The notes under the pieces were generated by a model. The model was given only the letters and a program-made list of their open reading frames with translations, had not been told where the DNA came from and did no database searches. Positions 1-64,000 of a stretch of 64,000 nucleotides of DNA are shown here, one piece after another. This DNA comes from Chara braunii (taxonomy: Eukaryota > Plantae > Charophyceae), in assembly GCA_003427395.1 (NCBI GenBank), contig BFEA01000021.1:2424510-2488509 (forward strand), given 5' to 3'. Positions within the stretch are counted from its first letter, which is position 1. Every line of letters begins with the position of its first letter. A program made the position numbers and the translations under genes.

Positions 1-1932
1 TCCCTCCCCTTCACCCCCCTGCTGCCTCCACTGAGCAGAACTGCACTGAAAACGGGCAGTTAGTTTCAGACCCAACAGGAGGATGATACCTCAACCTTCC
101 TAACTCCCCTCGAGGCAACCAATTCCCCCTAAAGGTACACCTTTTTTATAACGAGCGTGAGGCTGAGGGTGAGCCGAGGGAGAGGAGAGAGAGGAAGAGA
201 GTGAGAGCACACACACACACTCACTCACTTGACACGACAAACTCGGACTGAGGATTGGACGCAGACACAGTGGCAAGGCACAAAGTCGAAGTCTTGGATT
301 CCTTATGCCGAAACAGCAAGTCACACTGAGTACGAGTACAGCAGCAGGGAACTGGTACCAGACCGGGCCCCGTACCGTACGGGGAGCCGGTATAAGTACC
401 GGTGACACGTACGGTACTAGGGGCATTTCTCCAAAGGCCCCGATGGCAGAACTGAAAAATGCAGTATTTGAAAGTGGCGCCCGAATTGCAGCATGGCGCC
501 AGTTGTCCAAAATCCTACGGTACCAAAGGAGGGGTTTGGAAAAAGGGTGCCAGGCCGAAAACGGGATGCAGCTGAAACAGCAAAAGATAGACCGGGGATC
601 GAGCCCTGGCGGAGTCCGTAACATCTGTAGTTGTTATAAAACACAAAGGGTCCAATGGACAAAATTGTTCTATTTGAGTGTAATTTCTTTCTTGTTGTTT
701 TTTTTTCTTATTTATTATTGGGTAGTTCTCATTATTTGGAACTTGTTTACCTTAAATACAACATCTACGAATTTACTACACATTCAATTACAACCGAAGA
801 TTTATGATTTATCGGCCCCTGCCCTAATCTGTCATCTCTTAAAAGGTGATGCGACCCCTTTCATCCCTCCCAGCCCCAGATTGGAACAGTCCCGGAATCT
901 GCCCTTACTCCCTATAGGACGAGAACCTCCCTCCTTGTGCTGCCCTTGCGAAGTAGAGCTCTCCCCGCCTTAACCCACCTACCATCTCAACTGAAGTTGT
1001 CCAGAAACGAGTGAGGGAAAACCAATAATAATGTGAGACTAAAACTGATGATAATGATAATGATGATGATTAAAAACAAGTCAGATGATTATAATTTATA
1101 CTACAAATTAGTAAGTATTTGTAGATGATTAAGATAATGTCAGAACTACAATTCAGCAGAATTTTTCGGGGATATCTTAAACACTGAGGAAAAACTACGA
1201 AAAATTCCAAAGGATGATCGAATGTGACACGTCCGTAACTAGTTTGAAGGAAGACAGGAGAGATTAATTAATTCAATATTAATAATTAATTAATTGGTTT
1301 TTTAGGTATAAAAAATACCATTAATGCTAATTAACGTGAAATCCCGTATGTGAAGATAAGGATAATGAGGAATAACACAAGATTTTAGTTAGGATACTAA
1401 TTAACGATGATAATAATCGAAGAATAGTTGAGATGTTAATTCAAGATGATATTTATGAGGAAGAGTAAATTGGTAACAAAAGGATTGGTTAGATGGAGTA
1501 TAGTTCTAATTGGAACTAGATAAATTCCTAATAATGAGTGCAGATAAGAATCTTAGATTAAAAAAAAAAAATCCCTCTCTACTCCGAGGAAAACACGACC
1601 CCATGTCCTCACTCACAAACCCTTCCCCTTCCCTGCCTCCTTCTCCCCTTTCTTCTACCATTTCAATCCCCTCTCTCCCCCTTCCCTCCTCCACCCCCCA
1701 CCTTGTTCCCCCTCTTCTGCCCATTCTTTCCCAAAGGAGGACAGTGAAGGCGAGAAGGACACCAAAATGGAAAGCAGAGTGAGAGTGTGAAAGGAGAAAG
1801 TAGGCAGAAAAAAAGGAAAAGGGGAGATGGAGAGGATAAAATGAGATGAAGCTGGTGGGGAGGGGGGAGAAGAGAGGGAGAAGAGAAAAATCCAAGTGAA
1901 AAGTGGAAAGAGGTAAAATAGGGGTAAAATGG

Positions 1933-1965
<33 letters not shown>

Positions 1966-3799
1966 CACCCGACTATAATAGCAATGATGATGGTGACAAA
2001 ACTGAAGATGAGGTTGATGATGACTACCGTTTTGATAAGGATACCACTGCTGCCTTGCTGCTGCTCTGCTCCTGTAGAAATCTCGCTATCTACTGCATTC
2101 ACCCCACAGCCCGTACTTGCCATCACGACACTTCAACCAAAGAGGTACTCTTACCACCTCAAGGACCTGCGCTCACCATCGCCAACACTTGGTCCACAGC
2201 AAATACATGAAGACAAAGCCATGACCCTCAGTCACTTATTCCCCTCGCTAGCAAGCAGCCCGAATAGATGATGATGAAGATTGTTGATGAGTGACATCCC
2301 CCCCCACAAGGTGCTGCCCTGCCACTGATAATGATGAAGATACAAGTATCGCAGAATGTGCGCACTCCTGGCATTAATGACTACAAAACCCCATCGCACC
2401 CACTCTGCATGACAGACAGTATTCCACCATCCTTGTCAAGAAAGTATGCTCCCTCCCGAAAACAAACCTCCCTTTCCCTCTGTGCACCAGCCTGTGGTGC
2501 CACTAGAGGAAAATACAAACCAAGCACTCCCCCTTCATAGCCAAAAACACCAACTTGTCGCCTCATGCTGATCTGGCCTTTTATCTGCTCAGCAGCCCCC
2601 CTTCTGCCAGCAACAGCGCCTGCCAGAAGCCGCGCCCGCCAGCAGCCACGCCCACCAGTAGCAGCGCTTCCGCCAGCAGCAGCGCCCACCCTCGACAACG
2701 CCCCGCCATCTCTTTTTTTTTAGTCGATGCATCTAATGTCTAAGTCCGCTTCTATTATTTTTTGACCCACTGGGACAATCTTCTAATCGGCGGGGCCCCT
2801 AGCAGGGGGGGCTAGGGCAAGCAGGCAGGCATTGTTGTCCGTTGTTATATGGGTGCCCTTGGGATTGTTGTGACAACCTCCACCCTCTTACCAGGTCCCT
2901 CGGTTGATGACCAGGCTACCCTCGCCTATTATGAGCGGGGTCTTGCCTTGGTGGCCCCTCGAAGTTAGATAGGACACAGGGACTAACATCAGCAAGCTTT
3001 GTCGTGTATCTAGCAGTCTAACAGTCTGTCATTCCATTATCCCTCATGGGCTCTTGGGTGCTTTAGGCCCCCGGTTGGAGCTGTTTGATGAACGGTGGGT
3101 CATCCCTTTTTTTTTTTTTTTTTTAAACAAAACATGCCCCCGCCAATGTTAGTGGTGCTGATAAGAGCAGACACCACTATCACCTAGGGAGAGGCTCCAT
3201 CTATTGGTGGGGAGCATCACCTGCTGGAAAACGGGTCCAGCGTCCCATATACAAATTGGATATAGAGTACACAGAAGAAAAACAGTTACGGGGGGGTTCC
3301 CTGCCAGCATTGATTACCTTGGGATTCAGAGGATTGACTGAGCGGGATATTTGGAAGGAAGGGGGAACCTCTTCACCCTGAACCCGGCGCCGGATACCTA
3401 CTGATACACACTAGTTCCTCCCTCCCCCTCCCAGTCCCCCATGCTTTCTTGATTATAGTGCTCAGACTGCCAACCTTGACTGCCCCATTCCGTAGAAGGG
3501 GGGGACCTTTGAACAACGAAAAGAAAAAGGGTTGTTAGCAGAAGAAAAACCTCCCCGGGGGGCTCTAGGGGGGAATTCCTTGTATGAGTAAGAAATGTGT
3601 GGAAGACTGGGTTATAGGATTTTCTCGTTCAGGACAGGATCTTTGCCAAGGAAAGAGCATGGGGTGAGAAAGGGTCTGGAAAATCGGCGAGGGGGCGAAG
3701 TGGGAATAAGGGTTCTATGTTTGTCCAGTCTTTGAAGCTTAAGCGATAGTCCCTCGTCTCTTCCAAGTCCCTCTGTCCCTCTCTCCTGTCTCCGCTCCA

Positions 3800-6700
3800 T
3801 TATACTCTAGCAATCCATCCTTCTCTCTCCCCTCCCACCCCATCTGTGCAAAATGTTGTGATTCGTCTCCTAACATCTCCTACTTGTTTAAAGAGGTCCA
3901 ACTGTGCTTTTGTGTCTAGCCACCATTGTGTGAGTTCGAAATGTGTCTGCTGCTGAATCTGTTCGGTGATTTCTGGCTTCTCTACTCTCACCTTTTCCAA
4001 AGCCAGCGTGCATCTCTGCCACCAAAGTGCCCATATCACCGCTCTCCTTCCAAGTCTGTACATATTCTCTACGAAGGTCGTGACTGCTTCTGCCTGTGGC
4101 CAATGGCCAACCAATATGGCTTGCCAAGACCTGGGACAGGGAATTGCAGATTTCATCTCCATATAAATTGGGCGATTGGGCATTGCATGAAGATGTGTTC
4201 GATGGTTTCCGCCTTCTTGTAGAAAGGGAAAAGGCTTTGACACCGTTAACACCACGAAAGCAGCAAACCTTTTTGTTCTAAATTGGTACGGTCGGTCAAC
4301 CAGTCATTTGTTGGCAGACAACGGTGGGCGATCTGCCACTGCAGGGAAGTGATTTTCATAGGTTTTGCTTTCTGTTCTTGGAACCATTTTATTGGAGTCA
4401 GAAGGGAGCGATCCACATTTACGTGTCTGACCCATCGGTCGTTTACTTTGTCTCTCAACCGTCTTTTAGGTCTGAGCATTTTATAGGCTGATTTGACCGA
4501 CAACTAGTGTACGCTGATGTGACCTGCTTTGGGGCCTCCCCTCTGCTAGGGGGTTTCCCATGTCCATTCTGTTGGGTCCAGAGCCAGGTCATGGATTGAT
4601 ATGAAGGGCTGGATCACCACCCTCTGTCCTTTCTCTTATAAAACTCTCACTCAATACACAGATGCTCTCTCTTTGTATTCGAGGGGGGGAATGCTACCTT
4701 GGAGGGTATCAGTTCTAGTGATTGTGTAGTGTTTAACCAGGACGGTCTGAGGTGAAACCATGTGTATATGACTTATCCTTTGAGGAGACTATGTATTTGC
4801 TACCCAGTCGCCTTCTTTTAAGGAGGGGCCTTGTTCGAGGATTTGGTACCATGCCAGCGGGATAACTTCAATCAAGTTATCCAAATGCTCCTCTACGTGG
4901 TGGCAATATCATAAGATTCCTTGCATCTGGTCTCCTGTTTTCCAGTCCTTTTTGTCATTGTCCCAGAAATCCCCAACCCTGTGCACCCCTCTCTTTACCC
5001 AACTTTTCCAAGGCAAGGTTGAGTTTATCATAATACAACCACCCAAGTCGGTCGCCCATCGGTTTCCAAAAAGGGGTTGCTGGTAGACTTCCTCCCAGCC
5101 GTCAGGATAGATTCTGTCTGGGAGCGGGAGTTTGTGCCAGGTCTCCAGCAAGGATGGCCAAAAGTTGTCCGGAATCTGGTCGCCTCCGTCCAGCCCCTCC
5201 CTTCCTCGGGGGAGCTTGCGCGGGATTGTCCAGAATCGATCCTCCAGCCATATTAGCGGGTGAGTAGTTTGGGGGGCTTCTGGGGCCAGCCGGGCTAGAT
5301 GCTCCAAAGCCAATGCACACCACAGACACTGGGGGTCGAAAATGGGCTTTTTAATCCATTTTAGTCGTAGTGCTTGCAGTTGCGTGGTTGGATCGATTAT
5401 TCCCAAGCCTCCCCCAGCCTTAGGTTGAATAATAGACTCTCATGCCACGCGGCTGATCACGTTGTTCTGCTCGCTGTCCCCCCTCCATAGGAAAGTTGAT
5501 GCCTTTTTCTTTAAGCTTCTTAAGGTTGTTTTGCTTAGTGGCCACAGTAACGAAATGTATATAATGTTGTGAAGACCACATTGCTAATTACTAAGGCGCG
5601 ACCAAAGAGGGATGTGTGCTTATTTCTCCAGTTATCTAATTTTTGTCGTGTTGGGGCGTTAATCCATTCGTCATTGATTGGTGGCCGTCCCTCGGTGGTC
5701 ATGGAAACGCCTAAAATTCTTACTGGGGTCTCTAAAAGCATCCATTTAATACGTGGCGACTCGGGGGGGCGTCCCCCTTGATAAGGAATTCACAATCCTT
5801 GAGTTTTGCTCCCCCAGTTGACTGTCATGTCGAAAACCTTGGCAAATTTTTCCATCATTTGCTGGATTTCCTCCATGTTGTTGTGTGTGGCTTCCACCAA
5901 GATAGTGAGATCGTCCGCAAAAAGAGAGCACATCAGATTGCCTCCTCCGAGATGTGTTTGACTCGGATTCTGGTAATGTTCTTGTTTGCCCAGAGGTTGG
6001 CGACTAGTGCTTCCATGATGACAAAAAAAAAAGAAAGGGGGGCAATTGGGTCCCCCTGGCGGACCGAACGTTCCAAGCGTAGGGGTGGTGTCATGCACCC
6101 ATTAACTTGAATGCAAGTGGTTGCATTCTGGTGCAGGATCTGAACCCAGCGTCTGAAGTTCGGTCCAAAATTTATTTTTTTTAGACATTTATCTAAAAAC
6201 AACCAGTCCACGTGATCGTAAGCCTTTTCGAAGTCGATAAAGACCAATGCTGCGTTCTGACGAGAGTGTCTCGTGAGTTGGAGTACCTCATGGATTAAAG
6301 TAATATTCTTTTGTATATTCCTGTTCTCCACAAAACCAGTTTGAGAGGGATGGATGATGTCTTCTATTATAGAGATCATTCTGTTAGCTAAGACTTTAAA
6401 CAACATTTTGTATATTACTGTGAGAAGTGTGATAGGGCGGTAATTTCTAATATTCATTTTATCCCTTTTTTTATATAGGAGGGTCAATACTCCTTGCCCA
6501 ACCCTTTCACCCATCTCGCATGTGAGCCATACTTCTTTATAGAAGTCCATGATGTCCTGACTCAAGAAGTCCCATGTGGTCTCCCAAAATTCTTTGGGGA
6601 AGCCATCAATCCCTGATGCCTTTTCCTCCTTCATTTGCAGGAGGGCGGTCCAAATTTTCTGCTTGGAGATTGGGGCTTTTAAAGAATCTGCTGTTCAGAT

Positions 6701-8169
6701 GTCAATGATTTATTTACTGGTTCCAAAAATTCTTTTAGTTGACGATCGTGGTACAGTGAGTCTGATCTGTCAACATGCGAGGTGAAAAGGTCTTTGTAGA
6801 AGTCATATGTTATCTTGGTGCAACGGGCCATGGACACGACCGAATTCGATTCCATGGTTTGTGGTTCGTAGAGCGCCTCGATCGTTGTCCTTTTGAAATG
6901 TGGCCTAGCTAGGCCGAAAAAGTGAGCATTAATCATTCCTTCGGTTGAGAGTCTGGATAGCCTTGACCTTATTTGGGCTCCCTGTCATCGATACTGTGCA
7001 TACTTCAAGAATTGAGCTTTTAGCTCTAGTATTTGAGTTTGTAATTTGTCGAAGGTTGGTTCCTGCCCTTGCGAAACTTGTTTTTGTTCAACGTCCATGA
7101 GGTTTTGCATTATCGTCATTTCTTGTTGGTATCGTTGTGCAACTATATATTTGGAATATTCATTGCATTTTTTCGTAAAAAAAAACAATCCATTGTTAAA
7201 CCATGCAATTTGAGAGTCTTGTTGGCAGCGGTGATCCTTCCAAAAGTTCCAAACCTGTTGTAGGTACTCCTGGAATGATTTATAGACTGGAGCAGGAAGG
7301 TGTTGAGTTTATAGTAGTTGGCCCCCTGATCTTGTTGTTTCCGGATGGTCCAGACTGCCATACACATCCTGTGGTCTAGGCCTGGGTGCGGCTGATTGAC
7401 AGTATTGCTGCCATGGTAAGCCCTCCACCCAAGTCTTCTGACGCCAGGATTAGATCTATTCTAAATTTTGATAGTCTGTCGGGGTTATTCTTTCGTAAAC
7501 AAGTAAAGGCCTTTTCGGTCGGGTGGCTATGCCTGAAGGTGTCAAAAAGTGAGAGGGGGGTACACAAATCCCTCAGCATCTTCTTGTCCTCCTCAGCATT
7601 GTGTGCGGTAGTCGGAGAAGTTTTCCAACGGTCCAGCCATCTATCCGGTGTGGCATTGAAATCTCTTGCTAAGATTACCGGAATATCTGGGGTGGGGATC
7701 ATTTCGATCTTTTCGAAAAAAACCCTTCTTTCTCGGGGAGTATTAGGAGTGTAGATGGATACAATGCATACTATTTCTAACTCCAGCATGCCCAACACTT
7801 TAACCCATTGTCCTTCCACATTATCCTGTTCCCAGTTGAGTACTTCGAAGCGTGATTCGGACAGAATCCATATACTACCCCGACACTCCCTGGAGTAGTG
7901 GCAAAAACTTGGTATCCTTGAAAGGGCCAAACTTGCTTGTGCGCCCTGTGGTGTTCTGGTGTGTCCATTAAGTGGGTTTCCTGGACGCAAATTATATCCG
8001 ACCATGTTCTTCCCCCCACCTCCCGCATTAGGTCCCACAACGCATTATTTTTTTCCAGGTTGCGGGATGCTAGACCATTTACATTAATCGATCGAATATC
8101 AAAATCTGTCTGCTGAAGGGTGTGTTTTCACTTTTTGTTTTTACCATACACCACTTCCACCCAGTCCAT
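3800..8169 (-). pseudogene. LINE-A ORF2 (APE endonuclease / reverse transcriptase / C-terminal Zn finger), frameshifted
   Basis: ORF fragments carry SINVNGL, IICVQETH, ARDFNA, RIDLIL, NYRPITLL, IDFEKAYD, SVRQGDP, LFADD and WQIAHRCLPT. There are multiple stops and frameshifts. Confidence 0.92.
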
Positions 8170-8199
8170 TAAAGAACGTGAGTTCCCTTACCCATCCCA

Positions 8200-10980
8200 C
8201 TATTTGATTTGAAATGGTGACCAATCCTGTGCTTCCCAGTCTACTCCCCTGTTAAGAATGTTCTTCCTCAGTATTGTGCATATACAGGTGAGTAGATCGT
8301 CCGTCGACCAAATGTTACTAGGTTTAATTTTTAGTTGTTAGGTGTCTAAAAGCAAGTTGTGTGTAAGTTATTGCAGCCCTGCTTCCTTGTTGTCCTAAAA
8401 TCTCACGTAGATATCTTTATAGGCCATCTTCAAATTTTCCAATGATACGCTGATGGTGGCCATTGCCCCTGGTTCATATTGATTTGTGATAAAGTCTGCG
8501 ACCTCGTGGACTCTCAGTGTCCCCTCCCTTTTCATGTGCCACCATGCAGCATCATCCCTCCGTAGGACGGGGCGTATGAGTCCTATGAGTCAGTAGGTGA
8601 CAGACAAAGTTCCCATTTTCCCGTCTTCCTCCTGATTGGAAGTACCAGCACTTTGTCCCCTGTCGGTAGACTTTTGTGGTACAACCTCTTCTCGATGAGA
8701 TGCCGTATTTTTAATCGTTTGGAGATTCTTATTTCCTGTGCATTTCTTGCACCTTCCTCATCCCCTTGTTCAGTTTGTTCTATGTGCATAGCCGGTTGTG
8801 TACTGTCAGGAGGGAGAGGGGTGGGTTTGTCTATATGGCCTGGGTTGGTAGTGCCTTCGGGCAGATCAGATGTCCTGTCAGCCTGATTTGATACTTCGGG
8901 CTGGTTAGGTGTCTTTGCCGTTTCGGGGGGCTGAAACTTTTGGTGTACGATGTTCTAGACTCTACGCAACACTAGTTGCCAATCCAGGTCCGGGGATAGG
9001 CCTTGCCCCGGGGCTTGTTTTAGACTGGGGCTCTCGTCTAGTAGGGAAAACAGTTGTACATAGGCCTCGTCCCAATATGCCTCTGATTGGCCTGTATACA
9101 ATGTCTGGAGATGGCTAATTAGCCATTCCGCCAGGCCCCTTAGCTTGGTCTCGACATCCTCCTCCCCTTGTGACCCCCAAGCCTTGGGTGTGCTGTCCAT
9201 CATTTCCTCATCAGGGTTCCCCCCCCGTAATTTCCAATCCATGGGTTGGGGTCCGAACGCCTGAAAGAAAGGGTCCGTTGTGGAGAGTGTATCCCCTATG
9301 GCTGGGGTGTTTCCGGAAGAGTCCATTTTGGGGGGCTGTTCTTGCGAGGTCTGAATCACTCGGGAAGGGTCCGCTGCTGCTGCCTCCCCTGAGGCTCGGC
9401 TGATTCTCTTCCCTTTCCTTTCCTTTTTCCTTTCCTTCCCCCCCCCCCCCCATATTTTCCCCTCTTGTCCCTTGCCCTTTCTTGTGTCTTGTTTTTCCCC
9501 TCCCCTCCGATTGGCTCATTTTGCCCCACTGTGACGGTTGACTGTTTGTCCCCGTTTTCTGAAGTGTTCGCGATGGCTTCGAATCTGTTCTTTGATTTGT
9601 TAGGGCTACCTCTCTTGCTCTGGTTCTGTATTTTATCATGCTTGCTGGGGTGTGCCTTTTTCTTTGGGGTCGGGGATTGCCATAGTTCTCCCAGATCCGT
9701 TGGGGTGATGAAGTCCTGAGGCCTGGGTTCAATTCAAAGCTTAGTCCCCCCTGCTTCGCAGCTGGTATGTTATCTATGGGCCGGTATCTTCGTTTCCTTG
9801 GAGGGGGGTTGACAGTCTCGCCCATATGTTCCTCCACTGGTTTTGGGGGGATCCATTGATCTGGAGGTTTGGTATTCCATTCCACGACTTCCCCTTTTTC
9901 CCATCCCCATCCCCATCCCCTCACCCCACCTCCCTCTCGTGGCTCATCCACGTGTACCTATCCTTCGTGTCCCGCGTCGACCGTTCTCCACCAGGTGTCT
10001 TTGAAAGGGTCACGTAGTAGGCACCCTGTGGATCTAATCCTTTTGGCCGGGTGGTGGGGGCAGTCAGATTCCGTCAAGAGGTGGCCATATGCCTGACATT
10101 TAAAACACTAGGGTCTTGTTTTATGTGCCGTGTGGATTCTAAAGTCTCTCCCTCCTACTCGGAAGAGGATCACGTCGTCAATGGTGAAGATGTGACCTTT
10201 CGGTAGATCGAGGACAACCATGAGGTAATCATCTCTTGGGGCTACGTGGGGTGGGAAAGGATCGATGAAGTCAACAATTTCGTATTTTTGGGCTAGTTCT
10301 TGCACAAAGGCCTTTTGGATTTCAATGGGCACATGACGAAATTCCACCCAATAATGGTCAGACATTAATTGGTCCCTCTTTTCCTTTAGTCTTTTTTGTT
10401 TCGGGGGAGACCAGGGGAACATCCGGACCTCCGAACGCCCGCAGGGTATGCTCCGCCATGTGTCCATGATTCTCTTGTCCGAATCAAACATGCAAATTAC
10501 CGTGACTACCGTTGATGAGATAGGCTGGATTAGGAAGAAGTCTCGTGCGCCCTCTTCAGATCCTTTGAGGGTTGTGAGTCGTTTCTTGATCCACCCTGCC
10601 TTATCGTTGGTAGACTTGTAGGCGGCGGCGTCATAGATGACCCATGTACTCGTGTGACGAGTGTATATTGCATCCCTTTCTTTGATCATATCACCTGAGA
10701 GTGCTTTTACCCTTTGCTTTTCCCCCCTTTGGCTGATTATCTTATCTTTTGGATTAGCTAAGATTTTTGCAAGGAAGAAGGCTGATGCTGTGGTCAGGTT
10801 GTCCAGTGGGAGGAGGATGCTTCTGCCATGGTCACATCCTCCCTCCTCCCTTCCTCGCATTGAGGCCGCCAATCCGACGAGTGGTGACCTATGGCACCCT
10901 GATGCCTGATTGTCCTTGGCTGCCCTTTTTCCTTCCTGGCCTCATTTTTAAAGCTCGCCATGCCTTTTTTGAGGGGGGGT
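8200..10980 (-). pseudogene. LINE-A ORF1 (RNA-binding region, CCHC knuckle, long linker, conserved C-terminal domain), disrupted
   Basis: ORF 10108-10872 (YWVEFRHVPIEI...IHTAHK) is followed by *CFKCQAYGH. It is collinear with LINE-B ORF1. Boundaries are approximate. Confidence 0.8.
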
Positions 10981-11199
10981 GACGAATCTGTGCTCAGTGA
11001 TCGGTGCTCACGCGTGGGTTAAAGACGATTGCTGCCTTTGTAAAAGAGACTATCGACTCATACATACTCGTCTGGTTCCTAATTTCCCCAGATCGAATCT
11101 CCCGTATTCTTCTAGTGGCTTGGATCGGGGAATGAATCAAGGGGGGTGCGTCGATGAGGGTAAGGGGATCGAGATGGGGGTGCGTCGAGGAGGATAGGG

Positions 11200-12250
11200 G
11201 AGGTGAGTCTGGGGGGGTTGATGGCTGACGAGGCAGAAAGGGAAGTTCAGGCGGGTCGGAGTAGGGGCGGATGGGGCAAGGTCGGAGCGGGATCGGGATT
11301 ACGGGCTGGGATGGAGCGAGATCAAAATGGGATCGGGAAGGGTGATGGGTCGGGATGGGGTGAGGTCGGAACGGGAGGTCCAATTTTGCCGAGAAGGTCG
11401 GGATGGGCGGGGTCTGGACAGGATTGGGGTTACGGGCCGGGATAGGACGAAATCAGAACGGGATTGGAATGGGGGATGGACTCGGGGTTACGGGCCGAGA
11501 TGGGATGAGACCAGAACGGGGATGGGTGTCGAGTCGGGATAGGGCGAGGACGAAACGGGGATCGACAGGCGGGTTTCTGGAGAGATCACTTGAATGGAAT
11601 GGATCGAGGGGCGGGGCGATCGGGGGGGGCAGAAGGGGAACGAGAGATGATCGGGTGGGCAGAAAGGGATCAAGAGAGACACGGGTCATGATGGGGCAAG
11701 GTCGGAGCCGGGTCGGGATAGGGCGAGGTCGGAGCGGGAGGTCCGACCTTGCCGAGAAGGTCAGGGTCGGCGGGGTCGGGGCGGGGGCGAGGACGGAACG
11801 GGGATCGACAAACCAGTTTCGGGAGGGACACTGGAATGAAATGGATCGAGAGGGGGGCGATGACCGGGCGGGCAGAGGGACAGGAGTCGTGATAGGACGA
11901 GGTCGGAGCGGGTTCGGGCGGGCCGGAACAGGACCGGGGATCGGGGAAGGAGATAGGGCAAGGTCGGCGCGGGATCGGGGTTACGAGCCGGGATGGGACG
12001 AGATCAGAACGGTGACGGGTCGGGATGGGGTAAGGTTGGGACGGGGGGCAGGGTTAGAACGTGGCCGAGAAGGTCGGGCTGGGTGGGGCGGGTGGGATCG
12101 GGATTACGGGCCGGGATGGGACGAGATTAGACCGGATCGGAAAGGGTGTCGGGTCGGGACAGGGCAAGGGTGGAACGGGGATCTGCAATGGGAGGGAAGG
12201 TATATGGGCAAGATCAGAATGGGATACGGGATTGGGGATAGGGTGGGGTG
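11200..12250. repeat. G-rich imperfect tandem repeats (GGGTC/GGGAT/GGTCGG units) in the LINE-A 5' UTR
   Basis: GGGTTACGGGCCGGGATGGGACGAG, GCCGAGAAGGTC and GAACGGGGATCGACA recur across the interval. Confidence 0.75.
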
Positions 12251-14362
12251 AACGGGACAAGATGGGGGGGAAGGGGACGAGGAAAAGAGGTTTGGATGAG
12301 AAGGAAGGGGGGGGGGCAGTGGGGAGAGGAAAAAAAGGGTAGGGAGGGAAGAGAGAAAGAGGTGGAAAAAGAGAGGGGGATCGTCGTTGGACATGATTCG
12401 AGGTCGCAAACCTCCGAGCGTCACCGCTTCCTTCACCGGGGGTTATGGCCCCCCAGAGCCCCAAAGGAAGTTGTCGAGTGCCCAAAGCTTTCTCTGCTTT
12501 CGCTTGCTGCTCTTTCTATGTCTGCTACTTGTCCCTCGATGTCCGACTTCTCTTGTTTCTTCTTCTCTCCTCTCCCTCACACTGTTATTCCCTCGACCGC
12601 TCCTCTCTTTGCTATGATCCTTATGTAAGGAAGGTTCCTCCCCCCCCCTGGTTTTCCTTCCTCACTTCCTCCCCTGACCTACCGACACGTCACCTCGCAG
12701 TGCGTCCCTTCTTCTTCCGCCATGTCACGTTATTTTTCATCGCCGCGTCGCTTGCCTTCACTGGTCGTTGGTCGCTTTCGCCTCTCCGAATCCCTGGCTA
12801 CTTGCACCCTTCTGCCCGTGGCCAGCTATGGCCGCTGCTCCGTGGAGCACAGGTAGAATCGGGTGCCCGCGGGACTACCCACGCGTTCCGATGCAGCACC
12901 GAGGGCGGCCTCTCGTCCCTGCGGTCACGGGCGAACCTGCCGCTCCATTCACAGCGCCGCGCCAATCTCCGTTCTGGGCCGGGTCATCCCACTCCCACTG
13001 TTGATATGCGTCCAAGGCTGCTTCCTCCAGGAGGATCCGGAGGAAGAGAATCTGCTCCTCTGTTATCATATTAGATCTCAGCTTTGCAGCTGGCATGTTC
13101 ATCAGTTGGTGCTGTGACATCCGGTGCACTTGAGAGCCCCCTTGTGGTGTTTGTCACTCATGTGGAACAGCAGGATACTTGGGGTCACCCGTTTCAGAAA
13201 TGGCAGATCTTGTGGGAAGACAGTGCCGATGGAATTGCCATCCCCATTTTGTATTGTGTGAAGCTTGAGCTTATTTGTTGTCATGATATGGGATAGCTGT
13301 CCTCTCCATCCTTGTAACGTGAAGCTCTGTAGGGGATCCCCACTTTGGGCCTTAGTGGCCAGTTTGGGGACCTTTTGCGGGTTGGGACGAGCCCCAACTA
13401 CCAGTTTGCCCCCTCATTTCCCTTCTGAGGAAAAGGATAACCACCCCTGCTGACCATACCGTTTGGGGGGGAAGCCGGCCCCACTGGGGTGTTGAGATAA
13501 TCTTTTAGGAGGGTGATCCCTGGCTCGCCTGCAACCAGGCCCAGGGAGGGTCCTGGCATGCCCAGAGCCATCCCCATGTCGGCGTTTGTCTCCTCCATCT
13601 GTTGCTGTCATCCAGTTAGTAGGAGCCTGTGTACCTGATAGTTGTCTGCAGGGGTGAATTGCACTGTGACTACATCCGGGATATCCCATTCGAACTCGGA
13701 CTCCGAGCTATTGTCCGGGCTGGATATTTGTCCTTTGTTATCATCCTCGGGGTCGGACTCCTGATCTAAGTCTGAGTGTGTGGTTGCTTGTTGGGTGTGA
13801 GCTGCAGGCGCTGTGGTGCTTGTGTCCTGGGCAGTCTTTATATGGAGGGGCCTGAGGAGGTGTTGAGGCACCAAGTATTCCGACCCTGCAATCATCAGGG
13901 GCCCTTCATGTTGTTCCCCACCAATCATACTGTCAAGCTCCTGTATGATCACCGGCAGCCCGTCAATTCCCTCCCATGCTATGTCTTGCTGTGAGGTACT
14001 TGAGCCAGCTGGCACCATGGCTCCCCACGAATAGACTGGAGCATTTGTTCCCCCCCCCCCCCAAAAAAAAAAAAAGAGCCAGTTGGCACCATGGCCGTGC
14101 ACTCTCCGCTTAGCAGTTCCGACTGTTCTGTCTGTNGGTATCTATTTTTGACTTTGTCTCTGAGTGCATACTCCCCATCAGATTCTCTGATTGTTGATTT
14201 TTCTTTATTATTATTTTCCTCCCCACAGATATAACGCCCGCAAAAACAGATAGGAGTGATGATAAAAACATACACTCCTACCTATCCTGCAGGGAGCTCC
14301 AGTCTATTGGTGGGGAGCTACACCTGTTCGAAAGCGGGTCCAGCATCCCCTGAGAAACATAG

Positions 14363-14561
14363 TTAAACCACCAGTACTTTTCTCAGCTATAGATGTCGAC
14401 CCTAAAATCACCCTGCGCGCCCAAAAACAAACGAATGAGCGCGGGATTCATTTTGGCTGCCGCCACCGGCCATTTCAGTCCGGTAGTACCGAACCCCGCC
14501 GGCCTCCCGCGTTACCCGGCGCGTCTCGGCAAAATAGCTGGGAAAGGTACTGGTGGTTTAA
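14363..14561. mobile_element. TTAA-flanked MITE of about 200 bp (piggyBac/Kolobok-like target)
   Basis: TTAA-ACCACCAGTAC...GTACTGGTGGT-TTAA. A related copy is at 18252-18444, with fragments near 21260-21340 and 62340-62382. Confidence 0.7.
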
Positions 14562-16591
14562 GTTGGTAGATCAGAACATGCTGGGAACCGGGCCCAGCGT
14601 CCCTCATGAAAATCTGATGATCCTACTGATGCTTTTTTTCTTTTTTTTTTAAGCTTTTTTTTAATGGAGAAATCCTTGAGATACCGGGGCCATTACCCGG
14701 CTTCGGCTAAGACAGAAAACTGTGTAATCTACACTAGAAGGCGGTGATGATGATGACGGTGATACTGAAAAATCACTAAAACCTCTAGTACAGTAAATCT
14801 GACTTCTTACTCCCTAAGCTACTCCTAGCCTCTCCTATACCATTCACAGAACTCCAAAGGCAGTGACAACCTATCCAATACCAGCCTTCGCTGTCGTGTT
14901 TTCACTGCCAAAGACAATACCCGGCCCATTAGGATGTCATCGCAGGGCCCCTTAGATTACTACTATATCGCCTTCCTCCCTCAAGAAATCCCCAGATCTC
15001 TCTCCCAGGCCTCACGCTCCTGCTACAGCAGGTCACAGGGCAACGCCCCAGGACCGGATTCCAGCATCGGCAAACCAAGAGCACAAAAGATCACAGCTTT
15101 GCACGGCGTCGGCTTCTTCCCCCCTCTGTATAGGAAGAAACTGAGGTGTCTCCTGGGAAAAAGAAAACAGATAAGCTATCATAGTTCAGTTAATCTCTAA
15201 TACTATAAAGGAAGGAGCGGGTCTCGCGTGACGCTCCCAGCGGGCCCAGCGAAATTCGGGCAGGGAGGTCCGCGCGCGGTGCCGCAGGGAACCGAGGAGG
15301 GCGCGCCGGTTGGGGAGGCCGGTAGCTGGGACGGGGNNNNNNNNNNNNNNNNNNNNNNNNNNNNNNNNNNNNNNNNNNNNNNNNNNNNNNNNNNNNNNNN
15401 NNNNNNNNNNNNNNNNNNNNNNNNNNNNNNNNNNNNNNNNNNNNNNNNNNNNNNNNNNNNNNNNNNNNNNNNNNNNNNNNNNNNNNNNNNNNNNNNNNNN
15501 NNNNNNNNNNNNNNNNNNNNNNNNNNNNNNNNNNNNNNNNNNNNNNNNNNNNNNNNNNNNNNNNNNNNNNNNNNNNNNNNNNNNNNNNNNNNNNNNNNNN
15601 NNNNNNNNNNNNNNNNNNNNNNNNNNNNNNNNNNNNNNNNNNNNNNNNNNNNNNNNNNNNNNNNNNNNNNNNNNNNNNNNNNNNNNNNNNNNNNNNNNNN
15701 NNNNNNNNNNNNNNNNNNNNNNNNNNNNNNNNNNNNNNNNNNNNNNNNNNNNNNNNNNNNNNNNNNNNNNNNNNNNNNNNNNNNNNNNNNNNNNNNNNNN
15801 NNNNNNNNNNNNNNNNNNNNNNNNNNNNNNNNNNNNNNNNNNNNNNNNNNNNNNNNNNNNNNNNNNNNNNNNNNNNNNNNNNNNNNNNNNNNNNNNNNNN
15901 NNNNNNNNNNNNNNNNNNNNNNNNNNNNNNNNNNNNNNNNNNNNNNNNNNNNNNNNNNNNNNNNNNNNNNNNNNNNNNNNNNNNNNNNNNNNNNNNNNNN
16001 NNNNNNNNNNNNNNNNNNNNNNNNNNNNNNNNNNNNNNNNNNNNNNNNNNNNNNNNNNNNNNNNNNNNNNNNNNNNNNNNNNNNNNNNNNNNNNNNNNNN
16101 NNNNNNNNNNNNNNNNNNNNNNNNNNNATCTCCTGCTAGAGAGAGAGAGAGAGAGAAAAAGAAGAGTAAGTCTCCAATCTCGCGGAGAGAGAGGGATCGG
16201 TGGAGGGAGCCCGGGATCGGGACATGTTTGTGTTATGCCCCTGTCACGTGAGTGTGCAAATCCGCCTGGCCTTTTGCAGTTGTGCCTACAAAAACTTGGC
16301 AACTGCCGGGGCAGTTTGCAAAGTTGGGCAGTGTCTGGCACGGGTGCGTTGCAAAGATGGAGTCCAGCTGATGTCTGGCCTGTTTTGCAATATATTTTTG
16401 TCATCGTCCTCCGCCGCAGCGTGGCTGCGGCAGGTCCATTTGTTTTTCTTAATAAGAAAATAGCACCCGTGAATAACCTCCCGCCTTGACCTCTACCAAA
16501 CACCCACAAGTCAAAGTGACTCTGCTATCCTATCCGAAGCCCTACAAAACTGTCATGTTCTCACCACCAGACGTATCCCCAAGATGGTTTT

Positions 16592-16626
<35 letters not shown>

Positions 16627-17318
16627 CCCCAGCCTCACGCTCCCATCAAACTGGGCAACAGGGCAGCATGACCCACCGCAGCTGCAGCCCTCGTTGATCT
16701 GGCAGCAGTTCCCAGTTAGCGACTGGCTTGCCGCCCCCCTTCGGCAAACCCCAGATCTCTCTACCAGGCCTCATGCTCCTGCGAAACAGGTAGCCACAGT
16801 TTGTCAATCAATCGCGGAGGGGTCTTCACAGCTATCAATGGGGTCTTCACAGCTATCAATCTTAGACTAGTGAGTCAGCGAGGCCGCGTTCATGAACACC
16901 CTGCATATGTTCTCCCAGTGCAGGGGGGGGGGGGCAGATAGTCATCTGGCTCCCGTGGGGGCTAGCAGTCCCATCAGAAGTGTATTGGTGATCACCTTCA
17001 ATCTATAGGCTTGGATTTCCTTTCTCTCGACAGCCTTTGCTGGCCCCTCGCTTCACTGTGGCTCGGGCCTGCTTCATTTCTTTGTGCTTTCCAGTCTTCC
17101 AGGGTGGCTGTTGATTCATTTCATTAGCATCTTCAGTTACAGGCCTCATGAGTAGTCCTCCCTACTTAGTAATTTAAACCTGGGTACCTCAGTGCACATA
17201 TCTGGGCGTTCCCTCCCCAGCTATCGCAGGCAGTGACTAATGGCCACCTGACCAAGGTCTAACCATGTGACAGCCCCCTCCTGAGGACTAGCCCAGTATG
17301 TCCATCAAGTGCAGCACT

Positions 17319-17363
<45 letters not shown>

Positions 17364-17496
17364 TTTTAAAGCCCCTTCATAAGCCCACTATCCCCACAGT
17401 GGTAAGAGAACTGCAGGAATTGAGGGTCTCTTTGTCGGGCTGCTCCATCTATTGGTGGGGAGCGGCACCTGCTGGGAATCGCGCCCAGCATCCCAT
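17319..17496 (-). mobile_element. Short poly(A)-tailed LINE 3'-end copy or SINE carrying the conserved 3' structural motif
   Basis: Poly(T) at 17319-17357 and the motif at about 17441-17496. The tail is similar to the 23234-23487 copy. Confidence 0.7.
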
Positions 17497-18251
17497 TGAC
17501 ACATCATGAAGCACAAAGTTTTTGTTACTCCGGTCATAGTTGTGAGTTCGCATCAGTGAGATTTTTGTTGAAAAAAAAAAGAAAAAAGAGAGCAGGCTGA
17601 TTTGGGTCTTGTCTCCCTTTCTTCCACAGGGCCGATTCCTCCTGCCAGGGAGCCAAGGAACTCCCCTACACAGGTTGGATTCCACGATAAAACAGTTCTG
17701 TTTCCAAAAAGATTTGTCCATCCGTGGAGATTACATTGGTAGGAATATAAGTGATGCTCAGTTAAAAGTATTCGGAGTTTCCTTGGGGCGCCTCTTTTTT
17801 CGGCGCCTTTCTTAAGCGGAAATGGGCCGCTTGTTTTGGTTTGGGTAGATTTCACAAGTGCCACAAATTCGAAAAGTAAGAGGCCGCTTTATCTTCAAAA
17901 TAGTCCTAAAAGCTAACTCTGCTCAATGCCGATTGCGGGATTCGGTGGTCCATGGTCCATCTCTAGTCGGGGGGTGCCAAGCATGCCCAGGATGATACAC
18001 GAGGCCCATGGGATTGAAGTTCATTGAACCCACACCCTCCTGAATGCCACTTGTGAGTCTTGCCTACTGAGCTAGGCCATCGCGTTCTCCTTCCCTCCAA
18101 GTCTACAGACTAGATATAGAATTATGTTCTCGTAATTCTTTCTCACATTATCTTCCCCCAAAACAACGCTCTTCGAGCCTCATCTCCAAATCCTAGATGG
18201 ATGGGCAGAGCTACCACCTATGTTGTCAACGGGGAGAGGCCAAGTCTACAG

Positions 18252-18444
18252 TTAACACCACCAGTACTTCCCACTTTCGCCCGGGGGTCCAAACCACCTG
18301 CGCGCCAAAGAAAAACGAACCGACGCGGGCCTCGTCTTGGCTGCAGCTGCCAGCCATTTTGCTCTGGCTGCCGACCCCCCAAAGCTGCCGCAGTACGCAA
18401 GGCGCATCGAAGGAAAATGGCTGGAAAACGTACTGGTGCCTTAA
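18252..18444. mobile_element. TTAA-flanked MITE, second copy
   Basis: TTAA-CACCACCAGTAC...GTACTGGTGCC-TTAA, with internal similarity to 14363-14561. Confidence 0.65.
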
Positions 18445-18635
18445 TAACAGTCACCATCCAGCATTTTTCTTTTCTTTTTTTTCCCCTTTTTTTTCCTTTT
18501 TTTTCCCTTTTTTTTCCCTTTTTTTTCCTTTTTTTTTTTCTTCCTTTTTTTTCCCTTTTCTGTTTGTTTGTTTGTTTGTTTGTTTGTTTGTTTTTTTTTT
18601 TTGTTTTTTTTTTGGGGGGGGGGGTAACTTCAGTA

Positions 18636-18800
18636 GAGTCACAAAAAGGAGTTATAATTGCACTATGGAGCAAGATACAGTTTGCAATTGCACTTCGGGC
18701 GCCCTACCTGGCCAGAAAGCTGGGTTGTATACATTGCTTGAACTGCAATTCGAAACTGTATCTCGGCCCATACTGCAATTATAACTCATTTTTGTGACTC
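18636..18800. mobile_element. Palindromic MITE-like element
   Basis: GAGTCACAAAAAGGAGTTATAATTGCA...TGCAATTATAACTCATTTTTGTGACTC, an imperfect inverted repeat of about 60 bp. Confidence 0.65.
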
Positions 18801-19785
18801 CCGCGTAATTTCCCCTTTTTTTTCCTTGAATTTCACTGTTCCAGCTTTTCTTTTTTGGGCCCTGCTAATCTTCGCAGCAGCGTTGTTCCATTTTTTTAAT
18901 GGATGTTCCGAAGGACCATTCCAGTGCTTTCTCTTTTTTTTTTTTTTTTTCAAGCCGTAACGGAGGATCCCATTGCCGAACCACCTCTTCAGGCCCAATC
19001 AGGCCGCCCGAACCAACACGCCGCCCTCGTGGTTCCACACGTCCTTTCCAAAAGTAGACCAGAGAATTGTAACCCGGCTGCCAGCTCCAACTCTGTCTGT
19101 AATCTTCTGCGTGCTCCATCTTAGCCAGGAGCCTGTGTTCCTCTGTGCGAGCCAGGCTCAAATTTCGCCGTTCCAGGACTATAATGTCACTTCTGTATTT
19201 CCCCCCTTTCTGAGTCTATTAGTCCTCTTGACTCTGCAGCAACGCCTGCCCAGCCGTTCAGGTAAGCCAAGCCCTTGATTCTGCTTGGGCTACAGTCTCC
19301 TTGTCAGAGGACAATACCGTACCTTGCAAATAGTATTGTAGCCATCTCTTGATGAAAAAAAAAGAAAAAAGAAAAAAAAAAAAGAAAAAGAAAAAGAGAG
19401 AGAGAGAAGAACGATCAGCATGAAGGACAATGCAACTCCTCCCCCTTCGTGTAATCGAAATTGTCCAGGCCATGGAGTAATCTGAGTGGGCCTCGAACCC
19501 AGCACCCACCAGGCACAACTCAAACACGTAACCAGATGAGTTTACAATAGCTCTCGGGAACACCCATGCAGTCGGCTCTGCTCGTTCCAGCGATACCTTT
19601 TTATATCTTCTTTTCTTTCTTTCCAAAAAGGGCAAAGTCCATTTGTTTCTTTTTTTTTTTTCGTGCACCGGGGGTCCTGCTTAACGAGGTGATACGAGCA
19701 GGTCCCGAGTCCCGACATTGAAGGCTCCGTCTGTTGGTGTATTGGTGGGGATCATATGATTCATATCATCATTTGAAAACTTACC

Positions 19786-19866
19786 GGCCCCAGGTAATTC
19801 AGACGTGCACCCTGGTCTGTTTTTCAACAGCTGAGCTCAGTGGTGTACCGACTGAGCTACCAGGCC
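19786..19866 (-). mobile_element. tRNA-derived SINE head or degenerate tRNA-like sequence
   Basis: The minus strand reads GGCCTGGTAGCTCAGTCGGTACACC (A-box) and shares GTAGCTCAGTYGGTACACC...TGTTGAAA..CAGAC with 38149-38219. The B-box is degenerate. Confidence 0.5.
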
Positions 19867-20289
19867 AGTTTGTATTCCATTCCGGCGAGATTTGCTGCTG
19901 CGAGGCGACAGCTCTATCAGACAGATCTGTAGTCAGTGGTAGTGGATACATCAGATAGATTTGCTGCAATTTGGTTGTGGCAGGCCACTGCCCTTAGCCC
20001 CCCTCCACCTTTCCGCTGCATGTCAGATATGCTGGAAGACCCTTAAACAGCCATTCTCAATGCCGAAACAGAATCTTCGATCTGTCGCGCCATGCCTGTC
20101 CACTGACCACTGATTAACCACCACCTTCTGTGCCGTAACCGTCGATCAGGCAAAAGTGGTGGTTGCATGGTTCAATTTTCTTGGTTCCTACCCCCCCCCC
20201 CCCCCCCCCCCCCCCCNNNNNNNNNNNNNNNNNNNNNNNNNNNNNNNNNNTGGGAAGGAGGCGGAATGGACCACAGTGCAACCTAAGAG

Positions 20290-20327
20290 CTGTCTCTTAT
20301 ACACATCTAGATGTGTATAAGAGACAG
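20290..20327. other. Nextera mate-pair junction adapter (assembly artefact)
   Basis: Exact CTGTCTCTTATACACATCT-AGATGTGTATAAGAGACAG. Confidence 0.98.
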
Positions 20328-20362
20328 GCCTGGAGACTACCTGCGTGCTCAGGGAACACAAA

Positions 20363-20473
20363 CTACCGTCTTCACCCGAATAGAACGCCCGGTAATTATC
20401 ACCGTATCTTGGCTGAAAGTTGTGCCAAATACAGCTATAACGACTGGGCGTTCTATTCGGGTGACAACGGTAG
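20363..20473. mobile_element. Palindromic MITE of about 110 bp, TA-flanked (Tc1/mariner-like), copy 1
   Basis: cTA-CCGTCTTCACCCGAATAGAACGCCC...GGGCGTTCTATTCGGGTGACAACGG-TAg. Confidence 0.75.
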
Positions 20474-21479
20474 CGTGTAAGGGAACCCGGGGAGAGGACG
20501 CCTACTGTTTGCTGAAGCCAATGGCTACAGCGCCTGTCACTCCCTGTGCCTGCTTCCGAGGTCCTCAGCGACCAGCAGGGTGTGGTGTTCCGGATTTAGC
20601 TGTCACGCTCCCCTCTCAAGGACTTGGGATTTACTACTCACGAGGGGAACCGATAGATAGTGAACAAGGAGTAAAATTAATATAAGAAGATGTCAAGCCC
20701 CCTCTCTAGAGAGTACCATGTGAACCCTTCTCATGGCCTTCGTCGCTTCTTCTCAGATTAGCGAGGGCTTATCCAAAACTTAGCTTGTACTCAAGAGGTT
20801 GGGTAGACACACCGAACAGAGGGAAGGCACTGCAACAATTAAACAAACCCAGGGGAGTTGCAAAATTGTATAAAATTTGTTTAATAATAAAGTAATCACT
20901 TGTTTCCTTTCCTTTTTATCAATTTTAATTTTATTACCCATTTTTAATTTCATCATTTTCTCATCACCTGGTCAGCGTAGGAACGCTACACGAAGGCTTA
21001 CTAGCATACCCTTGCCTCATGGCTGGCTGATTCGAAGACGGCCTCAGAACAAATGAAAAAGGTAAGTACCAGGTGCGGTAGAAGCGGATGTCCAATTATC
21101 AAAATTTAAGGGTTACTATCAACGGCTGATGAAGGAGAATTCAGAGTTCATCTCAGGACCCCTCATTTTCCCCGACAGTCCCGACAAGAATACCCAAAAA
21201 ATTTCGTCTAAGTGCCCGGTCGAAGACCCAACTTCCTTTATTTCAGGTGTCCGACCACTTGTGGCCGCCCGACAGCGTCGGGCTCCTTTTGGCTGGCACT
21301 GCCAGCCATTTTCCTCTGGTAGGCCGAACCCCGAAACTTGCGGCCCCACGCTTGGAACGACCACTTTGCACAACTGGGGACAGCTGTCCGAAGACAGCCG
21401 CTTTTGGTGCAAATGTCACACGCAGAACAAACAGTCCGGTGAGCAATTGTTTGGACATTGTGCTTCTCTGCACAGTTCC

Positions 21480-21562
21480 TTTTTTTTTTTTTTTTTTTTA
21501 AACAAGGCTCCAATCTATTCGTGGGGAGCAGCACNTGCTNGGAACCAGGCCCAGTGTCCCAT
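21480..21562 (-). mobile_element. Short poly(A)-tailed copy of the LINE 3' structural motif
   Basis: Poly(T) at 21480-21499 abuts GGCTCCAATCTATTCGTGGGGAGC...CCAGTGTCCCAT. Confidence 0.65.
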
Positions 21563-21623
21563 ATGGAAATTTACTTAGAATTTTCAATTTTGTAAATTTG
21601 AGATGCCGGGGCCATTACCGCAC

Positions 21624-21751
21624 CGTTCCAATTTTAACGGATGTCCTGGGGCAAGGTCCCACTTGCGCAAATTAGGAGATTTCGGCCGTTGATCTTTGCT
21701 ATCTACGGTCAGTATCTCTTAATTTGTGCAAGTGGGACCTAGCCCCTGAAG
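21624..21751 (-). pseudogene. U6-derived fragment (5' part) interrupted by a Harbinger-like MITE
   Basis: CGTTCCAATTTTAACGGATGTCCTG[MITE]AAG matches the U6 copy at 49320-49347. Confidence 0.7.
21649..21745. mobile_element. PIF/Harbinger-like MITE, 97 bp
   Basis: TIRs GGGCAAGGTCCCACTTGC / GCAAGTGGGACCTAGCCC with a 3-bp TSD CTG. A second copy is at 60337-60435. Confidence 0.8.
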
Positions 21752-22415
21752 TTTTTTTCAACAGGTAAGCAAAGTGAGAGTTGTGCACCAAAGTTGATTA
21801 CCACAAAGTTGATTGTTCTATTCGTGATGTTGGATTTTCTTTTTCTTTTTCGGTGAAATTGAAATCAATCATTTTTTTTAAAAAGTGAACTTGAGTAACA
21901 TACGTCAGGAAATGGCCCCTGCTTGGCCCCTGTTTTTTTTGTCTTGCTTGAGGACATAAGTTCTTTGCCTTGGGCACTGGGCCCTTAATAGAATCATTCA
22001 TTGCTAGGCTACCAGAGTGCCACGCGACCACATGCCTGATCGGGTCAAAACAAAAAAATAAAATGTTTTTTTTTAATAATTTGGTAAAGAAGGTCCGTTA
22101 AAAAAAAAAAGAAAAAAAAGAAGCCACTTTCCATTATAAACCCGCGAAACGGGTTCCAACGTCCCTCACATGAATGCGGCAGCTGAACTGGGCTGGAAAA
22201 GGCACTCCCACCAGGAGTCCCTGCCAATCCCATCCCCAACTACGGTCCTCCCACGATGAAGACACCCCCCCCCCTGTCTTCAGTCCGACCCTTTTTTTTT
22301 TTTTTGACCCCGGTGTCATTGCTAGGAGAGGTGTCAGTCCGTCCCATTTAGATATCCCAAGTTCCCGAAAAGGACAAAAAGTCGTCAAGAGTTGCCTAAA
22401 CATTGCCAATCCCAC

Positions 22416-22526
22416 CTACCTTCTTCCCCCGAATACAACGCCCGGTCATTATAGCTGCATTTCGACTGAAAGATACCCCAAATACAGCTATAACGGCCGT
22501 ACGTTGTATTCGGGGGAAGAAGGTAG
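22416..22526. mobile_element. TA-flanked palindromic MITE of about 110 bp, copy 2
   Basis: CTACCTTCTTCCCCCGAATACAACG...CGTTGTATTCGGGGGAAGAAGGTAG. Confidence 0.75.
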
Positions 22527-23233
22527 TATTTACATGGAACCAGTACGGCGACAACTGAGACTACTGAGGCAACAACTGAGGGGAATAACCACTACTGTAT
22601 CTAGACCAAGGGCCAGGACATTACCTACAAAAAAAAATGTCTTCGCAATGTGAAGTGATGTTTCTTTCAAAGTGTGAACTCAAAACTATCGACGGGCGTA
22701 CTCACACAGCAGTGGCATAGCAGCAAAATCTGTGAATTTCACTATTCCCGATTTTGCTGAAATTCTCCCCCCCCCCCGGTCACATAGCGGCAGCAAATCA
22801 CAAAAGACACTAGCTGGACTTTCTGGCAGTAATTGCCAAATTGGTGCCTCGCGTGGTCACACACCGCGAGGCCCGAATCCTTCAACCTTTTTTTTTCCAA
22901 CAAAGTTCGTTTTGGATTTCCTTTCATACAAACTCTCAAACCGAAGGGAAAAAAAAAATGCTACCACTTCTGGACCTTCCCTGCGGCCCACCAGGCCGCT
23001 GACATTTGATACCCCCCTGTTTGCTGCTTTTGCCACTCTTTCCCTGCCTCGTGCGACTGGCCCAATCATCAATCAAATTTTAACTATTTTTCCCTAAAAG
23101 GCCCTAGTGTGAGTAGGCCCTTCGTAGCCGACACTATGCAAGAAAGAAACGGCGAAAAAAGTCGCCTGCTACAGGGCATGTATAGTGCAGAAGACGATCA
23201 GGCTATAGCAGAAGCATGTGAGCTAGAATGGTA

Positions 23234-23447
23234 CCCGGGTCTGAGAAGAGAAAAGCCCACAGCCCTAGGAAAACAACAAACACCAATCTTTGAGTCATAA
23301 GGTGTATCAATGGGACGCTGGACCCGGTTTCCAGCAGGTGCTGCTCCCCACCAATAGATGGAGCAGCCCGGCAGAGAAACCCTCAATCCTGACGGTTCTC
23401 TTACCACCACCGGGATAGAGGGTTTACACAAGGGCTATTCTTGCAAC

Positions 23448-23487
<40 letters not shown>
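23234..23487 (+). mobile_element. 5'-truncated LINE 3' end or SINE with the conserved structural motif
   Basis: Motif at 23309-23366, poly(A) at 23449-23487, and an imperfect TSD CTAGAATGGT (23224) / CTAGTATGGT (23488). Confidence 0.7.
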
Positions 23488-23489
<2 letters not shown>

Positions 23490-23795
23490 AGTATGGTTCG
23501 TATTGTACTCCAGCCAAGCAGAGGGAGACACTATGGCAGAAGCTCAGCAGGCGACTGCACTATAGCACAAGCTCAGCACGTGCTCGAGCTATGGCGCAAG
23601 CTCATCAGGGGTGATGACAAGGAGGATCACATGTACAGCATGTTGACCTTTTTTTAGTTGTGTTACGATCCTGGTCATTCCCGAAGTGCAAACTCACAAT
23701 GAAAGACAATGCCACCCAATTGCGAAAGAAATGAAAGCACTTGCAAAGAGATAGAGACCAAAGAAGAGAGAAAGAAGAAGAAGAAGAAGAAGAAG

Positions 23796-23827
<32 letters not shown>

Positions 23828-25253
23828 CGCCAGCAAGACCAATGATAAATCCTCTCTCCACCTTCCTCCTCCTTCACTTCGCCAATCTTATTCTTCTTCC
23901 AACAATAATAATAACAATGAGTAGATGAACCAGAATCAATGTCCGAAGTTCCCTCTTACTGCTGACATCACAATAGGTCCACCATATCTATGGCTTCCCC
24001 CCTTCTTCCACCTCTCACATGCCTAGGCTATGGCGGACTACTGAGGGCTCTGCCCTCCTGTGCAAAGGACAACGCAAAGCAGCTATGTTACTGCACTCCT
24101 GTCCAAAGGACAACCCAAAGCAGCTATGCCGCTGCTGACTAAGCCGCCATGCCTGACTCTGCCTCGACCTTCCTTGGTGCGGCACTACCCCAACTGGGGC
24201 CTTCCAGATGCAGCGCCCAACAAAGTGATGAAGATGGTGTCCACCATAGCCAGGTAGGTACCTTGCCACTCTCCTCCTTCGCCCCCTTCTTCCTCCTCCT
24301 CAGGCTGGGCTGCTCGCCATAGCCAGGCTGAGCCCCCAGCTGCTCGTCACCTCCAGGCAGCGCTGCCCAAGTCCAGCGCTTGGCTCCAGCAGCATGTCGC
24401 CAATCCTTGCATACCGCAAATGAGGAGGAGCTGCTTGCTCCTCCAGAAGATATAGCGGCCTACTGGCCTCTTGGGCGGTGACTTCCCAGACCGAGCGGCC
24501 TCCCAGCAACCGGTACCTCCTCCCTTTCGGCGGAAACATCATTGCAGGCTCTGCTATCGTCCGGACAGGCCCTAGACTCGGGCTACTTGGACTGGTACCC
24601 GCCTGCCTCTAACCTTACCGCTACTGGGCGTCTAAAAATGCCAACCTTTTGTCTTCTTCTGCTCGGCCTCCAGTACCCGACACTTCTACCACTACGTGAG
24701 TGGTACCGGCCTACCTACTACTTGAGTGTTTTTCCCGCTGCTCTAAATGTCGCGGGCCTACCCCCGCTACTTGAGTGTTTTCCCCGCTGCAACCCTCAAA
24801 GTCATGGCCACAGGTAAGTACCGGCCCTGCAGGGCCTTTCAACCAACAAGTACCCTTGCGGGTCACACACACACTCAGCCGACAAGCGCTCAGACAGGCA
24901 CGCAAACCAGCAGGCACACACACACACACACAGACTTGGAAACCACAGCAGAATGTGGAAATCTCAGCAAGGCATTCATTCCAGTGCCAAATCACTGAAA
25001 TCAGCAGTGTTCTCAGTCTGTGTTTTGGCGGGTCATTACAGTTGCTGAACTTGCTGCACATTGGGTGCGATAGTAGGTACTACATATACGAGCGAATATG
25101 ACACACGTCGGCCGTGATGACGTGCAGGATCACATGTACATCATCATCAGCATGTGGACTTCATAAGTTCTACATATAAAAGCGAATTTGACACGGGTCA
25201 TCAGCCGCTAACACAACCTGGCTGAACCACAAAGTTTGCAAGGTAGTGCAAAG

Positions 25254-25318
25254 TTTTTTTTTTTTGTTGAAAAAACGCCCCCTCCAGTGTTAGCGGTGCT
25301 GGTAAGAGCAGCCACCAC
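25254..25318 (-). mobile_element. Very short 5'-truncated copy of the LINE-A 3' end
   Basis: A T-run followed by GTTAGCGGTGCTGGTAAGAGCAGCCACCAC, similar to LINE-A 3148-3177. Confidence 0.6.
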
Positions 25319-25806
25319 AAATTAGACTTCATTTCCCGCTGCAAAGTTGATAGGGCCGCTATTAGGGCGCTTTCGCCGATGTGAACAAAAACTGCACCCT
25401 GCCAATTTGAAAGTTCTTTTTGGCTAGTTGGAAACACCATTTCTCATTTGGACCAAATTCAGAGCAGGAGCGCAAAAATGCGGCAGCCCAGCGGGCCAGC
25501 GCGACATGCGGGTACCACATTTTCGTGAACCCTGCAAACTTTAAGTTGCTCGGTCACCACAAGCGGTTAGCAGGGACCCCCACTTTTCATATCCCGCTGC
25601 AAAGTTGCTCGAGGAGTATGGATTGTCACAAAGGGCTGCCTGCTCGTTCTCAAAAAAAAAAACAAAGAAAGAAAAGAAAAAGAAGAACAGCCTGCTGAAC
25701 CTTCGGCGGAAACACAGCAAGGGAGAAGAGGTTGACGAGGAGGTTGACGAGGAGGGGGTTGTGTCCGACTGTATCGTCAGACCTTGCAGTGACTCTTTGA
25801 GTCCTT

Positions 25807-25928
25807 GGGCCTCGGTTCACTACTCTCGACATGCACAACAGACAAAAATCATGGTGGTGTATCTTTCCATGTTCTAGCGGAAGATTCACTCTCGTTTTGC
25901 ACATTTCGAGAGTGGTGGACTGAGGCCC
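25807..25928. mobile_element. PIF/Harbinger-like MITE, 122 bp
   Basis: TIRs GGGCCTCGGTTCACTACTCTCGA / TCGAGAGTGGTGGACTGAGGCCC with TSD CTT. A sister copy is at 49434-49555. Confidence 0.8.
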
Positions 25929-26025
25929 CTTGCCACAGCAGGCTGCCTTGGCAACAACCATAGGCATAAGGGGAGAAGAAGGAACCGAAGACTGCAACAG
26001 AAGGCTTTGTCAGACTTTCCTTGAA

Positions 26026-26135
26026 TAGCGTCTTCACCCGAATAGAACGCCCGGTCATTATAGCCGTATTTGGTGCACTTTTCAGTCCAGATGCAGCGAT
26101 AATGACCGGGCGTTCTATTCGGGTGAAGACGGTAG
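26026..26135. mobile_element. TA-flanked palindromic MITE of about 110 bp, copy 3
   Basis: CGTCTTCACCCGAATAGAACGCCCGGTCATTA...TAATGACCGGGCGTTCTATTCGGGTGAAGACG. Confidence 0.75.
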
Positions 26136-26412
26136 GGCATCGCCACACCACTGCTAAGAAGTTGAGAACGGCGATTTTGGGGAGTGCAGCGCCGCGACAC
26201 CAGCTCCCGAATTCGGTTTGTCCGATTGCTGATACTGTTCAGTGCCATATCTTCTAGAGTGCTCTGGATTTATGGGAGCGCTCGCTGGGACCATCAGCGG
26301 GCATGGGACACCAACGAGCGGAGGACAAGGCTTCGCCTGAACTCAGACGTATTTATGAAGAGGTGCGAAAAACACCTCCACGCTCAGCAGGTGTCAAGTC
26401 CATTCCTCTTTG

Positions 26413-26523
26413 CTACCATCTTCAGCCGAGTACAACGTACAGTCATTATAGCTGTTTTTGACGTATCGTACAGTCTGAACACAGTATTAATGACCGTACA
26501 TTGTATTCGGGCGAAGAAGGTAG
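26413..26523. mobile_element. TA-flanked palindromic MITE of about 110 bp, copy 4
   Basis: CTACCATCTTCAGCCGAGTACAACGTAC...GTACATTGTATTCGGGCGAAGAAGGTAG. Confidence 0.7.
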
Positions 26524-27684
26524 TGGAAATGCATGCAGGACAGCCGGCAGTCTTTTCTTTCCTCTCCCTTCCCTTCCCTCCCCTCGCCCCCTGGCGCATT
26601 GCGCTCCTTACCAGTACCAGCGACCCTCCTCCAGTCCCCATTCTGCAGTCCGCGTCCCGGATTCAAGAGAGCCGTGCTTTGTCACATTGCTTTCTCGAAG
26701 GTGCGCTCTCATACGTAGAAATCTGACAGCACCCAAATTTGAGAGAGGACTGTGGCGAAGCCGACTCTCAGAACGGTTTTCCTCAAGTTCTGATGTTGGA
26801 GAGCACTCCTGAAAAACAAATCATCTGGGATTGGGGAGTGGTGAGGCGAGGCCCCTATTCAGCATAAGTTATAAATGGCCATGTTTTCACATCGAGAACA
26901 TTCAGAAAGAAAGACAAAAAAAGGAGACAAAAGAGGTGAAAAGAGAGAGAAATCAAGAAAAGAGAAACGGAAGTCAGACATTTTTTGATTTTTTTTCACA
27001 TATGTTGTGTAGCGCACACTACACAGCAGGTCATATTGTTCTGAATTTCAATCAACAGGGAACAACAACAACAACAACAACAAAAAAAAAAACAAAAAAA
27101 AAAACAAAAACAACAACAGCAGCACCAACAGCAACAACAGCAGCAACAGCAGCAACAGCAGCAACAGCAGCAACAGCAGCAACAGCAAGAGCAAAACAGC
27201 AAGAGCAAAACAGCAAGAGCAACAGCAAGAACAATAACAGCAACCTATGTTGCTGTTTGAATGCTGAAAATGCGCATTCGCATTCAAACGGCCCCGTTTA
27301 AACCACCATGTGGAGCATTTAAACGCGCCACATGGCGAGAATTGGGAGAAATCTGAACGCGCGACCCCCGCCAGTGTGCGCGCGTCAATTTTCACCTGGG
27401 GGGGGCGAGGCGTTTAGGGAAAAAAAAGAAAAAAAGAGTGTACCCTGCTGACACACACACACACACCCCTTTTTTTTTTGTTTTTTTTTTTTTGTTTTTC
27501 TTCTTTCATTCGTTTTTTTTTCATGTTTTATATGTTTTGGGGTCAGGGTGGTGCTCGCACCCATTCATGACCACCCACGACCCTCCCCTTGTGCTAATCA
27601 GTCAATCAATCAATCAATCAATATCGAGCGCTTTTCAAAGTTTTCATTGATTGATTGATTGACTGGGGCGGGTCGCCCTCCCCG

Positions 27685-27726
27685 CGCGCACACACACACA
27701 CATGTGCGCACACAGACACACACACA

Positions 27727-27807
<81 letters not shown>

Positions 27808-27849
27808 CACACACACACACACACGAACACACACACAAACACACACACA
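27685..27849. repeat. (CA)n microsatellite
   Basis: Read directly from the sequence. Confidence 0.95.
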
Positions 27850-28129
27850 ATCAGTTTTATCTCTGTTAGTCTTTCTCCTGTTGTCTGTCCTCCCTCTGAT
27901 TTTTTCCAAGTATTTTTTTTTGTGTGCCCAACTGAGCACCCTTAAGTAGTGCCAAACAGTCGGTGGTTCCTCGTTTGGAGTGCCTACTGCACTCTTAAGG
28001 GGGGCGCTCGGTTTGGGATGTCTGTGTTGCCTGTGGCCCTGTGGGTGATGATGGATGCTCGTCGGATTGACTACCTGGCTTAGTGGGTGGTGGGAGCCAA
28101 CAGTCTGCGGGGTTCAATCGTGATGTGAG

Positions 28130-28800
28130 TAGGTCATGTGCTGCTTTGCTCCCCGTTGGATGTGTGGACTGCCTCGTCTGCGCTCCGCCGCTGCCTTGCT
28201 GCTTGTCCCGCTGGCTTCACATGTGGTTCTTTGCAAATTGCTGTGTTTGCGGCGTGGTGTGGTCGTGTTGTTGGTGTTGCCTTGCGCTTCGCTGCTCATC
28301 TGCCTTGCTGCTCATCTGCTGGTCGTGCCTTCCGTGTTTGCTGCTTGCGGGCATTGCTGGATGGTTGCCTTGTTCCTGGTGCCTTGTGCTTCGCTCCACG
28401 GTTGCTGAGCTGCTGGTCCGCTTGCCCTATCGTCCCTCGCATTGTGGTTACCTTGCTTGTGTTGCCTTGTGCTTCACTACACGGTTGCCGTGCTGCAAGT
28501 CCTGCGTGCCATGTCGTTCCTTGCAGTCGTTTTTGGTGTTGTGCAGCCGTGTTGCCTCTACTGTGCTGCCTGGTGCTCCACAGGTTGCCTTTCACTGGGT
28601 GTGCGTTGTTGGCTTGCGCTGTTTGCCAGCCCATGCCATCCAGCCTAGTATGTGCCTTGCTGCCTTGCGCTGTTTGTCTGTCGACCCACCTCCCCCATGC
28701 CCTCGAGCCTATGTCTTTTGCTGCACTGTCTTTCGTGCCTCACTGTTTTGTGCTGTTCGTTTGCCCACCCGCCTCCCCTGTGCCCTCCAGCCTATGTCCT
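28130..28800. repeat. Degenerate TGC/GCCTTG-rich tandem repeat
   Basis: (GTT)GCCTTGYGCTTCRCT and CCAGCCTA units recur. Low-complexity ORFs occur in all frames. Confidence 0.55.
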
Positions 28801-29274
28801 TTATTGTTTGTACTCCAACTGTTAAACTGTCAACATTCAATCCACTATGGGGTTCTGTGAGAATTGTCTTCAAGTTGTCTAGTGTATGGGTCTCTCCTTG
28901 GGGGTCGCCGGGCGGAGTACACGTTGTATTACGGAGCTACATCAGAGTGTGTTTGCACACACAGCACCACACACACACACACCTTTTTTTTTCGTTTCGT
29001 TTTCGTTTTTGTTTTTCTTTCCTCTTCTTTTATTAGTTTTTTAACTTGTCTTTCTTTTTTTTTTTTTTTTTTTTTTTTTTCCTGGGGACGGGTTGGTGCC
29101 CATGCCCCTTCCAGACCCCCCACGAACCCACCCCCGTGCCTCCACCCCCCCGGCAGCGATGCGGCGTCAGCCGCGGAATTGAACGTTGCGTTCAAGCCCG
29201 TTCATTGAACGCGTGTTCAAAGCGTTCAATTTCTGAATGCGAAACGCGCGTTCAATGAACGAGCGGTTTCATAG

Positions 29275-29591
29275 ACAGCAGCAACAACGACAACAACAAC
29301 AGCAACAACAAAAGCAGCAACAGGAACAACAGCAGCAAGAACAACAGCAGCAACAACAACAACAACAACAACAACAGCAGCAGCAGCAACAACAGCAACA
29401 ACAGCAACAACAGCAACAACAGCAACAACAGCAACAACAGCAGCAACAACAGCAACAACAGCAACAACAGCAACAACAGCAGCAGCAACAGGAACATCAG
29501 CACCAACACCAACAGCAAGATCAACAGCAGCAGCATCAACAACAACAACAACAGCAGCAGCAGCAGCAACAGCAGCACCACCAACAGCAAG

Positions 29592-29625
<34 letters not shown>

Positions 29626-29707
29626 GCAGCAGCAGCAGAAGCAGAAGCAGCAGCAACAACAACAGCAACCACAGCAGCAGCAGCAACAACAGCAGCAACA
29701 GCTGCAA

Positions 29708-29738
<31 letters not shown>

Positions 29739-29840
29739 AGCAGCACCACCAAAAGCACCACTAACAGCAGCAGCAGCCGGCGGCAGCCCCCCCACCCACC
29801 ACACCCACCCACCCAACAACAACAATAATAGCAGCAACAG
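29275..29840. repeat. (CAA/CAG)n trinucleotide array of about 550 bp
   Basis: Read directly from the sequence. A smaller related array is at 27061-27245. Confidence 0.95.
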
Positions 29841-31277
29841 AATCATGTCAGGAAATTTCCAAGACTTCAGAAAAGAACACAGCATTGCAAAGCAAGAGGA
29901 GCTCAAGTTCAACTCACTGTTCAGAAATTTGAGACCATGAACTGCTCACAACTTTTGAAGTCCAGGAACAGGTAAAGGAGGGAGGGAAAAAAAAAAAAAA
30001 TCTGCATTTGTTAGAGTATCATTTTTTAAATGATAGCACCNNNNNNNNNNNNNNNNNNNNNNNNNNNNNNNNNNNNNNNNNNNNNNNNNNNNNNNNNNNN
30101 NNNNNNNNNNNNNNNNNNNNNNNNNNNNNNNNNNNNNNNNNNNNNNNNNNNNNNNNNNNNNNNNNNNNNNNNNNNNNNNNNNNNNNNNNNNNNNNNNNNN
30201 NNNNNNNNNNNNNNNNNNNNNNNNNNNNNNNNNNNNNNNNNNNGTGGGTGGGTGTGTGGGTGTGTTACTGCCTCTGTTTATGTCTTGGCTTCTCTCTATT
30301 TCTGTCTTCGTCTCTGTCTCTGCCTGTTTTTGTGCCTATCAATCTGTCTGTCCACACGATGTGACAAGTATGCTGTGCGACAAGGACAGCCACTCTCTTC
30401 TTCCTCTACAACGGCCGTGTACGGGGATCCATAATGATGTCCACATTCTTCCAGATCTCCAAGGCATAAGTTCACAAACTCTGTACTGCTGTAATGCACT
30501 GATCCTAACAGTGCCATGAAATATACTAGAAAATTAGTAGAAATATGAACAGATGATTAAGCAAGAGAAAATCCTGCACCGAAAAAACAAAAACAAAAAC
30601 AAAAACAAAAACAGATGAGTACACTCAGTACAGCAACAGATGCTGCGAATTGATGCGTGTATAGCATTACATTTACAGGGTCCTTTGACATAGCATCGCG
30701 CTGATATCGGGTATTGTGCAGTTCACGGAAAACTGCCGAGTAATGGCAAAAGATCGCTTGCCACAGCCGTTAGCTTGCCTTCCTCCTCCCAACCCATATC
30801 CATGATTTAGCAAGCAAGATGGTGACGCAGTTCCCATCACGATGCGATCATTCCTTGCGAAGTTGTTCTAACAGTCGAGGAAACGGTGTTGTGTTGTGTT
30901 CATTCCCAATGGTGATGCGATCATTTTCCTATTCTTTGTGTGTTCAAACTTCAATCCAGGTCTTCTTTCTCCCAATGGTGTCGTGTTCAACGCATAGGAC
31001 AGACCTCATTCTTTACAAAATGAACACAAAAAGGAAAAAAGTTCAAAAAACGGCGACGGAAAAATACGGTGACATGGAAAATTATATGTGTAAGCCTGTA
31101 AGGCTGATAAATATATACAATGATAAGTAGATGGAAGTGTAAGCGAAGCATGAGGGCAGTGAAAAACGTTGCCTCCATGTGTTTGCGTGGCATAAAATAT
31201 AGGAAAATGGATGGGTGACATTGGACGTACGATTAGATGGGGGTGGACAGAGAGAGTTGGAAAGGTGTGTGTGTGTG

Positions 31278-31315
31278 CTGTCTCTTATACACATCTAGAT
31301 GTGTATAAGAGACAG
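31278..31315. other. Nextera mate-pair junction adapter (assembly artefact)
   Basis: Exact 38-nt junction palindrome. Confidence 0.98.
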
Positions 31316-31455
31316 CTGTCGGTTCACGCCCCATCACAAGCCAGCAAATATATATTATATTTATTATATATATCGTCATATATATATAGTCAAACAGAGC
31401 TGCCCGGTAAACCGTAGGCAGAGAGGGAGAAGAGGACAACAAACAAGGGGTTGTG

Positions 31456-31515
31456 GCAAACTGTTTCGTCGGAGTTTCACCGACTCATCAGGAGGCTGAA
31501 CCCTCAACAGTCTGC
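31456..31515 (-). ncRNA. Type III hammerhead ribozyme
   Basis: Minus strand: GCAGACUGU-U|GAGG-guucag-CCUC-CUGAUGA-GUCGG-ugaaacu-CCGAC-GAA-ACAGUUUGC. Stem III is 9 bp, stem I 4 bp and stem II 5 bp. The core is perfect and the GUU cleavage site lies between 31506 and 31505. Confidence 0.9.
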
Positions 31516-32290
31516 AGAATCCCCTAACTGATTACACTGTAAGTGATAATCCACCTTAATATATTATATATTTTTTATATATATCGTCACAAAATATATA
31601 TATATATATATATTACATACCAGTTACTATCCAGGAAGAGAATGGCGGAGAGACGGTTCAGTCAAGCGGAGAAGACAGGTGGGGAGAAGTGGCGATTCTC
31701 GAGCCCAATTCCACAGCTCCCGTGGATCACTCTGTACACAGTCCTAGTTTGGTGGTGCATGCATCCATCAGGACACTATTCAGTACACTGCAAGAATAGG
31801 GATTTTTGAAAAGGAGACTTAGAAAGAAAAAAGAAAAAAAAAGAAAAGAAAAGAAAAAAAAGTTAAAAAAAAGCAGAAAAAGAACAGGTCCTTACAGTCC
31901 TGGCTACCTATCCTTTCTCGGGAGCCCATCAGTCCGGTTCCTTTTCCACCGGCAAGTCAAAATTTACAACGTATACACACTCACGCTTCGTTCCATTTGG
32001 CCGGAGGACCCCTGAACAGCATTGAATACTCCTTAACAGGAGGATTGACTGTCAGCTTGCCATTCCCTTTCCCATCCCTCTTACGCCCTTTCCCGAGTCA
32101 GTCAGATTCAACTTCATTGCCCAGAAGGTCTTGGATCGATTTCTATTTTCTTTTTCATAATAATAAAGTTGTGTCGATTATTTTCAGACTTGCGATCTAT
32201 GACCGTTTGTGTATGATATCTCACCTTCTCAACATCTCTCGCAAACCACGAATCAACTCTCTCTCTCTCACTCTGTGTGTGTGTGTGTGT

Positions 32291-32397
32291 CGTCAAACAG
32301 AGCTGCCCGGTAAACCATAGGCAGAGAAGGAGAAGAGGACAACAAACGAGGGGCTGTGACAAACTATTTCGTCGGAGTTTCACCGACTCATCAGGAG
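32291..32397 (-). repeat. 5'-truncated copy of the hammerhead-bearing repeat (core and stem II kept, cleavage site lost)
   Basis: Near-identical to 31389-31494. Further copies are at 32451-32522, 37456-37559 and 37573-37624. Confidence 0.85.
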
Positions 32398-32524
32398 CCT
32401 GTACATATATTTATACATATATAATTTATAAATATATAAATATATTATATCGTAAAACAGAACTGCAGAGAGGGAGAAGAGGACAACAAACGAGGGGCTG
32501 TGACAAACTGTTTCGACGGAGTAA

Positions 32525-32594
<70 letters not shown>

Positions 32595-32595
32595 N

Positions 32596-32651
<56 letters not shown>

Positions 32652-33125
32652 TGTGTGTGGGGGGGGTGGGCAGGAGCAGCTTGGGCCCTCGTGGGGGTGG
32701 GTATGCGCGGCGAGGAGGGGGTACAAGAAAAAAAAATGCTCACCTCCGGAGCAGAGAAAACGTCGAGCAAAGGAAGGGAAGGCGGCCCCGAGGACTGGTC
32801 AAAGTGCTTTGCCACTGATTCCAAGAAATGCGTCGGTCTAAAAGGAGGGAGAAAAGACTAAGGCCATACTTCAGCCACGTTTTTTCAATTGAATCTGGCC
32901 TTAATTGTGGTCAGATCCATGCACGAAAACCGCAGCATGAGTATGCCTTCATACTGCATGGGGCAGTTCAAAGTCATAGAAATTTTGACGAGCGTGAAAT
33001 AAAATATCAAATACAGATGCTTGAGGGGGGAAAAAAAAAAAAAGAGGAAAGCGTACAGAGTTAAGACTTAAAACTTAAAAAGTATCAAAACTTCAAAAGG
33101 TGATAAAACGAACATTAAAAAACTA

Positions 33126-33357
33126 CTAGGCACAAGCTGTTCCAGTTAAGCAAGGATTCTGCCTCAGGGTTTCCTCCACGCCTCCGCTGTCCTTGCCGTC
33201 GTCAACGTGCCAACGGTGAGATTCGAACTCTGGTGGGACACGGATTCGGAGAGCTCCGAACAACTCTTTGGGAGTCGGTAGGTCCTCAAAATGCCTTTGG
33301 CGGAAATCCAACAGCAATCCACCTCCTTTATCTACGACAAAGGTTCCGCCCAATTGC
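33126..33357 (-). CDS. PRXL2B: Peroxiredoxin-like 2B / prostamide-PGF synthase-like (AhpC-TSA family), exon 3 (last)
   Basis: The acceptor TTGCAG|G completes Leu (phase 2), giving GDGL-QLGGTFVVDKGGGLLLDFRQ...TACA*. Confidence 0.85.
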
Positions 33358-33564
33358 CTGCAATCATTTGACAGACGATGAACACGACAAATAACCAACC
33401 GTCAAAACGCTGGAAACGGGGGGCGACGATAAGGGAGCCTGTTTACTATGCTTTGCACTCCAACATCATCTAAATAGTAAATAGTAAAATATTAGCTGTT
33501 GGCTGTTGACTGTTGACTGTTGACTCCTACACCGGTATTGGGTTCCCATCTCAAGGACAGCCCC

Positions 33565-34420
33565 GCTTCGGCAAAGTGTATATGGTCTTGAGCATTAGCG
33601 CGGGATCAGAATGCACACTACTGCAATGCTAAGTGCATGCTGCTGCAACGCTAAGTGCATGCTACTGCCATGCTAAGCACATGCTAATGCCATCCTAAAC
33701 GGATGTTACGACTAAGTGCATGCCACTGCCATGCTAAGCGCATTAGCATGCGCTTAGCACGGCATCAGCATGTGCTTAGCATGGCATTAGCATACAATGG
33801 CATAAGCATACAATGGCATTAACATACGATGGCATTAGCATGGTGTTAGCATGGCATTAGCATGGCATTAGCATACCATGCACTTAGCATGGCGTTAGCA
33901 TACCATGCATTTAGCATGCGCTTAGCATGGCATGAGCATGCCCTTTTGATGGCATTAACACGCCCTTAGCATGGCATGAGCACGCCCTTAGCATGGCATT
34001 AGCATGCCATGCACTCAGCATGGCATTAGCATCTCATGCACTTAGCATACCATGCACTTAGCATACCATGCGCTTAGCATGGCAGGAGTGTGCTACTCAC
34101 GCCCATCTAAACTTTGCCGAAGCATTGCAGTAGCATGCACTTGGCACTGCCGTGCTAAATGGATGCTAATACCATGCTACTGCCATGCTAATGCCATGCT
34201 AAGTGCATGCTAATGCCATGCTAAGCACACGCTAATGCCATACTAAGTGCATGCTAATGCCATACTAAGTATATGCTAATGCCATGCTAAGCACATGCTC
34301 ATGCCATGATAAATGGATGCTGCTGCAATGCTAAGTGCATGCTACTGCAATGCTTCGGCAAAGTTTAGATGGGCTCGAGTAGCAGGCTCCTGCATGCTAA
34401 GTGCATGATATGCTAAGTCT
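33565..34420. repeat. Foldback-like array of 10-11-bp GCATGCTAAGT/TTAGCATGGCA units in inverted blocks (intron 2)
   Basis: Unit orientation flips near 33740 and 34140. A roughly 70-bp inverted pair lies at 34073-34142 and 34333-34401. Confidence 0.8.
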
Positions 34421-35039
34421 AAAGGAAGGGAATAAAACTCAAATAAATCCAAAAGGGAAGGGAACAACTCTACAGGGGAAGGGACGAAGTCCAAAAGGGG
34501 GATGGGAGTAACTCCAAAAAGGAGAGGTTATACTTTGTCCACTTTCCTTTATTGGATAGCAGGACCTTCTTACCTATTAGTGTATTATACCAAATGGGGT
34601 AATCTGGCCGATAAGACGTGAGATCGTATCGAATCCTCCACGATTCTCTCTCTGTGATTGTGACAGGAAAGGGGGCGGGGGGGGGGCAGGGGCGACTTTG
34701 AAGGTTGCAACGGGGCGACAGCCTCGAGGTATCGTCACCGTAACTGACTGGCCCCAGGTAATTCAGAGTTCATTTGTTCATCTGATTCCATCAGGACTCG
34801 AGCTGAGGTCTATTTCTCAACACAGTGACTTCAAGGGTGTACCATCCAGCCACACGGGCTGGGAAGGGGTTCTGTTCCTTCACATTTTCAAACAAAAAAA
34901 AAGGAAGAAAAGAAAGCAGCATGAGACGGTATGATGACAGCGGAACGCTGGCAAGCACACAGTCCTTGCCCAGCAACAGGTGGGGGACCACACACTTTGT
35001 TCGCCAACAGATAGAGAGACAAAACATAGGACCAGCGGC

Positions 35040-35760
35040 ACAGCCATTGCACAAACATAGCACAGACATAGCACAAACATAGCACAAACATAGCACAAAC
35101 GTAGCACAAACATAGCACAAACATAGCAAAAAAGAAAAGAAAAGGCACAGACATATCACAAAGATGGCACAAACATAGCACAAGTAGAGCGCAGACATAG
35201 CACAAACATAGCATCACCAGAGCACAAACATAGCACCACCAGAGCTAGAAAACACAAGCCAGTGCACAAATATAGCACAAACGTAGCACAAACATGGCAC
35301 AAACAGAGCACAAACAGAGCACAAACAGAGCACAAACAGAGCACAAACAGAGCACAAAAAAGGCATAGACATAGCACAAATATTGCACAGACATAGCACA
35401 AGTATAGCGCAGACATAGCACAAACATAGCACCACCAGAGCTGACGAAAACACCAGCCATTGCACAAACATAGCACAGACATAGCACAAACATGGCACAA
35501 ACATGGCAAAAAAAAAAAGGCACACACATATCACAAACATNGCACAAACATGGCACAAACATGGCAAAAAAAAAAAGGCACACACATATCACAAACATTG
35601 CAGCACCACAGCTGAAGAAAACACCAGCCATTGCACGAACATAGCACAAACATAGCACAAAACAAGGCACAGACATAGCACAAATATAGCGCAGACATAG
35701 CACAAGTATAGCGCAGACATAGCACAAACATAGCACCACCAGAGTTGAAGAAAACACCTT
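35040..35760. repeat. 11-bp minisatellite (GCACAAACATA) with higher-order blocks (intron 2)
   Basis: Read directly. The spacer CACCACCAGAGCTGAAGAAAACACCAGCCATT recurs. Confidence 0.9.
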
Positions 35761-36079
35761 GCTGCTCTGGTTATATGCGTTAAGCGACGAGTTCGGGTGT
35801 ACGAACAGGACATGGAACAAACAGACTGTACCTGGCCGCCGATAGAAACAACCGAAACATTGCACACACCTCTGGTTCTGGCCCTTACGGGAAGTACTTG
35901 CAGTCAGATACATCCACTACTGGCCGTAAAAGTGGCCAGATACATCCCAGAAAGCGGTCTGAGGAGGTCAGGATTCTAACTCAGAGGTGTGAGATCACTG
36001 AGATGACAGCCAAAAGTTTCACAAAGCTTTGATGTTATATACATTTGTCGGACAAACAAGATGCGCCGTGGATACTCAC

Positions 36080-36408
36080 AGGCCATCGCCCTTCAGGTTT
36101 CCAGAGATGTTGGCGGATCTGGAAATCGCTTTCCTTGTCCGCCTGTTGAAAAACAGCTCGATGATTGCTCGAAACAGACTAAATCGCCTCAGAGCGAGAG
36201 CTCCCGGGATTTTCTTGTCCTCGTCAAGGTAGAGATCACCCGCCCAGAACCGCCCGCCAACAAAGTCATCGACATCCAAGGTTTCCAGCCCAATCCCAAC
36301 GACCCGAATGTTGTTCGCCTGTAGATGCGGCCAGGCCCGGCTCAATTCCATTGCTCCCATCCGGCATAATCGGCAACCAAACCGCCTCATTATGTGTATG
36401 ACCACCGG
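36080..36408 (-). CDS. PRXL2B: Peroxiredoxin-like 2B, exon 2 (CxxC active site)
   Basis: Acceptor TTGCAG|CCG and donor CT|GTGAGT. Encodes PVVIHIMRRFGCRLCR...VVGIGLE...GDLYLDE...ISGNLKGDG. Confidence 0.9.
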
Positions 36409-36419
36409 CTGCAACAGGT

Positions 36420-36560
36420 AAGAAGTGGATAAGAAGAAGATCAGAAGAAGATCAGAAGTGGAAAAGAAGTGGATCAGAACAAGTGGATAAAAACAAGTGG
36501 ATAAGGACAAGTGGATAAGAACAAGTGGATAAGAACAAGTAGATAAGAAGTGGATAAAAG
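36420..36560. repeat. 14-bp tandem repeat (AAGTGGATAAGAAC) followed by GGA/GAA microsatellites
   Basis: Read directly from the sequence. Confidence 0.8.
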
Positions 36561-37786
36561 GAGGAGGAGGAAGGAGGAAGGAGGAAGGAGGAAGGAGAAG
36601 GAGGAGGAGGAGAAGAAGGAGAAGAAGAAGAAGAAGAAGAAGAAGAAGAAGAAGAAGAAGAAGAAGAAGAAGGAAGAAGAAGAAGAAGAAAGGGTGCTGC
36701 ATAGATCACTCCGACAATATCCGAGCCTTCCTTCTGAGGGAGGAGAATATGATTGTGAGGGCATATTCACTATGACTTGTTGAGTGATTCTGGGAAATAC
36801 TTGCAGTCAGATACATCCACTACTGGCCGTAAAAGTGGTCAGATACATCCCGGAAAGCCCTATTGTGAGTATGGCCTGATTTTTGGAAAGTAGCATACAC
36901 AGACAAGGTTCTGCAGCCTTGCATAAAATTTACCCCCAAGCCTTGCCTTCTTCTTTCCGGTGCACCCCCCACCCACCCTCTCACTCCCACTCCTCCCTTC
37001 CCCCCCTCCCTTCCACCCTTCTCCTCCTCGCCACCCCTCCTCTTGTTGGACTTGGAATGAGATCGACACTTTCCGGAATAGCAAGGGGCCAATTGCCATG
37101 ATGTTATAGTCACAGAGAACCGGAGATTGCCAGCAAACCGTTTCTAGGTAGAAAGGGAGAAAAGAACAAGAAATGTTTGGGGAGGCTGTGGCAGACTTCT
37201 TACCTCCTTGACCTTGAGCACAGCAAGATCAGGTTTGTGATTCTGTGCGTGAAGCTCCAGTGACAGCACATCACAGCATTGCAACAAATGCCGCCAGCGC
37301 GTGTGCCCTTCCTTGCTGATGCTTCAGGACACACGTTGAACCTGGTTTAGACAAATGGTCCAGCATTTGGAACCGTGGTCGTGTTCCCTGCTATGGTTTT
37401 CTTACATACGATTGATCTGCCAGAATAAGGATATATATTAAGGATATATATATATCGTCACAAACAGAACTGCCCGGTAAACCGTAGGCAGAGAGAGAGA
37501 AGAGGACAACAAACGAGGGGCTGTGACAAACTTTTTTGTCGGAGTTTCACCGACTCATCTATATATATATATCGTCAAACCGTAGGCAGAGAGGGAGAAG
37601 AGGACAACAACGAGGGGCTGTGACGCCCCTCCAAAAAAAAAAAAAAAAAGATAAATGCCCAAAGGAGTATTAACCGATAGCGCAAAAATGTGCGCGTTTT
37701 CTGAGTACAGTGCATGCGGAAGTGTAGTCCTTGGGGGAGGGGGGGGGGGAGGAAGAAGAAGAAGAAGAAGGAAGTGTAGTGCTTGC

Positions 37787-37910
37787 GCACCTTTCTCAGC
37801 CCTCTTTTTGTGTCAAGATCAAGTACAATGTATCTGTTCCGATCGGTTTAATATCAGATCCGTGGTCCATCAGACCACATGATATTACCAAAAAAAGAAG
37901 GAAAAAAAAA
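37787..37910 (+). pseudogene. U2 snRNA-derived retrocopy (5' ~100 nt, ending before the Sm site) with an A-rich tail
   Basis: ACCTTTCTC..AAGATCAAGT..GTATCTGTTC..GTTTAATATC.GAT..GTGGTCCATCAGACCAC..GATATTA resembles plant U2. The branch-pairing GTAGTA is altered. A degenerate TSD GAAGG-N6-AGTGCTTG flanks both sides. Confidence 0.8.
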
Positions 37911-38148
37911 GAAGGTATAACAGTGCTTGTTCATTGCAAGCATGCACGACAAGCACTGTTTGGCCTCCTTTCTCTCTCTTATACTGCTGCTGCAGGAGGA
38001 GGAGATCCTGTTTTACTTCTTTTTTTTTTCCTTTCCTTTGTTTCTCAAAAAAAAGGGCCAGGGCAACTGACCTGCCCCATATCATCATGCAACTGACTTG
38101 GCCCATTCAGAATTGTCAAAATTTTAATCATTAATCATTTCTTTTCAT

Positions 38149-38219
38149 CTGGATTCGAACTCAGGTGTCTGCATTTCAACAATTCATCCAGGGGGGGTGT
38201 ACCAACTGAGCTACAGGAC
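38149..38219 (-). mobile_element. tRNA-derived SINE head or tRNA pseudogene
   Basis: Minus-strand A-box TAGCTCAGTTGG and B-box GTTCGAATCC. No complete cloverleaf. Confidence 0.6.
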
Positions 38220-39707
38220 AGTTGGTTCCTGTGTTAACTTTGGGTTTACCACACCTGAAACAGGCTGAGAGGGGAGGAAGGGTCGCAGGACCAAGATGGG
38301 AAGGTCCATACCGTGCAACTAGACACCACGGACACGACACTCCGGCACTAGCGCCGCGCTGCGACAGGAAGGCAGGCCCGACCGGCCCTTGCAGCGACGG
38401 CAGGTTTGACCTAAGAGCGGCGCCGCCGGACAGCGACGGCCCCTGAGGTTTGACCGCTGGGTGGGGGAGTTGACTTCGGCCTGCTGAAAGGCGACGGCCA
38501 TAGCCGACAGAGGAAGCATCCCCCCACGGGCAGCCAGTGCAAGAAGGAAGACGAGTAGCGGAAACCGGCATCACCGACAGGGAAGAGCGAGAGTGTGGAG
38601 AGGAACGGAAGACCCGGGCACAGACATGTTGGCGGGCGACCTGGTGTATCGCGGAAGGAAAGAGGAAGGAGGCGTCTACCACCCGCTATACAACACTAGG
38701 AGGACAAGAGACACGTGTAGTAGGGCGAAAAGCAGCACGTGCAGGTCAATCACGGAAGGAAAAAGAAGGCGGCGACTACAGCCCGCTGTACAACACGGGG
38801 ACAAGGGACAACGGGGGTAGTGGGGAGAGAAGCAGTATGTGCAAGAGGAAGCGGGTGGGGGGCAGGTGGGTGGAGGGCGGACACCCGGGGTCAATGTGGT
38901 GATACGGCCAGCGAGAGACTCGAAGTGGGGGCAACCCATCGGGGAGCAGGAAGGAGCAAGAACCCCAGGCCGGAGGGGCACCAGCCTGGGGGGTATTGCA
39001 TCCCTTCCTCGGGGACGCGCAGGCGTGAAGGTATGTACGCAGCCAACCCTGATCACTCCTCTCCCCTCCCTGATTCACTTCCCCGATCGCCATCCATGCA
39101 GAATTCACCGGTGGAAATATAACAGGACACATAGAATAGGATTTCTAATTCTGAAGGTGGGTTGTATGCGCCGCGGGCACGTGTATGCATGAGAAAGACG
39201 GCTGAAGATGGCGAGCATCTAAAGACGGTAGTAGCACGGGGATGGGCACCTACTCGAGGCAGTAAGCAACCCGATGCGCATGTGTATGACCATTATCCCG
39301 AGTTGATACACGTGCACGACAGCAATCGAGTGTGCAGGGCCCGATAGGGCTGATTACTCGTGACCTCAAGTAGATGTAATACAATCTACCTTCGAGCTCA
39401 TGACTTTCCTTTTTTTTTTTTTTTTTTTTTATGGTGGGCCAAGATGGGCAGCTCCTACCAGACCCCGGGACCAGGCCTGCGGGAACGCACCGAAGGAAGA
39501 AAAGGAACATGCGGCTTGACTCGATGATCTTCTACAAGGGAGCCATGCGTCAGATCATGGCCTCTCATTTGCGAGCAGCCTCTAAACGGGGAGTCCCTAA
39601 AAAATAAGTGGTTAACTCGGGGGCGGAACGCTTACCCCCCCCCCGAGCCCTCGACGGTACACCCTGGACAGCTGGGACAAGGCCAACCGGCTCCCCTGGC
39701 CGGACAG

Positions 39708-42700
39708 ATGGCGCTAGCACAATGGACCGAGCAGGAGAATCACCAGGGGGAACACCCCCACACCAATATGGTAGGGGCGGTTCATCCGCTGGCCCCACCC
39801 CCCGGTCACATAGACCAGAGCACAATTGGCCTTGGTCGAAACCAATCAACACCAACCATGCAAAAAGGGACAAGTGTCACGGAGGAGGGACAACTGGGAG
39901 ATGGTACCAGTGCAAATGTCAAGGAAACGCCACGACAGGGGTCTTGGGCAGAGATGACAAAGAAATCTCAGGCGTCTCCCGGGCAAGGAAGGGCAGGAGA
40001 GTTACAGGCCCCTGAGTCAGGTGGCAGGGAAGCATCCCAGTCAGGATCCTGGGCAGAAATAGTAAAGAAGCCGTTCCGGGGCAAAACCGTCGTGATTCCA
40101 AGGGGGATTGGCACAGTTGGTGACCCCAATCAGCATATCCCCCTGGATAACGTGGCCTCGGCGCGGGCCTTCTTCTTAACCAAATTCTTATGTGCATCTG
40201 ACTCCAAGGTGGTGGAACAAGGGGGAAAGAAAGTGCTGGTGAAAACCTTCCCGACAGAGAAGTTGGAAAATAGGGATGGGTCTATCAGAAACACGCAAGC
40301 AATTGGGTGTTCTTTGATGACGCAGCATCCAAATCAACGAATGATAAAATAAGGTGGATAAGACTACGTCTCGAAACACTAGAACGTGATGCAGAGGCGG
40401 CTAGAGACTCCTTTCTCATTCAACCCCTCTCCCCCACCACCTTCACGGTTCTGTCTATGTATGAAAAGGACGAACAAGTTATGGATGGATGGAAAAGCAT
40501 AAGATGTGGTCGGAAGTGAGAATCTATCTGTGGTCTCCCCCAAAACAGCTAGGACCAGAGGAGCGGAGGGCGCAAATGATGGCACGACATTTTTGGGTTG
40601 AATTTCGTCATATCCTGGTCGAAATTCAAGCCACCTTCTTACAAGATCTGGGACAACGCTATAAGATTCTCGACTTCATCGATCCCCTCCCCTCCTTTGT
40701 GGCACAACGGGACGACTATCTCATGTTGGCCCTGGATGTCCCCACAAACCCCCCGTTTGCCATTGATGATGTCATTCTGTACAGAATCAGAGAGAAAGAG
40801 TACAAAATCCATACCGCTCACAAGTTACGGTCATGGTGTTTTAAATGCAAGAGCTATGGCAACTTGTGTACTGATGATCCTTGCCTGGTTCACCCCGCTC
40901 GAATGGCCAGCACCACGGGACGGCTGCAACGGGACCCTTTCAGAACCACCCGATGGCACCCGGTGGATCCGGGCCATGAGGGGTGGACTTACGTGGAAGA
41001 GCCCAGAGGGGTGGGTCACTCAAGGGCTGGGAGTGGGAAGGCACCGGGGAACCAAACTGGGATACCCGACCTCCGGATGCATGGGCCCCACCGAAACCCT
41101 TGGAAGTAAGAATGAACGAAGGGGGCCAAGGGACGGGGCAGGAGCAACAGAGCCCACAAACCACACTACCTAAGAAGGGAGACCGGGGGAAGGAGGCGGA
41201 ATGGACCACAGTGCAACCTAAGAGAAAGCGAGTTACTCTGCAACCGGGCAATGGAGGGGCGTCCTTCGAAAAGCAGAGGAGNNNNNNNNNNNNNNNNNNN
41301 NNNNNNNNNNNNNNNNNNNNNNNNNNNNNNNNNNNNNNNNNAAGGAGGCGGAATGGACCACAGTGCAACCTAAGAGAAAGCGAGTTACTCTGCAACCGGG
41401 CAATGGAGGGGCGTCCTTCGAAAAGCAGAGGAGGCAGTTGGTGGCCCGGAGATGGCAAGATAAAAATCCAAAGAAGGGGCCCTCACTGGATGAGGCCCGG
41501 AAGGGAAAGGATGGGACTGACAAGCAAATAAAGAAAACCAAGGACAAAAGGGAGGAAACACAACCGCCTCCTTTGGGTCGGCAGGAGGACAGCACACAGG
41601 CCCAGGGGAAGCCCTCGGTCGAACCATCTACATCGCAGAGCACAGACCCTTTTGTGAACGCCTTCGGCCCCTGCCCCATGGAGGTGGAAAAAGAAGTCAA
41701 AAACCGGCAAGGATCCCCCTCCCCCCCCGGATGTGGTAATGACAGACGCTGCAAAGTCCCAGACCTCTGAGCCGGCCCCACTGCATATTAAAGTCGAATC
41801 CTTGCCAGATTGGCTGATGCAGAGGCTGCAGATCCAGTACACCGGCCTCCCCACAGACTTCTAGGACAGCACGTATCGTGAGCTTGTACCGATGTTAGAA
41901 GGGAGTGACAGTTTGCGCTCAGCTTTAGAAAATGGTCCACCACAGGGCCATCAGTGGCCGGAAAGTCTGCAGAAAGTGTATTATGTTGTAAACAAGCGAT
42001 TCTGACCGCCAGCCCCGCCCATTGTTAAACAACATTTGTCCCAGGACATGGTGCCGCTGACCCAACAACGAGATACCCCTCAAGAGGAGGTAGGCCTGGA
42101 CGCACACATGTTCCACCATCCGGAGACACAAAACCTCAAGAACCCCCTCTGACCACGCAGGGCGACTGGGGAGGAAATGAGGGCACTGACCTGTTGTCCC
42201 TAGATCCCCGGACGTCTGGGAAACCACTAGAGGCACGACGCAGGATGATGGGGACCCATGTGGGACTGTAGATGGCTTCAGGGCCAACCGCAAGGAGGGA
42301 GAGCAGGACCCGGACCCGGAGGAAGAGCCCCGCCCCAACAATCAAGGGACAAGCGCAGTAAACTGAGACACGAGCTAGAACAGGGGAGATACCAGGAAGT
42401 CCCTGCTCTGAACGGGGTTCTGATGTTACCGCTCCGGACGAAGAAGGGAAGATGGGAAGTGGGCTTAACTGTACCTCCGGCCCAGGAAAAATATGGGGGG
42501 GGTAACTTTGACGGGCTCATACCCCCTTATTGCCAGCCTGCCTGCACATATGAAAGATAAATTGCTAGCGGAAGAAATCAGTATCCACATCCAGAAAACA
42601 TTCGTACCAGGAGTGCAAGGAAAGTTGTTGTGCACCAACACAACAAGGGCCCAGTGGGAAGTATTGTTGTTAATGGATCTTGCTCGGGAGGCAGGCCTCA

Positions 42701-42852
42701 GATGGTTCTCACACACAACTCTCCTAGACATGCAACTTCTAAAAGTGAAATCTAACAATGCATGGGCCGAGGAGGAAGTCCAAGCCTGTCTATGTCGAAT
42801 TCTCAAGAGCCCTCTGCTCACAGACCTTACAGACCTTGACTCGGTGACTTAG
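39708..42852 (+). pseudogene. LINE-B ORF1, frameshifted
   Basis: PLDNVASARAFFL, FWVEFRHI, WCFKCKSYG knuckle and a C-terminal LPLRTKKGRWE...EAGLRWF. Homologous to LINE-A ORF1. The start is uncertain. Confidence 0.8.
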
Positions 42853-42901
42853 CAGAGACTGTAGAGAATCGAGAGGCATTGGGGAACCGGAAACTCTGCT
42901 G

Positions 42902-45900
42902 ATGGACCCAGTGAGACTGATCTACGAAAAAGACCCGGCCTGGAGCAAAGGCCTGCGGGAGGCAGACCTCGACCTATGCACATTTAATGTTAATGGTCTG
43001 GCAACGACCACACTAGACAAACGGCAGGCGATATGGGAACAACTCAGAGGCATGGCTGGGAAAACATGGGCGGATGTCGTCTGCATTCAAGAGACCCACC
43101 TTCTCGACACCCCGGACCATCACCGTGCCCACCACCTGATATGGCCATACCAGGCCTTCAGGGCCCATGCCCCAAGGCCAAGTAGCGCCCGGGTGGCGAT
43201 CTGGTTCCCACCATCCTCCCGTGCAACACCGGAGCATTGGGTAGTAGACAAGGAGGAAGGGAGGTGGGTTTCGGTTTTGGTAATGTTAGAGGTGGAACTG
43301 CTTTGCATTATCTGCGTATATGCTCCAAATACGGAAGGGGAGAGACGGACTTTCTTTGAGGGTATTCGCCAGCAGATCCCTGCAGGCCTCCCGGTGATCA
43401 TTGCAGGAGACGTTCATGTCGCCCCGGACCGCTGGTTAGACAGGTGGAGAATTCCCTTCCCTCCCCCGACATACATAATAACAGACGCAGCAATCATACA
43501 AGAGTTGTGCTCTGGCCTTCGTGTATTCGATACTTTCAGAAGAGCCTTCCCGCGGGAAAGAGGTTCTCTTGCTTTAGGAATACGTGTGCGGAGACCTGTT
43601 CCAGGTCACGGATTGACCTCATCCTTATGTCAAGATCTGGAAGGTGCAAAGCAATTTGCATATTTACTTCCCCGCAGCCCATATAGGGGATTCGACCACA
43701 CGATTGGTGGAGTAACACTCACCTTCAGGAAGCAGCCCGATCATGGGCCAAACTTTTTCAAACTTAACACTGCGTTGTTTCACCAACAAGACTTCCCGAG
43801 CCTAATGCGGGACATGTGGAAATGTTGGCGTCAACAAAAACAACTAATTGATTCTTAGATCGTATAGTTCAATAATGGCCTCTTCTTTATGGGTCGTAAA
43901 TGTAAAGAATATGCTAAAAAAATGGCTAATAAAAAATTCCAAGAAGAAATGGAAGTTCAATATCGTATTCAAGACCTACAGCAAAAGCCTCCTGGCCCGG
44001 AACTACAAAATCTTAACCGCAAGCTCTTAGAATTCGCTACTTACAGATGGCGGGGCATAAGAATCAGAGGCAAGATATATAAGCACAACACGAAAGGGGC
44101 TATGGATTCAGTTTTTTCCACTATGGCCAAAGCCAAAACAAGAAGACAATCAATCGAGGCATTCTTGGACCCCGTTGACCCAAACCGGCCCCTAGCCACC
44201 TCTACACCACAATGCATGAGGATGGCTAGGGATTTTTACAAGGATCTTTTCACATCCCGTACTAAGGACATACCAATAGAACAGCACCCAGAAATCGACG
44301 CCTTCCATACCCCGCTCACTAAGACTATGACCCCCCAACTGAGAGAGGCGTTGGAACGACCAATGACTAGAAACGAGATATGGACCGCCTTACTCCAGAT
44401 GGACGAAGAGAAGACCCCTAGTGTGGATGGCATCCCAAAAGAATTATGGGTTGTCTGTTGGGATTGGTTGACAGATGACCTTATGAGCTTTTATGAAAAG
44501 GTGTGGGAAGAGGGGGTGATGGGGGAGATGGTGGGGCAAGGGGTGCTCACATTGCTATATAAAAAAAAGGGACAAAATGAACATACGAAACTATAGGCCT
44601 ATTACGCTGTTAACCGTCGTTTACAAAATGCTATCCAAAGCACTGGCCAACCGGATGGCCCCGGCACTGGAGCAGATAATACATCCTTCACAAAGCAGCT
44701 TTATCAAGGGTCATCGCATCCACGATAACATCCTATTAGTGAACGAACCGTTGCGCCTCTCTCGCCAGTCCAAGTGCAATGCCACCTTTATCTTTACAAA
44801 TTTCGAAAAGGCGTACAACCATGTTGACTGGCATTTTCTAGACAAGTGTTTAGCTAAAACGAATTTTTGGGAAGACTTCATACAATGGGTCCTCATTCTC
44901 CATATCAACGCCACCACCAAAGTGCAAATCAATGGGCACCTAGCCCCTGACTTTCCCCTGCAACGTTCGGTCAGACGGGGCGATCCCTTGGCCCCTTATC
45001 TTTTCTTGGTAGTCATGGAGGCATTGGCAACCAATTTGAGAGCCAACAAGGACATCCGTAGGATCCACGTGACCTCTATCTCGGAGGATGTAATGCAGGT
45101 ATGTTCCTTGTTTGTCGACGACCTGACCCGGATTATTGAGGCCTTCCATCGGAATACAAAAGAAATCGAGAGTCTGATGAACCGCTTTTGCACTCTTTCA
45201 GACATGTCGGTAAACTGGGGTAGTAAGACCCTAACGTGGTGGATGCACCACAATGGCAGCAGACCCCCGAAGCGACCCGGGGTCACCTGGCGCCCGCTGG
45301 AGGCCCCGATCCGGGTCCCGGGGATCCAACTGTCGGCTGCAGGCAAACCTGAGTGAAACGACAAATGGATAATGGACCCGACACTCCAAAAACTTGCTTC
45401 ATGGACAGACAAACACACCTCACTCTTTGGTAGGGCTCTCGTTATTAACAATGTGGCGTTTGCGTCTCTTTGGTATAAATCTGCTATTTGGCGTCTCTTT
45501 GGTATAAATCTGCTATTTGGCCCCTGTCCCGAGAAGCCTCAAGATCCTTGAGACAGCGGGTTGCAGCCTTCCTGTGGCGAGGGAACCACGAAACACAGAA
45601 CGTAATGAGCAGGGTCGCGTGGGAGGCGATTGTTCAACCCAAGTCCCATGGCGGCTTGGGGATTCTGGATCCGGACACCCGGACAACTGTCCTGGCCCTG
45701 CAATGGCTTGAAAGATTAATCTGCACACCTAACCTCTCATGGGAACCCCTAACGTTAGAGCAAATAGCACGACTAACCCTCAAATCCCGGCCTTCCACCC
45801 ATCCTCTTGTTTGGTTGGACGACGTGTTTTGGGCAGTCCCCAGATCCTCCCGTGGACCGGTTGCGCATTCAGACCGCGATGCAGCCCGTACATATCTTTA

Positions 45901-47293
45901 AAAAAACAACTTTTGGGCCCGCCTGATCCACGACTGGCGGCAGGTCCCCCTCCCGGACAGACCAGAGCCCAGTAGGTGGGAGGAGGTGCTCCGCCAACCT
46001 CTGTTTGGAAATCGTTGGATGACAGACTGTCAGGGGAGAGTCTTCACAAGTTCTGGAAGTCCGTGGAACTCTTGGGTCAGGCACGGTGTCCATAAAGTGG
46101 AACACATATGGGACAGTGCACTCAACGATTGGATATCAGAAGCCCAACTCAAAGTAAATTGCCACACTGCCACCGGATTGGGGAAAATCTTGCACAAGTA
46201 ATTTTCTCCCTCCCCTTAGCATGGGTGCAGATACTGTGACGCAACCCACGGTTTCTGGAGGGAGATTAGGTGGATATCGACGAGGATGAGGCTCGTGTCG
46301 GTCAAGTGTTGACTACTAGCCGAGAGGAAGCTCTGGTAAATCTGTTTTACAGAACCAGCCAGAACAGACTGATACGTGGGGTCCTGGATGAGGTGTTCTA
46401 GCTCCCGAAAGCAGCTATTCACAGGGTGAGAGTGTTGAAGGAAGGGGACTACTGGGTTGTCTTCAGGCCCGAACTGTCTACTCAGAAACTCCCCATCGAC
46501 CCGGATGAATGGAGGTGGCGGATCCCGTCGCGGGACCCACAACCCCCAATACCGGTACCTTCACAGCATGGGGGTGAAGGCCACTTACAGGCTACTAAGA
46601 TCTCGAATTAACCTGAAAGATCAAATCGTGGACCGATGGGCGAGGCACCTGAATGTATCTTTGGAGACGCTGAGACCAATCCAATGGTTTAAGGAGTCTA
46701 AGTGTAAACCCACTAAACTAGCCTTGCTACAATGGCAAATTGCCCACCACTGCCTCCCCACAAACGCATGGTTCATCAACCACTCTAGTCTGGAGCAAAA
46801 AGGCACGACCCTCCCATGGTGCGCAGCTTGCCTGGAGGGTTTTCCATCCCACAAGGCAAATGAAACCATTGAACATCTTTTCTTGCAATGTCCATCCTCA
46901 ACGCTTGTCTGGCGATGGTGGGCAAGAATCTGGGCCGCCCTCGGAACAGGCACTGACTGGCCATGGGAGTGGAGAGCCCTGCTTTGTGGACATTGGACGG
47001 CCCAAGGTTCAACTTTCACTTCTAACCTGTTCTCGATTGGTAGGAAAACGGTCTTGTGGGCCATCCGGAGGCGTCGTTGCATATTGACCATTGAAGGTGC
47101 ACACATGGGGAGGGGCGAGATGACTAAGATAATCAAGGACACAATTGAGACAACAATCAGGGCTCGATGGACACGTCTGATACAGCTGACAAAGCCCCTC
47201 TCCAAAAAAAGTGACATCATCCGCTACCTAAATGAATTCTGCATGGACTGGCTGGGAGGGGAACATGGGGGGAGGATAGCAGGGGTACAATAG
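42902..47293 (+). pseudogene. LINE-B ORF2 (APE-RT-Zn finger), disrupted
   Basis: TFNVNGL, VCIQETH, IAGD, NYRPITLL, FEKAY, VRRGDPLAP, LFVDD and CAAC...ETIEHLFLQC. Confidence 0.93.
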
Positions 47294-48839
47294 GATGGCT
47301 GGCAACTAGATGACAATCATCGATTGGAAGCCAGGGCAAAGAATTATCGACTCTGTTTCAATGATTGGACCATGATCCCTGACGAGATTCCCCTCCCCCC
47401 TCCCCCCCCCAACAGATTTCCCAGACCCTTTCCCCCTCCCTAATCACACATTGATGAAATTAAGCTGGTACCGCAGGGAGAAGGGAATAGAGGGAATAGA
47501 GATGGCCCGCTAAACCTGGACAGGGGAGGAGTTCGTTAGCTGGGCAGCGGAAATGGGGGGCCCTCATCCGGTTGCCCCCTGGATGAAGGAGCCCCATCCT
47601 CATCATTCCAACTGCCACCTACCAACCCCCCCTCTGTGCCTGCTTGAGCAGGGCCCCGAAAAGATATAGGCAAAGGTCAATAAGTCATTGTACATCCCAT
47701 AACCTGTGCAGTCAATCCCTTGGAATCCAGGGCAAACAATGCTGACAGGTTCCAGACTCATTCTCCTCCAACAAATTCGGGTTACCTGATGTTAATGGGA
47801 TGCTGGACCCGGTTTCCAGCAGGTGAAGCTCCCCACCAATAGATGGAGCCTCCCCTAGAGTGATAGAGGCGTCTGCTCCTACCAGCACCACTATCACCCA
47901 TGAGGGAAGTTTGCTCAAAAAAAAAACAAAAACAAAAAAAAAACTTTGGGTTTATCCTGCAAAAAAAATATGTATATATTATTTATTTATTTATTTTAAT
48001 CCTTCAAAAAATGGATGTCTCCTTGGGTGAAACAAAATGGTGTAAAGAAAAAGAAAGTGTAAAAAGCTTCGCGTCATCTTGATCACGTCGGATTAGCACC
48101 TACAAACCATCCTTGTTGAGGATAGTACACCTACAATCCCGATCCCGTCGGACGACAACGTGAAAATTCCACGGATGTACACCCAGCATGACCCCCCATC
48201 GATAATTTTGCACCCCCCTTACCCTCAATACTGCAGGGCTAGGCTCACGACCACGCGTCATTATTAAAAAAAAAAAAAAAAACTAGGGAAAAAAAGACAA
48301 CATAAATTTATTTATAATAAAAAAGAATTGGGGAAAAACTAAATGCATTTAAAATAGAGTAAAAAATGTGCGCAAGCTACAACCTAGCTCGAACAGGCTA
48401 TTCTCTGTCGTCTGAAGGGCTCGCAAGACGCTCGTCTTTCGTCCAGATCGAGACACGTGGCAATATCCACGTGACACCCACGTGTCCCGTCGATGACACC
48501 CACATGACATCTGCGGGCCGATTTCCAAAAGCCGCGCGTGTCATCAACAAAGACCACATGGGTATACGTGACACCCACGTCGTATGTCAGCTATGGACAA
48601 CCAGGTGGTGCTAACACATACTCGCCGCCCCAATCTGCAATCATGAAACACAACACCAAGCCAGCCGACAGTGGAGACGAAAAATGGAGAAAGAAGAAGA
48701 AGGGAAAGAAGGAGAAAAAGAAGAAGAAGAAGAGGGAGAAGAGGGAGAAGAGGGAGAAGACGCCAGAGTTTTGAAACACAACTTGATTAGGATAATCTTG
48801 AAGCACAAAAACGGAAGACGGGCTCCCGTTAGGCGGAAG

Positions 48840-48888
48840 TGACCCGACCGGTTTCGCCTGGTCACCTGCCAGGACTCATCAGGGGTCA
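48840..48888 (-). ncRNA. Minimal type I hammerhead ribozyme (Penelope-like/dimeric architecture)
   Basis: Minus strand: UGACCC-CUGAUGA-G(u)CCUGG-caggUga-CCAGGC-GAA-ACCGGU-C|GGGUCA. Stem I is 6 bp, stem II has one bulge, and stem III is the palindrome ACCGGU. The GUC cleavage site lies between 48846 and 48845. Confidence 0.8.
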
Positions 48889-48909
48889 TTAAGTCGTCTT
48901 GATGAACTG

Positions 48910-49038
48910 TTTTTTTTTTTTTTTTTTTTAACAATTTGGACCATTTCTCGATTTATGCGTGTCATCCTTGAAAGCGCAGGGGCCATGTTAATCCTCATTC
49001 TCTGTATCGTTCCAATTTTAACGGATGTCCCGAAGGAC
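48910..49038 (-). mobile_element. U6-derived SINE-like retrocopy 1
   Basis: GTCCTTCGGGACATCCG...ACAGAGAA[TGAG]GATTA...GCGC[TTTC]AAGG...GGTCCAAATTGTT followed by A20. Confidence 0.9.
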
Positions 49039-49067
49039 AGAACTCTGACCATCTACAGTATTAATAG

Positions 49068-49193
49068 TTTTTTTTTTTTTTTTTTACAATTTGGACCAAT
49101 TCTCGATTTATGCCTGTCATCCTTGAAAGCGCAGGGGCCATGCTAATCCTCTTTCTCTGTATCGTTCCAATTTTAACAGATGTCCCGAAGGAC
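49068..49193 (-). mobile_element. U6-derived SINE-like retrocopy 2
   Basis: Same body with insertions [AGAG] and [TTTC] and a poly(A) tail. Flanked by a 29-bp duplicated spacer (49039-49067 / 49194-49222). Confidence 0.9.
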
Positions 49194-49222
49194 AGAGCTT
49201 TGACGATCTACAGTATTAATAG

Positions 49223-49350
49223 TTTTTTTTGTTTTTTTTTTAACAATTTGGACCATTTCTCGATTTATGCATCACATCCTTGAAAGCGCAGGGGCCATGC
49301 TAATCTTCGTTCTCTGTATCGTTCCAATTTTAACGGATGTCCTGAAGGAC
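49223..49350 (-). mobile_element. U6-derived SINE-like retrocopy 3
   Basis: Insertions [CGAA] and [TTTC], a poly(A) tail, and TSD TACAGTATTAATAGTT on both sides. Confidence 0.9.
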
Positions 49351-49433
49351 TACAGTATTAATAGTTGGAAAAAACTTCAGCCGACTACGACACAAAGTTG
49401 ACCGACCCTTCGCATCGTCATCGTCAAGTCATA

Positions 49434-49555
49434 GGGTCTCGCTGCACTACTCTCCACATGCACAAAAGATAAAAAACATGGCGCTGTATCTTTCCATATT
49501 CTAGCGGAAGATTCTCTCTCATTTCGTGCATTTCGAGAGTAGTGCAAGGAGGCCC
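49434..49555. mobile_element. PIF/Harbinger-like MITE, 122 bp
   Basis: Homologous to 25807-25928, with TSD ATA. Confidence 0.8.
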
Positions 49556-51130
49556 ATAACCACGTCATCAGCCATACGTCCTCTGATCGAATCGCTTAAC
49601 TACCCTATCTCTCTTACATCCAGCCGGTAATCCCGAGGCGCCTTACACAACGACAAAACCACAGGTACAGGGTTTGAACCCCCCCCACAGACCCGTCGGA
49701 AACCCACAGACCCTTACGCAACCCCCAGAAGACTCCAAAATACCTCACACCCTACTGCCCCAAGCTCGAAACCTGAAAGGCCATCATGCGAAAAACCAAA
49801 AGACCAAAATAACAAGGCCTTGTCCATTATCAACCAATAAAGATGACCCAAACTACCCTTGAAATTTTCTATGGTACCCCCTCTAATATAAACCGAATGA
49901 ATGACTTACCCCCTAAAGCGGGCGTATCACAACCCACGTCGGCCGGGAGACCCCCCCCCCCGAGAGAGGGTTAATGAAAGCCCCAAAATTCGGGGGTTTT
50001 CGCCACATCACCACAAGCAATGTCGTCGAAAGTTTCGCGAGCAAACAATGAAATGCTCATAATACAAACATAATTAAAAAAAAAAAAAAACAGGCCACAA
50101 AAAAAAAAAAAAANNNNNNNNNNNNNNNNNNNNNNNNNNNNNNNNNNNNNNNNNNNNNNNNNNNNNNNNNNNNNNNNNNNNNNNNNNNNNNNNNNNNNNN
50201 NNNNNNNNNNNNNNNNNNNNNNNNNNNNNNNNNNNNNNNNNNNNNNNNNNNNNNNNNNNNNNNNNNNNNNNNNNNNNNNNNNNNNNNNNNNNNNNNNNNN
50301 NNNNNNNNNNNNNNNNNNNNNNNNNNNNNNNNNNNNNNNNNNNNNNNNNNNNNNNNNNNNNNNNNNNNNNNNNNNNNNNNNNNNNNNNNNNNNNNNNNNN
50401 NNNNNNNNNNNNNNNNNNNNNNNNNNNNNNNNNNNNNNNNNNNNNNNNNNNNNNNNNNNNNNNNNNNNNNNNNNNNNNNNNNNNNNNNNNNNNNNNNNNN
50501 NNNNNNNNNNNNNNNNNNNNNNNNNNNNNNNNNNNNNNNNNNNNNNNNNNNNNNNNNNNNNNNNNNNNNNNNNNNNNNNNNNNNNNNNNNNNNNNNNNNN
50601 NNNNNNNNNNNNNNNNNNNNNNNNNNNNNNNNNNNNNNNNNNNNNNNNNNNNNNNNNNNNNNNNNNNNNNNNNNNNNNNNNNNNNNNNNNNNNNNNNNNN
50701 NNNNNNNNNNNNNNNNNNNNNNNNNNNNNNNNNNNNNNNNNNNNNNNNNNNNNNNNNNNNNNNNNNNNNNNNNNNNNNNNNNNNNNNNNNNNNNNNNNNN
50801 NNNNNNNNNNNNNNNNNNNNNNNAGGTGGTTGCATGTGCCCAACTGCCTTTGGCCTATGTTTGGCCCAGTACCCGTATCCAGCCCAGGGCCTGCTTCACA
50901 TACATTCACACAGGCGGCCCAGGGCCTGGGTTTACTCAACCAACTGTCGCTGCGCAACTGCCTGAATTTCCTTGAGTTGCTCAGGGGCCGAAATAAGGCC
51001 CTCAGGGGCCTCGTCTAGCCTGCCTTCACTTAGGGCAGCCGACAGGCTCCCGGAAAGAGGTTGAATGGGGCTCATCGAGGCAGTGGCCTTGCATTCCCTC
51101 CTCCTTGGCTTCAACAGTCCTCTGAGATGC

Positions 51131-54100
51131 TCAATCTTCGACCATCGGGCGCTTTCCTTTCTGCAGAGATTTCTCATAGTGGGCTACCACTTGTGGAGCG
51201 GTCTGCATGAGTTCATCCCTGGTAAACCATCGGTCCTCCTTCGGATCAATATGATGCCGGAACCGAACGCGGTACTGCAGCTTTGGTTTCGGAGGACGTC
51301 CCCTGCCTGTTGGTCTTGATACCGACAGCTCTCTGTGGTCCACGATATCATCGATGTCCACCTCTCCGTCCATGGTTGGGGGCAGCATTGAGCGACGAGA
51401 AGGAAACTGATGAGTCTCTTTGAAAGGTGCTAGCTTGGAAGCGTGAAAGGCAGGGTAAGTACGGAGATGACCAAAGATCCGGACAACATAGGATGGCCCA
51501 TCCAGATCTGTCCCAACGATGTCCAAGACTTCCCAGCGTCCAAAGTATTGGGGCATGAATTTGCGGGAAATCCCGTGCTCCTGTCCCAAGTCTGAAGACT
51601 TAACCCAGACCTTATCCCCAACCTGAAATGTAAAAGGCCGACGGTGTTTATTTTCAGACTCTATCATTGCAGCCTGCGCCTTCTGCATATGTTCTACAAC
51701 CTGCTGCATCTTCTGTTCATAGCGGTAAGCAAATTCTAAGGTACCTGGTGCAGCAGTGGATTGATTCTCAGGGAGAAGAAAGTCTAGGGGCAGTCTAGGC
51801 TTAAATGTTAGCAGTAAGCTGTTCGGGCTCACCCCGGTGGCGCTGTGTACAGCGTTGTTGTACACGCTGGCGATGAGAGCAAGCTTCTCATCCCAGTCCA
51901 CCTGGTTGGGCTTGATGTAATGCCTCAACAGGTGTTGTACAGCGCGGTTCAGTTGCTCGGCCTGACCGTTGGCCTCTGGGTGATTCCCAGAAGTCATCTG
52001 CAACTGAGTTCCCTGCTCTGCAACAGCGGCCTTCCACAACTCACTGGTAAACCGGACAAATAATAGACTTCGGTAAACCAAAGTCCCTGACCCAATTCTC
52101 TTTGAACATTCTGATCACGTACACCGTTCTTGCTGTTTCCGACATTGCACTAACCTAGCATACTTGCTAAATCTATCCACAATGACAAAGATGTGTCGCA
52201 TCCCACTCTTGCTGGTGATCAGAGTATCCATAAAGTCCATGGACAGACTCTCACCAGGCCTTTCCGGAATCGGAAGCGGCTTCAAGAGACCAAGAGGGGC
52301 ACGTGTACGAGGCTTGTCTCTCTGACAAACTTGACATGTTTCCACGTACAACTGAGCATCTCTCATCATCGTGGGCCACCAGAATCGCTGCAGCAGATTA
52401 GCTGCGGTCTTTTTGTACCCAAGATGACCGGTGGCATCATGGCATTCTCCTAAAAACAAACTACGCAAAGACTCGCTATTCGAGACACACAAACGCTTAT
52501 TCCCTGCCTTCTCAAGGAACAACAGGCCATTGACCAACTCAAACTCGACAGAGGTCTTCTTGTCCTTCGCCTCAAGTCTGCGCATGATCTCAGACATGAA
52601 CTGATCCTCGCGATAGGCTTCCACCAAAGACTGAGTAACATTGTCCGTCAGATCAAACTCAGTAATCAGCGCACCTGAGAAATCAGGTCTACGCGACAAG
52701 GCATCAACAACCTTGTTGTACTCCCCTTTCACATACTGAGGGTCAAAGTCATATTGCTCAATGACTTCGATCCAACGCTTGAGGGCGTCAGAGAGTTCAG
52801 GCTGAGTACTCATCCATCTCAGGGTCTGATGATCAGTCCTTAGGATGAAGAACCTCCCAAGGAGATAGTGCCTCCAATGGGTCAGAGCCTTGTAAGCCGC
52901 ATACAGTTCCTTCTCATAGGTGGACTTTGCCAATTTCTGAGACGGCATCTTTTTCGACATGTACTCGACTGGCCTCAACTTTGGCCCCTCCTGCTGCGCG
53001 AGCACGGCGCCAATGCCGTATTGGCTGGCATCCGTGGTGACTATGAACGACTTGTCAGGATCAGGAAGTTTCAAGACCTCGTAGTGCGTCAACGCATGCT
53101 TCAGATGTCTGAAAGCAGCCTCGCACTCATTTGTCCACTCCCATGGGGTGTCAAGGCGGGTCAGATCAGTCGAAGGAGCGGCCACTATGCTATAGTTCTT
53201 AACGGAAGTCCTATAGTAGCCTGTCATTCCCAAGAAAGATCTCATCTCAGTCACAGACTGAGGACGTGGCCAATCACGAATGCTGGCCACCTTCACGTCA
53301 TCGGGCTTCAACCCTTCCGCGGAAATCTCATGACCCAAGTACAAGACACGGGTGCGGCCAAACTCGCACTTCTCTCCGTAGATCTTGAACTTGTACTGTC
53401 GTAGGAGACTGAGGACTTTGTCCAAATGTGCAACATGCTCCTCGACAGTCTTACTAAAAGTAAGTATGTCATCGAGGTACACGATGACAAACTTATCCAA
53501 GTAGTCATGGAATATCCGATTCATGGCGTGCTGAAAGGTGCCAGGAGCATTGCAAAGATCGAAAGGCATCACCACAAACTCGTACAGACCGCACCTGGTC
53601 TGAAAGGCGGTTTTGTGTTGATCCTCGGGCCGGATTGCAATCTGATGGTACCCGGACTTCATATATATCTTACTGAAGTACTGACACCCTTGCACTCTAT
53701 CTAACATATCGTCGATGCGCGATAGGGGCTCTCTCTTCTTTACAGTGATGGCATTGAGGCCCCTATAATCAATGCACATCCTGAGTGTACCCTCCTTCTT
53801 CTTAGGTATGAATAGTACTGGAGATCCATAGGGAGAGACACTCGGTCGGATCCAACCCTTCTCTACGAGTTCCTTGAGTTGGCGGAGAAGCTCATCAAGC
53901 TCGCCTGGAGACATCCGATAGATCCTACCCTTCGAAATACTAGACCCTGGGAAAATCTCTATCGCATGGACGACCTCCCTCTCAACAACCCCTGTCGGCT
54001 CTTCAAATAGATCAGGGTACATAGCAAGTACTCCCTCTATCTCCGGCGGCATTTTCACCGGCTCGCCTGCGGCAGAGACATAGACTAAATACATACCCTC

Positions 54101-54793
54101 CTCCTGATTTTGCTTATAATAATACATACCCTCCTCCTGATTTTGCTTACAATAATTGTAGACCGCGGCCGCACACATGCACCCATATGACTCAATCAGA
54201 CTACTAGCTTTGAACTTATGTAATCTGGCGGTCCCTCCACCTGGCAAAGTGTGTTTGGCCACTTTTCGGTCCCAGTCAAACTGGGGCTGTGCTACAGAGA
54301 GGTAGTACATACCTAGTAACATATCCATTGGGAGTTCGTCACTCACTAGGAACGAGACGCGATGTCTCAAGTCCCCTCCCGCGTACAGGAAACAACACTC
54401 AACATCCTGGAGGTAGTCATTGACTACCATGCGCTGTTCGTTGGCACAGGTCGACTCCACAGGTCGACTCAAGCGCTGCACTTGCCCCTGTAAACGCAGT
54501 CTCTGAACGCATGCGCGACTAATAAAGTTTCGTGTCGAGCAAGTGTCATAATAGGCCCCGGCCTTGTGGCCGCCAATAACAACCTCGCTGACGAACATCT
54601 CACCCTTTGGGGCTTTGACTAATGTCGTCCAAGAAGCTAGCGGGTCTGATCTAGACCACTCCACCTCTAGCTCCTCTAAGGACTCAAACACATTCATCGA
54701 ACAGAGGCTCGATGGGTCTGAATGTGCTTGCGGGACGACGCTGGAGTCAGAAGCTTGGGCCATCTCTCGAGATGGTGAGGGTGTCTCCACCAC
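51131..54793 (-). pseudogene. Gypsy pol (protease, RT, RNase H, integrase, chromodomain), frameshifted in the integrase
   Basis: YYDTCS (PR), LRMCIDYRGLN, VYLDD, TDASQYGIGAVL, H-H-CQVC, SMDFM, ANGQAE and a C-terminal IDDIVDHR...YRVRF...DRW. Confidence 0.93.
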
Positions 54794-54894
54794 CTCGACC
54801 CTAGCAGGAACAGCTACTATTCCTACTGGCCCGACGTGTTTCCCGAAGCACTACCTGAAGTACTGGCAACGTTGCTACCAACGGGATGAGAGGA

Positions 54895-56497
54895 TCACAA
54901 TACCTGCCCCATCGTAGGCGGGATCTTTTCTGTCACTTTCTTATTGCAGCACTTGAATTGGTTGTGGCCATATTGACCACAACAAATACAGGCCTGCCGT
55001 GAGTAACGGTCTCTCCACAAGTCCTCTGTAAGACCCGCTTTCTCCCATGGAGGAGCATTGGGGTCAACTTGACTCCTAAACCGGGAACCTCCACGGCGTC
55101 TACCGGTCGCCTTTCCTTTTTGGCTACGGCAGCGACCACTCCACCCTCTCAAGTTTCTACGCTGCCCGCCTCTGAACCTACTCCCTCCTGGAAGTGTTCG
55201 TCTACTTCGATAGTAGAACCATCGTTATCGACAAACATTAAGCGGCCCTTCGCCTTCCAGTTAGGAGGCAGTGTCTTCTTTCTCCCATCCGTAGTGGGTG
55301 CCTGTCCATGCCCTATCTTAGCTTCAAGGTCTAGGGCCATCTTGCTGAACGAAGGAAAGTTGTGCATATTGATGTTGGCCTCTCTTGCCAACTGGTTCCT
55401 GAGAGGCTGAGAAAAGCATCTCAAGTACGAGGTAAGCAGGACCTGGGGGTCATAGCCCACCCCTGGGACATAGATCAAACGCTCAACAACGTCGGTGGCT
55501 TCCCTTACTGACTTAAACTGCCGCGTGTGCAGTGTCAGGATCGCATCAGTGGCCCTTTGGGCCTCCTGAGGATCATGCCACCTTTCTTCCACCATCTTCA
55601 AGAAGTCCAATTTCTGGGTGACCGCCCAAGCGCGGAAGTCATGACCATACCCCTGGAGCTGCACTAAACCACTCAACCATCTTGCTGCACTACCCTCTAG
55701 GTAAGAAGCAGCCACAAGCACTTCTTCGTGTGGCAAGGTGAGTTTACACCTGACGTAGACTGGCACCGCCCTCAACCAAGTGTCGAGGTCTTCGCCTCTC
55801 TTGTCTCCTGTAAAAGGTTTGGGAGCGGCGATGGCCGTCTTTGGAACCCACTGGGTCTATCCCGGTCCCTGCATCACTACGGGTTGTGGACCCTGTGCCA
55901 CAGATTGCTGTGCCAATTGTTGGGGTTGTGTGCCCTGCGGCTGCACAGGCTGCGAGACAGCAGGCTACGTGGTGACTGCAACCTGCGACGGAGTTTGGGT
56001 GAACACTGTCTGAACAGGAACCTGTAAACTAGTCCCTGCTGATACCCCTCCTGACAGCTGCATGCCCAGGGAAACGATCGCAGCGATGACGGGGCTACAT
56101 ATGGGGATACCCCTGTCACCGGTGGGACAGAAAAAGGAGGATATGACACGGGCCAGGCACCAGGCCCGGATGGTGATGGTGCCGCCTGAGCACGCCCTAC
56201 CAGAATGGCTACGCTCTGTTGGATATCCTGAAGGATGGTAGTCTGATGCTCCTGCATCTCTATTACTCCTAGCAGGGCCCTCCTAACTACCCTCACATCT
56301 TCATCCATGTTCGTCAGGTCCATCGTGTCTAACTCCTCTATGTCTGCCCCTCTCCGCTGCATCCTGGCTCTTCTTCTAATCATCTTCTCCTTCTTCACTT
56401 TTATTTGTCCTAATGCCTGCTGTAACTGCGCCTCCTGCGGGGCTGCCTGCTGGATGGCGACATCCTCTGGGGTCAACATTGTTGCCTGGCTTGCCAT
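54895..56497 (-). pseudogene. Gypsy gag, disrupted
   Basis: MASQAT..., AASYLEGSAARW and the CICCGQYGHNQFKC zinc knuckle. Confidence 0.85.
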
Positions 56498-56998
56498 AAC
56501 GCCAGTGGACTGACTCACGGTCTGCGCGACTGTTGACCCGACGCAGGCTTCCAGTAGGCTCCGGTAGCCTGTGGCCCAGCTCGAAGAAATCAGGCCTTGG
56601 GCCTGAGGTGGTTGCATGTGCCCAACTGCCTTTGGCCTGTGTTTGGCCCAGTACCCGTATCCAGCCCAGGGCCTGCTTCACATACATTCACACAGGCGGC
56701 TCAGGGCCTGGGTTTACTCAACCAACTGGCGCTGCGCAACTGCCTGAATTTCCTTGAGTTGCGCAGGGGCCGAAATAAGGCCCTCAGGGGCCTCGTCGAG
56801 CCTGCCTTCACTTAGGGCGGCCGACAGGCTCCCGGAAAGGGGCTGAATGGGGCTCATCGAGGCAGTGGCCTCGCAATTCGGAGTAGCTTTCGGAGTTCGC
56901 CACATTTTATGATTTTTCTCCGAATTCGATATTTTTGCCAACTATTTCGTTACTGGTCCAAATACGTTGAAGACAAAACACACACACACACACACACA

Positions 56999-57059
<61 letters not shown>

Positions 57060-57154
57060 TAATAATAAATCAAGGAAATATGGTAATTTACTAATTTCAG
57101 TGAAAAATTCGCCGAAAATGACACCACCTATGACACCATTTGTGCACCTTGGCA

Positions 57155-57762
57155 GGGCAGATTTGCAATAAGCCCGATCGCTTATCGGACATCGGACATC
57201 AGCCCGCTTGGCAGGGCAGATTTGCAATTAACCGGATCCCTTATCGAAAATCAGCCCTCCTGGTCTTTTCCTCGATGACACCGTCAGTGATCCGGCTTAT
57301 TCCAAATCTTCCCTTCCAAGGGGAGTAGAGAAAAGCAAACCTCCATGCAATGACAATCGCCAAGTGTGAACACTCAAAGCCCAATGAAACGACATGAAAA
57401 GAAAGAAGCAAGAAGAAGGAAAGAAGAAAGAAGAAGAAGAAAAAAGAAGAAGAGAATCAGCTCAGTATATTGCAATAAGCTCAATCAAAATGGTGAGACC
57501 CGCCATCTGGCGAGAACCACCGTGTCATGAAGCGCAGCTGGCAAAAAGGAACCCGACAGCTGTTTCGGCCGGCTTGCCAGAACAGGTCTTCCAAGGGGAG
57601 TCTCCTCCCTGCCGTGGCCAAATCAGCCCCCAAAGCAAACCACATAATATTTCAAATTTGTGCTCCATTATTCGACAATCTGAGGGGGTCTTATCAAGGG
57701 GTCTCTTCCAGGGGCCCTCATCCTAGGGGGAGTCGCCGATCCGGCTTATTGCAAATCTGCCC
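57155..57762. mobile_element. Non-autonomous TIR element of about 600 bp
   Basis: GGGCAGATTTGCAATAAGCC.GATCG ... CGATCCGGCTTATTGCAAATCTGCCC, with subterminal repeats. No clear TSD. Confidence 0.6.
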
Positions 57763-58543
57763 TTACTTATTCCTAACTCGAAGATATGGTTGATACAAAG
57801 AGTTTTTTTTTTGTTTTGTTTTTGTTTTTTTTCCGGGTTGTTGATACGAAGTATTGCCTTTTTAATAAGTTGCCTTTTGCACCTCTTTAATAATATTTTT
57901 TATTTTTATACTCTGTTGTTTCGGATACGATTTAGCAAGGGGGCAAGGAGGTTGAGGAAAGCGAGGGGGGGGGGGGGGGGGGGGAGAAGGGGAGGGGGAA
58001 GAGGGGATCTATTAATCCTTCTCCCTCGATAACACTTTTCTTCATGCTAGCCGGTGGATAAGCAAACGGGACGGATGCACCCCAGAATAAATGGGGCCGT
58101 GTGTAATTGTGTCTGTAAAAAAAAAAAAAAAAAGTCCTGCCAAACGCCGACACGTGGCAATACACGACACCCTCGAGTTTCTTTAACTCCCACTGTACCA
58201 TAGGAGCCGCCACGTGGCATACCTTCTGCGCCGACACCTGGCATCCATCATCCTCCATCTTTCCCTAGTAGATCGGCTTCTCCTCAACCCTCTACCCTCT
58301 CTCCTCCTCTCCTCATCGTCTTCTTCTCCTCCTCTGCCTCTCTTTTCTTTGCGACCCACCCACCTCCCACACCTCTCCAACCTATCCCNNNNNNNNNNNN
58401 NNNNNNNNNNNNNNNNNNNNNNNNNNNNNNNNNNNNNNNNNNNNNNNNNNNNNNNNNNNNNNNNNNNNNNNNNNNNNNNNNNNNNNNNNNNNNNNNNNNN
58501 NNNNNNNNNNNNNNNNNNNNNNNNNNNNNNNNNNNNNNNNNNN

Positions 58544-58597
<54 letters not shown>

Positions 58598-58934
58598 CAC
58601 ACACACACACACACACACATCCCTGTGCTCTCCCAGGGTAACTACAGCACTTCGTCAAACAGAGCGTCGCAAGGATCAAGCTGCGGACAGCCGGCTTCCT
58701 TGGGTACAGAAGAAGACATCAACATCCTTACGACTGCATCTGACTGGAAACCTGCGCTCGATACATTCATAACGCCCAAGGTTGCATCCACGTACACGTA
58801 CCCCTTACCACCCCCCCCATCCCCTCCCCTCCAAGCACAGCGCACTCCGACCATGAATATCCACACAAGATAACTTTCCGGTCCGATACAGTCCCAAGTA
58901 GCGTGGCTTGTGTTCAGGCGAAAACGGACAGCAC

Positions 58935-59068
58935 GTCCTTCGCGACATCCGTTAAATATGGAACGATACAGAGAAAGAAGATTAGCATGGCCCCTGCGCT
59001 TTCAAGGATGAACCGCATAAATCGAGAAATGGTCCAAATATTAAAAAAAACAAAAACAAAAAAAAAAC
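58935..59068 (+). mobile_element. U6-derived SINE-like retrocopy 4
   Basis: Full U6 body with [AGAA] and [TTTC] insertions, an A-rich tail, and TSD ACGGACAGCA at 58924-58933 and 59069-59078. Confidence 0.9.
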
Positions 59069-59110
59069 ACGGACAGCAGCAGCAGTTAAAAACACTCCTA
59101 CACACACACA

Positions 59111-59158
<48 letters not shown>

Positions 59159-59259
59159 ACACTCCTACCGCGGGTCGAACATCTTTGTACCCTCGGGAAA
59201 AAGAGGTGGGTGTGTCCACAAAAAGGAATGACCGTCACGGCTGTGCAGGTGCAGCTCAC

Positions 59260-59517
59260 CTGGTCACGCCAGAAGGTCCTCATTTTGACTCGAAAATCAA
59301 CGTCCGGTCCAACCACCTTAACCAGCTGGATGTCCTTCAGCGCCTTTGCAACGGCCATAGCTTTGCCCACGGGCACCATGCAAGCTCGCTGCCTTTCGTC
59401 TGCATGCGTATCCCCTCCCGAAGGTTGACGATCATCATCACCATCGCCATCGCCATCGCCATCAGCTGCCACGTGGCTGCCACCAGTTCTCTGGTATTCC
59501 CCTCCAATCTCTTCCAT
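59260..59517 (-). CDS. PRXL2B: Peroxiredoxin-like 2B, exon 1 (ATG at 59517, 59379 or 59358)
   Basis: ...ALKDIQLVKVVGPDVDFRVKMRTFWRDQ|GTGAGC joins exon 2 in phase 0 to give FWRDQ-PVVIHIMRRFGC, as expected for the family. The protein would be 219-272 aa. Confidence 0.78.
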
Positions 59518-59559
59518 GGATTTCAACGGTACCCGTCGTCCTATCTAATCCTAAGTGCC

Positions 59560-60000
59560 AACCACAGCCACGTGGCCATCAGACAAACCATCTACTCCTA
59601 CCGTTGATGACCGTCGACGTGGCTGACACCGCCCGCCACCATGTTGTTGTCTACGTCAACGCCAAGTGGCACCACGAAATTTATGCCACGTGGGCCCACA
59701 AGCTTCACAGACGTAGTACCACTTTTTTTGCTGCCACGCGGTACCACACTCTTATGTGACGTGGCACCACACGGGCGGTACCACGAGCTTTTGTGGTACC
59801 ACAACCTTTACGCCACGTTGCACCACGATCTTTAAGCCACGTGGTACCACAACCTTCACGCCACGTGGTACCACGATCTTTAAGACACCTGGTACCACAA
59901 CCTTTACGCCACGTGGTACCACTAGCTTTAGTGCGGTACAAGCTTTACGCCACGTGGTACCAAAACGTCCAGGCCACGTGGCACCACAAGCTTTGCAACA
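59560..60000. promoter_or_regulatory. Tandem array of about 24-bp units rich in G-box/ABRE-like GCCACGTGG, upstream of exon 1
   Basis: At least seven GCCACGTGG copies plus variants lie within 500 bp of the ATG. Function is inferred. Confidence 0.5.
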
Positions 60001-60336
60001 CGCGGCCGTCGTTTCCGGCTGCTTCTCATTCTTATATTATATTATAGACTTTATAATTACATTGTTGATGACAGACGGATATCGCCAGACTCCTACCGTC
60101 TTCCGCCGAACAGAACGTACCCTGAATGTAGACAAGCCATGTTTCCGGTGAGATACGGTCCGAACGGAGTAGCTATACCTGCTATAATAGCCCTTCCTCA
60201 GTGAGCGCGTCATTCAAGACACCCCGTCAATGGTCCTCGATCGCAGGATAGCGTCGGTCTTGGAGTGGTGGGTCTTACTTTCTTTTCTTTTTTCTTTTTT
60301 ACTTTTTTTTTTTTCGGGAAACTTTTTTTTGTCCGG

Positions 60337-60435
60337 GGGCAAGGTCCCACTTGCACCTATTACGCGATTCTGACCGTCGATCTGTGCTATCTACGGTCAA
60401 GATATCTCTTAATTCGTGTAAGTGGGACCTAGCCT
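60337..60435. mobile_element. PIF/Harbinger-like MITE, 99 bp
   Basis: Sister of 21649-21745, with TSD CGG. Confidence 0.8.
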
Positions 60436-60959
60436 CGGGTGGGGGTGTCCTACCTTTTTCTTTTTTCTTTCTTTCGGGAAACTACCCTCCAGCTAGAGAT
60501 AACCCGTTGGCCCCCCAAGCCAGCATTGGTAGGACCTTGGTTGATGTTGTTGGTTGCTATGCAGCTACAATATTGGCCATTAGACACCGCCATGTGGGGT
60601 TTGGGGGGGGGTTAGGGGGAGGTGGAGTGACTGGCCATTGCTCGGTGCTAGCACCGCCGATTTCCCCCATCGGCAATGCCTGCACACCCCTCGTCACGGT
60701 GATGAGGGACTGGTACAGCCTTGCTCTCGCACCACTGCTGTGGTGCCAACCTACCCCGTGGGCTGGGGAGAGATCCGGGTTGGTTGGTGTTCCCCCGTAC
60801 TATAAATAGACTAGTGAGAGGATGAGTACTAGCAAGAAAAAATGAGATAGATGAGAGAAGAATATAGCTTTACAAAACAAAAAAAATTCTTTCTTCTTTC
60901 CCTTTTTTTTTAATTTTAATCTACCTACCACTCGTGGTGAAGGGAGGTAGGCAAGGACC

Positions 60960-61066
60960 ATTGGAATAAGTGTCTGAATCTGGACGCGTTCCAGGCAGAG
61001 ATGCAGAAAAGCAGATCAATCGCAGTTTTCTGCACCTTGCGTCCAGATTCAGACACTCATTCCAAT
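60960..61066. mobile_element. Palindromic MITE-like element
   Basis: ATTGGAATAAGTGTCTGAATCTGGACGC...GCGTCCAGATTCAGACACTCATTCCAAT. The internal part recurs inverted at about 62180-62222. Confidence 0.65.
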
Positions 61067-61349
61067 CCTCTCTGCCAGTGGGATCTGGCCCTAAGGCTAT
61101 ATGAGCTCTCTACCCCTTTATAGTCCTAAGGCTATAAAGGGGACCCCTGCAAGCATACATCGTGGTGAAGGTAGGTCAGCTCTCTCGGTGGAGGGAGGTA
61201 ATTGCATGTTTTTGCCCCAGCGGCCTAACTCAATCCGTTAGGCAGGCAAGTGGCATTTGAGGAGGTTGTGGATTCAATCCCATGGCCTCTTGCGGTATGC
61301 TTGGTGCCAACCAACTGACATAGACAGCTGGATCCTCCCAGCTGGTATT

Positions 61350-61445
61350 AGTAGGGTCTTCAGCCAACACAGGTGTGAGTGTAGTAGGGTCTTCAGCCAA
61401 CACAGGTGTGAGTGTGGTAGGGTCTTCAGCCAACACGGGTGCGAG
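61350..61445. repeat. 33-bp tandem repeat, three units
   Basis: AGTAGGGTCTTCAGCCAACACAGGTGTGAGTGT units. Confidence 0.85.
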
Positions 61446-62588
61446 TGCCAGCTTGAGTGCATTGCATGTGGTGTGTGGGAGAGCGTTGGCCTTAGACACT
61501 GCTGTTGCTTGATGGGGTTGGGGGAAGATGAAAAGGGACGAGCAGCTACTAGCAAATGTTCGGTCCTTCCTTTTTTTTTTCTTTTTTTTTTTTTCAAGTC
61601 CAGGGTGTTGTAGAGGCCAGTTACTAGGCACACATTGATAGCCGGAAGCGGTCAGCCGTGGTGGCTCTGAGGAGGCGAGGCCACCACCCATCCCATCCTC
61701 ACGTCAATACTCCTAGCGCATCCCCTATTCCTACTATCCTACCTCAGTGTGACCAGAGGGTTGGGTTTTCCGTCGGGGCAGAGGTCTTGCATTGGCCATT
61801 CCTGCCACTGGACCTTTTCCCAACGCCTGAACCTAAGCTGGGTAATAGTCCCAGTATTTGCCTTCCGGGTTGTTTGTGGAGGGATTCCCGGCCTCCCCCT
61901 TTTTTTCCATATAAGGAAAAGTGCTTTTTCGAGAAAAAAAAAGAAGAAGTTTGGTCCTTGTGTTAGCTGGGCCCCCACCAGTGCCCCCAACCTTGCACCC
62001 TAAACCACTAGGGTATGGGTGTCTTACCTTGATTTCTGCCTCTCTCATTCTTCTTTTTCGGTTTTGCTAAGTGTTTTTCTATGGTAGGCTGAACACTGTT
62101 TCCACCAGATACAGATCCCAGGTCCCACAACAATGAAGATTGGCTTTGATGCCGAAAATGTCGATGGGTTAGAGGAGAGGTGCAGAGACATGCGATTGAT
62201 CTGTTTTTCTGCATCTCTGCATTAAAACGGCCAGTGCCTTCCCCCCCTACAAAAGAACTACAGCTGTGAATGGTTGGTTAACACGGAGGCTGCAAGGTAC
62301 TGGTGGCAGCGGCCAGATACATCGGCCGAGCTTGGCGCGCAGGGCCCAGGGCTGATGTATGAGAAAGGTACTGGCGGTTTAAAGAAGTTCAGATCCTGGC
62401 TCTTAATCCAACCCTCTTTGCTAATGGGGCCTCGCCCCAGGTGCAGCTCCTCACTAATAGATTGGAGCGTTGTTGCTTTTTTCCCCTCTTCTTTTAAGGC
62501 TATTTCTTTTCAATTACCTGCGAATCTGGGACAGGACAGCCTTTCAAGCCTTTTTTCTAAATGTCATTATAGTATTTTTATTCTTACA

Positions 62589-62917
62589 GGGAACCCCATA
62601 GCAGCCACATCCATGTTCAAGCCTCCAACCAGGGAACGTGCCTCAGCTGCACCCACCAGCAGGTGCGATACCCAATAAAGCAGGTGGGCTATACCAGCAA
62701 GGGGTCAGGTGGTTGCATCAGGACCGAGCTTGTCAATGCCAGCCAGGTCCAGCGGGTAGCATCAGGACCGAGCTAGTCGTTATCGTATTAGGGGGAACCC
62801 CTTAGCAGCCACATCCGAGTTCATGCCTCCAACGAGCTGAGGGAACATGCGGGAGCTGCACCCACCAGCAGGTGGGATACCTGATACAGCAGGTGGGCGA
62901 CACCGGGCAGGGGTCAG
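62589..62917. repeat. Direct duplication with a period of about 200 bp
   Basis: GGGAACCCC.TAGCAGCCACATCC...GCTGCACCCACCAGCAGGTG.GATACC occurs at 62589 and 62793. Confidence 0.7.
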
Positions 62918-63060
62918 CCGGGCTTCTTCGATGGGCCACTCTGGTTCCCTATCCCTATGAACATCTGATTCAGCAGTCTCTGCTCAATGCCGCATGGGGG
63001 GAACAACGGTCAATCTCTAGGTGGCAGGGGGCCACGCTTGCCCAGGAAGGGTGTATGAGG

Positions 63061-63127
63061 CCAATGGGGATTTGAACCCAAGACCTCCTGAAAGCCACTT
63101 GCATGCCTTACCAACTGGGGCAGGCTG
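63061..63127 (-). other. Degenerate tRNA-like / SINE head
   Basis: Minus strand CAGTTGGTAAGGC...GGGTTCAAATCCCC resembles A and B boxes. Confidence 0.4.
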
Positions 63128-63137
63128 CTGGATCTTT

Positions 63138-63231
<94 letters not shown>

Positions 63232-63836
63232 NNNNNNNNNNNNNNNNNNNNNNNNNNNNNNNNNNNNNNNNNNNNNNNNNNNNNNNNNNNNNNNNNNNNN
63301 NNNNNNNNNNNNNNNNNNNNNNNNNNNNNNNNNNNNNNNNNNNNNNNNNNNNNNNNNNNNNNNNNNNNNNNNNNNNNNNNNNNNNNNNNNNNNNNNNNNN
63401 NNNNNNNNNNNNNNNNNNNNNNNNNNNNNNNNNNNNNNNNNNNNNNNNNNNNNNNNNNNNNNNNNNNNNNNNNNNNNNNNNNNNNNNNNNNNNNNNNNNN
63501 NNNNNNNNNNNNNNNNNNNNNNNNNNNNNNNNNNNNNNNNNNNNNNNNNNNNNNNNNNNNNNNNNNNNNNNNNNNNNNNNNNNNNNNNNNNNNNNNNNNN
63601 NNNNNNNNNNNNNNNNNNNNNNNNNNNNNNNNNNNNNNNNNNNNNNNNNNNNNNNNNNNNNNNNNNNNNNNNNNNNNNNNNNNNNNNNNNNNNNNNNNNN
63701 NNNNNNNNNNNNNNNNNNNNNNNNNNNNNNNNNNNNNNNNNNNNNNNNNNNNNNNNNNNNNNNNNNNNNNNNNNNNNNNNNNNNNNNNNNNNNNNNNNNN
63801 NNNNNNNNNNNNNNNNNNNNNNNNNNNNNNNNNNNN

Positions 63837-63925
<89 letters not shown>

Positions 63926-64000
63926 GTGCCTGTGTGTGTGTATGTGTGTTGCATATTGCAGACATAGCGTACTGCACTATGCCTCCGTACACAGTGCAGC

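Follow-up and report, generated by a model that had tools for sequence, protein, structure and literature searches.

The question raised by this locus is why four copies of the U6 snRNA, all within one stretch of the Chara braunii genome, depart from canonical U6 at the same two positions. The stretch, hereafter the window, comprises 64,000 nucleotides of contig BFEA01000021.1, and all positions without a locus label refer to it. Proteins encoded in it match proteins of Chara braunii almost exclusively, with identities of up to 92%. A previous inspection of the letters alone (the sequence-only reading) had taken the copies for an independent SINE family derived from U6. From our point of view, the balance tips slightly towards a different origin, namely that they are poly(A) retrocopies, made by an L1-type ORF2p, of a defective U6 paralogue that would have kept its upstream promoter.

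Four U6 matches extending over positions 1-105 of the Rfam model RF00026 were found in the 64-kb window, three of them lying next to each other on the minus strand (copy A, 48930-49038; copy B, 49085-49193; copy C, 49242-49350) and one on the plus strand (copy D, 58935-59043). With 66-71 bits (E 2e-14 to 6e-16) they exceed the gathering score of the model (44) and will hence be mis-annotated as U6 genes. All four start at +1 and consist of a 109-nt U6-derived body and an A-rich tail of ~18-25 nt, so that the full-length retrocopies occupy 48910-49038 (A, with 20-nt poly(A)), 49068-49193 (B, with 18-nt poly(A)), 49223-49350 (C, A-rich tail) and 58935-59068 (D, A-rich tail). An oligo-T terminator is present in none of the four, a non-U6 body is likewise absent, and their resemblance to the 3' ends of the LINEs in the window is limited to the poly(A). 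Divergence from the variant consensus ranges from 1-5%, copy A being nearest to it (1% outside the insertions) and copy D reaching 5%; outside the insertions, this consensus tracks the Rfam model closely.

The Rfam alignments bear out the claim that each of these full-length copies combines a +1 start and a poly(A) end with two 4-nt insertions. Insertion 1 is located 3' of the ACAGAGA box (48994-48997 (-) in copy A, 58976-58979 (+) in copy D) and insertion 2 in the loop of the ISL (48970-48973 (-) and 59000-59003 (+), respectively). Insertion 2 reads TTTC in 4/4 copies. The insertion-1 blocks across the four copies are TGAG, AGAG, CGAA and AGAA, with two of the four positions variable, and the AGAA of copy D repeats the adjoining four bases in tandem. 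It had further been proposed that in two copies the insertions are complementary and could refold the RNA. The complementarity exists as text, but the refolding does not follow from it: the helix is absent from every MFE structure, its pairing probability is 0.02 in copy B and 0.22 in copy D, and forcing it would cost 3.4 and 0.6 kcal/mol, respectively. Pairing between the insertions as the main fold was ruled out by these low pairing probabilities together with the MFE folds. A TTG replacing the oligo-T end, considered as a third diagnostic, was dropped, as a U6 copy outside the window (L005, see below) ends similarly without having the ISL insertion.

One could imagine that both insertions are present in the working U6 of today's Chara braunii, or in a minor but functional variant of it, in which case the copies would be ordinary retropseudogenes. 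This would be in line with the position of insertion 2 in the terminal loop, where the upper stem of the ISL is predicted to be still foldable (-2.0 vs -2.7 kcal/mol), with the canonical order of the bases directly before the catalytic AGC region in copies C and D, with the closeness of the consensus to the U6 model outside the insertions, and with the fact that every insertion-free copy in our sample is older than the variant copies. However, neither insertion site shows gaps in the Rfam consensus, and insertion 1 is not constant among the four copies. In addition, the box that binds the 5' splice site would presumably be shifted away from U2/U6 helix I by insertion 1, and U4/U6 stem II would presumably be interrupted by insertion 2. 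Because of the displaced box and the broken stem, we consider it very unlikely that a present-day U6 carries the insertions.

The number of independent insertion events can be read from the target-site duplications (TSDs), which had been described as flanking copies B, C and D. They are clean for two of these copies. Copy C has a perfect TSD of 16 bp (left arm 49351-49366, right arm 49209-49224, both (-)), the right arm of which lies partly inside the 29-bp spacer between C and B (49194-49222 (-)), and copy D has an exact TSD of 10 bp (58924-58933 and 59069-59078, both (+)) at a target unrelated to that of the triplet. The duplication at copy B, by contrast, is imperfect: the target sequence that forms the 29-bp spacer between B and A (49039-49067 (-)) recurs at 49194-49222 with 3 mismatches and ends exactly at +1 of copy A. 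For copy A itself, the TSD amounts to at most 5-8 bp and is imperfect. As the duplication ends at the +1 of copy A, and as no other two copies are as similar as A and B (5 differences in 104 nt, vs 7-9 for the other pairs), copy B may have arisen from A by DNA duplication; from the arrangement of the sequence it would either be a tandem duplicate of this kind or an insertion whose 5' end was joined by homology to A. Copies B and C share one first-strand nick as their insertion site. At least three, perhaps four, independent insertions thus share both indels, and since the indels are common to all of them, they must already have been present in the template RNA. The copies differ pairwise by 5-9 nt in clustered changes although the TSD of copy C is perfect, which could point to several sources. 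A homologous empty site for the triplet was not found, no ORF of a Penelope-like host was recognised around it, and the base that follows the poly(A) gave no signal of a target signature shared among the copies (C after only 14/55 long A runs).

Outside the window, we used twelve loci of GCA_003427395.1 (designated by L and a number; 395 kb without N), which were retrieved via protein look-ups and are biased to Gypsy-rich regions. They contain five U6-like copies at four sites. The ISL insertion occurs in 0/4 of the copies that span its site, the fifth copy having lost both sites to an internal deletion, and the copies of L009a, L012 and L007 are without either insertion. As the copies of L009, L012 and L005 that lack the ISL insertion end in A tails, U6 without this insertion has been retroposed as well. 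Neither a double-insertion copy (4 in the window) nor a promoter-bearing U6 gene was found in the twelve loci, and when metagenome contigs were scanned for patterns of the ISL-insertion motif and of the 5' end of Chara-type U6, nothing matched. Divergence from the variant consensus (insertions removed) amounts to 7.5-15% in the outside copies, vs 1-5% in the variant copies. Given this difference and the absence of the ISL insertion outside, the variant thus appears to be a younger sub-lineage within the sample.

Two of the outside loci hold copies of unusual structure. At L005:11224-11350 (+), an old U6 retrocopy has ~3 extra bases near site 1 and no ISL insertion; it possibly represents an insertion-1-only lineage, its decay of 15% limiting the typing. 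At L009:52160-52339 (-), two insertion-free U6 copies are joined head to tail with no A tail at the junction; the second one has an internal deletion, and the pair is followed by one A tail plus a probable TSD, a structure which we read as a U6-U6 chimeric retrocopy. The window also contains two U6 remnants besides copies A to D. The fragment that had been listed at 21624 is real (21600-21648 (-); 23/23 match), but it cannot be typed, being disrupted at the insertion-1 site and ending before site 2. The second one, a decayed and 3'-truncated copy at 18857-18916 (-), is without insertion 1 and 14.5% diverged.

Three independent insertions in ~10 kb here compare with none in the 395 kb from the other Chara loci, a local clustering which counts against a paralogue source and to which the selection of the window may contribute. 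One could speculate that the variant is a small, mostly local family, in which one founder gave rise to a few derivatives by DNA duplication and nearby re-insertion. The stacking of three copies at one site and the close relationship of A and B, with a duplication ending at the +1 of A, would agree with this, as would the contrast between 3/3 insertions with the double variant in the window and 0/4 outside (Fisher p 0.03, inflated by window selection). However, copies C and D each possess a separate TSD and A tail and were hence made through RNA, and the outside sample is so small that its 95% upper bound still allows for the double variant in 53% of the U6 insertions, or at 7.6 per Mb. A mainly local origin seems unlikely to us.

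Two assembly gaps are located nearby, one (50114-50823) at 764 bp from copy C and the other (58389-58543) at 392 bp from copy D. The copies and their TSDs are clear of both, and the gaps affect nothing but how far apart the triplet and copy D lie. The first gap adjoins the truncated LTR of a Gypsy-type LTR retrotransposon (50824-56875 (-)), whose two LTRs have 96.7% identity over 270 bp and whose left LTR starts at the gap, and the second one adjoins a CT microsatellite. Just upstream of the triplet lies a palindromic 137-bp MITE-like repeat (49427-49563), which recurs at 25800-25936 and has relatives in L002, L006, L008 and L009. On the other side, ~20 bp downstream of the tail of copy A and on the same strand, a minimal type I hammerhead-like sequence (48839-48888 (-)) was found by eye; it has no Rfam match at E up to 1 and no second copy in the loci compared. 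A type III hammerhead match (31458-31513 (-); 45.8 bits, just below the gathering score) belongs to a family of short repeats with relatives near 32292-32522 and 37444-37624 and several more in L001:17854-21593. Finally, an AhpC-TSA_2 (peroxiredoxin-like) coding stretch at 36076-36350 (-) may be an exon or a processed pseudogene.

The claim that a template bearing the insertions was copied by LINE-type machinery is supported by the retrocopy anatomy described above and by the presence of L1-like LINEs in the window. Two broken elements of this type, with approximate ends, were identified, one at 39700-47945 (+) with APE endonuclease, RT and poly(A), and one at 3105-10872 (-) with a poly(A) end; they are ~63% identical in the RT and ORF1 regions. 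The LINEs of the window carry APE and RT, and their best solved relative is human L1 ORF2p. The element at 39700-47945 is of the kind that could supply the enzyme. A number of 5'-truncated, A-tailed LINE relatives (14256-14349, 17320-17503, 21507-21562 and 23303-23486) have a conserved 3' UTR motif in common. The window further contains a 3'-truncated retrocopy of the U2 snRNA that ends in an A-rich tail and is flanked by an 8-bp TSD (37783-37935 (+)). Taken together with the insertion-free, A-tailed U6 copies, this suggests that the LINEs of Chara evidently copy snRNAs in general.

A further question is where the transcript that served as template came from. Matches to A and B boxes in the copies are at chance level and remain so with the insertions removed; the idea that the ISL insertion creates an internal B box was ruled out by the same promoter-box scoring. 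No TATA- or USE-like motif is present in the 100 bp upstream of copies C and D, while copies A and B are preceded by the tail of another copy. The 5' flanks of the four copies are unrelated, with no shared 5' extension, and this, together with the exact +1 starts, argues for a template that was initiated at the U6 start. U6 has an upstream type 3 promoter (PMC10533338; PMC4494074), and Kojima points out that snRNA genes are not known to have an internal promoter (PMC4494074).

These results bear directly on the proposal of an independent U6-derived SINE. The copies do have a short non-coding head derived from a small RNA, the hallmarks of retroposition (A tails in 4/4; TSDs of C and D) and shared diagnostic differences relative to insertion-free copies, the parent gene itself being inferred. 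Hence the shared insertions and the LINE-type copying stand. What they do not have is an internal Pol III promoter in each copy, a non-U6 body or a LINE-derived tail, and the double variant does not occur in the 395 kb. A functional U6 gene, with a TATA/USE promoter and an oligo-T end, is represented by none of them either, and the combination of A-rich tail, TSD and missing promoter and oligo-T corresponds to the group II processed pseudogenes of U6.

A true U6-derived SINE, in which some A-tailed copies are transcribed and serve as new masters for successive subfamilies, appears less likely to us, though not without support. Insertion 1 would then have come first and the ISL insertion later, and a head-first insertion at an existing U6 gene could supply the promoter. 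Several observations fit this reading: copy B sits in exact +1 register before copy A, as the promoter-capture idea would have it; the variant copies, at 1-5%, are young; indels common to independent insertions are the very argument by which the SINEU-3 family was defined, and SINEU-3, too, forms tandem insertions around a TSD (PMC4494074). The copy in L005, with its extra bases at site 1 and no ISL insertion, would match an older insertion-1-only lineage, but at 15% divergence it is too decayed for confident typing. Moreover, there is no internal promoter, unique body, LINE-derived 3' tail or shared 5' extension in the variant copies, and the double variant is found at 0/4 other U6 insertion sites. 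The more specific version, a self-propagating SINE made of U6 only, in which successive insertions removed the spliceosome role and in-register insertion at U6 loci provided the promoter, is in our opinion rather doubtful.

The closest known counterparts are the group II poly(A) processed pseudogenes of U6, which have the same +1 start, A-rich tail and TSD, lack a promoter and depend on L1-type machinery (Doucet et al., 2015; PMC4476161). They follow the functional gene, however, whereas in the Chara copies, which reside in a charophyte alga, two derived insertions in the catalytic core are common to independent copies. The SINEU-3 elements of crocodilians resemble the Chara copies in being snRNA-derived, short and polyadenylated, in their shared structural change, in their tandem insertions around the TSD and in having no recognisable promoter (Kojima, 2015; PMC4494074). 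In contrast to the Chara copies, which are pure U6 plus two insertions, they are derived from U2, carry ~40 bp of non-U2 3' sequence, number ~1,600 copies and have a defined target transposon (PMC4494074). A SINEU is defined by a head from U1 or U2 snRNA (PMC4494074), whereas the body here is U6; as for a target preference in common with a partner Tx1 element, one nick was reused in the triplet and the target of copy D is unrelated. In the literature searched, which included few subscription papers, there was no report of a U6 family in Chara or of a U6-only SINE. Work of Hasnaoui and colleagues from 2009 reportedly describes an ancient U6 snRNA-derived repeat family in primate genomes, which, going by its title, shares the U6 origin with the Chara copies.

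By analogy, copies A to D behave like the lineage of a master-gene retroposon. The rodent BC1 RNA is tRNA-derived and has internal promoter boxes. It is described as the master gene of the ID elements (Shen et al., 1997, as cited in PMC11260458), where, according to that account, one promoter-bearing small-RNA locus seeds many retrocopies; the corresponding source locus in Chara is inferred. For the reading we favour, a defective paralogue as the source, the sequence of events would be the following. A U6 paralogue of Chara, at one locus or a few, would have gained the two 4-nt insertions while keeping its upstream Pol III promoter, and its RNA would have continued to start exactly at +1. Probably unable to work in splicing, the altered RNA would then have received an oligo(A) tail, presumably through adenylation by RNA surveillance, and would have been copied into new sites by target-primed reverse transcription, most plausibly by an ORF2 protein that recognises poly(A) and is encoded by L1-like LINEs. 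The resulting copies, lacking a promoter, would be dead. Poly(A)-tailed U6 copies with TSDs are a described class, for which nuclear adenylation has been proposed as the route in mammals (PMC4476161).

What the variant means for the biology of this lineage depends on its extent in the genome. If the family turned out to be large and nested, it would represent a SINE of the plant lineage built from U6 only and, being young, a tractable case for studying the transcription of snRNA-derived SINEs that lack an internal promoter. If, on the other hand, a single variant gene is the source, the copies would demonstrate that a defective snRNA paralogue can seed a lineage of retrocopies, which would be a plausible first step towards a SINE.
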